NCBI GenBank assembly: GCA_003221515.1
Contig: QHSI01000101.1
Coordinates: 2,753 to 66,752, forward strand
Direction: 5' to 3'
DNA from: Candidatus Rokuibacteriota bacterium
GTDB taxonomy: Bacteria; Methylomirabilota; Methylomirabilia; Rokubacteriales; CSP1-6
DNA: 64,000 bases
Under the pieces are notes generated by a model. The model was not told the DNA's origin and did no database searches. It saw only the letters and a program-made list of their open reading frames with translations. Position 1 is the first letter of the stretch. Each line of letters opens with the position of its first letter. Of the stretch, positions 1 through 64,000 are shown in pieces. The translations under genes were made by a program, and so were the position numbers.

Positions 1-1
1 C

Positions 2-1708
2 GTCTACGACGCGAGCGAAGACCGGTACACGCTCTACGCGGACGTCCAGTACCCGCATCGGGTCAGGAACGCGCTGGCGAGCAACATCTTCAAGGTCCCC
101 GAGCACAAGATCCGCGTCGTCGCCGGGGACGTCGGCGGCGCCTTCGGGACCAAGGGCTGGCAGTACCCCGAGCACAAGCTCGTCCTGTGGGCGGCGCGGA
201 AGCTTCGCCGGCCGGTCAAGTGGACGTGCGAGCGGCGCGAGGCGATCCTCGCCGACGAGCACGCGCGGGACAACGTCACCGACGCCGAGCTCGCGCTCGA
301 CGCCGACGGGCGGTTTCTGGGCATGCGCGTCCACACCCTCGCCAACGTCGGCGCGTACGTCTCCTCGGACCGAAATCTCTTGGCCACGTTCAGCAACGTG
401 GTCACGCTGGTCGGCGTCTACAAGTTCCAGGCGGCCTACGTGCACGTGACCAGCGTCATGACCAACACGAACTCGACGGCGCCGTACCGGGGCGCCGGGC
501 GGCCCGAGGCGACTTACGTGCTCGAGCGGTTGATCGACGACACGGCGCGCGAGCTCGGGCTCGATCCGGTGGAGCTACGGCGGAAGAACCTCATCCCGAC
601 CGCGGCGATGCCGTACCGGAACCCGCTCGGCGCCACCTACGACTGCGGCGACTTCGCGACCAGCATGGAGCGCGCCCTCAAGCTCGGCGAGGTCGCCGGC
701 TTCGCGCTCAGGCGCGACGAGGCGCGGCGGCGCGGCAAGCTGCGCGGCCTGGCCGTCGTCAACCCGATCGAGCAGGCGGCCGGCGCCCAGCCGGAGTTCG
801 CCGAGATCCGGTTCGCGCCGAGCGGCAGCGCGACCGTCCTCATGGGCTCGAAGAACCAGGGCCAGGGGCACGAGACCACGTTCAAGCAAATCCTCAACGA
901 GCGGCTCGGCCTCGACCCCAAGGACGTCCTCTACGTCGACGGTGACACGGACCGGGTCGCCTTCGGCATGGGGACGATGGGATCGCGATCGACGGTCATC
1001 GGCGGCACCGCGCTGTGGATGGCGGCCGACAAGGTGATCGCCAAGGGCAAGAAGATCGCGGCGCGCCTGCTGGAGGCGGCTGAGGCGGACGTCACGTTCG
1101 CCGACGGCAAATTCGGCGTGGTCGGCACCGATCGGACGGTCGTCCTCAAGGACGTGGCGCGCGCCGCGTTCCAGCCGGCGCAGCTCCCGCCGGGTGTCGA
1201 GCCCGGCCTCTACGAGACCGGGACGTTCTCGCCGAAGCAGGCGACGTGGCCGAACGGCTGCCACGTGTGCGAAGTGGAGGTCGACCCCGACACCGGCAAC
1301 GTCGCGCTCGCGAGCTACGTGATCGTCGACGACGTCGGCACCGTCATCAACCCGGTGACCCTCAAGGGCCAGATCCACGGCGGCGTGGCGCAGGGCGTGG
1401 GCCAGGCCCTGATGGAGCAGATCGTGTACGACCGGGAATCCGGTCAGCTCATGACCGCGTCGTTCATGGACTACGCGATCCCGCGCGGCGACACGTTCCC
1501 CGACATGCACATCGAGAGCAACCCCGTGCCCACCAAGCTCAACCCGCTCGGCGCCAAGGGCGCCGGCGAGGCCGGGACCGTGGGCGCCTTACCCGCCGTC
1601 ATGAACGCGGTCATCGACGCGCTCGCCCAGGTCGGCGTGCGCCAGCTCGACATGCCCGCGAGCGCCGAGCGGGTGTGGCAGGCCATCCAGGACGCGAGGA
1701 GACCATGA
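2..1708 (+). CDS. Xanthine dehydrogenase/CO dehydrogenase family molybdopterin-binding large subunit (CoxL/XdhA-like), 5'-partial; begins upstream of the window
   Basis: Frame 2 is open from base 2 ('[16 protein letters not shown]...[18 protein letters not shown]'). It continues through the 461-aa track ORF and carries the family signatures '[21 protein letters not shown]' and 'GGFGxK'. Stop is TGA at 1706-1708. Confidence 0.85.
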
Positions 1709-2292
1709 CGCTCGACGAAAAAGCGCTCGATCTGATCCTGCTCAAGGCCCGGACTCAGAACGGCTGGCTCCCGACGCCGGTCAGCGACGACCAGCTGCGG
1801 GCGATCTACGACATCATGAAATTCGGTCCCACCAGCGCCAACTCGTGTCCGGCGCGGTTGCTGTTCGTCCGAACGCCCGAGGCGAAGGCGCGGCTGCTGC
1901 CCGCGCTCAGCGCCGGCAACATGGAGAAGACCAAGCAGGCGCCGGTCACCGCGATCATCGGGTACGACCCGCGCTTCTACGAGTTGCTGCCGCGCCTGTT
2001 CCCGCACCGGCCCGAGATGAAGAACCCGTACGAGGCCAACGCCCAGCTCGCCGAGACGGTGGCATTCCGTAACGGCACGCTCCAGGGCGCGTACTTCATG
2101 ATCGCCGCGCGCGCGGTCGGGCTCGACGTGGGCGGGATGTCCGGGTTCGACAACGCGAAGGTGGACGCCGAGTTCTTCCCCGACGGGCGCGTGAAGTCCA
2201 ACTTCCTGTGCAACATCGGCCACGGCGACCCGAGCAAAGTTCTTCCGCGCCTTCCGCGCCTTCCGTTCGACGAGGTGTGCCGCATTCTGTAG
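1705..2292 (+). CDS. rutE: Nitroreductase-family malonic semialdehyde reductase RutE-like protein (195 aa)
   Basis: ATG at 1705 overlaps the upstream stop (ATGA). The product '[57 protein letters not shown]...[26 protein letters not shown]' aligns end to end with E. coli RutE from memory, including the C-terminal 'RLPRLsFEEaCgLL'. Confidence 0.75.
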
Positions 2293-2380
2293 CGCGCGCC
2301 CCCGCCGCTACAGCCTTCCGACGTCCTCCGGCCAGGCGAGCATCCGCGCCTGCAACGCGCGCAGCCCCCGCGTGAGCCCG

Positions 2381-2476
2381 GAGCGAGATCCGATCGAGCG
2401 CCGTCACCGAGCGCCCGTGGCTCTCGAAGGTCACGCTGACTTCGTTCACGACGACTTTGGGTGAGCGTCCCGGCAT
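2381..2476 (-). pseudogene. N-terminal remnant (about 30 codons) of an ABC-transporter ATP-binding protein
   Basis: 'MPGRSPKVVVNEVSVTFESHGRSVTALDRISL' matches the N-terminus of NitT/TauT-type ATPases (vsv.F...g..v.aLd.isL). The Walker A region that should follow is absent: the sequence continues '...RAHAGAARVAG'. Confidence 0.3.
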
Positions 2477-2539
2477 TGATCTCTAAAACGGCGAGCGGCG
2501 GGTCGAGGCAAGATCCCGACCCGTCGCCCGGTGAGGTGA

Positions 2540-3052
2540 CTACTTCAGCGAGTCGATTCCAGCGCGGCCGATCTGGGCGTCCTGCGCCGAGGTGACGCCC
2601 GACACGCCGACGCTGCCGATGAGCTTGCCGTCGACGACGATCGGGATCCCACCCTCGAGCGGGCTCGCGCCGGGCACCCGGAGGATCCTCAAATTGTTAC
2701 CGCCCTGGGCCAGCGCGTCGTCGAAAGCTTTGGTAGGCCGGCGGAACGCGACGGCCGAGTAAGCCTTCTCGCGCGCGACCTCGATGCTCCCGAACTGCGC
2801 GCCGTCCATCCGCTGCACCATCACGATGTTGCCGCCCGAGTCGAGCACGACGATGCAGACGTTCCAGCTGTTCTTCTTCGCCTCGGCCTCGGCGCCCGCC
2901 ATGACCTTCTTGGCCTGCTCGAGGCTGATCGCCATGCCGTACGGCGGCGGTGGGGGCGGTGCCGCGGCTGGCGGCTGCTGTGCGCTTGCCGTTGTGGCGG
3001 CCAGGACTAACGCCGCGCCGATGAGGGGGGACAGGAGCCGTTCCATCTTCAT
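2540..3052 (-). CDS. GlcG/HbpS-like heme-binding protein (DUF336), secreted
   Basis: 170 aa with an N-terminal signal peptide 'MKMERLLSPLIGAALVLAATTASA'. Conserved DUF336 core '...AKKNSWNVCIVVLDSGGNIVMVQRMDGAQFGSIEVAREKAYSAVAF...IPIVVDGKLIGSVGVSG'. Confidence 0.75.
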   Translation of the reverse strand: MKMERLLSPLIGAALVLAATTASAQQPPAAAPPPPPPYGMAISLEQAKKVMAGAEAEAKKNSWNVCIVVLDSGGNIVMVQRMDGAQFGSIEVAREKAYSAVAFRRPTKAFDDALAQGGNNLRILRVPGASPLEGGIPIVVDGKLIGSVGVSGVTSAQDAQIGRAGIDSLK

Positions 3053-3151
3053 GGGTGTCCTCCGGGGTGAGTGGATTGTGGGATGTCGCTTCGTTCACTC
3101 GGGGTCGCTGTCGAAGGTTCCCTATACCACACTTGCCTTCGACGGGGATCT

Positions 3152-3397
3152 GTGTGTAAAACGCGAACCATCAACATCGAGATCAGACGCTGCGCGATCT
3201 GAATGGACTTGCGGCGCGAGGCGGTCCGCCTCCGCGACGAGCTCCAGACGACCCTTCACGTGCCGGCGAAGATTCGCTGGGGCGGCCTTGGCGAGCTGAC
3301 GGTCATCGTCGACGGTCGCACCGTGTTCTCCAAGCGCGGGGCCGGCCGTATTCCCGAGCCCGGCGAGATCACGCGCCTCGTCGAGTCCCCACGCTGA
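3152..3397 (+). CDS. SelW/Rdx-family selenoprotein (about 81 aa); selenocysteine is encoded by in-frame TGA at 3200-3202 in a CAIU (CxxU) motif
   Basis: Reading frame 2 upstream of the 64-aa track ORF (3203-3397) gives 'VCKTRTINIEIRRCAI-TGA-MDLRREAVRLRDELQ...GGLGELTVIVDGRTVFSKRGAGRIPEPGEITRLVESPR'. This fits the Rdx/SelW pattern i.IxYC..U..RA..L..EL...GG.FEV.vdG..i.SK...G.FPe...i..lv. The proposed start is GTG at 3152, 5 nt downstream of a GGGGA ribosome-binding site. A SECIS-like hairpin starts 13 nt after the UGA. Confidence 0.7.
3215..3236 (+). promoter_or_regulatory. Bacterial SECIS-like hairpin immediately downstream of the UGA (Sec) codon
   Basis: 5' arm GCG-GAGGC (3215-3222), apical loop GGUCC (3223-3227), 3' arm GCCUC-C-GCG (3228-3236). 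That is 5+3 base pairs with one bulged C. The GGUC-containing apical loop and the 11-13-nt spacing from UGA match fdhF-type bacterial SECIS elements. Confidence 0.55.
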
Positions 3398-3726
3398 TCG
3401 TGCAGCGATCGAGGAGGCTTCCATGACCCGGATTTGGACGGTCACGATGCGGCTCGCCGCGGCGGACCGGCGCCAAGGCCGACGTGATCCGCCGCGCGGG
3501 CGCATGTGCCCGACCCGAATCTCGAGAGGGATCCCGCGGTGCTCGACTCGATGCAGCGGCTCAGCGGCGAGTACGGCTTCCTCAAGTACAAGGACCTGCT
3601 GCCGCCGGCCAGGCTGTGCAACTTCAGCTACCGCGATCGCGCGGTGGCCGAGCTCGGCAAGAAGTAGCCACGCTCGATCCACACGCGTTCCGGCGCGACG
3701 ACCAGTCGTCGGAACGCTCCCCTCAC

Positions 3727-4944
3727 CTACACGTCGAGCTCCAGAACATACAGGCCGCCGATCAGGCGGTCGACCGCGTAGACGATCCGGCGCTCGTCCA
3801 CGAACACGTCGTTGATCTGGATGGCGCCGGCCTTCGATCCGGCCGGCGCGTCCGGGACGCAGTACGCGACTTCCTCCGGCCGGAACGGGTTGGAGACGTC
3901 GAAGACGCGCACGCCGCCGTTGAAGAACGTGCCGAAGATGAGCGTCTCGGAGACGAACGATCCCGGTACCGGCCGGTTCTCGTGCAGGTTGTGGGCGCCG
4001 TACCGGCCGCCGCGTCCGGCGAATTCGCCGACCGGCGGGATCGGGCACGTCGCGATCGGCACCGGATTCGTCTCGTCCCTGACGTCGACCACCCACACGA
4101 GCTTAGGCCAGTCAGCGCCACCGACCGCGGTGGCCTCGTCGGAGACGATCATCAGCTGCGGGTCGAAGAGCGGCAGGACCGTGTGCGTGAAGCCCGGATA
4201 CGGCGGGTGATAGTCCCAGCGGCTCACCAGCTTGGGTCGGGCCATGTCCGAGATATCGAGGACGATCGCGCCGGCGTCGAGATAGCCGATCCACGCGCGG
4301 TCGGGTCGCCGCGGGTAGACGTTCGTGTTGTGGGCGCGGAAGCCCGCGTCGATCTTGGTGTGCCGCGTCGGCGCCGGCTCGGAATCTCCGTCGCGCGTGC
4401 CCGGGAGCCACCAGCGGCCGACCTCGACCGGGCGCGTGGGCTGGCGCACGTCGATGATCCGATAGAACTGATCGTCCTTGGGATTGCGCGGCTTGAAGTC
4501 GCCCGCACCGCTCGCCAGGTGCAGATACGCCCCGTCGACGAACCACATGTGATGCACGCCCCGCGAGTGGGGCCCGGAGGCGTCGAAGAACGCGACCGAC
4601 TTCGGATGGTTCGGGTCGGAGACGTCGAAGAATTCGACACCCGCCGGCTTCAAGCCGACCCGGCTCGTCTGGTACGGGACGATGAGCAGGTCGCCCAGCA
4701 GCTCCAGGTTGTTCGACCGCATGTCGCCGTGCGGCAGATCGGTCTGGAGGATGACCGAGGGCTTGCGGGGATCCGTCACGTCCACGGCGGTGAAGTTCTT
4801 GGGGGCCGACTCGTGGCCGAGCCACAGGATGCGCCGGCCGTCGCGGGCGAGCTGGATCGCCATGCCCTCGCCGACGTTGCCGAAGCCCCCGAGGTCGTTG
4901 TGGCTCAGGAGCCGCATATTCTTCATCGCGCCGTTCTGTGCCAT
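3727..4944 (-). CDS. LVIVD-repeat beta-propeller protein (hypothetical, 405 aa)
   Basis: Uninterrupted 405-aa ORF with repeated 'xGxYVadxxxGLxIVDvSdP'-like segments ('IGYLDAGAIVLDISDMARPKL', 'GGLYVLELDV'). Confidence 0.7.
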   Translation of the reverse strand: MAQNGAMKNMRLLSHNDLGGFGNVGEGMAIQLARDGRRILWLGHESAPKNFTAVDVTDPRKPSVILQTDLPHGDMRSNNLELLGDLLIVPYQTSRVGLKPAGVEFFDVSDPNHPKSVAFFDASGPHSRGVHHMWFVDGAYLHLASGAGDFKPRNPKDDQFYRIIDVRQPTRPVEVGRWWLPGTRDGDSEPAPTRHTKIDAGFRAHNTNVYPRRPDRAWIGYLDAGAIVLDISDMARPKLVSRWDYHPPYPGFTHTVLPLFDPQLMIVSDEATAVGGADWPKLVWVVDVRDETNPVPIATCPIPPVGEFAGRGGRYGAHNLHENRPVPGSFVSETLIFGTFFNGGVRVFDVSNPFRPEEVAYCVPDAPAGSKAGAIQINDVFVDERRIVYAVDRLIGGLYVLELDV

Positions 4945-4992
4945 GGCAGTTCTCCCCTTGTCGATTCGTGAGCGGCGGAAGCCGATGGTGCG

Positions 4993-6774
4993 TCAGCGCC
5001 GCGCCATGCGCTCCTGCATCGCGGCGCGCTCGCCGCTGATGTCGGCGTCGTAGCCGGGCCGTACACGCGCGTCGATGACGACGACGTCGCCGTCCTGCAC
5101 CGCGCGCACGCCCTGCGCGATCGCGCTCCGCAGCTTGTCGGGATCCGTCACCGGGCCGATGCCCTTGGCGCCCTGCGCGACCGCGAGCATGGCCAGGTCG
5201 ATGTCCGGCTCGTTGATCCGCTGGCCGATCCACTTGTTCTCGACCGGTCGCCCGCGCAGCCGCGCGACGCGCTCCTGGTGGGCTTCGTCGTTGTAGAACG
5301 ACCGGTTGTTACAGATCAGGAACAGCGCGGGGATCTTGTAGTGGGCCGCGGTCCACAGCGCGGTTACGCTCATCAGGTAGTCGCCGTCGCCGAGCATGCC
5401 GATCGTCACGCGGCCAGTGCCCTTGAGGGCCAGCGCGGCGCCGACCGTGAGGCCGGGCCCCGCCCCCACACCCGCGCCGCCGTCGCCGCCGAGATAGTCG
5501 AGCGGGTGATCGAAGTGGCGGCCCTCGCCCGGCCAGCCGAGCGGCAGGCGCGTCAGGCACACGTCGATGCCCTCCGTGGCTTCGTTGAGCGCGTCGGCGA
5601 CGGCCCGGAGGCTCAGGACCTCGTGCGGGCGCCGCGCCGGCTCCGGCGCGCGCGGCGGCGGCGTGTGCGCGCGGGCGCGGCAGGCCTCGAGCAGCAGGGG
5701 CACGGCGACGTCGGGCTCGGCGAGGAGCTGGACGTCCACCGGAGGCAGCCCGAAGTACTCCATGCCGAAGCCCCGATGCAGATGGACATCGACCGACGCC
5801 GAGACGATCTTGGCGCCGACGGGCTGATCCGCGTACACCTGCTTGAGCGTTCCGGCCAGATCGATCCAGTCGAGGGCGAGGACCACGTCGGCCTCGCGCA
5901 CGACGCGGACGGCGGCCTCGGAGAGATAGGTGCCGGGCGGCCCGACGTGCAAGGGATGGCGGGTCGGAAAGCTGGCCCCCGGCTTGAGGTCGGTGACCAC
6001 CCGCGCGCCGAGCTTCTCGGCGAGCGCGACGCGGGCCCGCCAGCTCTCGATCGTGCGCCGGCCGCGACCGACCATGATCACCGGCGCCGCGGCGCCGGAG
6101 AGCAGCGCGGCGGCGCGCGCCATCAGCTCGGGCGCCGGGCGCGGCGGCTCGGGCGCCTGGAAGCGCGACGCGTCGGGAAGCGGCGGCAGGCCGCCGAGCT
6201 TGGCTTCTTGTAATCCCGCGTCGAGGTTCACGTAGGTGGGGCCGCACGGAGCCGTCGTGGCCATCTGCGCCGCGCGCAGGAGGGCGTCGTAGGCCGCCGG
6301 CACCGACGCCGGCTGGTTGTCCCACTTGGTGAAGCCGCGGATCAGCGCGCCCTGATCGGACGCGGTGTGGATCCAGTCGATCCAGGGCCGGCGCTTGGCC
6401 GCGTCCCACGGCCCCGTGGCGCCGAGGATCAGCATCGGGACCCTGTCGCACCACGCGTTGAAGATCGCCATGCTGCCGTTCAGCAAACCGACGTTCGAGT
6501 GCAGGATGGCGCCCATCATCCGGCCGCTGGCCTTTGCGTAGCCGTGCGCCATCGCGATCGCGTGCTGCTCGTGCAGGCACAGCAGCATCTGCGGATGCTG
6601 GTTGCCGATGTGGTTGACCAGGCTATCGTGGAGCCCGCGGAAGCTCGCCCCGGGCACCAGGGCCACCCAGGGCACGTCGAGCGCCTGGAGCATGCGGGCG
6701 ATGGCGTCGCTCGACCACAGCTCGTCGCGGGAGGTCGAAGGCAGCGGCGTCTCGGGAACGATCGTCGGCTTCAT
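4993..6774 (-). CDS. Thiamine-pyrophosphate-dependent enzyme (acetolactate synthase / benzoylformate decarboxylase / glyoxylate carboligase superfamily), 593 aa
   Basis: Start ATG at 6774-6772 ('MKPTIVPETPL...') is preceded by GGAGGAAAACAGAG. N-terminal pyrimidine-binding domain and C-terminal TPP motif 'GMLGDGDYLMSVTALWTAAHYKIPALFLICNNRSF' (GDG...NN). The longer track ORF start at 6849 lacks a ribosome-binding site. Confidence 0.8.
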   Translation of the reverse strand: MKPTIVPETPLPSTSRDELWSSDAIARMLQALDVPWVALVPGASFRGLHDSLVNHIGNQHPQMLLCLHEQHAIAMAHGYAKASGRMMGAILHSNVGLLNGSMAIFNAWCDRVPMLILGATGPWDAAKRRPWIDWIHTASDQGALIRGFTKWDNQPASVPAAYDALLRAAQMATTAPCGPTYVNLDAGLQEAKLGGLPPLPDASRFQAPEPPRPAPELMARAAALLSGAAAPVIMVGRGRRTIESWRARVALAEKLGARVVTDLKPGASFPTRHPLHVGPPGTYLSEAAVRVVREADVVLALDWIDLAGTLKQVYADQPVGAKIVSASVDVHLHRGFGMEYFGLPPVDVQLLAEPDVAVPLLLEACRARAHTPPPRAPEPARRPHEVLSLRAVADALNEATEGIDVCLTRLPLGWPGEGRHFDHPLDYLGGDGGAGVGAGPGLTVGAALALKGTGRVTIGMLGDGDYLMSVTALWTAAHYKIPALFLICNNRSFYNDEAHQERVARLRGRPVENKWIGQRINEPDIDLAMLAVAQGAKGIGPVTDPDKLRSAIAQGVRAVQDGDVVVIDARVRPGYDADISGERAAMQERMARR

Positions 6775-7085
6775 CTCTGTTTTCCTCCCCGGGGCGCCGG
6801 TCGGCGCCGCGAGCGCAGCCAGCGTACTCGGCGGCGCGGCGCGCCGCAAGACCGGGGAGCTCGCCGACCGCCGACAGCTCTGCCTCGGCTTCCGTGAGCC
6901 AGAGCTCCATGGCCGCGTTGAACCGGAGCTCGACCCGGTTCAACCGCTCGCCGGCGAGCTGGACGACTCGCGCGGGGGTGATCGAGCGGCGCCGGGAGGA
7001 TCGGCCGACGCCGTGGACGACGAGCACCGCGCTCGGCCCGCGCGTTCCGTCGGCACGCCGAGCGTCGCCCGTCTGCGCCTCGCCG

Positions 7086-7445
7086 TCAGCTGCCTCGGTA
7101 GGTCGTGTAGCCGTACGGGGAAACGAGCAACGGCACATGATAGTGCGCCGCGGCGTCGGCGATTGCAAAGCGGATGGGGATCTGGTCGAGGAATGGCGGG
7201 TCCACCGAGGTCGCGCCGGAGGCGCGGAAGTAGGGGCCGACGTGGAAGAGGAGCTCGTAGCGCCCGAGCTCCATGTCGGCGGGACCGAGGAGTGGGGCAT
7301 CGCACCGGCCGTCAGCGTTGGTCGTGACGCTCTTGACCAGGCGCGTGCGCCCGTCGGCCTCGACGCGGGAGAGATCGATCCGGAGGCCGGCCGCCGGCCG
7401 GCCGCGAGACGTGTCGAGGACGTGGGTCGTGAGGCCGGGGCTCAT
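7086..7445 (-). CDS. uraH: 5-hydroxyisourate hydrolase (transthyretin-like), 119 aa
   Basis: '[25 protein letters not shown]...[18 protein letters not shown]' carries the HIUase C-terminal YRGS signature. Its ATG overlaps the uraD stop (ATGA at 7442-7445). Confidence 0.9.
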
Positions 7446-7966
7446 CGGGCACTCACGAGCCAATCGAGACGGAGACGCGCGATCTCGAAGACCTGGGCGA
7501 GCGCGGTTGCGATTTCCTGCTCGGACGTGTTGAGCAGTCGCGTCTCGAACGCGGCCAGGATCGCGTGCTTGTCGTGTCGGCGCACCGCGATGATGAACGG
7601 AAACCCGAACTTCTCGCGATACGCCGCGTTCAGCCGGCCGAACCGCGCGAACTCGGCGTCGTCGAGCCGATCCAGCCCGGCGCTCGATTGCTCGGCGACG
7701 GAGGCCGGGCTCAGCGCCCCGGCTCGCGCGGCCCGCCCGGCCAGGTCCGGGTGGGCGCGAAGCAGCGCGAGCCGCTCGTCGCGCGAGGCGCGACGCACGG
7801 CCGCCACCATCGCCGCGTGCAGATCCTCGACGGTGGCGAACGGGCGCGCCGGCGCCACGCGGCCCGCGACCCAGGGCGAACGCTCGAAGACTTCCCCCAG
7901 CGCCCGCTCGAACTCCGCGGCGCGCACCCGGTTCAGCGCCTCGAGCGTGAGCGTCACCGCCGCCAC
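7442..7966 (-). CDS. uraD: 2-oxo-4-hydroxy-4-carboxy-5-ureidoimidazoline (OHCU) decarboxylase, about 174 aa
   Basis: '...[31 protein letters not shown]...[48 protein letters not shown]' matches the OHCU decarboxylase family. Proposed GTG start at 7966, 2 nt after the puuD stop (7969-7971). The rest of the 441-aa track ORF is an upstream-frame artefact. Confidence 0.8.
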
Positions 7967-7968
7967 GC

Positions 7969-9183
7969 TCAGCGGCCCCGCGTGCGGACGTCGATCGCGG
8001 CCCCCTGATCGACCCAGCGGGCCAGCAGATCGCGCTCGGCGTCCGTCATGCCGGTCTTGTTGGCGAGCGGCATATTTTTCAGAATTGCCACGCGCATACG
8101 GATCGTTTCGGCGCGGGCGCGGATGCTCTCCGGCGTGTCGAACGTCACCCCGTTGGGCGCGATGCGAAAGATATCGTCGCTCGGCCGCTCGGAGTGGCAG
8201 GACACGCAGCGATGAGCGATGACCGTGTTGGCCGCGTCGAACGCGACGCGCTCCCCGCCCCTGGTCGCGGCGCCGAGCCACGCCGGCGACGTCAGGTAGA
8301 CGACCGCGGCGACGGCCGCGGCGACGGGCACGAGCCACCAGTCGGCGCGCCGGCCGTGCTCGCGCGCGATCATGACGTGACGGACCCCCGCGCCCACGAC
8401 GATGAGCAGCCAGAGGACCAGCCAGTTCAGCCGATGGCCGTACGTCAGCGGATAGTGGTGGCTCAGCATCATGAAGATCACGGGGAACGTCACGTAGCTG
8501 TTGTGGGTCGACCGCTGCTTGGCGCGCGTGGCCAGCGTGGCGTCCGGCGTGCGGCCCGCCGTGGCGGCGGCGATCTGGTCGCGCTGGGCCGGCACGATGC
8601 GCATCCACACGTTCGCCACCATGATCGTCCCGAGCATGGCGCCGGTGTGGATGTACGCGGCGCGGCCGCTCAGCACGCGCGTGAGCCCGTACACGACGGC
8701 CAGCAGCAGCGCCCACGAGAGCACGGTGGCGGCGCGGCCCCCGTCGCGGGCGAGCGGCGAGCTCCACACGAGGTCATACACCGCCCACGCGACGACGAGG
8801 AGGCCGATCCCCAGCGCGACCGCCTGGCCGGGACCGATCGCGGAGATGGCGGGATCCACGAGGTACACGCCGCGCGTGAGGTAGTAGACGATGACCAGCA
8901 GCGCGAAGCCGGTGAGCCAGGTCATCGCGGCTTCCCACTTGAACCAGTGGATCGGCGCCGGCAGCTGGCCCGGCGGGAGCTTGCGCCGCTCGACGAGGTA
9001 GAAGCCGCCGCTGTGGAGCAGCCAGGTGTGGCCCTCCACGTCGGGCCGCGACGGGTCGTTCCGGATCAGCGCGGCGTCGAGCCACATGAAGTAGAGCGAC
9101 GTGCCGATCCAGCCGATGCCGGCGATCAGGTGGACCCAGCGGAAGCCGACATTGAGCCAGTCGAGGATCCAGGCGTCGATCAT
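7969..9183 (-). CDS. puuD: Membrane-bound cytochrome-c urate hydroxylase PuuD (404 aa)
   Basis: Multi-transmembrane N-terminal region plus a C-terminal periplasmic c-type heme motif 'CVSCH' ('...[30 protein letters not shown]...[21 protein letters not shown]'). This is the architecture described for PuuD urate oxidases. Confidence 0.8.
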
Positions 9184-9200
9184 CAGGCCCCCACCCTACG

Positions 9201-11543
9201 TCAAGACCGGAGCATGAGCCGCAGCAGGCTCTCGGACCTGATCGGCGTGCTCGTGATCCGGGCACCGAAGCGGCTCAGCGCGTCCTCGACGGCGGCGGCG
9301 ATCGCCGCCGGAGGGGCCAGCGCGCCGCCCTCGCCGACGCCCTTCACGCCGAGCGGATTGAGCGGGCTCGGCGTGACGACGTTGGCGATCTTGAGCGGCG
9401 GGACCTGCTCGGCCGACGGCATCGTGTACTCCAGCAGCGTCTGGGTCCGCGGCTGGCCGCTCACGTCGTACGCGAGCTCCTCGTAGAGTGCGCCGCCGAG
9501 CCCCTGAGCGAAGCCGCCGTGGATCTGTCCCTCGACGATGAGCGGGTTGATCAGCCGGCCCGCGTCGCTCACCACGGCGTAGTCCGCGATCGAGACGACG
9601 CCGGTGTCGCGGTCGATCTCCACGACCGCGACGTGGAGTCCGCTCGCGAAGGTCGGTCGAGGCGCCAGGAAGTAGTGCGTGGCCTCGAGCCCCGGGGTCA
9701 TCCCGTCCGGCAGCGGCGAGCCGGGAGCGCACGCGGCCGCCAGCTCGGCGAGCGAGAGGTGACGGTGCGGAGCGCCGACGACGCGAACGACGCCGTCGGC
9801 GAGCTCGAGGTCGCGTTCGCCGACCTCGAGGCGATGGGCGGCCAGCCGTCGCGCCTTGGCGGCGACCATCTGGGCCGCGACCAGCGCGGCGCTGCCGGCC
9901 ACCACGGCGTTGCGGCTCGCGTAGGTGCCGACGCCAAAGGGGATCATCGCGGTGTCGCCGTGCCGCACCACCACGTCACCCGGTGTGAGCCCGAGCTCGT
10001 CCGCGACGATCTGGGCGAGGGCGGTGGCGGTCCCCTGCCCGTGCGGAGACGCGCCGGTGACGAGCAGCACCTGTCCCGTCGCGTCGACCCGAAGCACGGC
10101 GCCCTCGTGCGGCCCGAGGCCCGTCAGCAGCACGTAGGCGGCGACGCCGATGCCGAGCAGGCGGCCGCGCTCGCCCTTGGCGCGCTCCGCGGCCTGCTCG
10201 GCGCGCCGCTCTCGATAGCGGGAGAGCGTCAGCGCGCGATCGAGGGCGCCCACGTAATCGCCGCTGTCGTAGACGATGGGGACCTGGGCCGACTCGGTCC
10301 CGACCTCCCACGGGAACTCGTCGCGGCCGATGAAGTTCAGGCGGCGGAGCTCGGCCGGGTCCATGCCGAGCTCACGCGCCAGATGGTCGACCGCGCGCTC
10401 GGTGGCGAAGACCGCCTCGGGCTGGCCGGCCCCGCGATACGCAGCCGCGGGCGCCTTGCACGTCAGCGCCGCGCGCACGCGGCAGGTGTAGTGCTTGATC
10501 CGGTACGGGCCCGGCAGGCTCGCCGCGGTGATCGAGGGGCACAGCACGCCGAGGCTTCGCGTATAGGCGCCCATGTCGGCGAGCAACTCGGCGCGCATCG
10601 CGAGGATCGTCCCGTCGCGACGGGCGGCCAGCTCGATGTCGTGCCATTGCTCGCGCGCGTGAGCCGCCGTGGTCACGTGCTCGCGCCGGGTCTCGATCCA
10701 CTTCACGGGCGAGCCCAGGCGCATCGCCAGCAGGGGGACCAGGACCTCCTCGGCGTAGATCTCCTGCTTCACGCCGAAGCCGCCGCCCACGTCGGGAGCG
10801 ATCACGCGGATCCGGTGCTCGGCGAGCCCGAGCACGTCTCGCAGGACGTCGCGGACAGTATGCGGCCACTGCGTGGAGGTCCACACCGTGAGCCGCCCGG
10901 TACCGAGATCGTAGTCGGCAGCCACGCCGCGAGTCTCCAACGGCATCCCGGTGTACCGCTGAACGTAGTACCGCTCTCGCGTCACCACCTCGGCGGTTCT
11001 GAAGACCGCATCGGCGTCGCCGACCCGCACGGTGAAGTCCGCCGCGACGTTGCCCGCAACCTGGTCGTGGAGCAGCGTGGCGCCGGCGGCGACGGCCGCC
11101 TGAGCGTCGGGCACCGGATCGTACGGCTCGTACTCGATGGCCAGCGCGGCCGCGCCGTCCTCGGCCACGTAGCGGCTGGTGGCGACGACGGCGGCGATCG
11201 GCTCGCCGACGAAGCGCACCTTGCCGACCGCCAGCGGGGGCTGGCCGCACGCGCGCAGCGAGGGGTGCGCGATGATCGCGGGAATGTGGCGAAAGCCCCT
11301 GGCCGGCGGGAAGTCGGCCGCCGTGAAGACGCCCACGACGCCCTCGAGATCCGCCGCCGCTGGCGTGTCGACCCGGAAGCGCGCGTGTGGGTACATGCTG
11401 CGCGCGAGCGCCACGTGACGAACACCCGGAAGGCGCAGGTCGTCGAGGAACGCCGCCTGCCCGCGCAAGAGGCGCGGGTCCTCGAAGCGCGTCAGGGGCT
11501 GACCGGTGAATTGGGTTCGCACGTGGGCCGCCGAGGGAGTCAA
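9201..11543 (-). CDS. Xanthine dehydrogenase family molybdopterin-binding subunit (CoxL form-II-like), 780 aa
   Basis: '...IAPDVGGGFGVKQE...KAPAAAYRGAGQPEAVFATERAVDHLARELGMDPAELRRLNFI...' Ends 17 nt before puuD on the same strand. Confidence 0.9.
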   Translation of the reverse strand: MTPSAAHVRTQFTGQPLTRFEDPRLLRGQAAFLDDLRLPGVRHVALARSMYPHARFRVDTPAAADLEGVVGVFTAADFPPARGFRHIPAIIAHPSLRACGQPPLAVGKVRFVGEPIAAVVATSRYVAEDGAAALAIEYEPYDPVPDAQAAVAAGATLLHDQVAGNVAADFTVRVGDADAVFRTAEVVTRERYYVQRYTGMPLETRGVAADYDLGTGRLTVWTSTQWPHTVRDVLRDVLGLAEHRIRVIAPDVGGGFGVKQEIYAEEVLVPLLAMRLGSPVKWIETRREHVTTAAHAREQWHDIELAARRDGTILAMRAELLADMGAYTRSLGVLCPSITAASLPGPYRIKHYTCRVRAALTCKAPAAAYRGAGQPEAVFATERAVDHLARELGMDPAELRRLNFIGRDEFPWEVGTESAQVPIVYDSGDYVGALDRALTLSRYRERRAEQAAERAKGERGRLLGIGVAAYVLLTGLGPHEGAVLRVDATGQVLLVTGASPHGQGTATALAQIVADELGLTPGDVVVRHGDTAMIPFGVGTYASRNAVVAGSAALVAAQMVAAKARRLAAHRLEVGERDLELADGVVRVVGAPHRHLSLAELAAACAPGSPLPDGMTPGLEATHYFLAPRPTFASGLHVAVVEIDRDTGVVSIADYAVVSDAGRLINPLIVEGQIHGGFAQGLGGALYEELAYDVSGQPRTQTLLEYTMPSAEQVPPLKIANVVTPSPLNPLGVKGVGEGGALAPPAAIAAAVEDALSRFGARITSTPIRSESLLRLMLRS

Positions 11544-11560
11544 TTATATAATCCCGCGGC

Positions 11561-12775
11561 ATGAGGATCCTCCTCGGCCCCGGACCCACGATGGCCGATC
11601 CGCGCGTGCTGCGCGCGATGTCGACGCCGCTCCTCGGCCAGTTCGACCCGGAGTTCACGGCGATCATGGGCGAGGTCGTCGAGCTCTCGCGCTTCGCGTT
11701 CCAGACTGCGAACGAGCGCGCGTTCCCGGTGCCGGGCACGGGGCGCGCCGGCCTGGAGGCCGCGATCGTCTCGCTGGTCGAGCCCGGCGATCGGGTCGTC
11801 GTGGCCGAGTGCGGCCGCTTCGGGCTCCTGACGATCGAGATCGCCGAGCGGTGCGGCGCCGAGGTCGTCCCAGTGCGCGGCGAGTGGGGGCGGATCATCG
11901 AGCCAGACGCGATCGCCGCGGCGCTCGAGGGAGGGCGCACCAAGGTCGTTGCGCTCGTCCACGGGGAGACGTCGACCGGCGTGCTCCAGCCACTCGAGGA
12001 GATCGTGCGCCTGGCCCACCAGCACGGCGCGCTGGTCGTCGCCGACTGCGTCGTCACGCTCGGCGGGTGCGAGGTCCCGGTCGACCGGTGGGCCGTCGAC
12101 GTTGCGACCGCCGGCACCCAGAAGTGCCTGAGCTGCCCGTCGGGGCTGGCGCCGGTGACGTTCAGCGCGCGGGCCGAGAGCGTCATCAGAGAACGACGGA
12201 CCAAGATCCGCAGCAACTATCTCGACCTCGGCCAGCTCGCGGACTACTGGAGCCCGGCTCGCTTCAACCATCACACCGCCCCGACCTCGATGGTGTACGG
12301 CTTGCGCGAGGCGCTCTGCGCGGTGCGCGAAGAAGGGCTCGCGGCCCGCTTCGCCCGCCATCGTCTGCACGGCGACGCGCTGCGCGCCGGCATCGACGCG
12401 CTCGGCCTTTCGCTCTTCGGCAAGGAGCCGCCGGAGCGGCGGCTGCCGTTCATCACCCCCGTGGTCGTGCCGGAAGGCGTCGACGAGCTTCGCGTTCGGC
12501 GCCGACTCATCGAGGACTTCGACATCGAGATCGGCGCCGCGTTCGGGCCGCTCCAGGGGAAGATCTGGCGCATCGGCACCATGGGATACTCGGCGCAGCG
12601 ACAGAACATCCTGCTCTGCCTCGGCGCCCTCGAGCATGTGCTGCGCCACGAAGGCGTTCGCACCGCCGCCGGCGCAGGCGTCCACGCCGCGTTGGCCCAC
12701 TACACCGCCGCCGGCGTCACCGGCGTTCTGGACGTCGACGATAACCTCGGCGCAACCGGCATTGGTCGCATATGA
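11561..12775 (+). CDS. Class-V aminotransferase (alanine/serine-glyoxylate type; candidate (S)-ureidoglycine-glyoxylate aminotransferase PucG-like), 404 aa
   Basis: 'MRILLGPGPTMADPRVLRAM...' carries the AGXT-family N-terminus 'LLxPGPT'. 404 aa with no interruptions. Context: between xdh-puuD-uraDH and puuE. Confidence 0.8.
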   Translation: MRILLGPGPTMADPRVLRAMSTPLLGQFDPEFTAIMGEVVELSRFAFQTANERAFPVPGTGRAGLEAAIVSLVEPGDRVVVAECGRFGLLTIEIAERCGAEVVPVRGEWGRIIEPDAIAAALEGGRTKVVALVHGETSTGVLQPLEEIVRLAHQHGALVVADCVVTLGGCEVPVDRWAVDVATAGTQKCLSCPSGLAPVTFSARAESVIRERRTKIRSNYLDLGQLADYWSPARFNHHTAPTSMVYGLREALCAVREEGLAARFARHRLHGDALRAGIDALGLSLFGKEPPERRLPFITPVVVPEGVDELRVRRRLIEDFDIEIGAAFGPLQGKIWRIGTMGYSAQRQNILLCLGALEHVLRHEGVRTAAGAGVHAALAHYTAAGVTGVLDVDDNLGATGIGRI

Positions 12776-12843
12776 CCCCCACGCGCAAGACACCGACGCG
12801 TTCGAGCGCGGGCTTCGCCCGCGCAACTGATCCGGGGGGGAGG

Positions 12844-12876
12844 CCTCGGAGGGGGCCATCGAGGCCCCCTCCGAAG
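12844..12876 (+). promoter_or_regulatory. Strong GC hairpin (13/14-bp stem, 5-nt loop) between the aminotransferase and puuE. Its 3' arm abuts the puuE ribosome-binding site.
   Basis: CCTCGGAGGGGGCC (12844-12857), loop ATCGA, GGCCCCCTCCGAAG (12863-12876). A third copy of GCCCCCCTCCGAG lies at 12892-12905. Confidence 0.5.
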
Positions 12877-12879
12877 AGG

Positions 12880-13881
12880 ATGGGGGGCAAAGCCCCCCTC
12901 CGAGTTGCTTACCCGCGCGATCTCGTCGGCTACGGCAAGACGCCGCCGGATCCGAAGTGGCCGGGCGGAGCCCGGCTCGCGCTCCAGATCGTCATGAACT
13001 ACGAAGAAGGCGGCGAGCGATCGATCCTGCACGGCGACGGCGAGGCCGAGGCGTTCCTGCAGGAAGTCGTGGGCATGCCGGTCTTGAAGCGCGTGCGCAA
13101 CCTTCAGGTCGAGTCGATGTACGAGTACGGGACCCGCGCGGGGTTCTGGCGCCTCATGCGCATCTTCGCCCAGCACGGCGTCAAGATCAGCGTGTTCGCC
13201 GTGGCCATGGCGCTCGAGCGACACCCGGACGCTGCCGCCGCCATCGTCGAGGCCGGGCACGAAGTCGTGAGCCACGGCTGGCGCTGGATCGACTATCAGT
13301 TCGTGAGCGAGAAGGTCGAGCGCGCACACATGCGTCGCGCCGTCGAGAGCCTCACGCGCCTGACCGGCAGCCGCCCGCTCGGCTGGTACACGGGACGCCT
13401 CAGTCCCAATACGCGCCGCCTGGTCGTCGAGGAAGGCGGGTTCCTCTACGACGCCGACGCCTACGACGACGACCTGCCGTACTGGACCCAGGTCTCGGGC
13501 AAGCCGCATCTCGTCGTTCCATATACCCTGGACAACAACGACATGAAGTTCGCGCTGCCCGGCGGGTTCGCCACGGGCGACGAGTGGCTCGCCTACGTCC
13601 GAGACGCCTTCGACCACCTCTACGCCGAAGGTGTCGATCATCCGAAGATGATGTCGATCGGCCTACACATGCGGCTCATGGGACGGCCCGGGCGCGCCGC
13701 CGCGCTCGCGCACTTCCTCGATCACGTCGCGCGGCACGACCGGGTGTGGGTCTGCCGGCGCGTCGACATCGCCCGGCACTGGATGGAGCACCATCCCTAT
13801 CGAGTGGCAGTGCGCGCCGCAGGCCGTCGCGGGGCTGGGGTCCCGCCGGCCGAGGCGCGCGAAGACAGGGAGGCGACCTGA
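12880..13881 (+). CDS. puuE: Allantoinase, PuuE type (polysaccharide-deacetylase fold), 333 aa
   Basis: ATG at 12880 preceded by GAAGAGGA. 'MGGKAPLRVAYPRDLVGYGKTPPDPKWPGGARLALQIVMNYEEGGERSILHGDGEAEAF...' matches the PuuE N-terminus. The 5' portion of the track ORF (12772-12879) is a non-coding run-in. Confidence 0.85.
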   Translation: MGGKAPLRVAYPRDLVGYGKTPPDPKWPGGARLALQIVMNYEEGGERSILHGDGEAEAFLQEVVGMPVLKRVRNLQVESMYEYGTRAGFWRLMRIFAQHGVKISVFAVAMALERHPDAAAAIVEAGHEVVSHGWRWIDYQFVSEKVERAHMRRAVESLTRLTGSRPLGWYTGRLSPNTRRLVVEEGGFLYDADAYDDDLPYWTQVSGKPHLVVPYTLDNNDMKFALPGGFATGDEWLAYVRDAFDHLYAEGVDHPKMMSIGLHMRLMGRPGRAAALAHFLDHVARHDRVWVCRRVDIARHWMEHHPYRVAVRAAGRRGAGVPPAEAREDREAT

Positions 13882-13882
13882 C

Positions 13883-15295
13883 ATGGCCTACAAAGATCTC
13901 CGCGAGTACCTGGCCGCGCTCGAGACGCGAGGCAAGCTCCACCACGTGAAGAAAGAGGTCGACGGCGATTGGGAGGTCGCCGCGGTCATCCGCCGCGTCT
14001 TCCAGCGGCTGCCGCCGGCGCGCCGGCCGGCGGTGATGTTCGAGCGCGTCAAGGGCTTCAGCATCCCAGTGGTCGCGGGCATCCTCGGCGCCTCGCCCGA
14101 GGTGTACGCGCTGGCGCTCGAGACCACCGTGGACCAGATCGCCGACAAGTGGGCGCAGGCGCAGAGCCGGCCGATCCCGCCCGTGCGCGTTGCCACGGGC
14201 CCTGTGAAGGACGTGATCCTGACCGGCGATCGGATCGACGCGACGACGCTGCCGCTCTGCCGCTGGACGCGCGATCAGGACCCGGCGCCCTACGTCACCG
14301 GGCCGTGCGTGATCTCCCAGGACCCGGAGACCGGCGAGCGCAACATGGGCACGTACCGGCTCATGCTCAAGGGTCCGCGGAAGTTCGGCCTGTTCCTCAG
14401 CACCACGTGGCGCGACATGTACGCGCACCTCATGAAGAACGAGAAGAACGGCAAGCCCACGCCGTGCGCCGTCGTGATCGGCTGCGATCCGCCTGTGCCG
14501 CTGACGTCGGTGGCCCGGATCCGCGGTGACGAGCTCGGTGTCGCCGGCGCGCTCCGCGGCGCCCCGCTGGAAGTCGTGAAGTGCGAGACGCACGATCTCG
14601 AGGTGCCGGCGCACGCCGAGATCGTGATCGAGGGGTTCGTGCCCGCCGGCGTGCGCGAGCACGAGGGGCCGTTCGGCGAGTACACGGGCTACATGGGCTC
14701 CTCGGGTCCGAGCTTCGTGATCGAGGTGACCGCGATCACGCACCGCAGGGACCCCATCTACCAGGCTTTCTTCAGCCAGATGCCGCCGAGCGAGTCGAGC
14801 TGCATCCGCGGCACCGGACGCGACGTGGCGCTGCTCCAGTACATGCGGCGCGATCTGAGGCTCCCGGTGCGCGACGTGCACTTGCTCGAGGCCGGCGGTG
14901 GCGCCGCGTTCCTGGCGATCTCGCTCCGGCGCGATCATCCGGCCCTGCCCCAGCGGGCGATGTGGGCGGCGTGGGCGTACGACCCGTCGTTCTCCAAGTG
15001 GGTGGTGGTCGTCGACGAGGACATCGACGTGCGCGACTACTTCCAGGTGCTGTGGGCTATGTCCTGGCACGTGCAGCCCGAGCACGACCTCTACGTCAAC
15101 CGGGGCACGGCCGGGGTCGCGCTCGACCCGTCGGTCGCCGAGGAGGACGTGAACCAGCTCGAGCGCAAGACCGTGCTTTCGTCCAAGGTGGGTGTCGACG
15201 CCACGCGCAAGCACAAGTTCCCGGCCCGCTCGGTTCCGCCGAAAGAGGATCTGGACCGGGTGGACGCGCACTGGGCCGAATACGGCCTGGAGTGA
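13883..15295 (+). CDS. UbiD-family (prFMN-dependent) decarboxylase, 470 aa
   Basis: 'MAYKDLREYLAALETRGKLHHVKKEVDGDWEVAAVIRR...GPFGEYTGYMG...' is the typical UbiD N-terminus and core. It starts 2 nt after the puuE stop. Confidence 0.85.
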   Translation: MAYKDLREYLAALETRGKLHHVKKEVDGDWEVAAVIRRVFQRLPPARRPAVMFERVKGFSIPVVAGILGASPEVYALALETTVDQIADKWAQAQSRPIPPVRVATGPVKDVILTGDRIDATTLPLCRWTRDQDPAPYVTGPCVISQDPETGERNMGTYRLMLKGPRKFGLFLSTTWRDMYAHLMKNEKNGKPTPCAVVIGCDPPVPLTSVARIRGDELGVAGALRGAPLEVVKCETHDLEVPAHAEIVIEGFVPAGVREHEGPFGEYTGYMGSSGPSFVIEVTAITHRRDPIYQAFFSQMPPSESSCIRGTGRDVALLQYMRRDLRLPVRDVHLLEAGGGAAFLAISLRRDHPALPQRAMWAAWAYDPSFSKWVVVVDEDIDVRDYFQVLWAMSWHVQPEHDLYVNRGTAGVALDPSVAEEDVNQLERKTVLSSKVGVDATRKHKFPARSVPPKEDLDRVDAHWAEYGLE

Positions 15296-15375
15296 GGTAC
15301 GATAGCGGGACCTTTCTTCCCGTAGCACGTCCCTGACCCGACGATACCGTCCTGCCTCGGGCTAGGAGGAAGGCT

Positions 15376-17001
15376 ATGAGACCGCGGTCCTGGATTGTGT
15401 CGATGATCGTGATCCTGTCCCTCGGGGGTGCCGGCCAGGCACTGGGTCAGCCCAAGGCTCCCGGCCGGGCCGAGGCACCGACGGGCACCCTCACGGTCGC
15501 GGTGGCGACCTTCGGCAACGAGCGCTGGCTTCCGCACCTTTACGTCGGGGCCGAGGACGTGGTGCTCAAGCCCATGTACGAGAATCTCCTCTCCCGTGAC
15601 CCCAAGACCGGCGAGCTTTCCCCGATGCTGGCCGAGCGCTGGAAGGTGGCCGACGGCGGCCGCGCCTGGACGTTCTATCTTCGCAAGGGCGTGCAGTTCC
15701 ACGGCGGCAAGGGCGAGTTCACCGCGGAAGACGTCCGGTTCACGTTCGCCACGCTCGCCAAGGAAGGCTCCGCGAACTCGCTGGCGCCGGAGTTCCGGCT
15801 GATCAAGAGCATGGAGATCGAGGACCCGTACACGATCACCGTGCGCTTCGAGAAGCCGTTCGTCGCGTTCGGCAACAAGGTCAACCAGGGATTGTTCGCG
15901 TCGGTCGCGTTCATCCAGTCCAAGCGCCACGTCGAGAGCACCAAGGAAGACGGCGCCGAGCGGCAGCCGATTGCGACGGGTCCGTGGAAGTTCGTGGAGC
16001 ACATCCGCGGCGACAAGATCGTCTACGAGGCCGTCGAGAACCACTGGCGGGCGACCCCGAACTTCAAGCGGCTGGTGTTCCTCAAGGTGCCGGAGCCGTC
16101 GACGCGGATGGCGATGTTACGGGCCGGCAGCGTCGACGTGATCGAGATCGGCGGCGAGTACTCCGACGAGCTGAAGAAGGTGGGCGTGCGGACGCTCGTG
16201 ATGCCCAACGTCTCCTGGCTCTACGTCATCCTGGGCGGCCAGTGGCCCACGAAGGCGACGTACGACCCCAAGGTGCCGTGGGCCCAGCCCGACGCCGAGC
16301 GGGCCCGCAAGGTGCGGCTCGCGCTCAACCTGGCGGTCGACAAGAACGCTGTCATGCAGCGGGTGCTCGGGGGCCTGGGCACGGTGATGGGAAGCTGGCT
16401 CTCCTATCCGAGCGACCCGTGGGCGTCCGACGCGTTGAAGAAGCCGTACCCGTACGATCCGGCGAAGGCCAAGGCGTTGCTCGCGGAGGCGGGCTATCCG
16501 AACGGCTTCGAGACCACCATGAACCTCACGGCGTGGCCGGGCCGCGGGTTCTTGCCCGACGTCGGCGAAGCGGTCGCGACCTACTGGGAGAAGATCGGCG
16601 TCAAGGTGAAGCGCCGCCCGATCGACCGTGCCGTCTTCGCGTCCGACTTCAGGGCGCGCGCGTACTCCGGCGTGAGCGTCGCGTACGCGTCCCCGCTGGT
16701 GGCCCCGGAGCCGTGGGAGGTCGTCTATCGCGCCGGCTACACGAAGGCCGCGCTGTGCCTGTTCATGGAGCACCCGAAGCTCGACGAGTTCATCGATCGC
16801 CTCGCGGTCCAGCCGAGCTTCCAGGAGCGCGTGCGCATCATGCGCGATGAGATGGGCCCGTGGCTCCATGAGTACGTCCCCGGCGTCGCGATCGGCGCCG
16901 CCCACGCGATCGCAGGCGTGGGACCGAAGGTCGGCGAGTGGCCGCTGATCGCGGGGCACATGGGCTTCCACAACTGGGAATACGTCGGGCACAAGAAGTA
17001 G
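15376..17001 (+). CDS. ABC transporter substrate-binding protein, family 5 (peptide/nickel type), 541 aa, signal peptide
   Basis: 'MRPRSWIVSMIVILSLGGAGQALG' signal. 'LSPMLAERWKVADGGRAWTFYLRKGVQFHGG' SBP_bac_5 motif. Confidence 0.9.
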   Translation: MRPRSWIVSMIVILSLGGAGQALGQPKAPGRAEAPTGTLTVAVATFGNERWLPHLYVGAEDVVLKPMYENLLSRDPKTGELSPMLAERWKVADGGRAWTFYLRKGVQFHGGKGEFTAEDVRFTFATLAKEGSANSLAPEFRLIKSMEIEDPYTITVRFEKPFVAFGNKVNQGLFASVAFIQSKRHVESTKEDGAERQPIATGPWKFVEHIRGDKIVYEAVENHWRATPNFKRLVFLKVPEPSTRMAMLRAGSVDVIEIGGEYSDELKKVGVRTLVMPNVSWLYVILGGQWPTKATYDPKVPWAQPDAERARKVRLALNLAVDKNAVMQRVLGGLGTVMGSWLSYPSDPWASDALKKPYPYDPAKAKALLAEAGYPNGFETTMNLTAWPGRGFLPDVGEAVATYWEKIGVKVKRRPIDRAVFASDFRARAYSGVSVAYASPLVAPEPWEVVYRAGYTKAALCLFMEHPKLDEFIDRLAVQPSFQERVRIMRDEMGPWLHEYVPGVAIGAAHAIAGVGPKVGEWPLIAGHMGFHNWEYVGHKK

Positions 17002-17041
17002 TGCGTGCGCAACTGGGAATACGTCGGGCGCGCCCGGTAGC

Positions 17042-17965
17042 ATGTGGCGCTATCTCATCGGCCGCGCCCTGCAGACGCTGCTGAGCATGCTGGTGGTGAT
17101 CAGCATCGTGTTCTTCCTGACGCGGCTCTCCGGCAATCCCGTCCACCTGCTGCTGGACGTGAACGCCAGCGAGCGGGACCAGCAGATCCTCATGCATCAC
17201 CTGGGCCTCGACAAGCCCCTGCCCGTGCAGTACGGCATCTACGTCATGAACATCTTCGTGGGTGACTTCGGCAACTCCGTGCTGACCCGGCGCCCGGTCA
17301 CCGAGCACATCTGGGAGCGCCTGCCGGCGACGGTCGAGCTCGGGTTCGTCGCGATGTTCTTGAGCGTCCTCATCGGCGTGCCGCTCGGCATGTACTCGGC
17401 CGTGCACCGCGGCAGCATGCTGGACAGCGCGGCGCGCGTGTTCGCCGTGCTCGGCCAGTCCATGCCCGCGTTCTGGCTCGGGCTGATGCTGATCTTGATC
17501 TTCGCCGTCGTGCTCGGCTTGTTCCCGGCCGGCGGCCGGGGCGGGGTCGAGAACATCGTCCTGCCCGCCTTCACGCTCGGCTACTTCACGTCGGCGGCGA
17601 TCCTGCGCCTGACCCGTTCCGCGATGCTGGAGGTGCTCGGCTCCGACTACATCAAGTTCGCGCGGCTCAAGGGACTGCACGAGCAGATCGTGCTGTGGAA
17701 GCACGGCCTGAAGAACGCCCTGCTGCCCGTCGTCACCTTCGCGGTCATGCTGTTCGTGCAGTTCCTGGGCGGCGCGGTGGTCACCGAGACCGTGTTCGCG
17801 TGGCCGGGGCTCGGGCGGCTGATCCTCGAGTCGATCACCACGCGCGACTATCCGATCGTGCAGGCCGGCGTGCTCGTGCTGAGCGCGCTCTACCTCGTCG
17901 GCAACCTCTTCGTGGACGTCCTGTACAGCTATCTCAATCCGAGGATCCGCCATGCCCGCGCCTAG
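17042..17965 (+). CDS. ABC transporter permease (DppB/OppB-like), 307 aa
   Basis: 'MWRYLIGRALQTLLSMLVV...' with the BPD_transp_1 signature region. Confidence 0.9.
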   Translation: MWRYLIGRALQTLLSMLVVISIVFFLTRLSGNPVHLLLDVNASERDQQILMHHLGLDKPLPVQYGIYVMNIFVGDFGNSVLTRRPVTEHIWERLPATVELGFVAMFLSVLIGVPLGMYSAVHRGSMLDSAARVFAVLGQSMPAFWLGLMLILIFAVVLGLFPAGGRGGVENIVLPAFTLGYFTSAAILRLTRSAMLEVLGSDYIKFARLKGLHEQIVLWKHGLKNALLPVVTFAVMLFVQFLGGAVVTETVFAWPGLGRLILESITTRDYPIVQAGVLVLSALYLVGNLFVDVLYSYLNPRIRHARA

Positions 17966-18875
17966 CCGCGAGCTCCCCTGGTTCCCCGGCGCGATCCTGG
18001 CCGCGCTCGTGCTCACCGCGGTGTTCGCGCCGTACCTGGCGCCGCAGAGCCCGACCGAGGGCGACATCACCCAGAAGCTGATCCCGCCGGTCTGGATGGA
18101 GCGCGGCGAGGGCCGGCACCCGCTGGGGACCGATCGCTTCGGGCGCGACGTGCTGAGTCGGGTCATCTACGGCAGCCGGATCTCGCTCGTGGTCTCGCTG
18201 CTCGCCATCGGCCTCTCGGGCACGTTCGGGACGGCGCTGGGGCTGATCTCCGGCTACCGCGGCGGCTTCACCGATTCGCTGCTGATGCGCTTCACCGACA
18301 TCGGCCTGTCGCTGCCGACGATCTTGATCGCGGTCGTGCTGGTCGCGGTGTCGGAGCCGAGCTTCCGCAACGTCGTCCTGGTCATCTCGCTCCTGCTCTG
18401 GCCGCGCTTCGCCCGGCAGATTCGCGGCGAGACGCTCGGGATCAAGGAGCAGGACTTCGTCGCGCTCGCCGTGGTCGCCGGGCGCTCGAGCACCTGGATC
18501 ATTTCCCGCCACATCTTTCCCAACGTGGTGCCGACCCTCCTGGTGATCTCGACGCTGCAGGTCGGCTACGTGATTCTGCTGGAGGGCACCCTGAGCTTCC
18601 TCGGCGTGGGCGTGCCGCCGCCGAATCCGGCCTGGGGACTGATGATCGCCGACGGGCGCGGCTTCCTGGCCACGGCGTGGTGGATCACGCTCTTCCCCGG
18701 CGTGGCGATGCTGTTGACCGTCCTGGCCGTCAACCTCATGGGCGACTGGCTCCGCGATCATCTGGATCCCAAGCTGCGCCAGCTCGGGAGCCGCGCCGAG
18801 ACCGAGCCGGCGGCGATCGAGCCGGTCCCGGAGGCGCGCCCCCGGGGCGCCGCCGCCGGCGCGGACGGAGGATAG
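17952..18875 (+). CDS. ABC transporter permease (DppC/OppC-like), 307 aa
   Basis: '...PLGTDRFGRDVLSRVIYGSRISL...' Overlaps the upstream permease by 14 nt. Confidence 0.9.
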   Translation: MPAPSRELPWFPGAILAALVLTAVFAPYLAPQSPTEGDITQKLIPPVWMERGEGRHPLGTDRFGRDVLSRVIYGSRISLVVSLLAIGLSGTFGTALGLISGYRGGFTDSLLMRFTDIGLSLPTILIAVVLVAVSEPSFRNVVLVISLLLWPRFARQIRGETLGIKEQDFVALAVVAGRSSTWIISRHIFPNVVPTLLVISTLQVGYVILLEGTLSFLGVGVPPPNPAWGLMIADGRGFLATAWWITLFPGVAMLLTVLAVNLMGDWLRDHLDPKLRQLGSRAETEPAAIEPVPEARPRGAAAGADGG

Positions 18876-19865
18876 GTGGCCGCGGCCCCGCTGCTGGTCG
18901 TCGAGGATCTCAAGACCCACTTCTTCACCCGACGCGGCGTCACCAAGGCGGTGGACGGCGTCAGCTTCACGCTCCACGCCGGCGAGACCCTGGCGCTCGT
19001 GGGCGAGTCCGGGAGCGGCAAGTCGGTCACGTGCCTCTCGCTGGTGCGGCTGGTGCCCGAGCCGGCGGGCCGGATCGTCGGCGGTCGCGTGCTGCTCGAG
19101 GGCGAGGATCTGCTGACCAAGAGCCCGGGGGAGATGCGGCGCGTACGCGGCAAGAAGATCGCGATGGTGCTGCAGGACCCGATGACGTCGCTCAATCCCG
19201 CCCTGACGATCGGCACGCAGGTCAGCGAAGTGGTGCGGCTCCATCAGGGACTGCGCGGAGGGGCGTTGCGCGAGCGCGTGCTGAGCGCCCTGCGGCGCCT
19301 GCGCATCTCGGCCGCCGACACGCGGCTCGGCCAATACCCGCACCAGTTCAGCGGCGGCATGCGGCAGCGCGTCTCGAGCGCGATCGGGCTCTCGTGCGAG
19401 CCCCGCCTCTTGATCGCGGACGAGCCCACGACGTCGCTCGACGTGACGATCCAGGCGCAGTACCTGGAGCTGCTCAAGGAAGTCCAGGCGGCGGCCGGCG
19501 TGGCGATCATCCTGGTCACCCACGATTTCGGCATCGTCGCGGCGATCGCCGACCGCGTGGCCGTGATGTACGCCGGGCGCATCGTCGAGATGGGCACCAC
19601 GCTGGAGGTCTTCAACAACCCCAGCCACCCCTACACGCGAGCCCTCCTTCGTTGCCTCCCCGACGTCGGGCTCGGCCGCCAGCAGCTCGTCGAGATCGGC
19701 GGCCAGCCGCCCGATCTGTCGCGCCTTCCGGCGGGGTGTCCCTTCGCGCCGCGCTGTCCCGAACGGCAGTCGATCTGCGAGGAGCAATCGCCGCCCACGG
19801 TCTCGGTCGGCGACGGCCACCTGGCGGAGTGCTGGGCGACGAAGGCCGTCGGCAGTCAACAATGA
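18876..19865 (+). CDS. ABC transporter ATP-binding protein (DppD-like), 329 aa
   Basis: GTG start directly after the permease TAG. Walker A 'GESGSGKS', 'LSGGMRQR', C-terminal oligopeptide-transporter domain. Confidence 0.9.
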   Translation: MAAAPLLVVEDLKTHFFTRRGVTKAVDGVSFTLHAGETLALVGESGSGKSVTCLSLVRLVPEPAGRIVGGRVLLEGEDLLTKSPGEMRRVRGKKIAMVLQDPMTSLNPALTIGTQVSEVVRLHQGLRGGALRERVLSALRRLRISAADTRLGQYPHQFSGGMRQRVSSAIGLSCEPRLLIADEPTTSLDVTIQAQYLELLKEVQAAAGVAIILVTHDFGIVAAIADRVAVMYAGRIVEMGTTLEVFNNPSHPYTRALLRCLPDVGLGRQQLVEIGGQPPDLSRLPAGCPFAPRCPERQSICEEQSPPTVSVGDGHLAECWATKAVGSQQ

Positions 19866-20815
19866 TCGAGGCCATCGGCCTCAAGAAGTACTTCCCCGTG
19901 AGCAGCGGCTTCGCGATCGGCTCCCGCGGATCGGTGAAGGCGCTCGACGGCGTGAGCATGAAAGTCGGCGCCGGCGAGACGCTCGGCATCGTCGGCGAAT
20001 CCGGGTCCGGCAAGACGACGCTGGCGAAGATCATCCTGCTCCTGGAGCGTCCCACCGCCGGCTCGCTGCGCTTCGACGGCAAGGAGGTCGCCGCGTTCAC
20101 CCGCGACGACCTCGCGCGCTATCGCCGCTCGGTCCAGGCCGTGTTCCAGGATCCCTACAGCTCGCTCAATCCGCGCATGCGCGTCGAGCACATCGTCGCC
20201 GAGCCGCTCCCGCGCGACAACGGGATGAGCCGCGCCGAGAAGACGGAGCGCGTCCGCGAGGTCCTGCAGCTGGTGGGGCTGCGGCGCGACAGCGGCGGGC
20301 TCTACCCGCACGAGTTCAGCGGCGGGCAGCGCCAGCGCATCGCGATCGCCCGCGCGCTCGTGACCTATCCGAAGTTCATCGTGCTCGACGAGCCGGTGTC
20401 GGCGCTGGACGTCTCGATCCGCGCCCAGATCCTGAATCTGCTGAAGGGGTTACAAGAAAAGCTCGGCCTCGCGTACGTCATCATCTCCCACGATCTCGCG
20501 GCCGCCCGCTACCTGGCGACGCGCCTGGCGGTCATGTACGCGGGCAAGCTGGTCGAGACCGGCGAGTGCGACGCGGTCTACGGCGAGCCCCTGCATCCCT
20601 ACACCGAGGCGCTGCTGTCGGCGGCGCTGCCGCTGCATCCCTCGGCGCGACGACAGCGGATCGTCCTGCGGGGCGAGGTGCCGAATCCCGTGAAGCCGCC
20701 CGACGGCTGCCGCTTTCACCCGCGCTGTCCGAAGGCGATGGAGCGCTGCCGGAACGAAGAGCCGGAGGGGCGCGAGGTCAAGCCCGGCCGCTTCACGGCC
20801 TGCCACCTCTACTGA
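19862..20815 (+). CDS. ABC transporter ATP-binding protein (DppF-like), 317 aa
   Basis: ATG at 19862 overlaps the upstream stop (ATGA). 'MIEAIGLKKYFPV...GESGSGKTTLAK...FSGGQRQRIAIARAL'. The 712-aa track ORF is an artefact extended upstream. Confidence 0.9.
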   Translation: MIEAIGLKKYFPVSSGFAIGSRGSVKALDGVSMKVGAGETLGIVGESGSGKTTLAKIILLLERPTAGSLRFDGKEVAAFTRDDLARYRRSVQAVFQDPYSSLNPRMRVEHIVAEPLPRDNGMSRAEKTERVREVLQLVGLRRDSGGLYPHEFSGGQRQRIAIARALVTYPKFIVLDEPVSALDVSIRAQILNLLKGLQEKLGLAYVIISHDLAAARYLATRLAVMYAGKLVETGECDAVYGEPLHPYTEALLSAALPLHPSARRQRIVLRGEVPNPVKPPDGCRFHPRCPKAMERCRNEEPEGREVKPGRFTACHLY

Positions 20816-20818
20816 CGC

Positions 20819-21739
20819 TCAGGCATCCCAGAGGCTCCGGAAGCGGGTGGCGACCACGCTCTCGTAGCTCACCGGCCCGGTCAGCAGCCCGAGCGTCTGG
20901 GCGAAGCCGTTCATGACGGTGACGGCCCGCTCGTCGATCCGCGGATCGTAGAACGGCAGATCGCGCTCGACGACCGCGGCGATGATGTCGGCCGCCGCCG
21001 GCGGGAACCGTCGCCGCCCGACCTCGGTCGCGCGCGCCGGCTCCTTCTTCAAGATTTGCTGAGCGCGAACGATCGCGCGTACCACCGCGGCCACGCGCTC
21101 CGGCTCGCGCGCGATCAGCGCGTCGGTCGTCGAGAGCGCCGCGAACGTGTAGTGCCCGGCGTCGGGCGGGCCGTCGCCACGGCGGACGTCGACCACGATC
21201 GTGCCGACGCCGCGGCGCACCGCGGTCTCGCTGCCGAGCGCGTTGGCCCAGAACCCGTCGATGTCGCCCCGCTCGAGCGCCGCCGCGGCGAGGACGCCGA
21301 AGGAGGCGCCAGGCGCCGTGCCGCCGGGCACGGGCGCGACGCTGACGCCGTCACGGACGGGATCGATGCCGGCCTCGTGCAGGAGCCGCATGAACGCGCG
21401 GTCCGGGCCGGGTGCGGCGCCGATGCGCAATCCCTTCACCGCCCCGACGTCGCCGCGGCGCGCCGGAAGATCGGCGCGGAGCACCAGGAGCCAGGGCGTG
21501 CCCTGCGAGAGCGTGACCACGAGCTTGGCGCCCTTCCAGTTCGGGAACGCGAGCAGCATCGTGTGCGCCCCCCCGGCCACGAAGTCCACGGCGCCGTCGC
21601 GCAGCGCGTTCACCGCGTCGAGCGACGGGAGCAGCTCGACGTGGGCGTCGAGCCCCTCGTCACGATAGACGCCGAGCTCCTCGGCGGCGAGCGCGGGGAA
21701 GTAGGAGTTCGTGACCAGGTCGGGCGTCGCGATCTTCAT
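20819..21739 (-). CDS. NMT1/SsuA-like (NitT/TauT family) ABC substrate-binding protein, 306 aa
   Basis: 'MKIATPDLVTNSYFPALAAEELGVYRDEGLDAHVELLPS...' periplasmic-binding fold. No cognate permease or ATPase nearby. Confidence 0.7.
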   Translation of the reverse strand: MKIATPDLVTNSYFPALAAEELGVYRDEGLDAHVELLPSLDAVNALRDGAVDFVAGGAHTMLLAFPNWKGAKLVVTLSQGTPWLLVLRADLPARRGDVGAVKGLRIGAAPGPDRAFMRLLHEAGIDPVRDGVSVAPVPGGTAPGASFGVLAAAALERGDIDGFWANALGSETAVRRGVGTIVVDVRRGDGPPDAGHYTFAALSTTDALIAREPERVAAVVRAIVRAQQILKKEPARATEVGRRRFPPAAADIIAAVVERDLPFYDPRIDERAVTVMNGFAQTLGLLTGPVSYESVVATRFRSLWDA

Positions 21740-21757
21740 TGTTTGTCGCCAGTAGCC

Positions 21758-23344
21758 CTAGTGCTTCACCGAAGCGTACTTGTAGCCCAGCGCCTCTTCC
21801 CATCTCAGATAATTCTGCATGTCGGCGAAGTTGCGATCGGGCCCGGCGGGCACGACGTCGGTCGGCGGCGCCATCACGCCCGACAGCCCCTTCTCGAGCG
21901 GGAGCCCCGCCTTCTGCCACGCCGCCATGCCCCCGTCGAGCACCGACACGCGCTGGTAGCCGAGCTCCTTCAGCGTGACGGCCGCGAGCATCGAGCCCCG
22001 GTCGTTGAGGCAGGTCACCGCGACCGGCGTGCTCTTCGACGGCACGACGTCGCCGATCCAGAGCTCGAGCCATCCCCGCGGGACCCAACGGGCGCCGGGC
22101 ACGTGGCCGCGGGCGAAGTCCTGGCTGGTGTCGACGAAGATGATGGCCGGCGGCGGCGAGGCGTGCAGCTCGGCCGGCGACACGGCCTTCACGTGGCCGC
22201 GCGCTTCGCGGTAGCCGACCGGAGCCTCGTCCGGAACGCCGCGCTCGAGCGAGCGGCCGCTCGCGGTCCAGGCGGACGTGCCTCCACTGACGGCGTAGAC
22301 CTCGCGGTAGCCCATCTGGCGGTACCACGAGGCGATCAGCGTCGCGCGCGCCTTGCCGTCGCAGGCGAAGACGATCGGTGCATTCTTCACGACCGCCACG
22401 TCGTCGGAGCGCTGGACGGCCTGACCACCGGGGAACCAGCGGAAGCCAGGGATATGCCCCGCGGCGTACTCCTCGGCGGTGCGGACGTCGATCAGGTAGA
22501 CGACCTCCTGGCGGCCGCGTTCGATCACGGCGAGCAGCCCGGCGACGTCCAGGGAGCGCACGCCGTCTTCGGCGGCGAGCTTCGCGGCGTACGCTTCCGC
22601 CGCCGCCACGCCCTCGGCCGACGGCGGCGCCAGCCGCACGCGATCGGCGCCGGTCTCGAGCTTGTGGCCCGCCAGCACCCAGCCGGCGGTCCCGTTCTTC
22701 AGGCCGTAGACGTTGGGAATGCCCATGCGCTGCAGGACGCGCGTGCCGATGATGCTGCGCGTGCGGCCCGCGCAGTTGACGATGATCGTCGTGTCCCGGT
22801 CGAGGTTCTTGGCGATGTCGGTGATGCGCAGCGAAAGCTCGCCGCCCGGCACGCTCCGGCCGCCGGGGATGCAGAAGCGCTGGAATTCCTCCGGCGTGCG
22901 GCTGTCCAGGATGACGAACTTCTCGCCCTTCGCGATGCGCTCGGCCAGCTCCTTGGCCTCGATCTCCGGGACGTGGTTGACGACCTCGACCTTCTCGCCG
23001 AAGTCCTTGCTGGGCACGTTGCTGCCCCACTCGGTCTCGAAGCCGTCGGTCACCCAGCGGTTGATGCCGCCGTCGAGCACCGACACGCGACGGTACCCCA
23101 GCCGCTCCACGGAGGCCGCCGCGAGCTGCGCGCGCCGCCCGTCGTCGTCGCACAGCACGACGTGCGTGTCCGTCAGCGGGACGGCGTGCTTGATCGAGAG
23201 CTCGAGCTGGCGCCGGGCGATGAGGCTGGCACCGGGAATATGGCTGCTGTTGTACTCGCCCGCTTCCCTGACGTCGATCAGGGCGAACGGTGCGGCGCCT
23301 TCGAGGAGGCCTTTCAACGCTTGCGCGGCGATCTTGTCGGCCAT
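21758..23344 (-). CDS. Multi-domain rhodanese (four tandem rhodanese/sulfurtransferase domains), 528 aa
   Basis: Four repeats of the '...IDVR...EY..GHIPGA...' module. ATG at 23344 preceded by AGGAGAGAGAGA. Confidence 0.85.
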   Translation of the reverse strand: MADKIAAQALKGLLEGAAPFALIDVREAGEYNSSHIPGASLIARRQLELSIKHAVPLTDTHVVLCDDDGRRAQLAAASVERLGYRRVSVLDGGINRWVTDGFETEWGSNVPSKDFGEKVEVVNHVPEIEAKELAERIAKGEKFVILDSRTPEEFQRFCIPGGRSVPGGELSLRITDIAKNLDRDTTIIVNCAGRTRSIIGTRVLQRMGIPNVYGLKNGTAGWVLAGHKLETGADRVRLAPPSAEGVAAAEAYAAKLAAEDGVRSLDVAGLLAVIERGRQEVVYLIDVRTAEEYAAGHIPGFRWFPGGQAVQRSDDVAVVKNAPIVFACDGKARATLIASWYRQMGYREVYAVSGGTSAWTASGRSLERGVPDEAPVGYREARGHVKAVSPAELHASPPPAIIFVDTSQDFARGHVPGARWVPRGWLELWIGDVVPSKSTPVAVTCLNDRGSMLAAVTLKELGYQRVSVLDGGMAAWQKAGLPLEKGLSGVMAPPTDVVPAGPDRNFADMQNYLRWEEALGYKYASVKH

Positions 23345-23407
23345 GGTCGAGTCTCTCTCTCCTGCTTTATGAGGTGCTAGACAGCGTGCCGCCGAGGTTC
23401 GCGCTCA

Positions 23408-23497
23408 CAGGCCGAGGACCTTGATGTACCATTCCCGCGTCCGCTCCCGGCTGCTGATCGGGACGTTGACGTGATGAACGAGCTTGATCCGGGGCAT
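23408..23497 (-). pseudogene. VOC/glyoxalase-family N-terminal fragment (30 codons) terminated by TGA
   Basis: 'MPRIKLVHHVNVPISSRERTREWYIKVLGL*' is a typical VOC beta-alpha-beta start but stops after 30 aa. No continuation in other frames. Confidence 0.3.
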
Positions 23498-23670
23498 GGC
23501 ATGGCCTCCGTTACGTGGAGTGCACGAATCATCATCCCCGAGACGGGCGCGCGTCAAGCGGCCTCGTCTCTCCCGCGGCGCGGCTCTACACACGCAGTGC
23601 GCGCTGCAGGCCGTCGCGGGGCTGGGGCCCCGCCGGCCGCGGCGCGGCTACGACAGAGGAGGAATCGGCA

Positions 23671-24534
23671 ATGACGATCGTGGGCAGCGGCACCTACCAG
23701 TACGAGCTGAACGAGAAGTGGGCCCAGCTACCCAGCGGCTGGGCGTGGGGCCAGGTGAGCGCGGTGGCCACCGACTCCCAGGACCGGGTCTACGCCTTCC
23801 AGCGCAAGGATCCGCCGATCGTCGTGTTCGACCGTCACGGGCAATACCTCACGTCGTGGGGCAGCGGCCTCATCACCGACCCCCACGGCATCGCCATCAA
23901 GGACGACGTGATCTATGTGACCGACCGCAACGACCACCTGGCGATGAAGTTCACGCTCGACGGCAAGCCGCTGCTCACGCTCGGCGTCCGCGGCCAGGCC
24001 TCCGACACCGGCGCGACGAAGGACATCGAGCTCCCGCCGCGCGCCGCCGGGCCCTTCAACAAGCCGACGGAGATGTTCCCGGCGCCGTCCGGCGAGCTCT
24101 ACGTGTCCGACGGCTACCGGAACAGCCGCGTGCACCGCTTCGCGGCCGACGGCAAGCTGATCGACTCCTGGGGCAAGCCCGGCAAGCAGGAGCCCGGAGA
24201 GTTCCATCTCCCGCACAGCCTCTGGGTCGACCGGGCGGGCACGGTCTACGTGTGCGATCGCGAGAACAGCCGCATCCAGGTCTTCACGGGCGCGGGGAAG
24301 TTCGTCGCCCAGTGGCGCGACATCCACAAGCCCACCGACATCTACTTCGACGCGCAGGAGATCGCGTACGTCAGCGAGCAGCGGCCGTCGGTCAGCGTGC
24401 TGGAGAAGAACGGCAAGGTGCTGGCGCGCTTCGACTCGCCCTCGGGTCACGGCATCTGGGTCGACTCCCGCGGCGACATCTACCTGGCCGAAGCCGGCGG
24501 CAAGCGGCTGACGAAGTACGTGCGCAAGCGTTGA
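23671..24534 (+). CDS. NHL-repeat (6-bladed beta-propeller) protein, 287 aa
   Basis: ATG at 23671 preceded by AGAGGAGG. Repeated 'YVTDxxNxRIQ'/'YVSD..N.RV'/'VYVCDRENSRIQVF' NHL motifs. Confidence 0.8.
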   Translation: MTIVGSGTYQYELNEKWAQLPSGWAWGQVSAVATDSQDRVYAFQRKDPPIVVFDRHGQYLTSWGSGLITDPHGIAIKDDVIYVTDRNDHLAMKFTLDGKPLLTLGVRGQASDTGATKDIELPPRAAGPFNKPTEMFPAPSGELYVSDGYRNSRVHRFAADGKLIDSWGKPGKQEPGEFHLPHSLWVDRAGTVYVCDRENSRIQVFTGAGKFVAQWRDIHKPTDIYFDAQEIAYVSEQRPSVSVLEKNGKVLARFDSPSGHGIWVDSRGDIYLAEAGGKRLTKYVRKR

Positions 24535-24536
24535 GG

Positions 24537-24608
24537 GCGCGTCGCTCCCGCCCCCGCGCGGCGGGTCGCTCCCGCCGCCACGCGGCCGGTCGCTCCGGCC
24601 GCCGCGCC
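24537..24608 (+). repeat. Three imperfect tandem copies of a 24-bp GC-rich unit (GCGGGTCGCTCCCGCCGCCNCGCG), intergenic
   Basis: 24537-24560 GCGCGTCGCTCCCGCCCCCGCGCG; 24561-24584 GCGGGTCGCTCCCGCCGCCACGCG; 24585-24608 GCCGGTCGCTCCGGCCGCCGCGCC. Confidence 0.7.
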
Positions 24609-24689
24609 GCCGCGGCGGCGGCCACGGCGCTGCCCCCGGACGTCCACGCTGATTCGCTCTCGCGGCTGCCCCTCCCCACCCGCGAGGAG

Positions 24690-25223
24690 ATGGACGCACA
24701 GGGCCAGCGTCTCTACGACGCGGTCGTCGGCCCGCAGAGTCGGACGCTGGTCGGGCTGCAGGGCCCGAGCGGGATCTGGCTCCATAGCCCACGGCTGGGC
24801 GAGCTCCAGCGCGCCGTGAACCAGTACCTGCGTTTCGACACCGCGCTCGGCCGTCGCCTCACCGAGCTGGCGATCCTGGTCGCGGCGCGCGAGCTCGACA
24901 GCCAGTTCGAGTGGACGGCGCACGAGCCCGCGGCGCTCATCGAGGGGCTGGAGCAGACGATCATCGACGTCGTGAAGCGCCGCCGACCCCTGGCCGGCCT
25001 ACCCGCGAAGGAGGCGGCGATCGTGGGCTTCGGCCGCGAGCTCTTTCGCCGCAGGAAAGTCCAGTCGCAAACCTTCGCCCGGGCCGTGGAGCTGTTCGGG
25101 CGCCAGGGCGTGGTCGAGCTCGTGGCGCTGATGGGGAACTACGCCGCGACGGCGCTCGTGTTCAGGGCGGTCGATCAGCAGGTCCACCCGGGCCGGAAGC
25201 CTTTGTTGCCGATACCCCGATAG
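24690..25223 (+). CDS. Carboxymuconolactone decarboxylase (CMD/AhpD-like) family protein, 177 aa
   Basis: 'MDAQGQRLYDAVVGPQSRTLVGLQGPSGIWLHSPRLGELQ...LVALMGNYAATALV' matches the CMD fold. The 579-aa track ORF upstream of 24690 is an artefact. Confidence 0.7.
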   Translation: MDAQGQRLYDAVVGPQSRTLVGLQGPSGIWLHSPRLGELQRAVNQYLRFDTALGRRLTELAILVAARELDSQFEWTAHEPAALIEGLEQTIIDVVKRRRPLAGLPAKEAAIVGFGRELFRRRKVQSQTFARAVELFGRQGVVELVALMGNYAATALVFRAVDQQVHPGRKPLLPIPR

Positions 25224-25281
25224 GTGTGCTACGAGAAGCCTGTGCTGTCCCAGTGAGGGAGCTTTCCGGAGGAAGAGACTG

Positions 25282-26964
25282 ATGGCTCACGATCTCGTCA
25301 TCAAGAACGGCATGGTCGTCGACGGCTCAGGGTTTTCCCGCTATCGCGCCGACGTGGGGGTGAAGGACGGCAAGATCGTCGAGATCGGCAAGATCCGCGG
25401 CGCCTCCGCCGCGACGATCGACGCCGAAGGGCTCTTCGTCGCGCCGGGCATCATCGACACGCACACCCACTACGACGCCCAGCCCTTCTGGGACAAGCTC
25501 TGCACCTCGTCCATCTGGCACGGGGTGACCACGGTCCTGATGGGCAACTGCGGCCTGACCCTGGCCCCGCTGCGGCCGGAGCATCGCGACGCGATGCTCG
25601 CGACGTTCTGCTGCGTCGAGGACATCCCGGTGCGCTCGCTCGCGTCCGTCGTCCCGTGGACCTGGGAGAACTTCGACGAGTACCTGACCGCGATCGACAT
25701 CGGGCTCGGGCTCAACCTGATGCCGCTGGTCGGCCACAATCCCCTCCGGCTCTCGGCGATGGACCAGGCCGCCTGGGACCGCGCCGCGACGCCGGACGAG
25801 ATCGCCCACATGCAGCGGCTGCTGCACGAGTCGCTCGAGGCCGGCGCCTGGGGCTGGAGCACGACGGATTCGCCGACGCACGCGGGACCGCAAGGCCAGC
25901 CCGTGCCGAGCCGGCTCGCCGCCGACGAGGAGCGCGTGGCCTTTGGCCGGACGCTCGGCGAGTTCAACAGGGGGATCATCGAGATCCTGCCGAAGGGCGC
26001 CGGCAAGCCAAGCCCCGCCGACCTCGATCACCTGCGCGACGTGGCCGTGGCGAGCGGCCGCCCGGTGTTCTTCCTGAGCTTCGACACCAACGCCTGGCCG
26101 TACGTGCAGAAGGCCTCGCGCGAGGGCGCGCAGCTCTACAACCTGCTGCGGGCGATCCCGTTCAATCCGCGATTCACGCTGAAGAAGACGACCTTCTTCC
26201 ATAACCTCGACGTGTGGGACGTCGTCATGCACCTGCGCGTCCCCGAGCGGCTGGCCGCGCTCGCCGACCCCGAGCGGCGCGCGAAGATGCGCGACCAGGC
26301 CCTGAAGCCGCAGCGGCGGCGGCCCGGCGTGGCGGGCCGGCTCGTGCCCTGGAGCGCGATCTTCGTCCGCAAGGTGAAGCTCGCCAAGAACGGGGGACTC
26401 GTCGACCAGAGCCTGACCGTGCTCGCCCAGAAACACAACAAGCACGTCGCCGACATGATGCTGGACCTGGCGCTCGAGGAAGGGCTCGACACGGAGTTCC
26501 AGCTGATGACGCGCTCGGCCGAGGAAGAAGTGCTGATCGCCGACATGGTGAAGAGCGGCCACGCGCTGCCGACGCAGTCCGACGCGGGCGCGCACCTGAA
26601 CACGAACTTCTGCACCGCCGGCGAGTCGAGCTACGTGCTGGGTCAGTGGGTGCGTGACCGCGAGCTGCTCACGCTCGAGGACGCGATCCGCCGGTACACC
26701 TTCCAGCCCGCCCGCATCATGGGCCTGCGCGATCGCGGCATGATCCGCGAGGGGCTGGCGGCCGACCTGATGGTGTTCGACCTGGCGTCGATCGGCATCA
26801 GGGAGGACGAAGTCACCCACGACGGGCCGTCCGGCACTCCGCGGCGGGTGCAGGGCGCCGACGGTGTGCATCACGTGATCGTCGGCGGCCAGGTGGTGCT
26901 GGAGCACGGCAAGCACACCGGCGCGTTCCCCGGTCGCGTGTTGCGCGCCGGCCGGGAGCACTGA
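25282..26964 (+). CDS. N-acyl-D-amino-acid deacylase (D-aminoacylase) family amidohydrolase, 560 aa
   Basis: 'MAHDLVIKNGMVVDGSGFSRYRADVGVKDGKIVEIG...APGIIDTHTHYD' is the Amidohydro_3 metal-binding start. Confidence 0.85.
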   Translation: MAHDLVIKNGMVVDGSGFSRYRADVGVKDGKIVEIGKIRGASAATIDAEGLFVAPGIIDTHTHYDAQPFWDKLCTSSIWHGVTTVLMGNCGLTLAPLRPEHRDAMLATFCCVEDIPVRSLASVVPWTWENFDEYLTAIDIGLGLNLMPLVGHNPLRLSAMDQAAWDRAATPDEIAHMQRLLHESLEAGAWGWSTTDSPTHAGPQGQPVPSRLAADEERVAFGRTLGEFNRGIIEILPKGAGKPSPADLDHLRDVAVASGRPVFFLSFDTNAWPYVQKASREGAQLYNLLRAIPFNPRFTLKKTTFFHNLDVWDVVMHLRVPERLAALADPERRAKMRDQALKPQRRRPGVAGRLVPWSAIFVRKVKLAKNGGLVDQSLTVLAQKHNKHVADMMLDLALEEGLDTEFQLMTRSAEEEVLIADMVKSGHALPTQSDAGAHLNTNFCTAGESSYVLGQWVRDRELLTLEDAIRRYTFQPARIMGLRDRGMIREGLAADLMVFDLASIGIREDEVTHDGPSGTPRRVQGADGVHHVIVGGQVVLEHGKHTGAFPGRVLRAGREH

Positions 26965-27056
26965 GGGGCTCTCAGTTCCCTCGGTCTCTGGGACGCGGGA
27001 TACGCTCTCCGGACGTACGCCACCAGCTCCTCGACGAATTGCTCCGCGGAGGACCT

Positions 27057-28616
27057 ATGAGAACCACGCTGACGTCGATCGCACTTCTTCTCGCTCTCGT
27101 CGTGTTCGCGGTCCCAGGGCTCGCGCAGGAAAAGCTCGGCAAGCTCACGTTCCCGACGTCCTGCGACACCACGGTGCGGGCGCAGTTCGAGCGCGGCGTG
27201 GCGATGCTGCACTCGTACTGGTTCACGGAAGCGCGCAAGGTGTTCGACGGCGTCGTCCAGCAGGATCCGAAGTGCGCGATGGGGTACTGGGGGCTGGCCG
27301 TCAACTACCTCGGAAACTCGCTGGCGGCGCCGCCGCCACCCAAGGACGCCGTGGCGGCGGCCGAGGCGCTCGACAAGGCGCGGGCGATCGGGGCGAAGAC
27401 CCAGCGCGAGAAGGACTGGATCGAGGCGATCGGCGCCTACTTCAAGGACCACGACAAGGCGCCGCTGAACGCCCGGATGGCCGCCTACACGAAGGCGATG
27501 GAGCAGATGGCGCAGCGCTATCCGGACGACTTCGAAGCGTCCGTCTACTACGCGCTGACCCTGCAGGCCTCGGCGCCCAAGAACGACAAGACCTACGCCA
27601 ACCAGCTCAAATCTGCGGAGATCCTGGAACGCCTGTTCAAGCAGAACCCCGACCATCCCGGCGTGGCCCACTACCTGGTCCACGCCTACGACTACCCCCC
27701 GCTCGCCGACAAGGGCATCAAGATCGCAGCGCTCTATGGGCGGCTCGCGCCGGCAGCGCCGCACGCCCGGCACATGCCCTCGCACATCTACTCCATGGTC
27801 GGCATGTGGGAGGATTCGATCGCCTCGAACCGGTCGGCGCTCGAGATCCAGTCCGACTACCATCACGCGACCGACTTCGTCGTGTACGCCCACTTGCAGC
27901 TCGCTCAAGACGCGAAGGCGAAGACGCTGGTGGATCAGATCGCCGCGCTTCCCAAGCAGGATTATCCGAACATCGCGGTCTTCACGGCCGTCGCGGTGGT
28001 CCCGGCGCGCTATGCGCTCGAGCGCGGTGACTGGGCCGGCGCGGCGAAGTTGCCGGTCGTGTCGACCGGGCGCGCTCAAGCCGATTCCCTCGTGCGCTTC
28101 ACGCGCGGCCTCGGCATGGCGCGGAGCGGCGATCTGGCCGGAGCGAAGGGCGAGATCAAGGCGATGCAAGACCTGCGTACCGCGCTGGAGAAATCGAATC
28201 AATCCTACTGGGCCGACCGGACCGAAGAGCAGATGCTGGCCGTCTCCGCGTGGATCGCGTACGCCGAGGGCACGCGTGACCAGGCCCTGAAGCTCATGCG
28301 CGACGCCGCCGACAACGAGGATGCCAGCGTCAAGCACGTGGCGATGGAGAACCGGCTCTACCCGATGCGCGAGCTGCTCGGGGAGCTCTTGCTGCAGATG
28401 GGACAGGGCGCGGCCGCGGAGCGCGAGTTCGAGGCGTCGCTCAAGGAGAATCCGAACCGCTATCGCGGTCTCTACGGCGCCGCGCGAGCGGCGGAGGCGG
28501 CCGGCGATCGCCAGAAGGCGGCGGGATACTTCGAGAAGCTCGTGGCGCTGGCCAGCAAGGCCGACACGGCGCGACCGGAGACCGCGCGCGCGAAGGCGTT
28601 CCTCGGCCAGCGTTGA
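27057..28616 (+). CDS. Secreted TPR-like repeat protein of unknown function, 519 aa
   Basis: ATG at 27057 after GGAGGA. Signal peptide 'MRTTLTSIALLLALVVFAVPGLAQ'. Helical repeat content throughout. Confidence 0.7.
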   Translation: MRTTLTSIALLLALVVFAVPGLAQEKLGKLTFPTSCDTTVRAQFERGVAMLHSYWFTEARKVFDGVVQQDPKCAMGYWGLAVNYLGNSLAAPPPPKDAVAAAEALDKARAIGAKTQREKDWIEAIGAYFKDHDKAPLNARMAAYTKAMEQMAQRYPDDFEASVYYALTLQASAPKNDKTYANQLKSAEILERLFKQNPDHPGVAHYLVHAYDYPPLADKGIKIAALYGRLAPAAPHARHMPSHIYSMVGMWEDSIASNRSALEIQSDYHHATDFVVYAHLQLAQDAKAKTLVDQIAALPKQDYPNIAVFTAVAVVPARYALERGDWAGAAKLPVVSTGRAQADSLVRFTRGLGMARSGDLAGAKGEIKAMQDLRTALEKSNQSYWADRTEEQMLAVSAWIAYAEGTRDQALKLMRDAADNEDASVKHVAMENRLYPMRELLGELLLQMGQGAAAEREFEASLKENPNRYRGLYGAARAAEAAGDRQKAAGYFEKLVALASKADTARPETARAKAFLGQR

Positions 28617-29095
28617 GTTCGAGGATCGCGGCGGCCGCGGCGATGGCCGTGGCCGCCGTCGTCAGCATGCCGTCGGCGACCTTCGCGGACCCGACGGAGA
28701 CCAAGCCCGAGGCGACGGCCAGCGACCCCGACTACGCGGCCGGCAAGCTGGCGTACGAGCGCAAGGACTGGCCCGAAGCGGTCAAGCGATTCCGGCAGGC
28801 CGCGCTGCGCGACCCCGAGAACGCCGACCTCCAGAACTACCTCGGGTTCGCGTACCGGCATCTCGGCCAGCTCGACGTCGCGTTCGAACACTACAAGCGG
28901 GCGCTCGAGCTCAACCCTCGCCACCGCGGCGCTCACGAGTACGTCGGCGAGGCCTACCTGCTGGTGGGCGACCTGCCGAAGGCCGAGGAGCACCTGGCGG
29001 CGCTTCGCCGGATCTGCCTGCTCCCGTGCGAGGAGCTGGCCGACCTGGAGCGCGCGATCACCGCGTATCGAGCACGAGCGCAGCCCCGCCGATGA
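28613..29095 (+). CDS. Small secreted TPR-repeat protein (about 150-160 aa)
   Basis: Signal-like N-terminus '...AAAAMAVAAVVSMPSATFA'. TPR units 'AVKRFRQAALRDPENADLQNYLGFAYRHLGQLDVAFEHYKRALELNPRH'. Start is either TTG 28613 or ATG 28643. Confidence 0.6.
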   Translation: MSSRIAAAAAMAVAAVVSMPSATFADPTETKPEATASDPDYAAGKLAYERKDWPEAVKRFRQAALRDPENADLQNYLGFAYRHLGQLDVAFEHYKRALELNPRHRGAHEYVGEAYLLVGDLPKAEEHLAALRRICLLPCEELADLERAITAYRARAQPRR

Positions 29096-29108
29096 TAGGA
29101 TCTCGCGC

Positions 29109-31379
29109 GTGATCGGCGAAGCGCATCCACGACTCGGCGGCGATCGGTTCGTCAGCGGCTCCGGCCGGTTCGTCGAGGACGTGCGCGTACCCGGGATGCT
29201 GCACGCGGTGGTGCTCCGCTCGCCTCACGCTCACGCCCGCCTGGTGTCGATCGACGCGAAGGCCGCGCGCGACCTGCCCGGCGTCCACGCCGTTCTCACC
29301 GGCGCGGACGTGCCGCCGGCCGCCGTCATTCCCAATCGCGTGCCGGCTCCCAAGGGCACCGAGCGCTATCTGCAACCGGCGATCGCGCGAGAGGTCGTCC
29401 GCTACGTGGGCGAGCCGGTGGCGCTGGTCGTCGCCGACGATCCGTACATCGCTCGCGACGCTCTCGACCGCATCGACGTCGTCTACGAGCCGCTCCCGGC
29501 CTGCGCATCGACCGCCGACGCGCTCGCGCCCGGGGCACCGCGGCTCTTCCAGAGCACGGACACGAACAACGTCGCCACGATCACGATGCGCGTGGGCGAC
29601 GCCGACGCGGCGCTGGCCGGCGCCGCGCTCGTGCTTCGCGAGCGCTTCGCCTACCCGCGCCAGACGGCGGCGGCCCTCGAGACGCGCGGGCTCGTCGCGG
29701 TGCCGCCCGACCCGCGCGGCGGCGAGCTCCACCTGATTGGCTCCACCAAGTGCATCCACATCAACCGGACCATCCTGGCGCCGATCTTCGGCATCCCGCT
29801 GGGCGCGCTCCGCCTCACCGAGGTGGACGTGGGCGGCGGCTTCGGCGTGCGGGGCGAGCTCTATCCCGAGGACATCCTGGTGCCGCTCGCCGCCATGAAG
29901 CTCGGGCGGCCCGTGCGCTGGATCGAGAGCCGCCGCGAGAATCTAATGTCCGCTAACCACGCGCGCGAGGTCGCCTACGAGATCGAGGTCGGTTTCGACG
30001 GCGAAGGCCGCATCGCCGGGATGCGCGCGGTGATCCACGCCGACATCGGCGCCTACGTGCGCACGGCCGCGCTCGTGCCCGCCGAATTCGGTGCCGCGCT
30101 GTTGCCGGGGCCGTATCGCGTCCCCAACTACGCGTGCGATCTCTGGTCGGTCGTGACCAACAAGACGCCGGCTGGCACGCTCCGCTCGCCCGGCCGCCCG
30201 GAGTGCAACTTCGTCCGCGAGCGCCTCGTGGACCGCGCGGCCGCGCGCCTCGGTCTGGACCCTGCGGAGATTCGCCGCCGCAACCTGATCCGGCCTGACG
30301 AGATGCCGTACGACTGCGGCACCAGGTCCTTCGGTGGCAGCACGGTCTACGACTCCGGCGACTTCCCCGCGCTGTTCGAGGAGCTGCTGCGCCGGCTGGA
30401 CTATAAGCGTACCCGCGCTGAGCAGGCCGCGTTGAACGCGCGGGCCGGCGGGCTACGTCGAGGCATCGGCTTCGCGATCTACGTCGAAAAAACCGGCCTC
30501 GGCCCATTCGAGACCACCCAGGTAGAGGCGAGGCCCGACGGCACGCTGATCGTGGACACGGGCGCCTCGTCGATGGGGCCAGGGCTCGAGACCGTGCTCG
30601 CCCAGATCCTGGGCGAGGCTCTCGGTCTCCCGACCGGGAAGTTTACGGTGCGTCACGCCGACACCGCGATGGTCGAGAGCGGCGTCGGCACCTACGGCTC
30701 GCGCGGCACCATCACCGCCGGCAACGCGGCGCACCTCGCGGCGGCGAAGCTGATCGCCGAGGCTCGCCAGCGGGCTGCGGCTCGCTGGGGCGTTCCGGAG
30801 GCCGAGGTGAAGTACGCGCGTGGCGTCGTCGAGGCGGGCGGCCGGCGGGTGACGCTGACGGAGCTGGCGGCGGAGCGTCGTCTCGCGGCGGGCGCGTCGT
30901 TCGAGGTGCCGAAGATCACCTACGCGGGCGGCGCCGCCGCCGTGGTTGCCGACGTCGACCCCGAGACCGGCGCCATCAAGCTCGTCCGTGTGGTCGTGGG
31001 CGCCGACGTCGGCCGTGCGGTGAACCCGGCGCTGGTCGATGGTCAGCTCGTGGGCGGCGTCGCCTTCGGCATCGGCAACACGCTGCTCGAGAGCCTCGTG
31101 TACGGCGCCGACGGCCAGCTGCAGTCGGGCACGTTCATGGACTACGCGCTGCCGATGGCTCCCGATGTCCCACTGGTCGACGGCTTCTATCAGGAAGTGC
31201 GAGCGACGACGAACCCGCTGGGGCTGCGCGGTCTCGGTGAGGTGGGTAACCCTGGGCTCGGCGGCGCCATCGCCAACGCGGTGTGCGACGCCCTGCCGTC
31301 AGGAAACCTAGGGATCACGGCGCTGCCCCTGACGCCGGCGCGCGTCTTCTTGGCCGGGCGCCCGGCGCACGCGCCCTGA
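29109..31379 (+). CDS. Xanthine dehydrogenase family molybdopterin-binding subunit (CoxL-like), 756 aa
   Basis: GTG start. 'VDVGGGFGVRGE', '...LRSPGRPECNFVRERLVDRAAARLGLDPAEIRRRNLI'. No adjacent FAD or Fe-S subunit genes. Confidence 0.9.
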   Translation: MIGEAHPRLGGDRFVSGSGRFVEDVRVPGMLHAVVLRSPHAHARLVSIDAKAARDLPGVHAVLTGADVPPAAVIPNRVPAPKGTERYLQPAIAREVVRYVGEPVALVVADDPYIARDALDRIDVVYEPLPACASTADALAPGAPRLFQSTDTNNVATITMRVGDADAALAGAALVLRERFAYPRQTAAALETRGLVAVPPDPRGGELHLIGSTKCIHINRTILAPIFGIPLGALRLTEVDVGGGFGVRGELYPEDILVPLAAMKLGRPVRWIESRRENLMSANHAREVAYEIEVGFDGEGRIAGMRAVIHADIGAYVRTAALVPAEFGAALLPGPYRVPNYACDLWSVVTNKTPAGTLRSPGRPECNFVRERLVDRAAARLGLDPAEIRRRNLIRPDEMPYDCGTRSFGGSTVYDSGDFPALFEELLRRLDYKRTRAEQAALNARAGGLRRGIGFAIYVEKTGLGPFETTQVEARPDGTLIVDTGASSMGPGLETVLAQILGEALGLPTGKFTVRHADTAMVESGVGTYGSRGTITAGNAAHLAAAKLIAEARQRAAARWGVPEAEVKYARGVVEAGGRRVTLTELAAERRLAAGASFEVPKITYAGGAAAVVADVDPETGAIKLVRVVVGADVGRAVNPALVDGQLVGGVAFGIGNTLLESLVYGADGQLQSGTFMDYALPMAPDVPLVDGFYQEVRATTNPLGLRGLGEVGNPGLGGAIANAVCDALPSGNLGITALPLTPARVFLAGRPAHAP

Positions 31380-31411
31380 TCTACGCCGAGACAAGTTCCG
31401 GGGCCCAGGCG

Positions 31412-31993
31412 ATGTCACGCGGCATGTACTTCATCACGCATCCCGATGTCGTGATCGACCCCGCTGTCCCTGTCCCCCAGTGGCCGCTCTCTCCGCGTGG
31501 CCGGAGCCGGATGCAGCGCCTGCTGAGCCAGGACTGGCTCCGTCAAGTCGAGGCGATCTATTGCAGTACCGAGCAGAAGGCCGTTGATGGCGCACTCATT
31601 CTGTCTGAGGCGACGGGTATTCCGTTTCACCAGGTCTCAGCGCTCGGGGAGAACGACCGCGTGGCCACTGGCTACCTGGCCAAGGCAGAGTTCGAAGTGA
31701 CCGTCGATGCTTTCTTCGCTCGTCCAAGCGCGAGCATCCGCGGGTGGGAGCGCGCTGAAGCCGCCCAAGCCCGTATCGTCGAGGCACTTTCATGGATTGC
31801 AGAGACCACGCCTGGCGCTGGGTCAATCGCGGTGGTGTCACACGGCGGCGTAGGAGCGCTCCTGCTGTGTTCCCTCAAAGGGCGGCCCATCTCACGAGAG
31901 GAAGAGCAGCCGGGGACATCCGGCGGACACTACTTCCTGTTCCAGGAACCAGAAGGTACGCTCATCCATGGCTGGAAGCCGATTGATGGATAG
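31412..31993 (+). CDS. Histidine phosphatase (phosphoglycerate-mutase-like) family protein, 193 aa
   Basis: 'MSRGMYFITHPDVVIDP' carries the RHG-type motif variant (ITHPD), with 'VVSHGGV' near the C-terminus. Confidence 0.65.
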   Translation: MSRGMYFITHPDVVIDPAVPVPQWPLSPRGRSRMQRLLSQDWLRQVEAIYCSTEQKAVDGALILSEATGIPFHQVSALGENDRVATGYLAKAEFEVTVDAFFARPSASIRGWERAEAAQARIVEALSWIAETTPGAGSIAVVSHGGVGALLLCSLKGRPISREEEQPGTSGGHYFLFQEPEGTLIHGWKPIDG

Positions 31994-32013
31994 TCGTCGA
32001 GGACATGGGCTGA

Positions 32014-34032
32014 TCAGGAACCGTAGAGGTGACACGCGACGTGATGTCCCGGCGCGTGCTCCTGCAGCACTGGCTCCGCCTCCGAGCACACCGGCAGCGC
32101 CTGCGGACACCGGGGATGAAATCGACACCCCGCCGGCGGATTGAACGCGCTCGGCACCTCACCCCTCAGAATGACCTCCTCGCGCACGTCGTCCGGATGC
32201 GACGGCAGCGCGTTGTTCAGGAGCACCTGCGTGTACGGATGGAGCGGGTTCGCGTAGAGCTCGTTCGCCGGCGCCGTCTCGACGAGCTTGCCCAGGTACA
32301 TCACGCCGATCCGCGTGCTCACGTACTTCACGACCGCCAGGTCGTGGGCGATGAAGAGATAGCTGACGCCGAGACGGTCCTGGATCTCTCGCAGCAGGTT
32401 CATCACCTGGGCGCGGATCGACACGTCGAGCGCCGAGACCGCCTCGTCGAGCAGGATGCACTCAGGATCCGTCGTCGGGGCCCGGGCGATCGCGACGCGC
32501 TGGCGTTGGCCTCCGGAGAGCTCGTGAGGGTAGTCGTCGGCGATCCGCGGCCGTAATCCCACCCGCGTGAGCGAGCCGGCGATGCGCTCGTCGATCTCCG
32601 CGCGCGTGAGGCCTGGCTGGTTCTGGGTGAGGGGCTCGCCCACCGTCGTGCGGATCGTCAGGCGTGGGTTCAACGAGCCGTACGGATCCTGGAACACGGC
32701 CTGCACCGCTCGTCGGTACTCGTTCGTCTCGTCACGGTCAAGCGAGTGAATGTCGCGGCCGCGGAACAGGACACCGCCGGCGGTCGGGCGCTCGAGGGAC
32801 AGAACGAGCCGCGCGGCGGTGGTCTTCCCGCATCCGCTCTCGCCGACGAGCCCGAGCGTCTCCCCGTGACGCAGGACGAAGTCGACGCCGTCGACCGCCT
32901 TCACGGTGCCCGCGGCGCGGGCGAAGATCGTCCCCCGCGCCAACGGGAAGTGCTTCGTCAGCGCACGCGCCTCGAGTACGACGTCGCCTCCGCCGTCCAG
33001 GTCGTCGCGAGCCGGATTCGCCATACTCGATAGCGACACCACGCGTCCATTCGGCTTCGAGGTGTCCTCTGCACGCAGGCATGCGACGAGATGCCCCTGC
33101 GCGATCGGCTCCAGCGCCGGCCGGGCCTCGACGCAGCGCGGCTCGGCTATCGGACATCGCGGCGCGAAGCTACAGCCCGGAGGCACCGCGGCCAGATCGG
33201 GCGGCTGGCCATCGATCGCCGTCAGCGGCTCGCGGCCGCGGCGCAGGGTGGGCAGACAGTTCAGCAGCCCGATCGTGTACGGGTGACGCGGCTCATTGAA
33301 GATGTCGCGCGTCTTGCCCATCTCGACGACGCCCCCGGCATACATGACGGCGACCCGGTCGCAGAGCTTGGCCACGATCGCCAGATCGTGCGTGACGAAG
33401 ACCAGCGCCAGGTTGGTCTCGCGCTGGATCTCCTTCAGGAGCCGCAGGTACTGCGCCTGGATCGTCACGTCCAGCGACGTCGTCGGCTCGTCGGCGATCA
33501 GGAGACTCGGCTGGCACGAGATCGCGATCGCGCCGGCGACGCGCTGGCGGATGCCGCCACTCATCTGATGGGGATAGGCGTGCACGCGCCGCTCGGGATC
33601 GCTGATCCTCACCTGCCGTAGGAGTTCGAGCACGCGCTGGTCGAGGGCGCGGCCGCGGAGGCCGCGGTGGAGCCAGAGCGTCTCCGCGATCTGCTCGCCG
33701 ACCGTCATGGCCGGATTCAGCGAGGCCATCGGGTCCTGCAGGATCATCGCGATCCGCGAGCCGCGGAGCTGGCGCATCTCCTCGGGGCTCTTGGCGAGCA
33801 GGCTCTGGCCGTCGAAGACGATGTCGCCCCCGACGATCTTGCCGCCGGGCTCGGGCACCAATCGCAAGATCGAGAGGCACGTCATCGACTTGCCGGAGCC
33901 GGACTCGCCGACGATCCCGAGGGTCTCGCCGCGCTGGACCGAAAACGTCGCGCCGTCGACCGCCTTCACGACCCCGCGGCGCGTATAGATGTAGGTCCGG
34001 AGATCCCGGACCTCGAGCAGATCCTCACCCAC
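32014..34032 (-). CDS. Fused tandem ABC ATP-binding protein (two DppD/DppF-type cassettes in one polypeptide, GsiA-like), 672 aa
   Basis: Two Walker A sites ('[11 protein letters not shown]', 'GESGCGKTT') and two signature/oligopeptide C-terminal domains in a single 672-aa ORF. Confidence 0.85.
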
Positions 34033-34098
34033 GATTCGCTGTCGTCTCCGACGGGCCGGATTATACTCGGCGCAATCCGCGATCGTTGGAGACAGGGC

Positions 34099-36204
34099 AT
34101 GGCCTACATCATCGGCATCGACACCGGCGGCACCTTCACGGACTGCATCGTGATGGACGCCGACGGAAAGCTCACGGCCGCCAAGGCGCCGTCCACCCCG
34201 GACGATTTTTCGGAAGGCGTCATGGAGTCGCTACGGGTGGCCGCCGAGCGGCTCGGGATCACGATCGAGGCGCTGCTGGGCGAGACCGCGCGGCTGGCGC
34301 TCGGCACCACGGTCGGCACGAACGCCATGCTCCAGCGGCGGGGCGCGCGTGTGGGGCTCATCACCACCAAGGGGCACCGCGACGTCATCCACATCATGCG
34401 GGGCGCCCGCGGCGTGCCCGGGCTCAACAACGTCCAGGTCCTGCACTTCCCCGAGAGCGGCAAGCCGGACCCGATCGTGCCCAAACCCTTCATCGCGGAG
34501 GTCAGCGAGCGTGTCGACTGCAAGGGCCAGGTGGTCGTCGAGCTGAACGAGGGCGAGGCCGAGCAGGCCATCAGGCGGCTCGTCGCCAAGGGCGTCGAGG
34601 CGATCGCGATCTGCTTTCTCTGGTCGTTCAAGGCGCCCGAGCACGAGCGGCGCGTGAAGCAGATGGTCGAGCGCCTGGCGCCCGGCGTGTTCGTCTGCTG
34701 CTCGGCCGATTTGATCCCGCGCTGGGGCGAGTACGAGCGCACGGTGGCGACGGTGCTCAACGCCTATCTGGGCCCGGTGATGTCGCGCTATCTCGACCGG
34801 CTCGAGTCGCGCGCCCAGGCCGCGGGCCTGCGATACCCGCTGCAGGTCATGCAGTGCGGCGGTGGTGTGATCCCGGCCGCCGAGTCGGCGCGGCGCGCGT
34901 TCCTCACGCTCGACTCCGGGCCGGTCGCCGGCGTGCTCGCCTCGCAGTACCTGGGCGGGATCATCGGCGCCAAGCACATCATCGCCACCGACATGGGCGG
35001 CACCTCGTTCGACGTCGGCCTGGTGTGGGACGGTGAGCCGATCGCCAGCTACCAGAGCGTCGTCCACCAGTACGAGTATTTCGTCCCGCGCATCGACATC
35101 CGCTCGGTCGGCAGCGGCGGGGGCTCGATCATCTGGATCGACGAGGTGAGCGCCACGATGCGGGTGGGTCCGATCTCGGCGGGCGCCAAGCCCGGCCCCG
35201 CGTGCTACGGGCGCGGCGGTACGCAGCCGACGGTGACCGACGCCGATCTGGTGCTCGGCTACATCGACCCCGACTACTTCCTGGGCGGCCGGCTGCGCCT
35301 CGATCTCGAGAAGGCCCGTGAGAGCCTGGGGCCGATCGCCACGCGACTCGGGATGGGCCTGGTCGAAACCGCCAGCGGCGCCGTGCGCGTGGTCGAGCAC
35401 CAGATGGCCGATCTGATCCGCAAGGTCACCGTGCAGAAGGGGTACGACCCGCGCGACTGCGTGGTGTTCGCCTACGGCGGCGCCGGGCCCGTGCACGCGG
35501 GTGTCTACGCGCGCGAGCTCGGCGCTCAAGGCGTCGTGGTGCCGCTGGGCGAGATCTGCTCGCTCTGGTCGGCGCTCGGGGCCGCCTCGGCGGACCTGCT
35601 CCACATCTACGAGGCCGTCGACATCCAGTCGAGCCCGTTCGACCCGGCGCGGGTCATGAGCCACTTCGTGGAGCTCGAGGCGCAGGGCCTGCGTCAGCTT
35701 GCCGCCGACGGCGTCGACATGAAGCTGGCGCGCCTGGCCCGCTCGGCGGACATCCGCTACAAGGGCCAGATCAACGAGGTCGAGGTGCCGGTGGCGCCCG
35801 GGCCGCTCGACGCCGCGGCGCTGGCGTCGCTGATCGGCGACTTCCACCGGCGCTACGAGACGGTCTACGGCAAGGGCGCCGGGTTTCACGAGGCGCGTCT
35901 GGAGATCGTCACCTACCGCGTGCGTGCCTCGGCGGTCAGCGCCAAGCCGCGCATCGTCGCCGCGCGCGAGGCCGACCGCGAGCCCGCGCGGGAGGCTCGC
36001 GCGGGCACGCGGCCCGTCTACTGGGCCGAGCTCGGCGACTTCGACGCGACGCCCGTGTTCTGGGGCCACCGGCTGGCGCCGAGCAACGTGATCCCGGGTC
36101 CCGCCATCATTCAGGTACCCGACACGACGATCGTCGTCCACCCGTGGGAGACTGCGCGCATGGACGCCTACGGCAACGTGCTGATCGATCTGGGAGGCCG
36201 CTGA
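34099..36204 (+). CDS. Hydantoinase A / N-methylhydantoinase A / acetone-carboxylase-beta-type ATPase subunit (HyuA family), 701 aa
   Basis: 'MAYIIGIDTGGTFTDCIVMDADGKLTAAKAPSTP' is the HyuA N-terminus. 701 aa. The upstream part of the 845-aa track ORF is an artefact. Confidence 0.9.
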   Translation: MAYIIGIDTGGTFTDCIVMDADGKLTAAKAPSTPDDFSEGVMESLRVAAERLGITIEALLGETARLALGTTVGTNAMLQRRGARVGLITTKGHRDVIHIMRGARGVPGLNNVQVLHFPESGKPDPIVPKPFIAEVSERVDCKGQVVVELNEGEAEQAIRRLVAKGVEAIAICFLWSFKAPEHERRVKQMVERLAPGVFVCCSADLIPRWGEYERTVATVLNAYLGPVMSRYLDRLESRAQAAGLRYPLQVMQCGGGVIPAAESARRAFLTLDSGPVAGVLASQYLGGIIGAKHIIATDMGGTSFDVGLVWDGEPIASYQSVVHQYEYFVPRIDIRSVGSGGGSIIWIDEVSATMRVGPISAGAKPGPACYGRGGTQPTVTDADLVLGYIDPDYFLGGRLRLDLEKARESLGPIATRLGMGLVETASGAVRVVEHQMADLIRKVTVQKGYDPRDCVVFAYGGAGPVHAGVYARELGAQGVVVPLGEICSLWSALGAASADLLHIYEAVDIQSSPFDPARVMSHFVELEAQGLRQLAADGVDMKLARLARSADIRYKGQINEVEVPVAPGPLDAAALASLIGDFHRRYETVYGKGAGFHEARLEIVTYRVRASAVSAKPRIVAAREADREPAREARAGTRPVYWAELGDFDATPVFWGHRLAPSNVIPGPAIIQVPDTTIVVHPWETARMDAYGNVLIDLGGR

Positions 36205-36205
36205 G

Positions 36206-38509
36206 ATGGCGGATCGCCCGCATCCGAGCTCGACGACCTCCGGCCCGCACGACGGGACGACCTTCTCCTACATTCCCGGCGACACGCTCGCGATCCATCC
36301 GAGCCTCACGCTGCACCGGGAATGGACCGACAAGATCGACCCGATCACCTACGAGGTCATCCGCCACAACCTCTGGAACATCAACGAAGAGCTGGGGATG
36401 ACGATCCAGCGCATCTCGGGCTCGCCGGTGGCGATGTACGCCTTCGACCTCAACTCCTCGATCTTCACCGAGGACGGCGAGTTCATCTATTACGGCCCAT
36501 ATCAGCTATACATGTCGGGCGTTTCGGACGTGCAGGTTAAGTGGACGCTCGAGTACCGCTCGCAGAACCCGGGCATCTTCGAGGACGACATGTTCCTCTC
36601 GAACGATCCCTGGGTTGGCGCCGCCCATCAGATGGACGTCACGCTGCTCACCCCGGTGTTCTGGGACGGCAAGCTCTTCTGCTGGATCACCAACGTCCTG
36701 CACCAGTACGATGTCGGTGGGATCACGCCCGGCAGCTTCTGCCCGAACGCGCGAGACTCCTTCGACGAGGGCATCCTGATCCCGCCGGTGAAGATCGTCG
36801 AGCGCGGGGAGCTCAGGCGCGACATCGAGGGCGTCTACCTGCGTGCCTCGCGCAAGCCCTACCTGGTGGCGCTCGACCTGCGAGCCCAGATCGCCGGCAA
36901 CAACACCGCCAAGCGCCGCATCCTCGGCCTGATCCGCCGCTACGGCCCGGAAGTCGTCAAGGGCGTGATGCGGAAGATCATCGACAACGCCGAGCAGGCG
37001 TTCCTCCAGAAGCTCGCGAAGCTGCCCGACGGGGTGTGGCGCGAGCGGAGCTACGTCGAGGTCGCGTACGTCGGCGACCGCAAGACCTACCAGGTCATGC
37101 TCAACATGCAGAAGAAGGGCGACCGGCTCGTCTTCGACAACGCCGGCACCGCGCCCCAGGTGGGCGCGATCAACACGACCTATTCGGGCTGGCGCGGCTC
37201 GATCATGACCGCGATCAACGAGCTGCTCTGCTGGGACCAGCTCTACGCGATCGGGGGCGCCCTGCGCCACATCGAGTTCCAGCCCTCGCTCGGCGCGTTC
37301 ACGTCGGCGGCTCATCCGGCCTCGGTGTCGACGGCGCCCGTGCAGGCCATGGAGATCTCGCTCTATCCCGCGTACAACACGATCTCGAAGCTGCTGTCGG
37401 GCGATCCCGAGCTCAAGCGCGACGCGATGTGCATCGGCGGCACCAGCCAGTTCCCGCTGACGGTGTTCCGCGGCATCGACCAGTGGGGCGAGAAGTTCGG
37501 CTATCTCCTGCTCGACCCCATGGTGGGCGCGATCGGCGCGTTTTCGTTCCGCGACGGCATCGCCACTGGCGGCCAGGTGCGCAGCCCGATCTGCCGCATC
37601 GGCAACGTCGAGCACAACGAGCAGAGCTTCCCGCTGCTCGTGCTCTACCGGCGCGAGAACACCGACTCCGGCGGCGCCGGCAAGTTCCGGGGCGGCAACT
37701 CGGCGGCCGTGAGCTTCATCCCCCACGGCACCGACGGGATCGTCCAGGACACCGAGTCGTCGGGCGCCGCGATCCCGACGGCGCCCGGCCTCATGGGCGG
37801 CTATCCCGCGAACACCAACTACTACCGGTTCAAGCGCGGGACCGACATCCAGCAGTGGCTGGCCCGCCGCGAGATCCCCGGCGACGTCGGCGAGGTCAGT
37901 GGCGAGGACGTGCTCCTGCAACTCCGCCAGATCGACATCCAGCAGGGGCCTGATGACGTCTATGAAGTCGCGTTCGCCGCCGGCGCCGGCTACGGCGACC
38001 CGATCGAGCGCGATCCGGAGGCGGTCCGCAAGGATGTCTACCTCGGCGACGTCTCGGCGCACGCGGCGCGCGAGCTCTTTCGCGTGGTGCTCGCGGGCGA
38101 GGAGGAAGATCTGCGCGTCGACGTGACGGCGACGGCGGCGCTGCGCCGCCAGGCGGTGGTCGAGCGGCTCGGCCGCGAGCCCAAGCCCTACGCGGGCCCG
38201 CGGCTTCCGCTGCTCCGGCATCTGACCGACTGCCTGGATCTGGTGAAGAGCGACGGGCGCCCCTGGCTCGGCTGCGCGCGCTGCGGCCAGCCACTCTGCG
38301 ACGCGCACGAGAACTACAAGCTCCACTGCCATCGCATCGACCGGCCGATCCAGGCGGCCAACACGCTCATCGGTGATCCGCGCCGGTTCATCGACGACGA
38401 CGTGCAGTTCCGCCAGTTCTGCTGCCCGGCGTGCGGGGGTCTGGTGGAAAATGAAGTGTGCCGGACGGCGGACCCGGTGCTCCGCGACATCGAGCTGGAC
38501 GTCGAGTAG
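36206..38509 (+). CDS. Hydantoinase B / acetone-carboxylase-alpha-like subunit with C-terminal Cys-rich zinc ribbon (HyuB family), 767 aa
   Basis: HyuB core. The C-terminus 'CARCGQPLCDAHENYKLHCHR...FCCPACGG' resembles the Zn-binding tail of acetone/acetophenone carboxylase alpha subunits. Starts 2 nt after hyuA. Confidence 0.85.
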   Translation: MADRPHPSSTTSGPHDGTTFSYIPGDTLAIHPSLTLHREWTDKIDPITYEVIRHNLWNINEELGMTIQRISGSPVAMYAFDLNSSIFTEDGEFIYYGPYQLYMSGVSDVQVKWTLEYRSQNPGIFEDDMFLSNDPWVGAAHQMDVTLLTPVFWDGKLFCWITNVLHQYDVGGITPGSFCPNARDSFDEGILIPPVKIVERGELRRDIEGVYLRASRKPYLVALDLRAQIAGNNTAKRRILGLIRRYGPEVVKGVMRKIIDNAEQAFLQKLAKLPDGVWRERSYVEVAYVGDRKTYQVMLNMQKKGDRLVFDNAGTAPQVGAINTTYSGWRGSIMTAINELLCWDQLYAIGGALRHIEFQPSLGAFTSAAHPASVSTAPVQAMEISLYPAYNTISKLLSGDPELKRDAMCIGGTSQFPLTVFRGIDQWGEKFGYLLLDPMVGAIGAFSFRDGIATGGQVRSPICRIGNVEHNEQSFPLLVLYRRENTDSGGAGKFRGGNSAAVSFIPHGTDGIVQDTESSGAAIPTAPGLMGGYPANTNYYRFKRGTDIQQWLARREIPGDVGEVSGEDVLLQLRQIDIQQGPDDVYEVAFAAGAGYGDPIERDPEAVRKDVYLGDVSAHAARELFRVVLAGEEEDLRVDVTATAALRRQAVVERLGREPKPYAGPRLPLLRHLTDCLDLVKSDGRPWLGCARCGQPLCDAHENYKLHCHRIDRPIQAANTLIGDPRRFIDDDVQFRQFCCPACGGLVENEVCRTADPVLRDIELDVE

Positions 38510-38530
38510 GGTAGGTTAAAGGAGAGACCG

Positions 38531-39991
38531 ATGCCAGCGCGCACAGGCAGCGAATATCTCAAGGGGTTGCAGGCGCAAGAGCGCGAGGTCTGGCTGCGGG
38601 GCGAGCGGGTCAAGGACGTGACCACGCACCCCGGGCTGCGCAACGGCGCGCTCGCGATCGCCTCGCTCTACGACATGCAGCACGACCCGCAGCTTCGCGA
38701 CGAGATGACCTACGTCTCGCCCACCAGCGGCGATCGCGTGGGGCTGTCGTTCATCAACCCGCACACCCGCGAAGACGTCGAGCGGCGCGGCCAGATGATG
38801 CTCAACTGGGCGCGCACGACGTGCGGGATGATGGGACGCTCACCCGACTTCATGAACGTCACGTTCGCGGCGTGGGGCGCGGCGGCCGACTACTTTGCCC
38901 GCGGCCGGCCCCAGTTCGGCCAGAACATCAAGCGCTACTACGAGTACATCCGCGAGAACGACCTGACGCTGACCCACTCGTTGATCAACCTGCAGCGGAG
39001 CCGCGACGTCTCCGGCATGTTCAACCTGAAGGAAGGCACGGCGCTGCGGATCGTCCGCGAGACCGACGCCGGCGTCGTGGTGAGCGGCGCCCGGGTCCTC
39101 GCCACGCTCGGACCGCTGTCGGACGAGATCGCCGTGTACTCCCCGCGCCTGGCCCGGCACACGGATCCCCACAGCCCCTTCGCGCTCAACTTCGCGATCC
39201 CCTGCGGCACGCCCGGGCTCAAGTTCCTCTGCCGCGAGAGCTTCGACCTCGGGCGCTCACACTTCGACCATCCGCTGGCCTCGCGCTTCGAGGAGATGGA
39301 CTGCGTCGTGTTCTTCGACGACGTGCTGGTGCCCTGGGAGCGCGTGTTCGTGCTGGGCGACGTCGAGATCCTCAACGACACCGCGTTCGCCACCAACTCG
39401 ATGACCCACACCGCGCACCAGGGCGCCGCCAAGAACCTGGCCAAGTGCGAGTTCGTGCTCGGCGTGGCGCTCCTGATCACCGAGACGCTCGGCAACGCCC
39501 ACCTGCCCCACGCCGAGGAGCGCATCGGCGAGCTGATCATGTACACCGAGCTCATGAAGGCCTGCATGCGCGCCTCCGAGGCCGACGCCAAGCTCAACCA
39601 GTGGGGCGTGATGTGCCCCGCGGCGATGCCGGCCGAGGTCACGCGCAACCTGTTCATGACCGCCTATCCGCGGATGGTCGAGATCCTCCAGCTCCTCGGG
39701 TCGAGCAGCTTCATGATCGTTCCGAGCGAGGCCGACTTCGCGGGGCCGCTGCAGCCGGAGATCGAGCAGTACCTGGCGACCGACAGCGCCAGCGCGCGCG
39801 ATCGGGTGAAGCTCTTCCGCCTGGCGTGGGACATCGCCGGGAGCTCCTTCGGCAGCCGCCAGGTGCTCTACGAGCGCTTCTTCGCCAGCGACCCGCTGAC
39901 GCGCGCGCGCGTCCTGAAAACGATCTTCCCCACGAAGGAAGTGACGGACCGGGTGCGCCAGTTCCTGGCGCGGAGCGACGACACGGCCTGA
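38531..39991 (+). CDS. 4-hydroxyphenylacetate 3-monooxygenase oxygenase-component family (HpaB-like, group-D flavin monooxygenase), 486 aa
   Basis: 'MPARTGSEYLKGLQAQEREVWLRGERVKDVTTHPGLRNGALAIASLYDMQHDP' is the HpaB N-terminus. Ribosome-binding site AAAGGAGAGACCG. Confidence 0.85.
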   Translation: MPARTGSEYLKGLQAQEREVWLRGERVKDVTTHPGLRNGALAIASLYDMQHDPQLRDEMTYVSPTSGDRVGLSFINPHTREDVERRGQMMLNWARTTCGMMGRSPDFMNVTFAAWGAAADYFARGRPQFGQNIKRYYEYIRENDLTLTHSLINLQRSRDVSGMFNLKEGTALRIVRETDAGVVVSGARVLATLGPLSDEIAVYSPRLARHTDPHSPFALNFAIPCGTPGLKFLCRESFDLGRSHFDHPLASRFEEMDCVVFFDDVLVPWERVFVLGDVEILNDTAFATNSMTHTAHQGAAKNLAKCEFVLGVALLITETLGNAHLPHAEERIGELIMYTELMKACMRASEADAKLNQWGVMCPAAMPAEVTRNLFMTAYPRMVEILQLLGSSSFMIVPSEADFAGPLQPEIEQYLATDSASARDRVKLFRLAWDIAGSSFGSRQVLYERFFASDPLTRARVLKTIFPTKEVTDRVRQFLARSDDTA

Positions 39992-40018
39992 TCGCCGACT
40001 CTGCGGCGGCGGGCTCTC

Positions 40019-40420
40019 TTGATCTCTCAATCGGTGGATAACCTGGTGGCAACGGTCAGATATCTGGTCGCCGACGTTGAGCGTTCCTTGGCCTTCTACA
40101 CCACGGCGCTCGGATTCAAGCTGGATCAGAGCATGGCTCCGGCTTTCGCGCGTGTCTCCAAGAATGATCTGACTCTTTGGCTCGCCGGTCCACAGAGCTC
40201 CGCGGCTCGGCCGATGCCTGACGGGCGACGTCCCGAGCCCGGCGGATGGAATCGCTTCGTCGTCGAGATGGAGGATCTTCCGTCACGCGTGGCTGAAATG
40301 AAGCGCGCCGGCCTGCGTTTCCGTAATGATGTGGTCGTCGGCCCCGGCGGCAAGCAGGTCTTGCTCGAGGATCCGGATGGTAATCTTGTCGAACTCTTCG
40401 AGGCTGCGCGATCACACTGA
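40019..40420 (+). CDS. VOC-family (glyoxalase/bleomycin-resistance/dioxygenase) single-domain protein, about 125-133 aa
   Basis: 'VATVRYLVADVERSLAFYTTALGFKLDQ...WNRFVVEMEDL...LLEDPDGNLVELFE'. Start is either TTG 40019 or GTG around 40046. Confidence 0.75.
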   Translation: MISQSVDNLVATVRYLVADVERSLAFYTTALGFKLDQSMAPAFARVSKNDLTLWLAGPQSSAARPMPDGRRPEPGGWNRFVVEMEDLPSRVAEMKRAGLRFRNDVVVGPGGKQVLLEDPDGNLVELFEAARSH

Positions 40421-40438
40421 TCCGGCGGCCGGGGATGT

Positions 40439-41172
40439 CTAGACCTGCCGCAGCTTCGGGTCGAGGCGGTCGCGGACCCAGTCGCCGAGGATGTTCAGCG
40501 AGAGCACGGTGACGAGGATCGCGATGCCCGGGAGGATCGAGACCCACCACGCCTGCTCGATCAGCCCGCGCCCGTCGGCCACCATCACACCCCACGACGG
40601 CGTGGGCGGTGGGATGCCCACGCCGAGGAAGCTCAGCGCCGCCTCGAGCACGATCACGTAGCCGACGTGTAGCGTCGCCAGCACCAGGATCGAGGGCGCC
40701 AGGTTGGGGACGATGTGGCGGAACATGATCGTCCAGCTCGAGCACCCAGCGAGATGTCGGCCAGCCGCATCAGGAGCGTCTCGGTCCAGCCGCCGAGGAA
40801 GCCGGCCAGGAGGCCGATGAGGCTGCCCGCCGCGCCGGTCAGCGTGATGCCGACCACCGACACCGCCAGCGAGATGCGGGCGCCGTAGAGCAGCCGGCTC
40901 AGGGTGTCGCGCCCGTGGCGGTCGGTGCCGAGCACGTGGCCGGGCTTGGCGCCTTCGAGGCCGATCGGCGGCGCCAGCCGCTCACCGAGGGAACCCTCGA
41001 CCGGCGAGTGTGGCGCCAGCAGCGGCGCCAGCACGGCGCACAGCACGAGCAAGACGACGATGGCCAGCGGGACGGCCGGCGGCCACCGTCGGTCGTGACG
41101 ACGCGCGACGGCCGCGTCGTCAGCGGCGAGTGGGGCGCCTGGCGTCGCGTGCGTAGCGGAAGGCACGCTCAT
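40439..41172 (-). pseudogene. DppC/OppC-type ABC permease gene disrupted by an internal out-of-frame deletion of about 165 bp
   Basis: The N-terminal 145 codons are in one frame ('...[15 protein letters not shown]', ending near 40737). The C-terminal 95 codons are in another frame ('[31 protein letters not shown]...DPKLRQV', 40439-40726). The intact paralog (17952-18875) has about 55 extra residues between the equivalent points ('SLPTILIAVVLVAV...FVALAVVAGRSSTW'). Confidence 0.7.
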
Positions 41173-42089
41173 CGCGAGTACCTGATCCTGGGATTCAGAT
41201 ACGCGTAGAGCACATCGACCAGCAGGTTCACGCCGATGTACATCGCCGAGAGGAAGAGCACGACGGTCTGGACGATCGGATAGTCACGCGAGTCGACGGC
41301 CTCGATCACCAGCAGGCCGAGGCCCGGCCAGCCGAACACGGTCTCCACGATGATCGAGCCGTTCAGGAGCGCCACGAACAGGAGCGCGGCGAACGTCACC
41401 ACCGGCAGCGCGGCGTTCTTGAACGCGTGCTTCCAGATCACCCGCCGCTCCGACAGCCCCTTGATGCGCGCGAGCTTGACGTACTCGCTGCCGAGGACGT
41501 CGAGCATCGACGAGCGCGTCAACCGCATGAGGCCGGCGACCGCGAACCAGCCGAGCGTGATGCCCGGCAAGAGGACGTGCATCGGCGTGCCGCGGCCGGA
41601 AGTCGGCAGGAGTCGCAGCAGCACGCCGAAGATGAGCACCAGCACGAGCCCGAGCCAGAACGGCGGCACCGCCTGGCCGAGCGCGGCGAAGGCCCGAGCG
41701 CCGTAGTCGAGCGCGCTGCCGCGTCGGACCGCCGAGTAGACGCCGACCGGGAGCGCGACGACGATCACGACGAGCACGGCGAGGCCGCCGAGCTCGAGCG
41801 TGGCCCCGTAGCGCTCGGCGATCAGGTCGAGGGCCGGGCGTCGGAACCGCACGGACCGGCCGAAGTCTCCCTGGAGCGCCTGGGTCGCGAACTTCCAGTA
41901 CTGGACGTGCCACGGGCGGTCGAGGCCGAGGTGCGCGCGCATCAGCTCGATGTCGGCCTTCGACGCCTCGGCGGGCATCATGATCTGGATGGGATCGCCG
42001 GAGAGGCGCACGAGCGCGAAGACCACGACGGACACCACGACCATGGAGACGACGGACTGGATCAGGCGTCCGACGATGTAGCGTTGCAC
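41169..42089 (-). CDS. ABC transporter permease (DppB/OppB-like), 306 aa
   Basis: 'MQRYIVGRLIQSVVSMVVV...' permease-B architecture. Overlaps the downstream permease-C remnant by 4 nt. Confidence 0.85.
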   Translation of the reverse strand: MQRYIVGRLIQSVVSMVVVSVVVFALVRLSGDPIQIMMPAEASKADIELMRAHLGLDRPWHVQYWKFATQALQGDFGRSVRFRRPALDLIAERYGATLELGGLAVLVVIVVALPVGVYSAVRRGSALDYGARAFAALGQAVPPFWLGLVLVLIFGVLLRLLPTSGRGTPMHVLLPGITLGWFAVAGLMRLTRSSMLDVLGSEYVKLARIKGLSERRVIWKHAFKNAALPVVTFAALLFVALLNGSIIVETVFGWPGLGLLVIEAVDSRDYPIVQTVVLFLSAMYIGVNLLVDVLYAYLNPRIRYSR

Positions 42090-42103
42090 GCCGCCCTACC
42101 GCC

Positions 42104-43267
42104 TCAGGCGCGTCCCCAGAGCTGCTTCGTCGCGATCCGCGCGCCGTCGCTCAGCGCCTTCAGCTTCGCCCAGACCACGCTCGGATGGATCTCGGTCGAT
42201 CCGGCGAACGTCGCGAAGCCGCAGTCGGACCCGGCGATGACGTTCTCGCGCCCGACGACCTTGGCGAACTTCACGATCCGCTCGGCCACCAGCTCTGGAT
42301 GCTCGACCAGATTGGTCGACTGGGTGATCGCGCCCGGGACGAGCAGCGCGCCTTCCGGGAGCTTGACGCCCTCCCACACGCGCCACTCGTGCTCGTGGCG
42401 CGGATTGGCGGCCTCGAACGAGTAGGCGCCGGCGCGGACCTTCAGCATGATGTCCACGACGTGCTTCAGCTCCATGTCGTGGACGCGCGGCCCCATGTTG
42501 ATCCCGTAGCAGGTGTGGAACCGGACCCGCTCGCGCGGCAGCCCGCGGAGCGCGTGGTTCAGCGCCTCCACGCGCACCTCGGCCCACCGGCGGCACTCGT
42601 CCACGGTCGAGCGCGGGTCCATGATGTAGTAGGTCATCAGGCGCGGATCGTCGATCTGCACCAGGAACCCGGCGTCGACGATCGCCTTGTACTCCTCCCG
42701 CATGGCGTCGGCGATCGCGAACAGGTATTCCTCGTCCGTCTTGTAGTAGGTGTTCTCCTGGCGACCCTCGACGTTCGAGGGCGAGATGGCGGGGATGAAC
42801 GCCTCCTCGACCCCGACACCGGCGAGCGCGGCCTTGAGGTTCTCGATGTCCGTCTTCACCTGCGCGTGGCCGTGGTAGGCGATCGGCCCGGTGCACGCGA
42901 ACGTCCGGGCTCGGGTGTTGGCGCTCTGGGGCACGGTGGCCGCGTAGAACTCGGGGAACGAGATGTACTCCTTCGATCCCGACCACGGCAGCCCGGCGGC
43001 CTTGGCGCTCGGCTCGAACCCGCTCAGGCGGTCGGTCACGTAGGTCACGAAGCTCGGCTTGCCCATCTCACCGTCGTCGATCACGTCCACGCCGAGCTCG
43101 ACCTGCCGACGCACGATCTCGCCGACCGCGCTCTTCACCCGGCGCGCGTACGCGTCGCGGTCGTAGGGACGCCCGTCGGCCAGGGCGCGCACCATCTCCA
43201 GCAGGTCGGCCGGCCGCGGCAGGCTGCCCGCGTGCGTCGTGAGGATCCGCTCGCGGCTGCGCTTCAT
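42104..43267 (-). CDS. Cobalamin-independent methionine synthase (MetE C-terminal domain)-like / methionine synthase II family protein, about 388 aa
   Basis: 'MKRSRERILTTHAGSLPRPADLLEMVRALADGR...' typical of the stand-alone MetE-like family. The upstream 108 codons of the track ORF lack homology and overlap the binding-protein fragment. Confidence 0.7.
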   Translation of the reverse strand: MKRSRERILTTHAGSLPRPADLLEMVRALADGRPYDRDAYARRVKSAVGEIVRRQVELGVDVIDDGEMGKPSFVTYVTDRLSGFEPSAKAAGLPWSGSKEYISFPEFYAATVPQSANTRARTFACTGPIAYHGHAQVKTDIENLKAALAGVGVEEAFIPAISPSNVEGRQENTYYKTDEEYLFAIADAMREEYKAIVDAGFLVQIDDPRLMTYYIMDPRSTVDECRRWAEVRVEALNHALRGLPRERVRFHTCYGINMGPRVHDMELKHVVDIMLKVRAGAYSFEAANPRHEHEWRVWEGVKLPEGALLVPGAITQSTNLVEHPELVAERIVKFAKVVGRENVIAGSDCGFATFAGSTEIHPSVVWAKLKALSDGARIATKQLWGRA

Positions 43268-43275
43268 GGCCTGGA

Positions 43276-43728
43276 TCAGCCCGCCGGGCTCACGTACTCG
43301 TAGTTGGTCTCGAGCGGCACGTACGCGAGCGATTGCCAGCCGCCCACCTTCTTGCTCAGCGCCCACGTGACGGACTTCACGCCGAGCATCACGCCGTAGT
43401 AGCACTTCACGCCCGAGCGGAGCTTGAACGTCCACGTCTTGAGCTCGTTCGACGGCTTCCATTCCGTGGCCAGCCCCGGGCGGTACTCGAAGGTCTTCGG
43501 GTCGCGCGTGATCAGCGAATCGTAGACGCAGTCCCACAGGGGCTTCTCGCCCTGCACGCCGCGCCAGGCGAACGGCGTCTCGGTGCCCCACTGACCGACC
43601 GCGACGACGAGGCGCTCGTTGGGGCCGGCGGTGGCGCGAGCGGGGCGAACGACCGGCGCGCCCATGGCGGCGACGGCCGCGGTGCCCGCCCGCCGCAAGA
43701 AACTTCGGCGATCGATCGAACGAGCCAT
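43276..43728 (-). pseudogene. Truncated family-5 ABC substrate-binding protein gene: Tat signal plus the first about 120 mature residues only
   Basis: 'MARSIDRRSFLRRAGTAAVAAMGAP' is a twin-arginine signal (ribosome-binding site GGAGGA). 'PGLATEWKPSNELKTWTFKLRSGVK' SBP_bac_5 motif. The ORF then ends (about 150 aa against about 530 expected), 9 nt before the next gene. Confidence 0.65.
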
Positions 43729-43858
43729 CGTGATGTCCTCCGAGATCTGCCTCAGCTCACGTACTCGAGCGAGACCGCCTCCACCATGTCCGGTCCGTCG
43801 AGCGCGCAGGTCATCACGAGGCGCCCGAGACGTGCATGGGCAGCTCACATCGTGCGCT

Positions 43859-44422
43859 TCAGTCGTGGCCAGCAGGACCGGTCGGCTGCCCCGAGAGTGG
43901 CTTCAGGCGAAGCAGAAACTGTTGGAGCGGCGTGTCGTGGGTCAACGGAATTTCGCAGTGAGCAATTGGCCGGGCGGGGTTCCCCTGGACCATGGTCATG
44001 GGAGGGACGGAACGGGTGACAATACTCCCCGCGGCGACCACCGCGCCACGGCCGAGCGTCACGTTCGGCAAAATGATGCAGCCCGGGCCGACAAACACTT
44101 CATCTTCGATCCGGACTGAGATGCGATCCTTCATTTGGTCCGGAGATGGCGGATCCCCTTCGAAGTGGGCAATGATCGTTGTGCGCATCCCAATGGCCAC
44201 GTTGTTTCCCAGCTGTACCCATTCAGGGTAGGCAGTCTCAATGAGCACGTCGGTCCCGATATACACGGGAGTCCCCATTTTTACGCCCCGCCATCGGTGC
44301 AGCCTGACCCGCAGAGTGGCCTGCCCTGGCGCGTACAGGGCCAGCACCTGCAGCAAACGGTTCTTGACGCCCCGTAGCCGGGGCTCGGGGGGAAATCGGG
44401 GCCTCTTGTCTCTGGATACCAC
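43859..44422 (-). CDS. Hexapeptide-repeat (left-handed beta-helix) acyl/acetyltransferase, 187 aa
   Basis: '...IGTDVLIETAYPEWVQLGNNVAIGMRTTIIAHFEG...VFVGPGCIILPNVTLGRGAVVAAGSIVTRSVPPMTMVQGNPARPI' shows LbH repeats of the WcaF/MAT type. Confidence 0.8.
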   Translation of the reverse strand: MVSRDKRPRFPPEPRLRGVKNRLLQVLALYAPGQATLRVRLHRWRGVKMGTPVYIGTDVLIETAYPEWVQLGNNVAIGMRTTIIAHFEGDPPSPDQMKDRISVRIEDEVFVGPGCIILPNVTLGRGAVVAAGSIVTRSVPPMTMVQGNPARPIAHCEIPLTHDTPLQQFLLRLKPLSGQPTGPAGHD

Positions 44423-44499
44423 CCGGCCTGCCTCCGAAGGGGTGAAAACCCACGTGGATTTTACCAGTGCCTCACTGGCACCGGCGTGAATTCTCGGAA

Positions 44500-44588
44500 A
44501 TCACCGGCCGGAGGTTCTGGAACCAGTAGGCTAGCTTGGGCTACACTTTTCGATACACGGATGATAGTCACACACACTGTGGACATTT
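44500..44588. promoter_or_regulatory. AT-enriched divergent intergenic region between the acyltransferase (-) and LLM (+) genes; candidate divergent promoters/operator
   Basis: Locally low GC ('ACTTTTCGATACACGGATGATAGTCACACACACTGTGGACATTTGTGAAC') in an otherwise about 68% GC sequence. Contains the 12-bp palindrome GGTTCTGGAACC (about 44513-44524). Confidence 0.4.
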
Positions 44589-45608
44589 GTGAACGTGAAA
44601 GCGAAACACGCTGACGCGGTTGTCGAAATCTTCTCTACCTGTCCCGCCTCGAGTACTACGGATCGGGGGGTCTACGCGCGGGCCGTCGCCGAGGTGGCCC
44701 AGTGGAGCGAGCGCTATGGCCACAAAGGAATCCTCGTCTACACCGACAACTCGCTGATCGATCCGTGGCTCGTCAGCCAGATCATCGTGCAGGCCACGAC
44801 AGCCCTGTGTCCCCTGGTCGCCGTGCAGCCCGCTTATATGCACCCGTACGCGGTCGCGAAGATGGTTGCCACCTTTGGCTATTTGTACGGACGGCGCCTC
44901 TACCTGAACATGGTCGCCGGAGGGTTCAGGAACGATCTCCTCGCCCTGAACGACACGACACCGCACGACAGGCGCTATGACCGCTTGCGCGAGTACACGC
45001 TCATCATCACGCGTCTTCTCACCGGCGCTCCGGTCAGTCTCGAGGGTGAGTTCTACACGGTGAACAGACTCCGCCTGACCCCGGCGCTTCATCCCGAATT
45101 GATGCCCGGGATTTTCGTCTCGGCGTCGTCGGACGCCGGCGTCGCCACCGCCCGAGCACTTGGCGCCACGGCCGTGCACTATCCGAAACCGGCCCACGAA
45201 TACGACAACGCACCCTTGACTGTCGAAGGCGCTGGCATTCGAGTGGGCGTCATCGCGCGCCCGAGTGAGGCGGAAGCGTGGGCGACTGCCCGGCAACGCT
45301 TTCCCGAGGACCGGACGGGCCAGATCACGCACCAACTGGCCATGAAGACGTCCGATTCCGTCTGGCACAAGCAACTCTCCGAGCTAGCTGGCGAGAGTGA
45401 GAACCACCCATACTGGCTGGTGCCCTTCCAGAACTACAAGACGTTCTGCCCTTACCTGGTCGGCAGCTACACGCGCGTTGCCGATGAACTGGCCCGGTAC
45501 ATTATCGCGGGATACCACACGTTCATCCTGGACATTCCGCCCGAAGAGGGGGAACTACATCACACCAATATCGCGTTCTCCCGCGCACGCGAGCAGATGG
45601 CGTCATGA
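44589..45608 (+). CDS. LLM-class (luciferase-like) flavin-dependent oxidoreductase, 339 aa
   Basis: TIM-barrel LLM features ('...GILVYTDNSLIDPWLVSQIIVQATTALCPLVAVQPAYMHPYAVAKMVATF...'). GTG start. The stop overlaps the next gene (ATGA). Confidence 0.75.
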   Translation: MNVKAKHADAVVEIFSTCPASSTTDRGVYARAVAEVAQWSERYGHKGILVYTDNSLIDPWLVSQIIVQATTALCPLVAVQPAYMHPYAVAKMVATFGYLYGRRLYLNMVAGGFRNDLLALNDTTPHDRRYDRLREYTLIITRLLTGAPVSLEGEFYTVNRLRLTPALHPELMPGIFVSASSDAGVATARALGATAVHYPKPAHEYDNAPLTVEGAGIRVGVIARPSEAEAWATARQRFPEDRTGQITHQLAMKTSDSVWHKQLSELAGESENHPYWLVPFQNYKTFCPYLVGSYTRVADELARYIIAGYHTFILDIPPEEGELHHTNIAFSRAREQMAS

Positions 45609-47200
45609 CTCGGTTGCTGCAGGGATGGATCACTGAGCACGCGGAACGCCGACCGAGCTCCACGGCGCTGGTCATGCACGACGAGCACCTCAGCTATGAA
45701 CAGATCGAAGCGCGGACGAACCAGCTGGCGAGGATGCTCAAGGCCATCGGCTGCCTGCGAGGAGACCGGGTCGCGCTGCTCATGGGCAAGTCGCCGACGG
45801 CGATCGTCGCGATCCTGGGGATCCTCAAGGCTGATTGTATCTACGTACCCCTCGATCCGGCGAGTCCCGTTCCCCGGCTTGCCCACATGGTCGCCAGCGC
45901 AGAGCCTCGATGCATCCTGGCAGCGGGCCCGACGGCCGCCCTGCTGGACGCTCTGCGGGCGGCCCAACAATCCTCTCGCTCGATCGCCATCGGGTGGATG
46001 GAGCGCGAAACGGTCGCCGGGACACAGGTCACCGCAGCGTTCTCGAGGAACGATGTCGACAGCTGCGCCGCGACACCCTTGGCATACCGCAATGGTCCAC
46101 AGGACACGGCGTATATTCTCTTCACCTCCGGTTCCACCGGCGTCCCCAAGGGAGTGCCGATCACGCACTCTAACGTGGCGCACTTCATCGCATGGGCGAC
46201 TCGGTACTTCGGCATCAGCCCCTCGGACCGGATCTCTGGCCATCCGCCCCTGCACTTCGATCTGTCCGTCTTCGACATCTTCGGGACCTTTGCCGCTGGA
46301 GCCCAGCTTCATCTGGTACCCCACGACCTGACGCTTCTGCCCATTCGACTGGCTCACTTCATTACCACCTCGGAGTTGACCCAGTGGTTCTCGGTCCCAT
46401 CCCTTCTCACGTACATCGCGAAATTCGACGCCATTCCGGCAAATGGCTTCCCAGCGTTGAAGCGCCTCCTCTGGTGCGGAGAGGTGCTGCCGACACCCGT
46501 CCTGATGTACTGGATGAAGCGCCTCCCGTCCGTGAGCTTCACGAACCTCTACGGTCCCACGGAGGCGACGATCGCGAGCAGCTACTACACGGTCCCGACC
46601 TGCCCGGACGATCCGACGGCGCCGATTCCGATCGGGACCGCGTGCGATGGTGAAGAACTGCTCGTTCTCGATGAACGCCTGCAGCCGGTCAGGCCCGGGC
46701 AGACGGGCGATCTGTATATCCGCGGGGTGGGACTCAGTCCGGGCTACTGGCGAGACCCAGAAAAAACACGGACCGCTTTTCTCGCCAACCCGAACAGCCG
46801 CGATCCGTCGGATCGCGTCTACAAAACCGGCGACCTCGCCCGCCTCGGAGGCGACGGCGCCGTCTATTTCCTCGGTCGTGCGGACTCGCAGATCAAGACC
46901 CGCGGCTACCGGATCGAGTTGGGTGAGATCGAGACACATCTGCATGCTCTCCCGCAGCTCAAAGAATCGGCCGTGGTCGCGATCAACACCGATGGATTCG
47001 AGGGCGCCACGATCTGCTGCGCGTACGTGCCCGCTCCCGGCGCCGCGGTGACACCGGCGGCGCTCCGCCAGGAGCTGGCGAAGACCCTGCCGTCCTATAT
47101 GTTGCCGGCCGGCTGGCGGATGTTCGACGCACTCCCCAAGAACGAGAACGGAAAGGTCGATCGACGCCAATTGATGGACGACTTCGGTAGAGATCGCTGA
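45605..47200 (+). CDS. Stand-alone adenylation (AMP-binding) enzyme, DltA-like/NRPS A-domain-like, 531 aa
   Basis: Core motifs 'LFTSGSTGVPKGV', 'NLYGPTEATI', 'YKTGDLAR', 'GRADSQIKTRGYRIELGEIE'. No condensation or thioesterase domain. Confidence 0.85.
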   Translation: MTRLLQGWITEHAERRPSSTALVMHDEHLSYEQIEARTNQLARMLKAIGCLRGDRVALLMGKSPTAIVAILGILKADCIYVPLDPASPVPRLAHMVASAEPRCILAAGPTAALLDALRAAQQSSRSIAIGWMERETVAGTQVTAAFSRNDVDSCAATPLAYRNGPQDTAYILFTSGSTGVPKGVPITHSNVAHFIAWATRYFGISPSDRISGHPPLHFDLSVFDIFGTFAAGAQLHLVPHDLTLLPIRLAHFITTSELTQWFSVPSLLTYIAKFDAIPANGFPALKRLLWCGEVLPTPVLMYWMKRLPSVSFTNLYGPTEATIASSYYTVPTCPDDPTAPIPIGTACDGEELLVLDERLQPVRPGQTGDLYIRGVGLSPGYWRDPEKTRTAFLANPNSRDPSDRVYKTGDLARLGGDGAVYFLGRADSQIKTRGYRIELGEIETHLHALPQLKESAVVAINTDGFEGATICCAYVPAPGAAVTPAALRQELAKTLPSYMLPAGWRMFDALPKNENGKVDRRQLMDDFGRDR

Positions 47201-47203
47201 GAG

Positions 47204-47455
47204 ATGGCCAGGAATATGCGGTTGTGCAACCGACTCACCCAGTTCTTTCGCGACAAGCTCTACCTTGAGGTTCCGTCACCCGACACGGACCTGATCGAGG
47301 CGGGCCTGCTCGATTCTCTGAATTTCGCTCAGTTGATGGTCCACATCGAACAGGAATTCGCCATGCACATCTCTCCGGAGGACCTCGAGTTCGATCACTT
47401 TCGCACCATTGCGAAGATCGCAGCCTTTGTCGCAACCAGGTGGCTGGGCTCTTGA
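47204..47455 (+). CDS. Acyl/peptidyl carrier protein (DltC-like), 83 aa
   Basis: Phosphopantetheine attachment motif 'GLLDSLNFAQL'. Immediately follows the adenylation gene. Confidence 0.8.
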   Translation: MARNMRLCNRLTQFFRDKLYLEVPSPDTDLIEAGLLDSLNFAQLMVHIEQEFAMHISPEDLEFDHFRTIAKIAAFVATRWLGS

Positions 47456-48384
47456 ACATCCTTTTAGTCGCGGAAGAGTCGGCCGGCATCCGCCTGCTCC
47501 GCGCATTGCTCCGTACGGAACATCGGATCGTCGCCGTCATGACGAGCACCACCGGGCCCAGCAAGACGTCGAGCATGGCCTCGGTCGCCACCAGGGCGGG
47601 GCTGGACATCTGGCCACCCTCCCGCGTCCGGGATCCGGCGCTTGCGCGAGAGCTGCGGGCCGCAGGCGTGGATCTGATCCTGAACGCTCATTCTCTCTAT
47701 CTCATCCACGAGGAGGTTCTCCGCGCACCGTCGATCGCGGCCTTCAATCTTCATCCCGGGCCGCTGCCCCGATACAGTGGCCTGAACTGCCCGAGCTGGG
47801 CCATCTATCGGGCCGAGCGCACGTACGGCGTCACGGTCCACCGCATGTCGCCACGCATCGACGCCGGGCCGATCGCCTATCAGACGACCTTCGATATCGA
47901 CGAGGCGGCAACTGGGTTCACCTTGACGGCCAAGTGCGTCAGCGTTGGCGTGCCGCTGATGCGGCAACTGGTTGAGGTCGCGGCCCGGGATCCCGCAGCG
48001 ATTCCTGCAATCGAGCAGGACGTCGGGCAGCGGAAGTACTTCGGTCGTGAGGTTCCGCGCAACGGCGCACTCATCTGGTCGGAGTCCGCGAGTCAGATCG
48101 CCAGATTCGTCCGAGCCTTCGATTACTATCCGTTCGCCTCGCCATGGGGGCATCCGCAAGCTCTGTACGAAGGGCAGCACATCGGTGTCGTGAAGGCCGT
48201 CCAAACCCGGGCCAAGACCGGGACGCCTCCGGGGACACTGCGGCGAGGACCGTCAGGGATCATGGAAGTTGCCGCCGCCGACGAATGGCTGGCGTTGCAC
48301 CTGGTCCATGCCGGCGGCAGACACATCAGGCCCGATCAGCTCCTACGTGATGGAACGCGCTTGGAGGATGGGACAAAAACGTGA
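47440..48384 (+). CDS. Formyltransferase (Fmt/ArnA-N-terminal-like: N-terminal Formyl_trans_N plus C-terminal domain), 314 aa
   Basis: GTG start overlapping the carrier-protein stop. 'ILNAHSLYLIHEEVLRAPSIAAFNLHPGPLPRYSG' corresponds to the formyltransferase catalytic HxSLLPxxRG region. Confidence 0.8.
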   Translation: MAGLLNILLVAEESAGIRLLRALLRTEHRIVAVMTSTTGPSKTSSMASVATRAGLDIWPPSRVRDPALARELRAAGVDLILNAHSLYLIHEEVLRAPSIAAFNLHPGPLPRYSGLNCPSWAIYRAERTYGVTVHRMSPRIDAGPIAYQTTFDIDEAATGFTLTAKCVSVGVPLMRQLVEVAARDPAAIPAIEQDVGQRKYFGREVPRNGALIWSESASQIARFVRAFDYYPFASPWGHPQALYEGQHIGVVKAVQTRAKTGTPPGTLRRGPSGIMEVAAADEWLALHLVHAGGRHIRPDQLLRDGTRLEDGTKT

Positions 48385-48467
48385 ACTGTCGATACGGCCG
48401 AGTCCTACGGTACCGAAGAGATCGTCGGCAAAGCAAGGCGTGCGGATCTGTGCGCTTGACGAGACCA

Positions 48468-48535
48468 TGAACGTCCACGTCTTGAGCTCGTTCGAGGGCT
48501 TCCACTCGGTCGCCAGGCCCGGGCGGTCTTCTCGG
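48468..48535 (-). pseudogene. About 22-codon relic of a family-5 substrate-binding-protein gene, paralogous to 43425-43487
   Basis: Minus-strand translation 'EDRPGLATEWKPSNELKTWTF' is identical at protein level to the truncated binding protein at 43.4 kb. The DNA differs at 6 positions, all synonymous third positions. No further homology on either side. Confidence 0.55.
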
Positions 48536-48683
48536 ACTGGCTCGAGCGCCATGCGAAGAGGCGACGAGCGGGGACCCATTACGCCGCGGCCGAAGCTCGC
48601 TCGAGGAACGTGCGTCGGTTGATCGCCATCGCGTAGCCTCCCCCGTTGAGGCGTCGGGCCTCGGCGGCTATTCGATCTGTCGC

Positions 48684-49538
48684 TCAGCTGCTGTGGGCGG
48701 GGACGCGCCCCCCGGTCGGGCGCGAGCGGGGCGCGGCGGGGCCCGACCTGAACAGCATCGCGCCCGCGACGATCAAGTATACGAGGTAGCCGCCGACCTC
48801 GAGGAGCGACGGTCGCGCCCGGTAACCGATCAGCCCGCCGAGGAATCCGCCGATGAAGCCGTGGTCGTCCAGCGCGAACGAGGTGTCCCACACCGTCGGC
48901 GACTGCGGGAGCACTCCCATCGCCTCCAGCCTGCCGAGCCCCGTGCTCAACATGCCGGCGGCCAGAAGAAGCAGCAAGATCGAGGTGATCGCGAAGAACC
49001 GCTGCAAGCTGATGCGCCGGCCGCCCCGGAAGATCGTCCAGCCGAGCGCGGCCGCCGTCGCGAGGCCGAGGAACGCGCCCAGCGCGCTCGCCCAGCCCGA
49101 CGGCGAGGTCGCCTGGGTGAGGAGTCCCCAGAGGAAGAGTACGGTCTCGGCGCCCTCGCGAAACACGCCGGTGAACGCGATCAGGCCGATGATCCAGAGT
49201 CGGTGGGTGACCTGCGCCGCGTCGATCCGGCTCTGGACTTCGCCCCTCACGGCGCGCGCGTGCTGGCGCATCCAGTACCCGTGCCAAGTGAGGACGATGA
49301 CCGCGACGAAGATCACGCAGAGCGCGATCACATCAGGCCCCAGATCGAGCAGCGGCCCCGAGAACGCTGTCACCAGCACGCCGAGCCAGACGCTGGCGAG
49401 CACCCCGAGCGCGCCGCCCCAGGTGGCGTAGCTGTAGTGCCGCTCGGCGCCGATCTTCTGGAGGTACGTATAGACGATGCCCAGGATGAGCGCGGCCTCG
49501 AACCCCTCGCGCAACGTGACGACGAAGGCACCGCCCAT
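48684..49538 (-). CDS. FTR1-family high-affinity iron permease (EfeU/FtrC-like), 284 aa
   Basis: Two 'REGxE' motifs ('REGFEAALILG', 'REGAETVLFLW') in transmembrane helices. Confidence 0.85.
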   Translation of the reverse strand: MGGAFVVTLREGFEAALILGIVYTYLQKIGAERHYSYATWGGALGVLASVWLGVLVTAFSGPLLDLGPDVIALCVIFVAVIVLTWHGYWMRQHARAVRGEVQSRIDAAQVTHRLWIIGLIAFTGVFREGAETVLFLWGLLTQATSPSGWASALGAFLGLATAAALGWTIFRGGRRISLQRFFAITSILLLLLAAGMLSTGLGRLEAMGVLPQSPTVWDTSFALDDHGFIGGFLGGLIGYRARPSLLEVGGYLVYLIVAGAMLFRSGPAAPRSRPTGGRVPAHSS

Positions 49539-49550
49539 GGGCTTCGGACG

Positions 49551-49895
49551 CTACTCGGCGACGATGCGGCCGGTCGCCTGCTTGTTGAAGTCGTCGAAGA
49601 AGGCGTAGGTGCCGGGCTTGAGCGCGCGGATCCTGACGTTGACGGTCTTGCCGGCCGGCACGACCTTCTCGACCCGCAAGTCCTTGCTCTCGAACTCGGC
49701 GGCTTTGGCCCCCTTGTTCGTGACGACGAGCACGAACGGGGTGTTGGCCTTGACTTTGACCTCGCTGGGCTGGAACTGGTTCTTGTCCAGGGTCAGCGGG
49801 ATTTCCGGAGGCGTGTCGGCCGCCGCCGCGATTGCGGCGATCGAGAGAAGGCCGAGGGCGAGACCGACGGCCAGGAGCGCGAGACGCCTGTGCAT
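49551..49895 (-). CDS. Periplasmic cupredoxin-like protein (FtrB-like partner of FTR1 permeases), about 114 aa
   Basis: ATG at 49895 preceded by GGAGG. Signal peptide 'MHRRLALLAVGLALGLLSIAAIAAAA'. 'FVLVVTNKGAKAAEFES...LKPGTYAFFDDFNKQATGRIVAE' cupredoxin-like fold. Directly upstream of the permease. Confidence 0.65.
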   Translation of the reverse strand: MHRRLALLAVGLALGLLSIAAIAAAADTPPEIPLTLDKNQFQPSEVKVKANTPFVLVVTNKGAKAAEFESKDLRVEKVVPAGKTVNVRIRALKPGTYAFFDDFNKQATGRIVAE

Positions 49896-49935
49896 GCAAG
49901 CCTCCAACCCTGTGCAATTAAGTTCACAGTCCGAA

Positions 49936-49956
49936 GATCATTAGGATGACCTAATC
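49936..49956. promoter_or_regulatory. Palindromic candidate operator upstream of the cupredoxin-FTR1 operon
   Basis: GATCA-TTAGG-ATGA-CCTAA-TC (inner perfect inverted repeat TTAGG/CCTAA, 49941-49954) in a locally AT-rich promoter region 40-60 nt upstream of the start codon. A second partial palindrome TGTGCAATTAAGTTCACA lies at 49911-49928. Confidence 0.4.
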
Positions 49957-50055
49957 CACGGCGCCTGTCAAACTCGATCCACTGCCATCCCGGAGCCGAC
50001 GAGGTCTATCACGTGATCTCGGGAAGCGGCGCTGACCGCCGGGGCGCCGGCCCGC

Positions 50056-50895
50056 CTACCTCTTCGCGTGGATCCCGGCGCCCGTCACGAAGTCGTAGAG
50101 GTTGGCGACGTTCATCTTCATCACGTTCGGCGCCATGCCGTCCTGGCCCACGTCCATCGGGTACCGCTCGGTCATCGCCGTCAGCGTGGCCACGCTCTGG
50201 TCCTTGGTGAGCCCGCGTTTGACCCCGCCGCGCACGTAGTCCACCCACTCCTGGATGAACGCGCCCTGCTCGTTCAGATAGCGCTTGTCGCAGATCGGGC
50301 CGTGGCCGGGAACGAAGGTATCCTCCCGGAGGCCGCGCAGCGACTCGAGCGCCTGGAGCCATCGATCCGGGTCGGCTTCCTGCAGCCACGTGTGGACCTT
50401 GCAGAAGATGTTGTCGCTGGTGAAGACGACGCCCTCTTCCTCGACGATCACGGCGGCCTGATACGCGGTGTGGCCGGGCATGTGGACCAGGCGGAAGGTG
50501 TGGTTACCGACGTGGATCTTCATCTCGCGCGTGAACGTGATGATGGGGGCGTTCGCGCGGTAGCCTTCCAGGAGCTTCGGCTCTTCCGGCCCGAACGTCC
50601 CGACGCGCGCGACCATCGCCGGCATGTCGGTCTCGAGGATCCGGGTCCTCACGCCCTCGTGGGCCACGACCGGTGCGTCGAAGAACGCGTTGCCGGTCCA
50701 GTGATCGCCGTGGGGCTCGGTGTTGAGGATGTACCTGAGCCGCCCGCGCCGTTCGAGCTCGGCGCGCAGGCGCAGGGCGTCGCTCGGCTTGTGCGGCGTG
50801 TCGATCAGCACGATTCCGTCGGACGTCGTGACGAACCCGTGATTGGATCCGCGGAGCTCGTTCTCGACGAAGACGTTGGCGGTCAGCTGCTTCAT
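50056..50895 (-). CDS. MBL-fold metallo-hydrolase, about 279 aa
   Basis: 'MKQLTANVFVENELRGSNHGFVTTSDGIVLIDTPHKPSDA...NTEPHGDHWTGN' shows the HxHxDH-type motif (EPHGDH). Confidence 0.75.
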   Translation of the reverse strand: MKQLTANVFVENELRGSNHGFVTTSDGIVLIDTPHKPSDALRLRAELERRGRLRYILNTEPHGDHWTGNAFFDAPVVAHEGVRTRILETDMPAMVARVGTFGPEEPKLLEGYRANAPIITFTREMKIHVGNHTFRLVHMPGHTAYQAAVIVEEEGVVFTSDNIFCKVHTWLQEADPDRWLQALESLRGLREDTFVPGHGPICDKRYLNEQGAFIQEWVDYVRGGVKRGLTKDQSVATLTAMTERYPMDVGQDGMAPNVMKMNVANLYDFVTGAGIHAKR

Positions 50896-51008
50896 GGCGT
50901 TCCTCCACGTAGGAGCCGCGCGTCGGCCGGCGGGGCCCAGCCAAATCGTGACCGACAGGCTATGGTATCGTCTGGCCTTCGGCAAGCCCTCAAGGAGGGA
51001 CCCAGGCG

Positions 51009-51944
51009 ATGCCCTACAAGCTACTGAGCTATCAGGCCGGCCGAGCCGCGCGCGCGGGCATGCTGGTCGGCGACATCGTCTACGATGCGGCGAAGGTCAC
51101 CGGCGTCGCCGCGCACGCGAGCGTGCTCGGCATCCTCGAAGATTGGGGACGCGCGCGGCGGCTCCTCGCTCAGGCGGCGAAGCGCATCGCGCCCGGCAAG
51201 GGGCGCGCCAAAGGCGTGCCGCTCGCGCGCACCCGGCTCCTGGCGCCCGTGCTCTATCCCGGGAACATCTACTGCGCCGGCGCCAACTACACCGACCATA
51301 TGGCCGAGATGGCGCGCGTCCAGGGCCAGCCGCCCGGACCGACCATGAAGGAGCTCGGCGAGAAGCCCTGGCACTTCGTGAAGTCGTCGCGGAGCTCCAT
51401 CGTGGGACCGGGCGCGCGGGTCAAGCTGCCGGTCTACTCGCAGATGGTCGACTGGGAGGTCGAGCTCGCCGCGGTCATCGGCAAGGTCGCGCGCGACGTG
51501 CCGGTGGAGAAGGCGCTCGACTACGTCGCCGGCTACACGATCGCCGACGACCTGTCGGCGCGCGACGTGATGAAGCGCGACAAGAACCCGGCGACGTCCC
51601 CGTTCCACTACGACTGGCTCAGCCAGAAGTGCTTCGACGGCTCCTGCCCGCTCGGGCCGTGGATCGTGCCCGCCGGTGACATCGCCGATCCCCAGAACCT
51701 CGCGCTGAAGCTCTGGGTGAACGACACGCTCATGCAGAACTCGAGCACGAGCAAGATGATCTTCGATACCGCCGAGCAGATCGCCATGCTCTCGTCGCGG
51801 GTGACCCTCCAGCCCGGCGATCTCGTCCTGACGGGAACGCCGGCCGGCGTGGGCATGCCACGGCGGCTGTTCCTGAAGCCCGGCGACCGCGTGAAGCTCT
51901 GGATCGAGTCCATCGGGGAGCTGAGCCACACGATGGTCGGATGA
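51009..51944 (+). CDS. Fumarylacetoacetate hydrolase (FAH) family protein, 311 aa
   Basis: '...LLAPVLYPGNIYCAGANYTDHMAEM...GEKPWHFVKSSRSSIVGPGARVKLP...DWEVELAAVIGK' is the FAH-fold signature. Confidence 0.85.
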   Translation: MPYKLLSYQAGRAARAGMLVGDIVYDAAKVTGVAAHASVLGILEDWGRARRLLAQAAKRIAPGKGRAKGVPLARTRLLAPVLYPGNIYCAGANYTDHMAEMARVQGQPPGPTMKELGEKPWHFVKSSRSSIVGPGARVKLPVYSQMVDWEVELAAVIGKVARDVPVEKALDYVAGYTIADDLSARDVMKRDKNPATSPFHYDWLSQKCFDGSCPLGPWIVPAGDIADPQNLALKLWVNDTLMQNSSTSKMIFDTAEQIAMLSSRVTLQPGDLVLTGTPAGVGMPRRLFLKPGDRVKLWIESIGELSHTMVG

Positions 51945-51948
51945 GCCG

Positions 51949-54258
51949 ATGAGCGGCGAGGCGAGCCCTTCGATGACCTACGTCGGCCGGCCACAGAAGC
52001 GATCGGAAGACCCGAAGCTCATCACCGGTCGCGGTCAGTACGTCGAAGACATCAAGCTACCCGAGCTGGCCCACCTGGCGTTTCTGCGGAGCCCGCACGC
52101 CCATGCGCGCGTGACCGCGATCCGCGCCGACGCGGCGAGAAGCGCGCCGGGCGTGCTGGCCGTCGTGACCGCGAAGGACCTGGGCTCTTTGCGTCCCCTG
52201 CCCTTCATGGCGACGCTGCCTGGCCTGAAGCAGGTGCCGTGCGCCTACCTGGCCGGAACCGTCGTCAACGCGACGGGCGTGCCCGTCGCCGCGGTCGTGG
52301 CCGAGAGCGCCTCGCAAGCTCGCGACGCCGCCGACCTGATCGAGGTCGAGTACGAGCCGCTTCCCCCGATCGCCGACCCCGAGCGCGGGCTGGCGCCCGG
52401 CGCTCCGCTCGCCAACGCCGATCTCGGGACGAACCAGGCGTTCAGCTGGCCGCTCAAGGGTGGGGACGTCGATGGCGCGTTCGCGAAGGCCGCGCACGTC
52501 GTGAAGGTGCGTCTCGATCACAACCGCCTGGCCGGCGCGCCGATGGAGCCGCGCGGCGTGCTCGCGCGCTACGACGCGGCCAGCGAAGAGCTGACGCTCT
52601 GGCTCACGACCCAGAACCCGTTTCTCTCGCGCGCCGATCTCGCAGCGGTCCTGGGCTTTCCCGAGCACAAGCTTCGCGTGATCGCTCCGGACGTCGGCGG
52701 CGGCTTCGGCGTGAAGGGCCCGCTCTACCGCGAGGAGATCGTCGCGGCGCTACTCGCGCGCCGGCTCGGGCGGCCTATCCGCTGGATGTCGACCCGTACC
52801 GAAGATCTATTGACCACGATCCAGGCGCGGGCGGCCGTCACGGAGGCGGAGGGCGCGGTGACCGCTGACGGAGAGATCATCGGGCTCCGAGGAAAGTTCG
52901 TCTTCGATCTCGGCGCACATCTCCTCTCGCTGTCGCTGGTGCCGCCGATGTCGGCCTCAACCCACATCTTCGGCCCGTATCGGATCCAGAATGCCGAGCT
53001 CCTCAGCGTCGGTGTCTACACGAACACCGCGCCCACGGGGCCCTATCGAGGCTCGGGGCGTCCGGTCGGCGTCTATCTGATCGAGCGCGTCATGGACGAG
53101 GCGGCGCGGGCGACCGGCCTCGATCCCGTCGAGATCCGCCGGCGCAACTTCATCGCCGCCGACGCCTTCCCCCACCGGACGCCGTTCGGCGTCGCCTACG
53201 ACTCCGGCAACTACGCGCGGGCGCTGGATCGCGTGCTGGAGCTGGCGGACTACGGCGCCCTCCGCCGCGAGCAGGCCGCGGCGCGCGGGCGGGGCGAGCT
53301 CATGGGGATCGGCGTCGCCACCTACGTCGAGTCGACCAACGTGCTCGGGTGGGAGAGCGGAGTCGTCCGGGTGGAGCGGAGCGGCAAGGTCACGGCCATC
53401 ACCGGCTCGAGCCCGCATGGCCAGGGCCACGAGACGACCTTCGCCCAGATCATCGCCGACCACCTCGGCGTCCCCTTCGAGGACGTGGTCGTCCGCCACG
53501 GCGACACGCTGGGCGCGCCGCAGTCGATCGGAACGTTCGGCAGCCGCAGCGCCGGTCTCGGCGGCAGCGCGCTGGCTCAGGCCTCCGGCGAAGTTCGGGA
53601 GAAGGGCCGCCGGCTCGCCGCGCGCCTTCTCGAAGCGAGCCCGGAGGATCTTCAGCTCGTGCGCGGCGGTTTTCAGGTGAAGGGCGTGCCCGAGAAGACC
53701 ATCGGCTGGGATCGGATCGGTGAGTTTGCCCATCGCGGGATGGGCCTGCCGCCCCTGGAAACACCGGGCCTTGAGGCGACCGTGTTCTTTCGCCAGGATC
53801 ACCCGTCCTGGTCCTTCGGCGCGGGCATGGCCGTCGTCCGCGTGGCGCGCGAGACCGGGCAGATCAGGCTCGAGCGGTTCATCGCCGTCGACGACTGTGG
53901 CAACGCGATCAACCCGCTGCTGATCGACGGTCAGATCGTGGGCGGCTTCGCTCAGGGACTGGGCCAAACGCTGCTCGAGCGCATCGCGTACGGCGAGGAC
54001 GGCCAGCTCCTCACCGGCACCTTCATGGAGTACGCGATCCCGCGCGCCGACGACATGCCCGAGCTGATCGTCGATCGCACGGTGACGCCGTCGCCGCTCA
54101 ACCCGCTGGGCGTGAAGGGTGTCGGCGAAGGCAGCGCGTGCGTGGCGCCGCCCGCGATCGTCAACGCGGTGATCGACGCGCTGTCGCCGCTCGGCGTCCG
54201 CCACGTCGACATGCCGCTGACCGCCGAGAAGATCTGGCGGCTGATCGACCGGAGCTGA
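51949..54258 (+). CDS. Xanthine dehydrogenase family molybdopterin-binding subunit (CoxL-like), 769 aa
   Basis: 'IAPDVGGGFGVKGP', 'APTGPYRGSGRPVGVYLIERVMDEAARATGLDPVEIRRRNFI'. No adjacent FAD or Fe-S subunit genes. Confidence 0.9.
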   Translation: MSGEASPSMTYVGRPQKRSEDPKLITGRGQYVEDIKLPELAHLAFLRSPHAHARVTAIRADAARSAPGVLAVVTAKDLGSLRPLPFMATLPGLKQVPCAYLAGTVVNATGVPVAAVVAESASQARDAADLIEVEYEPLPPIADPERGLAPGAPLANADLGTNQAFSWPLKGGDVDGAFAKAAHVVKVRLDHNRLAGAPMEPRGVLARYDAASEELTLWLTTQNPFLSRADLAAVLGFPEHKLRVIAPDVGGGFGVKGPLYREEIVAALLARRLGRPIRWMSTRTEDLLTTIQARAAVTEAEGAVTADGEIIGLRGKFVFDLGAHLLSLSLVPPMSASTHIFGPYRIQNAELLSVGVYTNTAPTGPYRGSGRPVGVYLIERVMDEAARATGLDPVEIRRRNFIAADAFPHRTPFGVAYDSGNYARALDRVLELADYGALRREQAAARGRGELMGIGVATYVESTNVLGWESGVVRVERSGKVTAITGSSPHGQGHETTFAQIIADHLGVPFEDVVVRHGDTLGAPQSIGTFGSRSAGLGGSALAQASGEVREKGRRLAARLLEASPEDLQLVRGGFQVKGVPEKTIGWDRIGEFAHRGMGLPPLETPGLEATVFFRQDHPSWSFGAGMAVVRVARETGQIRLERFIAVDDCGNAINPLLIDGQIVGGFAQGLGQTLLERIAYGEDGQLLTGTFMEYAIPRADDMPELIVDRTVTPSPLNPLGVKGVGEGSACVAPPAIVNAVIDALSPLGVRHVDMPLTAEKIWRLIDRS

Positions 54259-55929
54259 TCAGTCGCGCGGGATGATCGGGAGCAGGACGTGCGAAGGCCG
54301 ACCCGGGCCGCAGTGGATCGTGACCTTCTTGCCGAAGATCTCGGCGGGTCGATCGCGCGGGTCGTTGTGCTGGAAGGGACCGACACCGGTGAAGACCGCA
54401 CCTAGCGTTCCGAGACCCGTCGACGGACCACCCGGATACTCGTAGTCGCGCCCGCGCACGGTGAGCCCGATCCGGTGGCCCGCCGGCACCACGATCGAGG
54501 TCGGCCAGACCTCGATGTCGAGCTCGTACACCTTCCCCGGAGCCAGCGGCTGCCGCTCGTCGTGGGTGTGGTACGGCCGATACGGCAGCGTCAGCTTCGG
54601 ATCGAGCTTGCGGTGCGAGGCGCGGAGCCATCCCTGGCCGATCGGCGTGTGCGGATCGAGCGCGCCCTGGAACACCACCTCCTGGAAGTTCGGCGTGAAC
54701 ACGCGGACGATCAGGAACAGATCGGCGTCCCTGGTCTGCGAGGCGACGAAGAGCTTGGCCGCGATGGGCCCGGTGATCTCGGTCTCGCGCGGCAGGGGCG
54801 GTGTGAGGAAGGTGACGCCTTCGCCGAGGCCCTCGTAGGTGACGGCGCCGCGCCGGCCGACCGGCGCGCGGACCAGACTCTGATCGGCCGGGTTCAGGTA
54901 GAGCTTCGTCCACCGCGTGCGCGCGAGCGGCCACTCCTTCTCGTGGCGCTCGACGAACTTCTCACCGGGATGACGCACCTGGAGCTGGACCCGCGGCTGC
55001 CGCTTCCACCCGGTGTCCTCGCCCATGAGAAAATGGCCGAAGAACTTCTTCTGCAGGGTGACTCCGTAGTCCGTGTAAAAGTGGGTCCAGTGCTCGATGC
55101 CGTGGACCTCGAGCCACTTCTGCTTCGACGCCGAGCGCACGAATCCCTCGAAGTTTCCCCGCGGATGCAGACCCTGCCCGCCCCAGTTCCCCGACGAGAA
55201 GAGCGGGACGGTGACCTTCGACCAGTCGGGCATGCGCGAGCGCCAGTACTCGTCGCTGGCCAGCGGGTTCTTCCAGCAGTCGTCGTAGAAGTCGCGGCGG
55301 TTGCCGCCGAGCTCTTCTTCGGTCAGCGTCGGGGGGCCCGAGACCCAGTCGCCGTTCATCCGGCTCCGGTAGCCCCGCGTCCCGCGGCCGTGCTGGACCC
55401 GGATCACCTGCGAGGGGAACCAGGCCCTGCCGAACGTGCAGAGGATGCCGCCGTGATGGCTGAGATCGCGATAGTAGTCGGCGGCGCCCTCCCAGACGCA
55501 GATCGCGCTCAGGTGCGGCGGCTGGAGCGCCGCGGCCTGCCACTGGTTCATCGCGTAGTACGAGATGCCGTTCAGCCCGACCTTGCCGTTGCTCCACGGT
55601 TGCCGCGCCGCCCACTCGATGCACGCGTAGAGGTCTTTCGCTTCGCGCGCGGACCAGATGTCGAGGTGGCCGGGCGAGCGGCCGGCACCGCGTGAATCCA
55701 CCCGGACGCAGGCGTAGCCGTCCGGCACCCACTTCTCCGGATCGACCACTTCCCAGTTCTGGTACTTGTTCGTGGAGCCGGCGGTGACGTCGGGATGATG
55801 CTCGGCCATCCGGCGCCACTGATCGGTGTAGAGGTCCTCGAAGTGGAGCCACTTGCCGTAGGGACCGTACGTGAGGATGACCGGGTGCTTGTCCGTTCCG
55901 GGGGGCCGGAAGACGTCGGCCCGCAGCAC
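54259..55929 (-). CDS. CocE/NonD-family (S15 X-Pro dipeptidyl-peptidase-like) alpha/beta hydrolase; annotated from GTG 55929, but the true 5' end is probably further upstream
   Basis: 'MLRADVFRPPGTDKHPVILTYGPYGK...' matches the CocE family. Conserved residues 'DWDVPIKVDDG' continue in frame upstream of the GTG without an in-frame start. Confidence 0.75.
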   Translation of the reverse strand: MLRADVFRPPGTDKHPVILTYGPYGKWLHFEDLYTDQWRRMAEHHPDVTAGSTNKYQNWEVVDPEKWVPDGYACVRVDSRGAGRSPGHLDIWSAREAKDLYACIEWAARQPWSNGKVGLNGISYYAMNQWQAAALQPPHLSAICVWEGAADYYRDLSHHGGILCTFGRAWFPSQVIRVQHGRGTRGYRSRMNGDWVSGPPTLTEEELGGNRRDFYDDCWKNPLASDEYWRSRMPDWSKVTVPLFSSGNWGGQGLHPRGNFEGFVRSASKQKWLEVHGIEHWTHFYTDYGVTLQKKFFGHFLMGEDTGWKRQPRVQLQVRHPGEKFVERHEKEWPLARTRWTKLYLNPADQSLVRAPVGRRGAVTYEGLGEGVTFLTPPLPRETEITGPIAAKLFVASQTRDADLFLIVRVFTPNFQEVVFQGALDPHTPIGQGWLRASHRKLDPKLTLPYRPYHTHDERQPLAPGKVYELDIEVWPTSIVVPAGHRIGLTVRGRDYEYPGGPSTGLGTLGAVFTGVGPFQHNDPRDRPAEIFGKKVTIHCGPGRPSHVLLPIIPRD

Positions 55930-56260
55930 GAGGCCGTCATCGACCTTGATGGGGACGTCCCAGTCGATCTTCAGAATTAGCCCGCCGCGACCAACCGGTC
56001 CCGAGCGCCCCGGTCATCGTGACGCCTCCCGGGCGAATGAGCCCGCCTTCAGAACCGAAGTCAACCCTCTAGCTTAGATTGTTCTCCCAGCTGGCCTCCC
56101 AGCGCTCGGGGAGCGTGGCATAGGTTCTCCCGCTGGAGCAACCCTCCCCTGCTGTGCGGTCAAAATCCGCGGCCAATTCCGTGATTTCCTGGATTGCCGG
56201 CTTCGCCTGCGCTCGTAAGATCGCGGCGAGCGACACACCTCGCGGATAAAGGAGAGGCCT

Positions 56261-56773
56261 ATGATGCCACGCTGGATGAACCCGATGCTCGTTGTGCTCG
56301 TCCTGGCCCTCGTCCCCGTCTCCGCCAGAGCCTGGGCCTTCTCGGACTTCCAGATCAACGGCGCCGGGACGGCGGGGGGGACCTGCCAGATAGGGACTCT
56401 CACGCCGGTTTGCGTAAGCAACTCGGGCGGACAGGTGGCCGGGACGGCCATCGCTTCCGGTACGTATACTTTGAGCCTCACGGCCGGGCCGGCGGGTCTG
56501 GTCCAAGCGACCGGGGGGACCTGTTTCCCCGCCAACAGCACCGGTCAGATCGTCGACGCGGCCACCGGAGACGTCATTAACTTCAAGACCGTGGGCATGC
56601 TCTGCGAGGCCGGCATTCCTGGATCGCAGTACTACTACAACGGAGCCTACGGCATCGATTCCGGGACCGGCCAATTCGCTACTGCGGCCGGCGGAGGGAG
56701 CCTGACGGCCACCTTCCAGAAGGGATTCGACGCGCCAACCTTTATCAAGCTCGACGGCACGATCGCGTTCTGA
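56261..56773 (+). CDS. Secreted Gly/Thr/Ala-rich hypothetical protein, 170 aa, no recognisable family
   Basis: Ribosome-binding site AAAGGAGAGG. Signal peptide 'MMPRWMNPMLVVLVLALVPVSARA'. Four Cys residues. Low-complexity G/T/A-rich mature region. Confidence 0.55.
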   Translation: MMPRWMNPMLVVLVLALVPVSARAWAFSDFQINGAGTAGGTCQIGTLTPVCVSNSGGQVAGTAIASGTYTLSLTAGPAGLVQATGGTCFPANSTGQIVDAATGDVINFKTVGMLCEAGIPGSQYYYNGAYGIDSGTGQFATAAGGGSLTATFQKGFDAPTFIKLDGTIAF

Positions 56774-56845
56774 CCGGCCCGGGCACGGTCGCGCCCTCGA
56801 GAAGCCCCAAGGGCCTCGCTAACCCCTGCGCGATTTGCTTGTGCG

Positions 56846-57454
56846 CTAAGAGCGTCCGCGCCCCCTGAGATCGAGGACGAAATCGAACGTCCCCGCCTTG
56901 CCGTCCGCCGCGTCCCGGACCTGCATCACCAGGTCGCGGCTGAAGATGGGATCGCGCTGGTTCCCGGCCTCTCCGGGAAAGTAGAGCTGGGTGGTGAGCA
57001 CCGGACCGTTGGGCGCCTGGACCTTGACGTGGAAGTGGCGCGTGCGCCCGGGGTAGACGCCCGGCACGATCGTCTCCAAGCGATAGCGCCCCTGATCGTC
57101 CGCGAACTGATGGCCGCGCAGCCGAAAGCCGGCGTTGTCGTACGCCCCGCTGTCATCGGCCTGCCAGAAGTCGACCAACGCGCGCGGCACGGGCTGGCAG
57201 CCAGTCGAGAGGATCGTGCCCGCCACGGCGATGCGTGTTCCCGGGAGTCCGGGCTCGAGAAGCGACGTCCGCGCGGGCGACTCCGGCTTGAAGTACGGTC
57301 CCTCGGTCCGACGTGGCGTCGGTGAGCCGTCGGCGCAGCTCGGCGTCGGCGTCAGCGCTTGCGCCCCGGCCGGGCCAGTGTCGAGCGCGCCCAGTGCGGC
57401 CGCCGCCGGGGTGGCGGCCGCCAGTCTCAGGAAATCGCGGCGTGACGCGTTCAT
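56846..57454 (-). CDS. Tat-secreted intradiol ring-cleavage dioxygenase-like protein, 202 aa
   Basis: Twin-arginine signal 'MNASRRDFLRLAAATPAAAALGA'. 'EGPYFKPESP...GTILSTGCQPVPRALVDFWQADDSGAYD...GRTRHFHVKV' matches the dioxygenase core (the Tat-signal dioxygenase family). Confidence 0.7.
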   Translation of the reverse strand: MNASRRDFLRLAAATPAAAALGALDTGPAGAQALTPTPSCADGSPTPRRTEGPYFKPESPARTSLLEPGLPGTRIAVAGTILSTGCQPVPRALVDFWQADDSGAYDNAGFRLRGHQFADDQGRYRLETIVPGVYPGRTRHFHVKVQAPNGPVLTTQLYFPGEAGNQRDPIFSRDLVMQVRDAADGKAGTFDFVLDLRGRGRS

Positions 57455-57500
57455 TCAAAACATCCTCCCGGGACGGCGATCGGTCGCCGCGTCCCCAGGC

Positions 57501-58178
57501 CTATCGTACCCGAGCTGTCTTCTCGAGCAGCGCGGGCAGCTCCGTGAGATCGGCGATCTCGAAATCGGGCGGCGGCACGTCGGCGCGTCGCGGGCGACGG
57601 TCGCGATTCACCCACACGACCCTCATCCCCGCGGCCTTCGCGCCGCTGACGTCGTCGACCTCGCTGTCGCCGACGTGCAGGACATCGTGCGGCTCCAGTC
57701 CCAGGCGCTCGAGCGCCCGCCTGAACATCATCGGGTGCGGCTTGTAGGCGCGCACGGCTTCGGAGATCAGGATGAACTCGACGGGGAGCGTGAAGGGCCA
57801 GGACGCGACGTGTTCCTGGTCGGCGTTGGAGACGACCGCCGACCGCAGGCCGCCGAGCGCGCCCAGGACCTCGAGCGTTTCCGGATAGAGCTCCACCCGG
57901 GTGGTCACGTCGAAGAAGAGGTCGACGTAGCGGGACGCGTCGGCGCCGATACCGAGCTGGGTCAGCAGCTTCCCCAAGTTCTGGGCCTCGAGCTCTCGGA
58001 GGGTGCGGAACGGGAGGATCTGGCTCTCGCGATAGTAGGCCTCGGCCCAGAGGCGATACACCTCGTCGACGGAGACCGACAATCCGTGATCGGCCACGAT
58101 GCGGCTCGGGACGAGTCTCAGGTCCTCGTTGCGCAGCAGCGTGCCATATGCGTCGAACGTTACGGCTTTGATGGACAT
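57501..58178 (-). CDS. HAD-superfamily hydrolase (haloacid dehalogenase-like), 225 aa
   Basis: 'MSIKAVTFDAYGTLL' is HAD motif I (DxYGT). 'VGDSEVDDVSGAKAAGMRVVWVNR' is motif III/IV. ATG at 58178 after GGAGG. The remainder of the 753-aa track ORF is an artefact. Confidence 0.8.
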   Translation of the reverse strand: MSIKAVTFDAYGTLLRNEDLRLVPSRIVADHGLSVSVDEVYRLWAEAYYRESQILPFRTLRELEAQNLGKLLTQLGIGADASRYVDLFFDVTTRVELYPETLEVLGALGGLRSAVVSNADQEHVASWPFTLPVEFILISEAVRAYKPHPMMFRRALERLGLEPHDVLHVGDSEVDDVSGAKAAGMRVVWVNRDRRPRRADVPPPDFEIADLTELPALLEKTARVR

Positions 58179-58256
58179 CCGCCAATAGCCTCCGCGCGGA
58201 GGATACAGGAACTTCTGGTAGGATCTCCAGAGCGGTCGAAGAATGGGGGCTCGACG

Positions 58257-59288
58257 ATGAACATCTTCAAGGCGCTGGCGGTGAAGGACGTCGACGAGGC
58301 CACGAAATCGATCCCGCTGATCGACGTCGGGCCGGCGTTCCGGGACGAGCCGGGGGCGCGTGACCGCGTGGCGGCCGAGGTCCGGCGCGCGTGCGAGAGC
58401 GTCGGCTTCTTCTACCTGGCCGGCCACGGCGTGCCGCAGGGGCTGGTCGACGGCGCGTTCGCGGCCTCGCGCGAATTTCACGCGATCCCCCTCCCCAACA
58501 AGCTCGCGCTCAAGATCAACGAGAACAACGTCGGCTACCTGCCGGTGAATCAGAGCATGCAGCGGGCCTCGACGGTCCACAAGGCGACCCGGCCCAACTA
58601 CAACGAGAGCTTCTTCATCAGCCACGACCGGAGCGCGGACCATCCGGACGTCGTGGCCGGACGCCCGCTCAGAGGCCGAAACCAGTGGCCCGCTGGCCAC
58701 GACGCGATGAGGGCGGCGATGGTCCGCTACTTCAAGACCATGGAAGGCCTGGGCGAGCGAGTATTGCCTCTGCTCGCGCGGGCGCTCGACATGCCGGCGG
58801 GACACTTCGGGCCGTTCTTCACCAACGAGGCGCACATCAATCTGCGCTTCCTGCACTACCCGCCGCAGGAGACCGACGACGAGGAGCAGTTCGGTCAGGG
58901 GCCCCACACCGACAACTCGTTCATCACGATGCTCGCGCGAGAGGACGTGCCCGGGCTCGCGGTCCGCCTCCCCAGCGGCGAGTGGCTCGCCCCGCCGGTG
59001 ATCCCGGGCACCTTCCTGGTCAACCTCGGCAACATCATGAAGCGCTGGTCGAACGACCGCTTTCTGTCGACGCCGCACGGGGTGCTGAACGACTCCGGCA
59101 CGGACCGCTACTCGATCGCGTTCTTCTACAGCCCGAACATCGAGGCGGCCATCGAATGCCTGCCGACGTGCGTGAGCGCGAGCGAGCCGGCGCGCTATCC
59201 GCGCGCGGTGTACGGGGACCTGGTGCTGGACTTCTACAACGCCAACTACTTCCATCGGAAGGACTACACCGCCGCCGCCGGAGATTGA
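58257..59288 (+). CDS. 2-oxoglutarate/Fe(II)-dependent oxygenase (isopenicillin-N-synthase-like family), 343 aa
   Basis: 'MNIFKALAVKDVDEATKSIPLIDVGPAF' is the DIOX_N start. HxD...H facial triad 'GPHTDNSF...STPHGV'. 'RYSIAFFYSP' 2OG-binding motif. Confidence 0.85.
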   Translation: MNIFKALAVKDVDEATKSIPLIDVGPAFRDEPGARDRVAAEVRRACESVGFFYLAGHGVPQGLVDGAFAASREFHAIPLPNKLALKINENNVGYLPVNQSMQRASTVHKATRPNYNESFFISHDRSADHPDVVAGRPLRGRNQWPAGHDAMRAAMVRYFKTMEGLGERVLPLLARALDMPAGHFGPFFTNEAHINLRFLHYPPQETDDEEQFGQGPHTDNSFITMLAREDVPGLAVRLPSGEWLAPPVIPGTFLVNLGNIMKRWSNDRFLSTPHGVLNDSGTDRYSIAFFYSPNIEAAIECLPTCVSASEPARYPRAVYGDLVLDFYNANYFHRKDYTAAAGD

Positions 59289-59330
59289 CGCGAGAACCGG
59301 CGCCGCCATCTGCTTCACCAGAGCGATCCG

Positions 59331-60134
59331 GTGCTGGCCAGCGTGGCTGCCGAGCCAAGTAAGTGGATCTATGGAGGGTTCGCGCTGGAGTATCGTGGGT
59401 GGGTGACCGGTGTTCCCCGCCCCCCCGACGGGTGTGCCCAAGACGTCGAGCTCGTGCGGCTGGCGCTGACCGGCGAGGGGGTCGACGTCGCGCTGCTCGA
59501 CGTGGAGCACCTGGCCGACATCGAGTCGACAGCAGCGCGCTACCTGACGCCGTTGGAGCGCGAGGAATACGCCGGGCTCAGGCTCGAGACCCGCCGACGG
59601 GAGTGGCTTGCAGCGCGTGTCTGCCTCAAGACGATGCTGCTGGAGCGGCGCTGCGTCAGCGACCCGACCCGGTGCGCGATCGTGAAGGACGCGGCCGGAC
59701 GACCGCGGCTCGTCTTTGCCGAGCCGCCCGCAGAATCCGTGCACGACTGCTCGCTCTCGCACAAGGGGCGGTTCGCGTGCGCCGGCGCCTCACGCCTGGC
59801 CGCCACCCGCCTCGGGGTCGACATCGAGGAGATTTCCCCTCGCCTGCTGCGGATCGAGCGCGCCTTCGCGCGTGACCGCGACCGCCCGTTTCGAGCCCGG
59901 CCGACGCAGGAGCGGCTGGCGCTGCTCTGGGCGCTGAAGGAAGCGTGCGCCAAGGCGGTCGGCAGCGGGCTCGGGTTCGCGATGGGCGCCGTGAGCTGCG
60001 AGGAGGCGGAGGAGGGTCGGCATCACGTGAGGACCGAGGACGGCCGGCAGTTCCGCGGACGCCACGTCGTCCACGATGGCTACGTCGTCGCACTGTGCCT
60101 GACCGAGGACGAACCCTGCGCCGGGGTCGAGTAA
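59331..60134 (+). CDS. 4'-phosphopantetheinyl transferase, Sfp/EntD type, 267 aa
   Basis: 'SLSHKG' and 'LWALKEACAKAVGSG' (W/FxxKEAxxK) PPTase motifs. Confidence 0.8.
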   Translation: MLASVAAEPSKWIYGGFALEYRGWVTGVPRPPDGCAQDVELVRLALTGEGVDVALLDVEHLADIESTAARYLTPLEREEYAGLRLETRRREWLAARVCLKTMLLERRCVSDPTRCAIVKDAAGRPRLVFAEPPAESVHDCSLSHKGRFACAGASRLAATRLGVDIEEISPRLLRIERAFARDRDRPFRARPTQERLALLWALKEACAKAVGSGLGFAMGAVSCEEAEEGRHHVRTEDGRQFRGRHVVHDGYVVALCLTEDEPCAGVE

Positions 60135-61849
60135 GCCGGGCGGCGCGTCGCTCGCCGTCGGACTCGCTCCAGCGTCGCCTGTACGCGCAGCGTGAGCGCG
60201 ACGCCAACGCGCGCGCGATCGCGTTCGTCGACGCCGGCGGCGAGATCCGCTGGCGGACCTGGCGGGAGCTCTTCGAGGGGGCGACCGGCTACGCGCACTG
60301 GCTAGCCGAGGCGGGCTTGCGCCCCGGAGACGTCGCGGTGCTCGCGGTCCCGAGCGACGAGGCGTGCGCCCGAGCGCTCATGGGCGCTCTCCTCGTCGGC
60401 GCCGTTCCGCTGCTCGTCGCGCCGCCGGCGTTCCAGGACGCGAGCTCACACTTGCTTCAAGTCCTGGTCCGCACGTCGCGGCGCGCGAGGGCCCGGATCG
60501 CCCTCGTGCCCGCGGGCACCGCGGGGCTCGTTGCGCCGCACCGCAGACCCCGGACGCGGTTGCTGACCCTGCCCGAGCACGGGGTGGCGCCGTCGGCGGA
60601 CCCACTCCCGGTCGTGCAGCCGCCGACCGAACGGATAGGCGCCATGCAACTGACGTCGGGGACGACGGGGTTCCCGCGCATCTGCGTGTGGAAGCACCGG
60701 GGGATCCTGGCGGCGCTCGACGGCATGCGCGGGGCGATGAAGCTCTCGTCGCGCGACGTGTGCTTCAACTGGACGCCGCTCCATCACGACATGGGACTCG
60801 TCAATAACTTCTTCCTGTGTCTGGCCAGCGGCGTGCCCGTCGTCATGGCGCGGCCGCAAGATTTCATCCGCCGGCCCGCGCTCTGGCTGCGAGGACTCTC
60901 GGAGACGCACTCGACGGTCACGTGGTCGCCGAACTTCGGCTTCGTGGTGGCGACTAAGCGGATCCGCGACGACGAGCTCGAGGGCGTGCGCCTCGACGAG
61001 GTGCGCGGCTTCTACAATGCCGCCGAGCGCATCCACCTCGATAGCCTACAGAACTTCTACAAGCGCTTCGCGCCGCTCGGCGTTCGCCAGGAAGCGCTCA
61101 AGACCAACTTCGGGTGCGCCGAGAACGCCGGTGGCGCCACCTTCAGCGCGCCCGACGGCATGTACGTCCACGAGCTCGTGGATCGCGCGTTGCTCCACGA
61201 GAAGGGCGTCGCCCGGCCGGTGACGGGCGGCGAGGAGTCGGGCGCCGTGCCGGTCGTCGGCGTGGGACGTCCGGCTCCGGGGATCCGCGTCGCGGTGTTC
61301 TCGTCCGCGGGACGACGGCTACGCGATGGTCACGTCGGCGAGCTCGCGCTCGACACGCCGTCTCGGATGGTCGGCTACCTCCGCCAGCGCCGCGAGACTC
61401 GGCGCGCGCTCTCCCGCAAGTGGCTGCGGACCGGGGATCTGGCCTACGTCCGAGGCCGCGAGGTGTTCTGGGTCGGCCGCCGGCGCGAGCGTATCACCGT
61501 GCGCGGGCGCAAGTTCGATCCGAGCGATTTCGAGCAGATCCTCTTCGGCATTCCCGGGCTTCGGACCGGCTGCTTCGCGGCGTTCGGCATCGACGACGAG
61601 ACCTGTGGGACCCAGCGACTGGTGATCGTCGCCGAAGTGCAGGAAGCGGCGGCGGATGGCGCCCGCGGCCTGCTGGAGCAGATCAGGGAGCGCGTGTCAC
61701 TCCAGCTCGGCGTCGGTGCCGACGAGGTCGTGCTGGTGAAATCCGGAACGCTGACCAAGACGTCCAGCGGCAAGCGGCGGCACCGGTTCTTCCACCAGGC
61801 TTACCTGGACGGCAGCCTGCGCGCGCACACGCTGCCGCTCGGCTCCTGA
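60134..61849 (+). CDS. Fatty-acyl-AMP ligase-like AMP-dependent synthetase (FAAL/FadD family); start codon unresolved
   Basis: 'MQLTSGTTGFPRICV', 'WTPLHHDMGLVNNFFLCLASG', 'FGCAENAGGATF', 'WLRTGDLAYV', 'GRRRERITVRGRKFDP'. There is no canonical in-frame start between the PPTase stop (60132-60134) and the conserved core. The only in-frame ATG (59945) would overlap the PPTase gene by 190 nt. Confidence 0.7.
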   Translation, partial: SRAARRSPSDSLQRRLYAQRERDANARAIAFVDAGGEIRWRTWRELFEGATGYAHWLAEAGLRPGDVAVLAVPSDEACARALMGALLVGAVPLLVAPPAFQDASSHLLQVLVRTSRRARARIALVPAGTAGLVAPHRRPRTRLLTLPEHGVAPSADPLPVVQPPTERIGAMQLTSGTTGFPRICVWKHRGILAALDGMRGAMKLSSRDVCFNWTPLHHDMGLVNNFFLCLASGVPVVMARPQDFIRRPALWLRGLSETHSTVTWSPNFGFVVATKRIRDDELEGVRLDEVRGFYNAAERIHLDSLQNFYKRFAPLGVRQEALKTNFGCAENAGGATFSAPDGMYVHELVDRALLHEKGVARPVTGGEESGAVPVVGVGRPAPGIRVAVFSSAGRRLRDGHVGELALDTPSRMVGYLRQRRETRRALSRKWLRTGDLAYVRGREVFWVGRRRERITVRGRKFDPSDFEQILFGIPGLRTGCFAAFGIDDETCGTQRLVIVAEVQEAAADGARGLLEQIRERVSLQLGVGADEVVLVKSGTLTKTSSGKRRHRFFHQAYLDGSLRAHTLPLGS

Positions 61850-61896
61850 GTCGCGTGGCCTCGGGCTGCCGGCTCGATCGAGCTGACAGGAGACCC

Positions 61897-62148
61897 TCAG
61901 GGCTGGAGCTTCCGGCCGACGAAGTCGGCGATGCACTGGATGCTCTCGAAGTTCCGCTTGAGGATCTCTTCGTCGCGGATCTGCACCCCGAACCGGTCTT
62001 CCAGGAAGGTTGCGAGCTCGAAGATCCCCATCGAGTCGATGATGCCGGAGGCGAAGAGGGAATCGTCGTCGGCGACCTTCGGCTCGCCGTGGCGCCCCGC
62101 CGACTTCGCCTCGATGAACTGCCGCACTCCCGCCACCACGTCGCTCAT
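61897..62148 (-). CDS. Acyl carrier protein, 83 aa
   Basis: 'DDDSLFASGIIDSMGIFELATFLEDRFGV' is the ACP Ser-containing motif (IDSMG). Confidence 0.8.
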   Translation of the reverse strand: MSDVVAGVRQFIEAKSAGRHGEPKVADDDSLFASGIIDSMGIFELATFLEDRFGVQIRDEEILKRNFESIQCIADFVGRKLQP

Positions 62149-62261
62149 GCGATTCCTCGTCGTCCGCGCGCAGCCTCGAGAGCGGGCGCGATCGCATCCA
62201 GACTGTTGCGTACACTATAGCCGACGCGATGGCTCGGCGGCGAAGGCGTGGTCGTCGGGGC

Positions 62262-63182
62262 TCAGGCGCGCCGCCCTCCGGTCAGCATGCGGAGGAACGC
62301 CGGCGCCAGCCGCGGGTCGAGCGTGTCGCGCACGCCGTCGCCGAAGAGGTTGAAGGCCAGCACGGTGACGGTGATGGCGAGCCCGGGGAAGAACACCAGC
62401 CACCAGCGCGGCACCAGCGAGGTCAGCGAGTCGGCGAGCATGTTGCCCCACGTCGGGGTCGGGGGTGGGATGCCGACTCCGAGGAAGCCGAGCGCCGCCT
62501 CGATGATGATCGCCACGCCGAGGTGCGCCGTGGCCAGCACGAGGTAGGGCGCCACGCACTGGGGAAGGACGTGGTGGAACATCACGCGAGGCTCCGAGCT
62601 ACCGGCGGCGCGTGCCGCCTCGACGTACGAGAGCTCGCGCACGGTCAGGGCGACCGAGCGGATCACGCGATTGCCAAAGGGGATCCGGGTGACCGCGATC
62701 GCGATGATCACGGCCGGCATGCCCGTGCCGATGGCCATCGAGATGGCCATGGCGAGGATCAGGTCGGGAAACGACTGGAGGACCTCCGTGATCCGCTGGC
62801 TCACCAGGTCGAAGCGCCCGCCGAGGTAGCCGCTGGCCACGCCCCAGAGCGAGCCGACCGTGGTGCCGAGCAGCACGGACGCGAACGCGACGACCAGCGA
62901 CGAGCGCGAGCCGTAGATCACCCGGCTCAACGTGTCGCGACCGACCTGGTCGGTGCCGAAGAAGCTGTGGGCGTCGGGCGGCTTGGCCATTCGGCGGAAA
63001 TCGGCCTTCAGCGGATCGGACGGCGCGATGAGCGGCGCGGTGAGGGCCATCACGACGATGAGGAAGCCGACCAGGCCGCCGGCCGCCGCCAGCGGGTTGC
63101 GGCGGGTGAAGGCCGCGAGCTCCCGCGCGACTGGCGGGGCCCCAGCCCCTCGACGTGCTGCGGCTCGCACGACCAGTCCCAC
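62262..63182 (-). CDS. ABC transporter permease (DppC/OppC-like), 306 aa
   Basis: '...FGTDQVGRDTLSRVIYGSRSSL...[18 protein letters not shown]...'. Confidence 0.85.
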   Translation of the reverse strand: MGLVVRAAARRGAGAPPVARELAAFTRRNPLAAAGGLVGFLIVVMALTAPLIAPSDPLKADFRRMAKPPDAHSFFGTDQVGRDTLSRVIYGSRSSLVVAFASVLLGTTVGSLWGVASGYLGGRFDLVSQRITEVLQSFPDLILAMAISMAIGTGMPAVIIAIAVTRIPFGNRVIRSVALTVRELSYVEAARAAGSSEPRVMFHHVLPQCVAPYLVLATAHLGVAIIIEAALGFLGVGIPPPTPTWGNMLADSLTSLVPRWWLVFFPGLAITVTVLAFNLFGDGVRDTLDPRLAPAFLRMLTGGRRA

Positions 63183-63183
63183 G

Positions 63184-64000
63184 CTAGCGGTAGTGAATCC
63201 GCGGGTCGAGCCACGCGTAGCTCAGGTCGACGGCGACGTTGACGAACACGAAGATCACCGAGTAGAGCAGGACGAGGTTCTGCACCACGATCGTGTCCCG
63301 CTCGATCACCGCGACGACCAGCGAGCGGCCGAGCCCGGGCACGCCGAACGCCTGCTCCACCGCCACCGAGCCGCCCAGCACGAAGCCCATGAGGATTCCC
63401 GACAGCGTCACCACCGGCAGCAGCGCGTTCGGGAGCGCGTGCCGCATGACCACCAGCGCCTCCTGCAGCCCCTTGGCCCGCGCGGTGCGCACGTAGTCCT
63501 CGCGGATGACCTCGAGCAGACACGAGCGCGACATCCGCGCGATGTACGCCCCCTGACCCAGACCGAGCACGAGCGCAGGACCGATGACGAGCTGCAGGTT
63601 GGTCCACGGGTCCTGCCAGAGCTGCACGACGACCAGGGGCGCCTTGTAGTTGAACCAGAACAGCGCGGCGAGCACGATCAGCATCCCGAGCCAAAATCCA
63701 GGAATCGCGAGGAACAGCACCGACATCGTGCGGGCGACGTTGTCGGACAGGCTGTTGGGCCGGAAGGCGCTCACGATGCCGATCGGCAGCCCGATCAGCC
63801 ACGAGATCAGCACCGACATCAGGCCGATCTCCGCGCTGATCGGCCCGCGATGGAGGATCAGCTCCGACACCTTGTCGCCGCGGAAGAACGATCGGCCGAG
63901 GCTGCCGCTGGCGATGTCCCGCATCCAGCGCACGTACTGCAGCGGCAACGGGTCGCTGAGCCCGAGGTCCTCCATGATGTGCGCCCGATCGGCCGGCGCG
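63184..64000 (-). CDS. ABC transporter permease (DppB/OppB-like), 5'-partial: the N-terminus lies beyond the window end
   Basis: C-terminal 263 residues '...ARAKGLQEALVVMRHALPNALLPVVTLSGILMGF...AWLDPRIHYR'. Stop lies 1 nt before the dppC-like start. Confidence 0.85.
   Translation of the reverse strand, partial: APADRAHIMEDLGLSDPLPLQYVRWMRDIASGSLGRSFFRGDKVSELILHRGPISAEIGLMSVLISWLIGLPIGIVSAFRPNSLSDNVARTMSVLFLAIPGFWLGMLIVLAALFWFNYKAPLVVVQLWQDPWTNLQLVIGPALVLGLGQGAYIARMSRSCLLEVIREDYVRTARAKGLQEALVVMRHALPNALLPVVTLSGILMGFVLGGSVAVEQAFGVPGLGRSLVVAVIERDTIVVQNLVLLYSVIFVFVNVAVDLSYAWLDPRIHYR

Follow-up and report, generated by a model that had tools for sequence, protein, structure and literature searches.

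Near the oppC permease gene of the 64-kb window (the whole stretch of DNA analysed), a gene for a FAAL-like ligase appears to lack a start codon, which raises the question of how this gene and its carrier-protein partners came to be there and whether they still work. The five genes described by the first-pass annotation were all recovered where it had placed them by ORF, Pfam and NCBIfam analysis: a HAD-superfamily hydrolase (57501-58178, reverse strand; PF00702, 75 bits; Pfam and NCBIfam), an IPNS-family 2OG/Fe(II) oxygenase (58257-59288, forward strand; PF14226 and PF03171; Pfam), an Sfp-type 4'-phosphopantetheinyl transferase (PPTase; ORF 59331-60134, forward; PF01648, 59 bits), the FAAL-like ligase (ORF 59945-61849, forward; best NCBIfam match, fatty acyl-AMP ligase PRK09192, 271 bits) and an 83-aa ACP, here ACP83 (61897-62148, reverse; PF00550, 27 bits, cut-off 20.8). 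An OppC-type ABC permease (62262-63182, reverse; Pfam and NCBIfam) forms the right-hand chromosomal flank.

The only start-like codons in the FAAL frame are GTG 59945 and GTG 60095, both within the PPTase gene, and then TTG 60317, which falls within the conserved core. The reported absence of ATG, GTG or TTG after the PPTase stop at 60134 is correct as far as TTG 60317; the wider statement that the FAAL has no canonical start holds between the PPTase stop and the core but not further upstream, where the canonical GTG 60095 lies 40 nt before the PPTase stop. Gene calls in the ENA and JGI copies of the locus place the start at this codon, giving a 584-aa protein (60095-61849, forward). The earlier suggestion of a start within the PPTase gene was therefore borne out, with GTG 60095 as the sole workable start, whereas a rare-codon start was not, since the L091 alignments and homology boundaries place a deletion junction where the start codon is missing. 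By blastn, window positions 60135-61877 matched 1748-3496 of the related locus L091, 60135 being one base past the PPTase stop, and the L091 FAAL start codon and first ~9 codons had no counterpart in the window. The alignment indicates that the native start and about nine N-terminal codons of the FAAL were deleted at this junction. Translation would now begin at GTG 60095, out of frame with the PPTase in the last 40 nt of its gene, and is probably coupled to that of the PPTase. No Shine-Dalgarno sequence was found ahead of GTG 60095.

The PPTase showed a similar history at its 5' end. The earlier assignment to the Sfp type was upheld by the PF01648 match and by an alignment in which all invariant residues were retained, including GVDIE and WALKEACAK, and the enzyme is intact; dN/dS against L100 was 0.24. 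Homology to relatives spans 59435-60134 only, and the native start position directly 5' of it (~59432-59434) now reads GGG TGT, which is not a start and points to loss of the native codon at a deletion junction. Translation must now start at GTG 59331 (267 aa) or GTG 59403 (243 aa). A short segment at 59320-59393 (forward) was 84% identical by blastn to L121 5662-5732 and L127 8653-8723, where it belongs to an HMG-CoA-synthase-like (HMGS-like), KASIII-like gene. Its peptide LASVAAEPSKWIYGGFALEYRGW aligns with LLASVVAESSKWIYGGFVLEYVG, followed by the stop, at the end of the relatives' gene, and in the window the stop codon is mutated to TGG, so that the frame reads into the PPTase ORF. This stub evidently derives from the 3' end of an HMGS-like gene in an ancestral beta-branching cassette, and the PPTase would now be read from a GTG inside it or just past it. 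PPTase relatives at 66-85% identity always lie in the order ECH, PPTase, ACP105, KS. In one variant (L099), the PPTase was frameshifted by a 44-nt deletion.

ACP83, with the serine motif GIIDSM, has retained its native start and a GAGGAA Shine-Dalgarno sequence, and is 94% identical to the L091 ACP83 and 63% to its L007 counterpart. In 53 of the 80 species loci its family adjoins the same FAAL family, which confirms the proposed FAAL and ACP pair as genuine and conserved and marks ACP83 as the cognate partner of this FAAL family. The gene had been described as divergent; it is present, but convergent with the FAAL, lying downstream of the oppB/oppC permease genes in the same orientation. The 47-nt spacer between FAAL and ACP83 (61850-61896) matches the L091 FAAL 3' flank over its left ~28 nt and the 3' flank of the L091 ACP83 over its right ~14 nt, and window 61883-62248 matches L091 12918-13308 (blastn). 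These alignments indicate that the two ends of the L091 FAAL-ACP83 interval were joined here by deletion of ~9.4 kb. Between ACP83 and oppC, blastn and alignments revealed a second stub (about 62200-62248, reverse), the 3' end of a CysQ-like gene (inositol-monophosphatase family, PAP phosphatase-type). In L115 and L091, which both retain more of it, this gene is located upstream of ACP83; the L115 ORF contains WIIDPLDGT and terminates in RRAIASAIV, and the window stub encodes the same RRAIASAIV with its stop mutated.

What was lost can be read from the relatives. L127, whose 2OG oxygenase is 92% identical, has the order DioxC, HAD, 2OG, KS, AT, type III PKS, ECH, HMGS-like, ECH, SDR, ECH, PPTase, ACP104; it is collinear with the window, from which 5.7 kb and 2.3 kb of L127 are missing. 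In L091 (FAAL 87% identical), the FAAL stop is separated from the convergent ACP83 by a type II FAS-like gene block of ~9.4 kb, comprising PEMT, VTT, two ADH, KR, KS, DH, KR, two KS and ACP84. FAAL orthologues 68-70% identical in L007, L090 and L101 are also embedded in KS/KR/DH/ADH clusters, and the cluster-embedded state is therefore ancestral. Between the conserved flanks, L127 has the cluster in full, the window and L115 have it in part, and L128 has only the PPTase. In the rest of the 64-kb window, Pfam detected no KS, type III PKS or condensation domain, and L091 cluster proteins other than ACP83 gave no tblastn match. The window has kept no KS, type III PKS, condensation domain or acyltransferase that could act as a downstream acceptor.

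The data make it very likely that 59.3-62.25 kb is the remnant of a large lipid/polyketide cluster, most of which this soil bacterium has deleted. Three of its genes are intact in the window (PPTase, FAAL and ACP83), together with the HMGS-like and CysQ-like stubs. The ancestral cluster would have filled the 2OG-to-opp interval and been reduced by at least five deletions. Its type II FAS-like block would have comprised three KS, two KR, a dehydratase, two ADHs resembling enoyl reductases, and one ACP. Alongside it would have stood a type III PKS, a beta-branching (HMGS/ECH) cassette, the PPTase and the FAAL, each with an ACP of its own (the 83-aa ACP in the case of the FAAL), membrane proteins resembling PEMT and DedA, and a sulfotransferase with the CysQ-like PAP phosphatase. 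The type III PKS half is represented by L127, L121 and L122 and the FAAL half by L091 and L115; shared flanks, rather than one continuous sequence, suggest that the halves once formed a contiguous supercluster. The deletions would have taken the native start codons of PPTase and FAAL alike, and the FAAL seems to lack a start because the surrounding cluster was mostly deleted and a junction removed the native one.

The annotation had instead read the HAD, 2OG, PPTase, FAAL and ACP genes as a working second module that cooperates with a cluster at 43.9-48.4 kb in the synthesis of a lipo-amino-acid product, N-formylated or oxidised and possibly linked to metals. The two gene sets do lie 10 kb apart on one contig in several independent assemblies of the species, and both carrier proteins could in principle be activated by one Sfp-type PPTase; L128 keeps its PPTase without the cluster, so the enzyme may have clients elsewhere. 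Distant FAAL loci (L021, L027 and L044) also hold an A-domain homologue of 35-39% identity, directly beside a carrier-protein match in L021 and L027. However, when co-occurrence was checked, no other species examined held the LLM, A domain, PCP, formyltransferase and LbH set of 43.9-48.4 kb together with this FAAL or PPTase, and no condensation or N-acyltransferase enzyme connects the two sets. Because its base composition differs (GC 0.62 vs. 0.69) and a 65-nt direct repeat bounds it inside a disrupted SBP gene, the 43.9-48.4 kb set appears to be of separate origin, a low-GC insertion unrelated to the trio.

Nor do the neighbouring genes behave as module members. The 2OG oxygenase has the HxD...H and RxS motifs, and its homologues number 2824 at E<=1e-30, with 77-93% identity among the top ones. 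2OG and HAD gave zero matches in the 80 FAAL loci of other species. The 2OG gene is syntenic both in L127, where the cluster is complete, and in L128, where it is nearly absent; HAD lies beside 2OG in L127 and is absent from L128, where 2OG is kept. The HAD protein, taken earlier for a phosphatase, carries DAYGT rather than DxDxT and best matches a type II haloacid dehalogenase, and so does not belong to the phosphatase type. OppC is syntenic in L128 and L115, and the FTR1 iron permease, once seen as a hint of a metal-related function, belongs with the cupredoxin gene to a syntenic flank. Synteny marks 2OG, HAD, the dioxygenase, Opp and FTR1 as ordinary conserved chromosomal flanks, present regardless of the cluster, and a joint pathway with the 43.9-48.4 kb set is highly improbable.

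The window FAAL was compared with known systems. Its best solved-structure match was E. coli FAAL 3pbk (E=4e-49), and every NCBIfam model scored under its own cut-off. It shares the FAAL hallmarks of an insertion region, a FAAL-specific helix and a blocked CoA pocket, with the helix and the bulky pocket residues equivalent to EcFAAL W224, M231 and F279 conserved, although its identity to characterised FAALs is low. Mycobacterial FadD32, FadD28 and FadD23 (E=1e-26 to 1e-35) belong to the same class, in which acyl-AMP is transferred to a carrier protein, but FadD32 and FadD28 are not orthologues (NCBIfam scores of 164 bits for FadD32, cut-off 975, and 131 bits for FadD28, cut-off 1100), and unlike the mycobacterial systems the window FAAL has no PKS partner. 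A Rv2949c-like chorismate pyruvate-lyase adjoins this FAAL family in 29 of 80 loci, in other phyla, and is absent from the Rokubacterial clade; the adjacency is reminiscent of the p-hydroxybenzoate/FadD22 logic in phenolic glycolipids. The free-standing FAAL beside a small free-standing ACP recalls CylA/CylB of the cylindrocyclophanes and JamA with its ACP of the jamaicamides. The relatives' FAAL/ACP pair would belong to a cluster with a type III PKS and an HMGS/ECH beta-branching cassette, the same logic as for the cylindrocyclophanes, whose biosynthesis couples a stand-alone FAAL to type III PKS machinery (PMC11837247). In contrast to those pathways, the extending enzymes are gone in the window, the relatives' extenders are discrete type II-like KS, KR, DH and ER rather than type I PKS modules, and their tailoring proteins are a sulfotransferase, CysQ, PEMT and DedA-like proteins.

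Given a deletion origin, selection may have kept the trio as a streamlined loading unit, expressed from captured start codons through transcription that runs on from the 2OG and opp operons, with the acyl-ACP feeding another pathway elsewhere in the genome. Alternatively, the ORFs may be intact merely through the recency of the deletions, translation having ceased and decay being still to come. The survivors are exactly the self-sufficient acyl-ACP-forming trio, the deletion edges hug their ORFs, and ACP83 kept its own translation signals. Of the 133 family columns with >=95% conservation, the FAAL retains 132, and ten window-type copies are free of stops and frameshifts. Across four window-type variants, the FAAL carried 16 synonymous and 20 non-synonymous changes, a non-synonymous to synonymous ratio lower than neutrality predicts (p=0.018). 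Conserved sites were avoided by the non-synonymous changes (1/21, p=0.03). The ratio was nevertheless raised over that of the flanking genes (p=0.024), and Y230H replaces a tyrosine conserved at >=95%; the FAAL is intact, under constraint that is relaxed yet still present. The low synonymous divergence among window-type copies (0.02-0.03) implies that little time has elapsed, as silent pseudogenes would require, and the lost native starts and upstream regions of PPTase and FAAL and the L099 frameshift fit them as well; on the other hand, the stop loss in the stub re-opened the PPTase ORF, which looks like rescue rather than decay. Against retention by selection stand the missing acceptor enzyme in the window, the relaxed constraint on the FAAL, the bare GTG 60095, the L099 frameshift and the dispensability of FAAL and ACP83 in the syntenic relative L128. 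Retention as a loading unit is a serious candidate that falls just short of even; silence with decay to follow is a plausible but doubtful account.

Several observations bear on the state of the trio in general. Three complete ORFs survived cleanly as a coherent unit, and the FAAL has neither stop nor frameshift across variants, its non-synonymous changes sparing conserved sites, which speaks against passive debris. The loss of both native starts, the absence of a Shine-Dalgarno sequence ahead of GTG 60095, FAAL Y230H and the L099 PPTase frameshift speak against full function. As in other in-situ BGC erosion, stubs mark the deletion junctions, native starts are lost and content varies between flanks; in contrast to decaying BGCs, the survivors are non-random, forming a full PPTase-FAAL-ACP unit in which some purifying selection still shows.

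The case is one of ordinary cluster decay, and "relic" describes the origin of the trio, not necessarily a loss of function. The trio appears biochemically self-consistent: the PPTase would yield holo-ACP, and the FAAL would activate a carboxylic acid by adenylation before loading holo-ACP with it. Read-through transcription from the 2OG gene may extend into PPTase and FAAL, and together with that from the opp genes on the other side it may keep the trio expressed. We consider it marginally the better bet that the trio continues to function, and it may still form acyl-ACP.

The five genes listed by the first-pass annotation were all recovered by ORF, Pfam and NCBIfam analysis: a HAD-family hydrolase (57501-58178, minus strand), an IPNS-type 2OG oxygenase (58257-59288, plus strand), an Sfp-type PPTase (ORF 59331-60134, plus strand), a FAAL-like ligase (ORF 59945-61849, plus strand) and an 83-aa ACP, ACP83 (61897-62148, minus strand). 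The host is an uncultured soil Rokubacterium (Methylomirabilota), and the base composition of the window is about 69% GC. An identical locus was found on NCBI contig QHSW01000134.1 and on several CRIT18, ENA and JGI scaffolds; the same layout in more than 10 independent assemblies and samples ruled out misassembly as the source of the odd arrangement. A promoter and terminator scan of 57.3-62.4 kb yielded nothing above the shuffle expectation.

The 2OG oxygenase matched PF14226 (DIOX_N, 96 bits) and PF03171 (2OG-FeII_Oxy, 84 bits), and its translation contains HTD, TPH and RYS, the HxD...H iron triad and RxS 2OG-binding motif of the IPNS family. The PPTase (PF01648, 59 bits; homologues of 230-240 aa) carries the GVDIEE and WALKEACAKAVG motifs, corresponding to the Sfp-type signatures GxD(I/V)E and W/FxxKE(A/S)xxK, and keeps 57 of the 57 invariant columns of the PPTase alignment A2. 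A natural fusion of this PPTase family to a C-terminal PP-binding (carrier) domain was observed in protein P0128 (356 aa). ACP83 is a free-standing type II ACP with a GIIDSMGIFEL serine motif (PF00550, 27.1 bits; cut-off 20.8). No NCBIfam model matched it at equivalog level: AmcB gave 43 bits (cut-off 80) and the OlsHI ACP 36 bits (cut-off 130). The hydrolase, previously called a phosphatase, does not bear out that name: its motif I reads FDAYGTL, with Tyr where the phosphatase DxDx(T/V) motif has its second Asp (the general acid/base), and its best NCBIfam model was the type II haloacid dehalogenase TIGR01428 (94 bits, under the 125-bit cut-off). Between the window and L100, a strain variant of the locus, this gene (L100 7406-8080) was 90% identical with a dS of 0.20, compared with 96-98% and 0.02-0.06 for its neighbors, which suggests local recombination or a divergent allele.

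The ligase has the ANL-superfamily adenylation fold (PF00501, 131 bits). Its top NCBIfam models were PRK09192 (FAAL, 271 bits) and MbtM (FAAL-type, 203 bits); PRK07768, by name a long-chain-fatty-acid--CoA ligase subfamily, was nearly tied at 270 bits. Every NCBIfam model scored under its curated cut-off, and there is no characterized orthologue. The closest solved structures were EcFAAL (3pbk, E=4e-49) and then LpFAAL of L. pneumophila (3kxw). In a HMMER alignment with EcFAAL as the comparison sequence, the insertion region (query ~345-395) showed only 1-2-residue gaps, so the FAAL-specific N-terminal-domain insertion, for which an alignment check had been proposed, appears to be present. EcFAAL has a FAAL-specific helix, T252-R258, and bulky residues W224, M231 and F279 that block the CoA pocket (PMC8460268). 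The window segments NW-TPLHHDM-GL, PQDFIRRP and SPNFGF align to EcFAAL SW-LPFYHDM-GL, TQDFAMRP and APPFGY, and both the helix and the three pocket-blocking residues are kept. Judged by sequence, the ligase is a genuine FAAL that resembles FAALs more closely than acyl-CoA ligases.

The FAAL family (~570 aa, 44-57% identity) is well conserved and occurs in many phyla, in MAGs only. When all ORFs were clustered, an ACP of the ACP83 family was present in 53 of 80 species-level FAAL loci, usually directly upstream of the FAAL on the same strand, and the proposed FAAL and ACP pair is thus a conserved partnership. This adjacency is supportive of the predicted transfer of acyl-AMP to holo-ACP with rejection of CoA, and the pair would work like the stand-alone FAAL/ACP loaders CylA/CylB and JamA (PMC11837247). 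The HAD, 2OG, PPTase, dioxygenase and OppC genes had zero tblastn matches in the 80 FAAL loci.

Two other contexts were observed in the family. A Rv2949c-like chorismate pyruvate-lyase (PF01947) and a PaaK-like ligase followed the FAAL in 29/80 genome loci and 13/23 metagenome loci (L014, L017, L021, L030, L031, L036 and others), from many uncultured phyla, often with a 4-nt FAAL/PF01947 overlap and often also with DAHP synthase, a Trp-halogenase-like flavoenzyme and CysN/CysD. This widespread cassette is apparently undescribed and may produce hydroxybenzoate-derived, halogenated or sulfated lipids; a literature search found no paper describing a FAAL/chorismate-lyase/sulfotransferase cassette or Rokubacterial FAAL clusters. 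In 22/80 loci (L018 (=L009), L029, L032, L045, L049 and others), the ACP and FAAL lay beside a membrane protein of ~840 aa with a C-terminal SGNH-like region, or beside AlgX/SGNH proteins in polysaccharide loci, a context that by analogy resembles a Dlt-like carrier-dependent acylation system.

The suggestion of a lipid-starter module held for the FAAL and ACP themselves and failed for a complete module in a working cluster, since no acceptor lies nearby. Among the window ORFs scanned with Pfam, none had a domain of an acyl-ACP acceptor (KS, type III PKS, C domain or acyltransferase), and tblastn of the cluster proteins of the relative L091 against the window matched only ACP83. The other window genes encode xanthine-dehydrogenase-family enzymes, urate oxidase, hydantoinases, HpaB, Opp-type transporters and the like. 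Acceptor enzymes are present in the clusters of relatives.

In L091, whose FAAL is 87% identical, the order is sulfotransferase (minus strand), FAAL, PEMT, DedA/VTT, two Zn-ADH, KR, KS, MaoC-DH, KR, KS, KS and ACP84, followed by a convergent 83-aa ACP 94% identical to ACP83. By blastn, window 60135-61877 corresponded to L091 1748-3496 and window 61883-62248 to L091 12918-13308; this split match indicates that the 47-nt FAAL-ACP spacer represents the joined ends of a ~9.4 kb interval. Upstream of ACP83 the window retains roughly 50 nt from the 3' end of a CysQ-like (IMPase-family) gene, of which more is present in L115 and L091; the right flank of L115 reads FAAL, ACP83, CysQ-like gene, oppC. 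More distant FAAL orthologues (L007, L090 and L101; 68-70% identity) lie within KS/KR/DH/ADH clusters with sulfotransferase or PAPS-synthesis genes.

The PPTase gave a similar picture. Its relatives (66-85% identity) always occur in the order KS, AT, type III PKS, ECH, HMGS-like, (ECH), SDR, ECH, PPTase, ACP~105, KS and onward. Homology to them begins at 59435, directly 3' of the position of the native start codon, which is lost in the window (GGG TGT); the C-terminus is native. Upstream, 59320-59393 is 84% identical to the final 70 nt of the HMGS-like gene, and the stub peptide LASVAAEPSKWIYGGFALEYRGW matches LLASVVAESSKWIYGGFVLEYVG followed by the stop (*). The stop codon of the stub has become TGG, so that the HMGS-like stub reads in frame into the PPTase.

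Intact Rokubacterial cluster(s) were found at L127 3454-11938, L121, L122 1178-16711 and L091 327-13372. They contain KS, AT, type III PKS, an HMGS-like/ECH cassette, PPTase and ACP, 3HCDH, DedA, PEMT, a methyltransferase and glycosyltransferases, and alongside these FAAL, a type II FAS-like block, a sulfotransferase and the CysQ-like gene; we found no paper describing them. From the shared flanks, we infer that a single contiguous supercluster once comprised both the type III PKS half and the FAAL half; in L101, the 10 kb upstream of the FAAL contained no type III PKS half. The ancestral cluster recalls the logic of cylindrocyclophane biosynthesis, with a FAAL, a beta-branching cassette and a type III PKS (PMC11837247), but unlike that system it consists of discrete type II-like enzymes with sulfation genes.

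The chromosomal slot itself was compared in two close relatives. L127 (2OG 92% identical) is collinear with the window and carries a dioxygenase gene (DioxC, minus strand), HAD (minus) and 2OG (plus), then a complete type III PKS/HMGS/PPTase cluster, of which 5.7 kb and 2.3 kb are absent from the window. L128 (2OG 85% identical, on a 441-kb contig) shares the flanks of the window, cupredoxin through Meth_synt_2, and between its 2OG and oppC (9001-12915) lie a solute-binding protein and the PPTase alone. L127, the window and L128 thus represent one slot in three states: full, trio (PPTase, FAAL and ACP83) with stubs, and PPTase only. The stubs set the direction of change as deletion. Origin of the locus as a cluster relic is well supported, and we hold it to be highly probable.

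These junctions bear on the FAAL start codon. As had been noted, the FAAL frame has no ATG, GTG or TTG after the PPTase stop at 60134 until TTG 60317, in the conserved core; the only others are GTG 59945 and GTG 60095, both within the PPTase gene. In the FAAL alignment A1, distant homologues begin 2-4 residues ahead of an invariant 'SLQ', which requires a start upstream of 60146, and FAALs of the Rokubacterial clade have a variable Arg-rich N-terminal extension ending in 'RRxxxDSLQ'. Initiation at a rare codon past the PPTase stop was ruled out because the sole near-cognate, CTG 60179, sits beyond the invariant Gln of this motif. Of the two earlier proposals, a start inside the PPTase gene is therefore the one that stood. 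A start at GTG 59945, the NCBI call (634 aa), is an unlikely choice, as the protein would gain 50 Arg/Gly-rich residues that overlie the conserved PPTase C-terminus in another frame and have no counterpart in homologues; GTG 60095 gives 584 aa (the ENA/JGI call). A PPTase-FAAL fusion by -1 frameshifting would fit the -1 frame of the FAAL, but was rejected, since no X XXY YYZ slippery heptamer occurs in the overlap at 60095-60134. GTG 60095 spans conserved PPTase Leu-Cys codons out of frame and has no Shine-Dalgarno sequence ahead of it; it is a pre-existing codon that L124 also has. FAAL homology to L091 begins at 60135, one base past the PPTase stop, indicating that the native start and ~9 N-terminal codons were deleted; the start appears missing because the deletion junction lies at the stop codon of the preceding gene.

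The first-pass annotation had also joined this region to the 43.9-48.4 kb gene set as a split pathway. That set (genes 43859-48384) lies in a low-GC block at 43420-48527 (GC 0.62-0.63 vs ~0.69) and encodes an LbH acetyltransferase, an LLM oxidoreductase, a stand-alone A domain, an 83-aa PCP and an ArnA/Fmt-like formyltransferase. On both sides of the block stands a 65-nt direct repeat (43420-43484 and 48463-48527, 89% identical) that stems from an SBP_bac_5 gene; this gene is disrupted and truncated to ~150 aa at 43276-43848. The arrangement recurs in many independent assemblies and resembles the outcome of an insertion or recombination event in a paralogous opp-like operon. Among 111 loci of other species with the FAAL or PPTase, tblastn found no match for the LLM protein, one weak match for the formyltransferase and an A-domain homologue in 3 (35-39% identity); the two sets do not co-occur there, and the split pathway is not supported. 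The FTR1 genes, taken as a hint of metal-related function, belong with cupredoxin to the syntenic flank.

Whether the trio still functions is close to an even call. In favor of function, the FAAL keeps 132 of the 133 columns that are ≥95% conserved across the family (sole change Y230H), no FAAL copy has a stop or frameshift, and both the start and the Shine-Dalgarno sequence of ACP83 are retained. Comparison of the FAAL across the window, L098, L099 and L100 gave 16 synonymous and 20 non-synonymous changes; the latter were fewer than the neutral expectation (p=0.018) and avoided conserved columns (1/21, p=0.03). L115, with 12 non-synonymous and 0 synonymous differences, was left out as a case of FAAL decay, because all of these lie in ~110 nt (L115 1-110) at the end of a short contig and are likely assembly error. 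Counting against function are a non-synonymous to synonymous ratio in the FAAL above that of its flanking genes (which had 57 synonymous and 27 non-synonymous changes; p=0.024), the loss of both native starts (PPTase and FAAL), the lack of a Shine-Dalgarno sequence at GTG 60095 and a 44-nt deletion at L099 ~655-660 (window 59661-59704) that frameshifts the PPTase in this population variant. At least that strain would then do without the PPTase, unless the contig contains an assembly error. A further point against function is that L128 has dispensed with FAAL and ACP83; its retained PPTase suggests PPTase clients outside the lost cluster.

A selective explanation would be that the lineage kept a self-sufficient PPTase/FAAL/ACP unit with re-wired expression. 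After the loss of tens of kb of the cluster (at least ~18 kb directly mapped) in at least five deletions, the PPTase would initiate within the remnant of a deleted gene that has lost its stop codon, the FAAL would begin at the pre-existing GTG within the PPTase gene, flanking housekeeping operons would drive both, and acyl-ACP would still be made for a new, unlinked acceptor. We consider this unlikely; if true, the unit would be a case of natural pathway minimization in which start codons were captured and a 40-nt gene overlap arose. The window locus represents ordinary cluster erosion, and the interesting chemistry is encoded in the relatives.

The result averts a false lead, as genome-mining tools or readers would take the locus for an orphan lipid-starter module or for part of a split lipopeptide pathway although its extending and tailoring enzymes have been deleted, and it provides a sequence-level explanation for a gene without a start codon. 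The slot in three states in related uncultured Rokubacteria is useful for the study of biosynthetic cluster erosion, and it points to where the intact, uncharacterized cluster, with its type III PKS, HMGS cassette, FAAL, type II FAS-like block and sulfotransferase, could be recovered.
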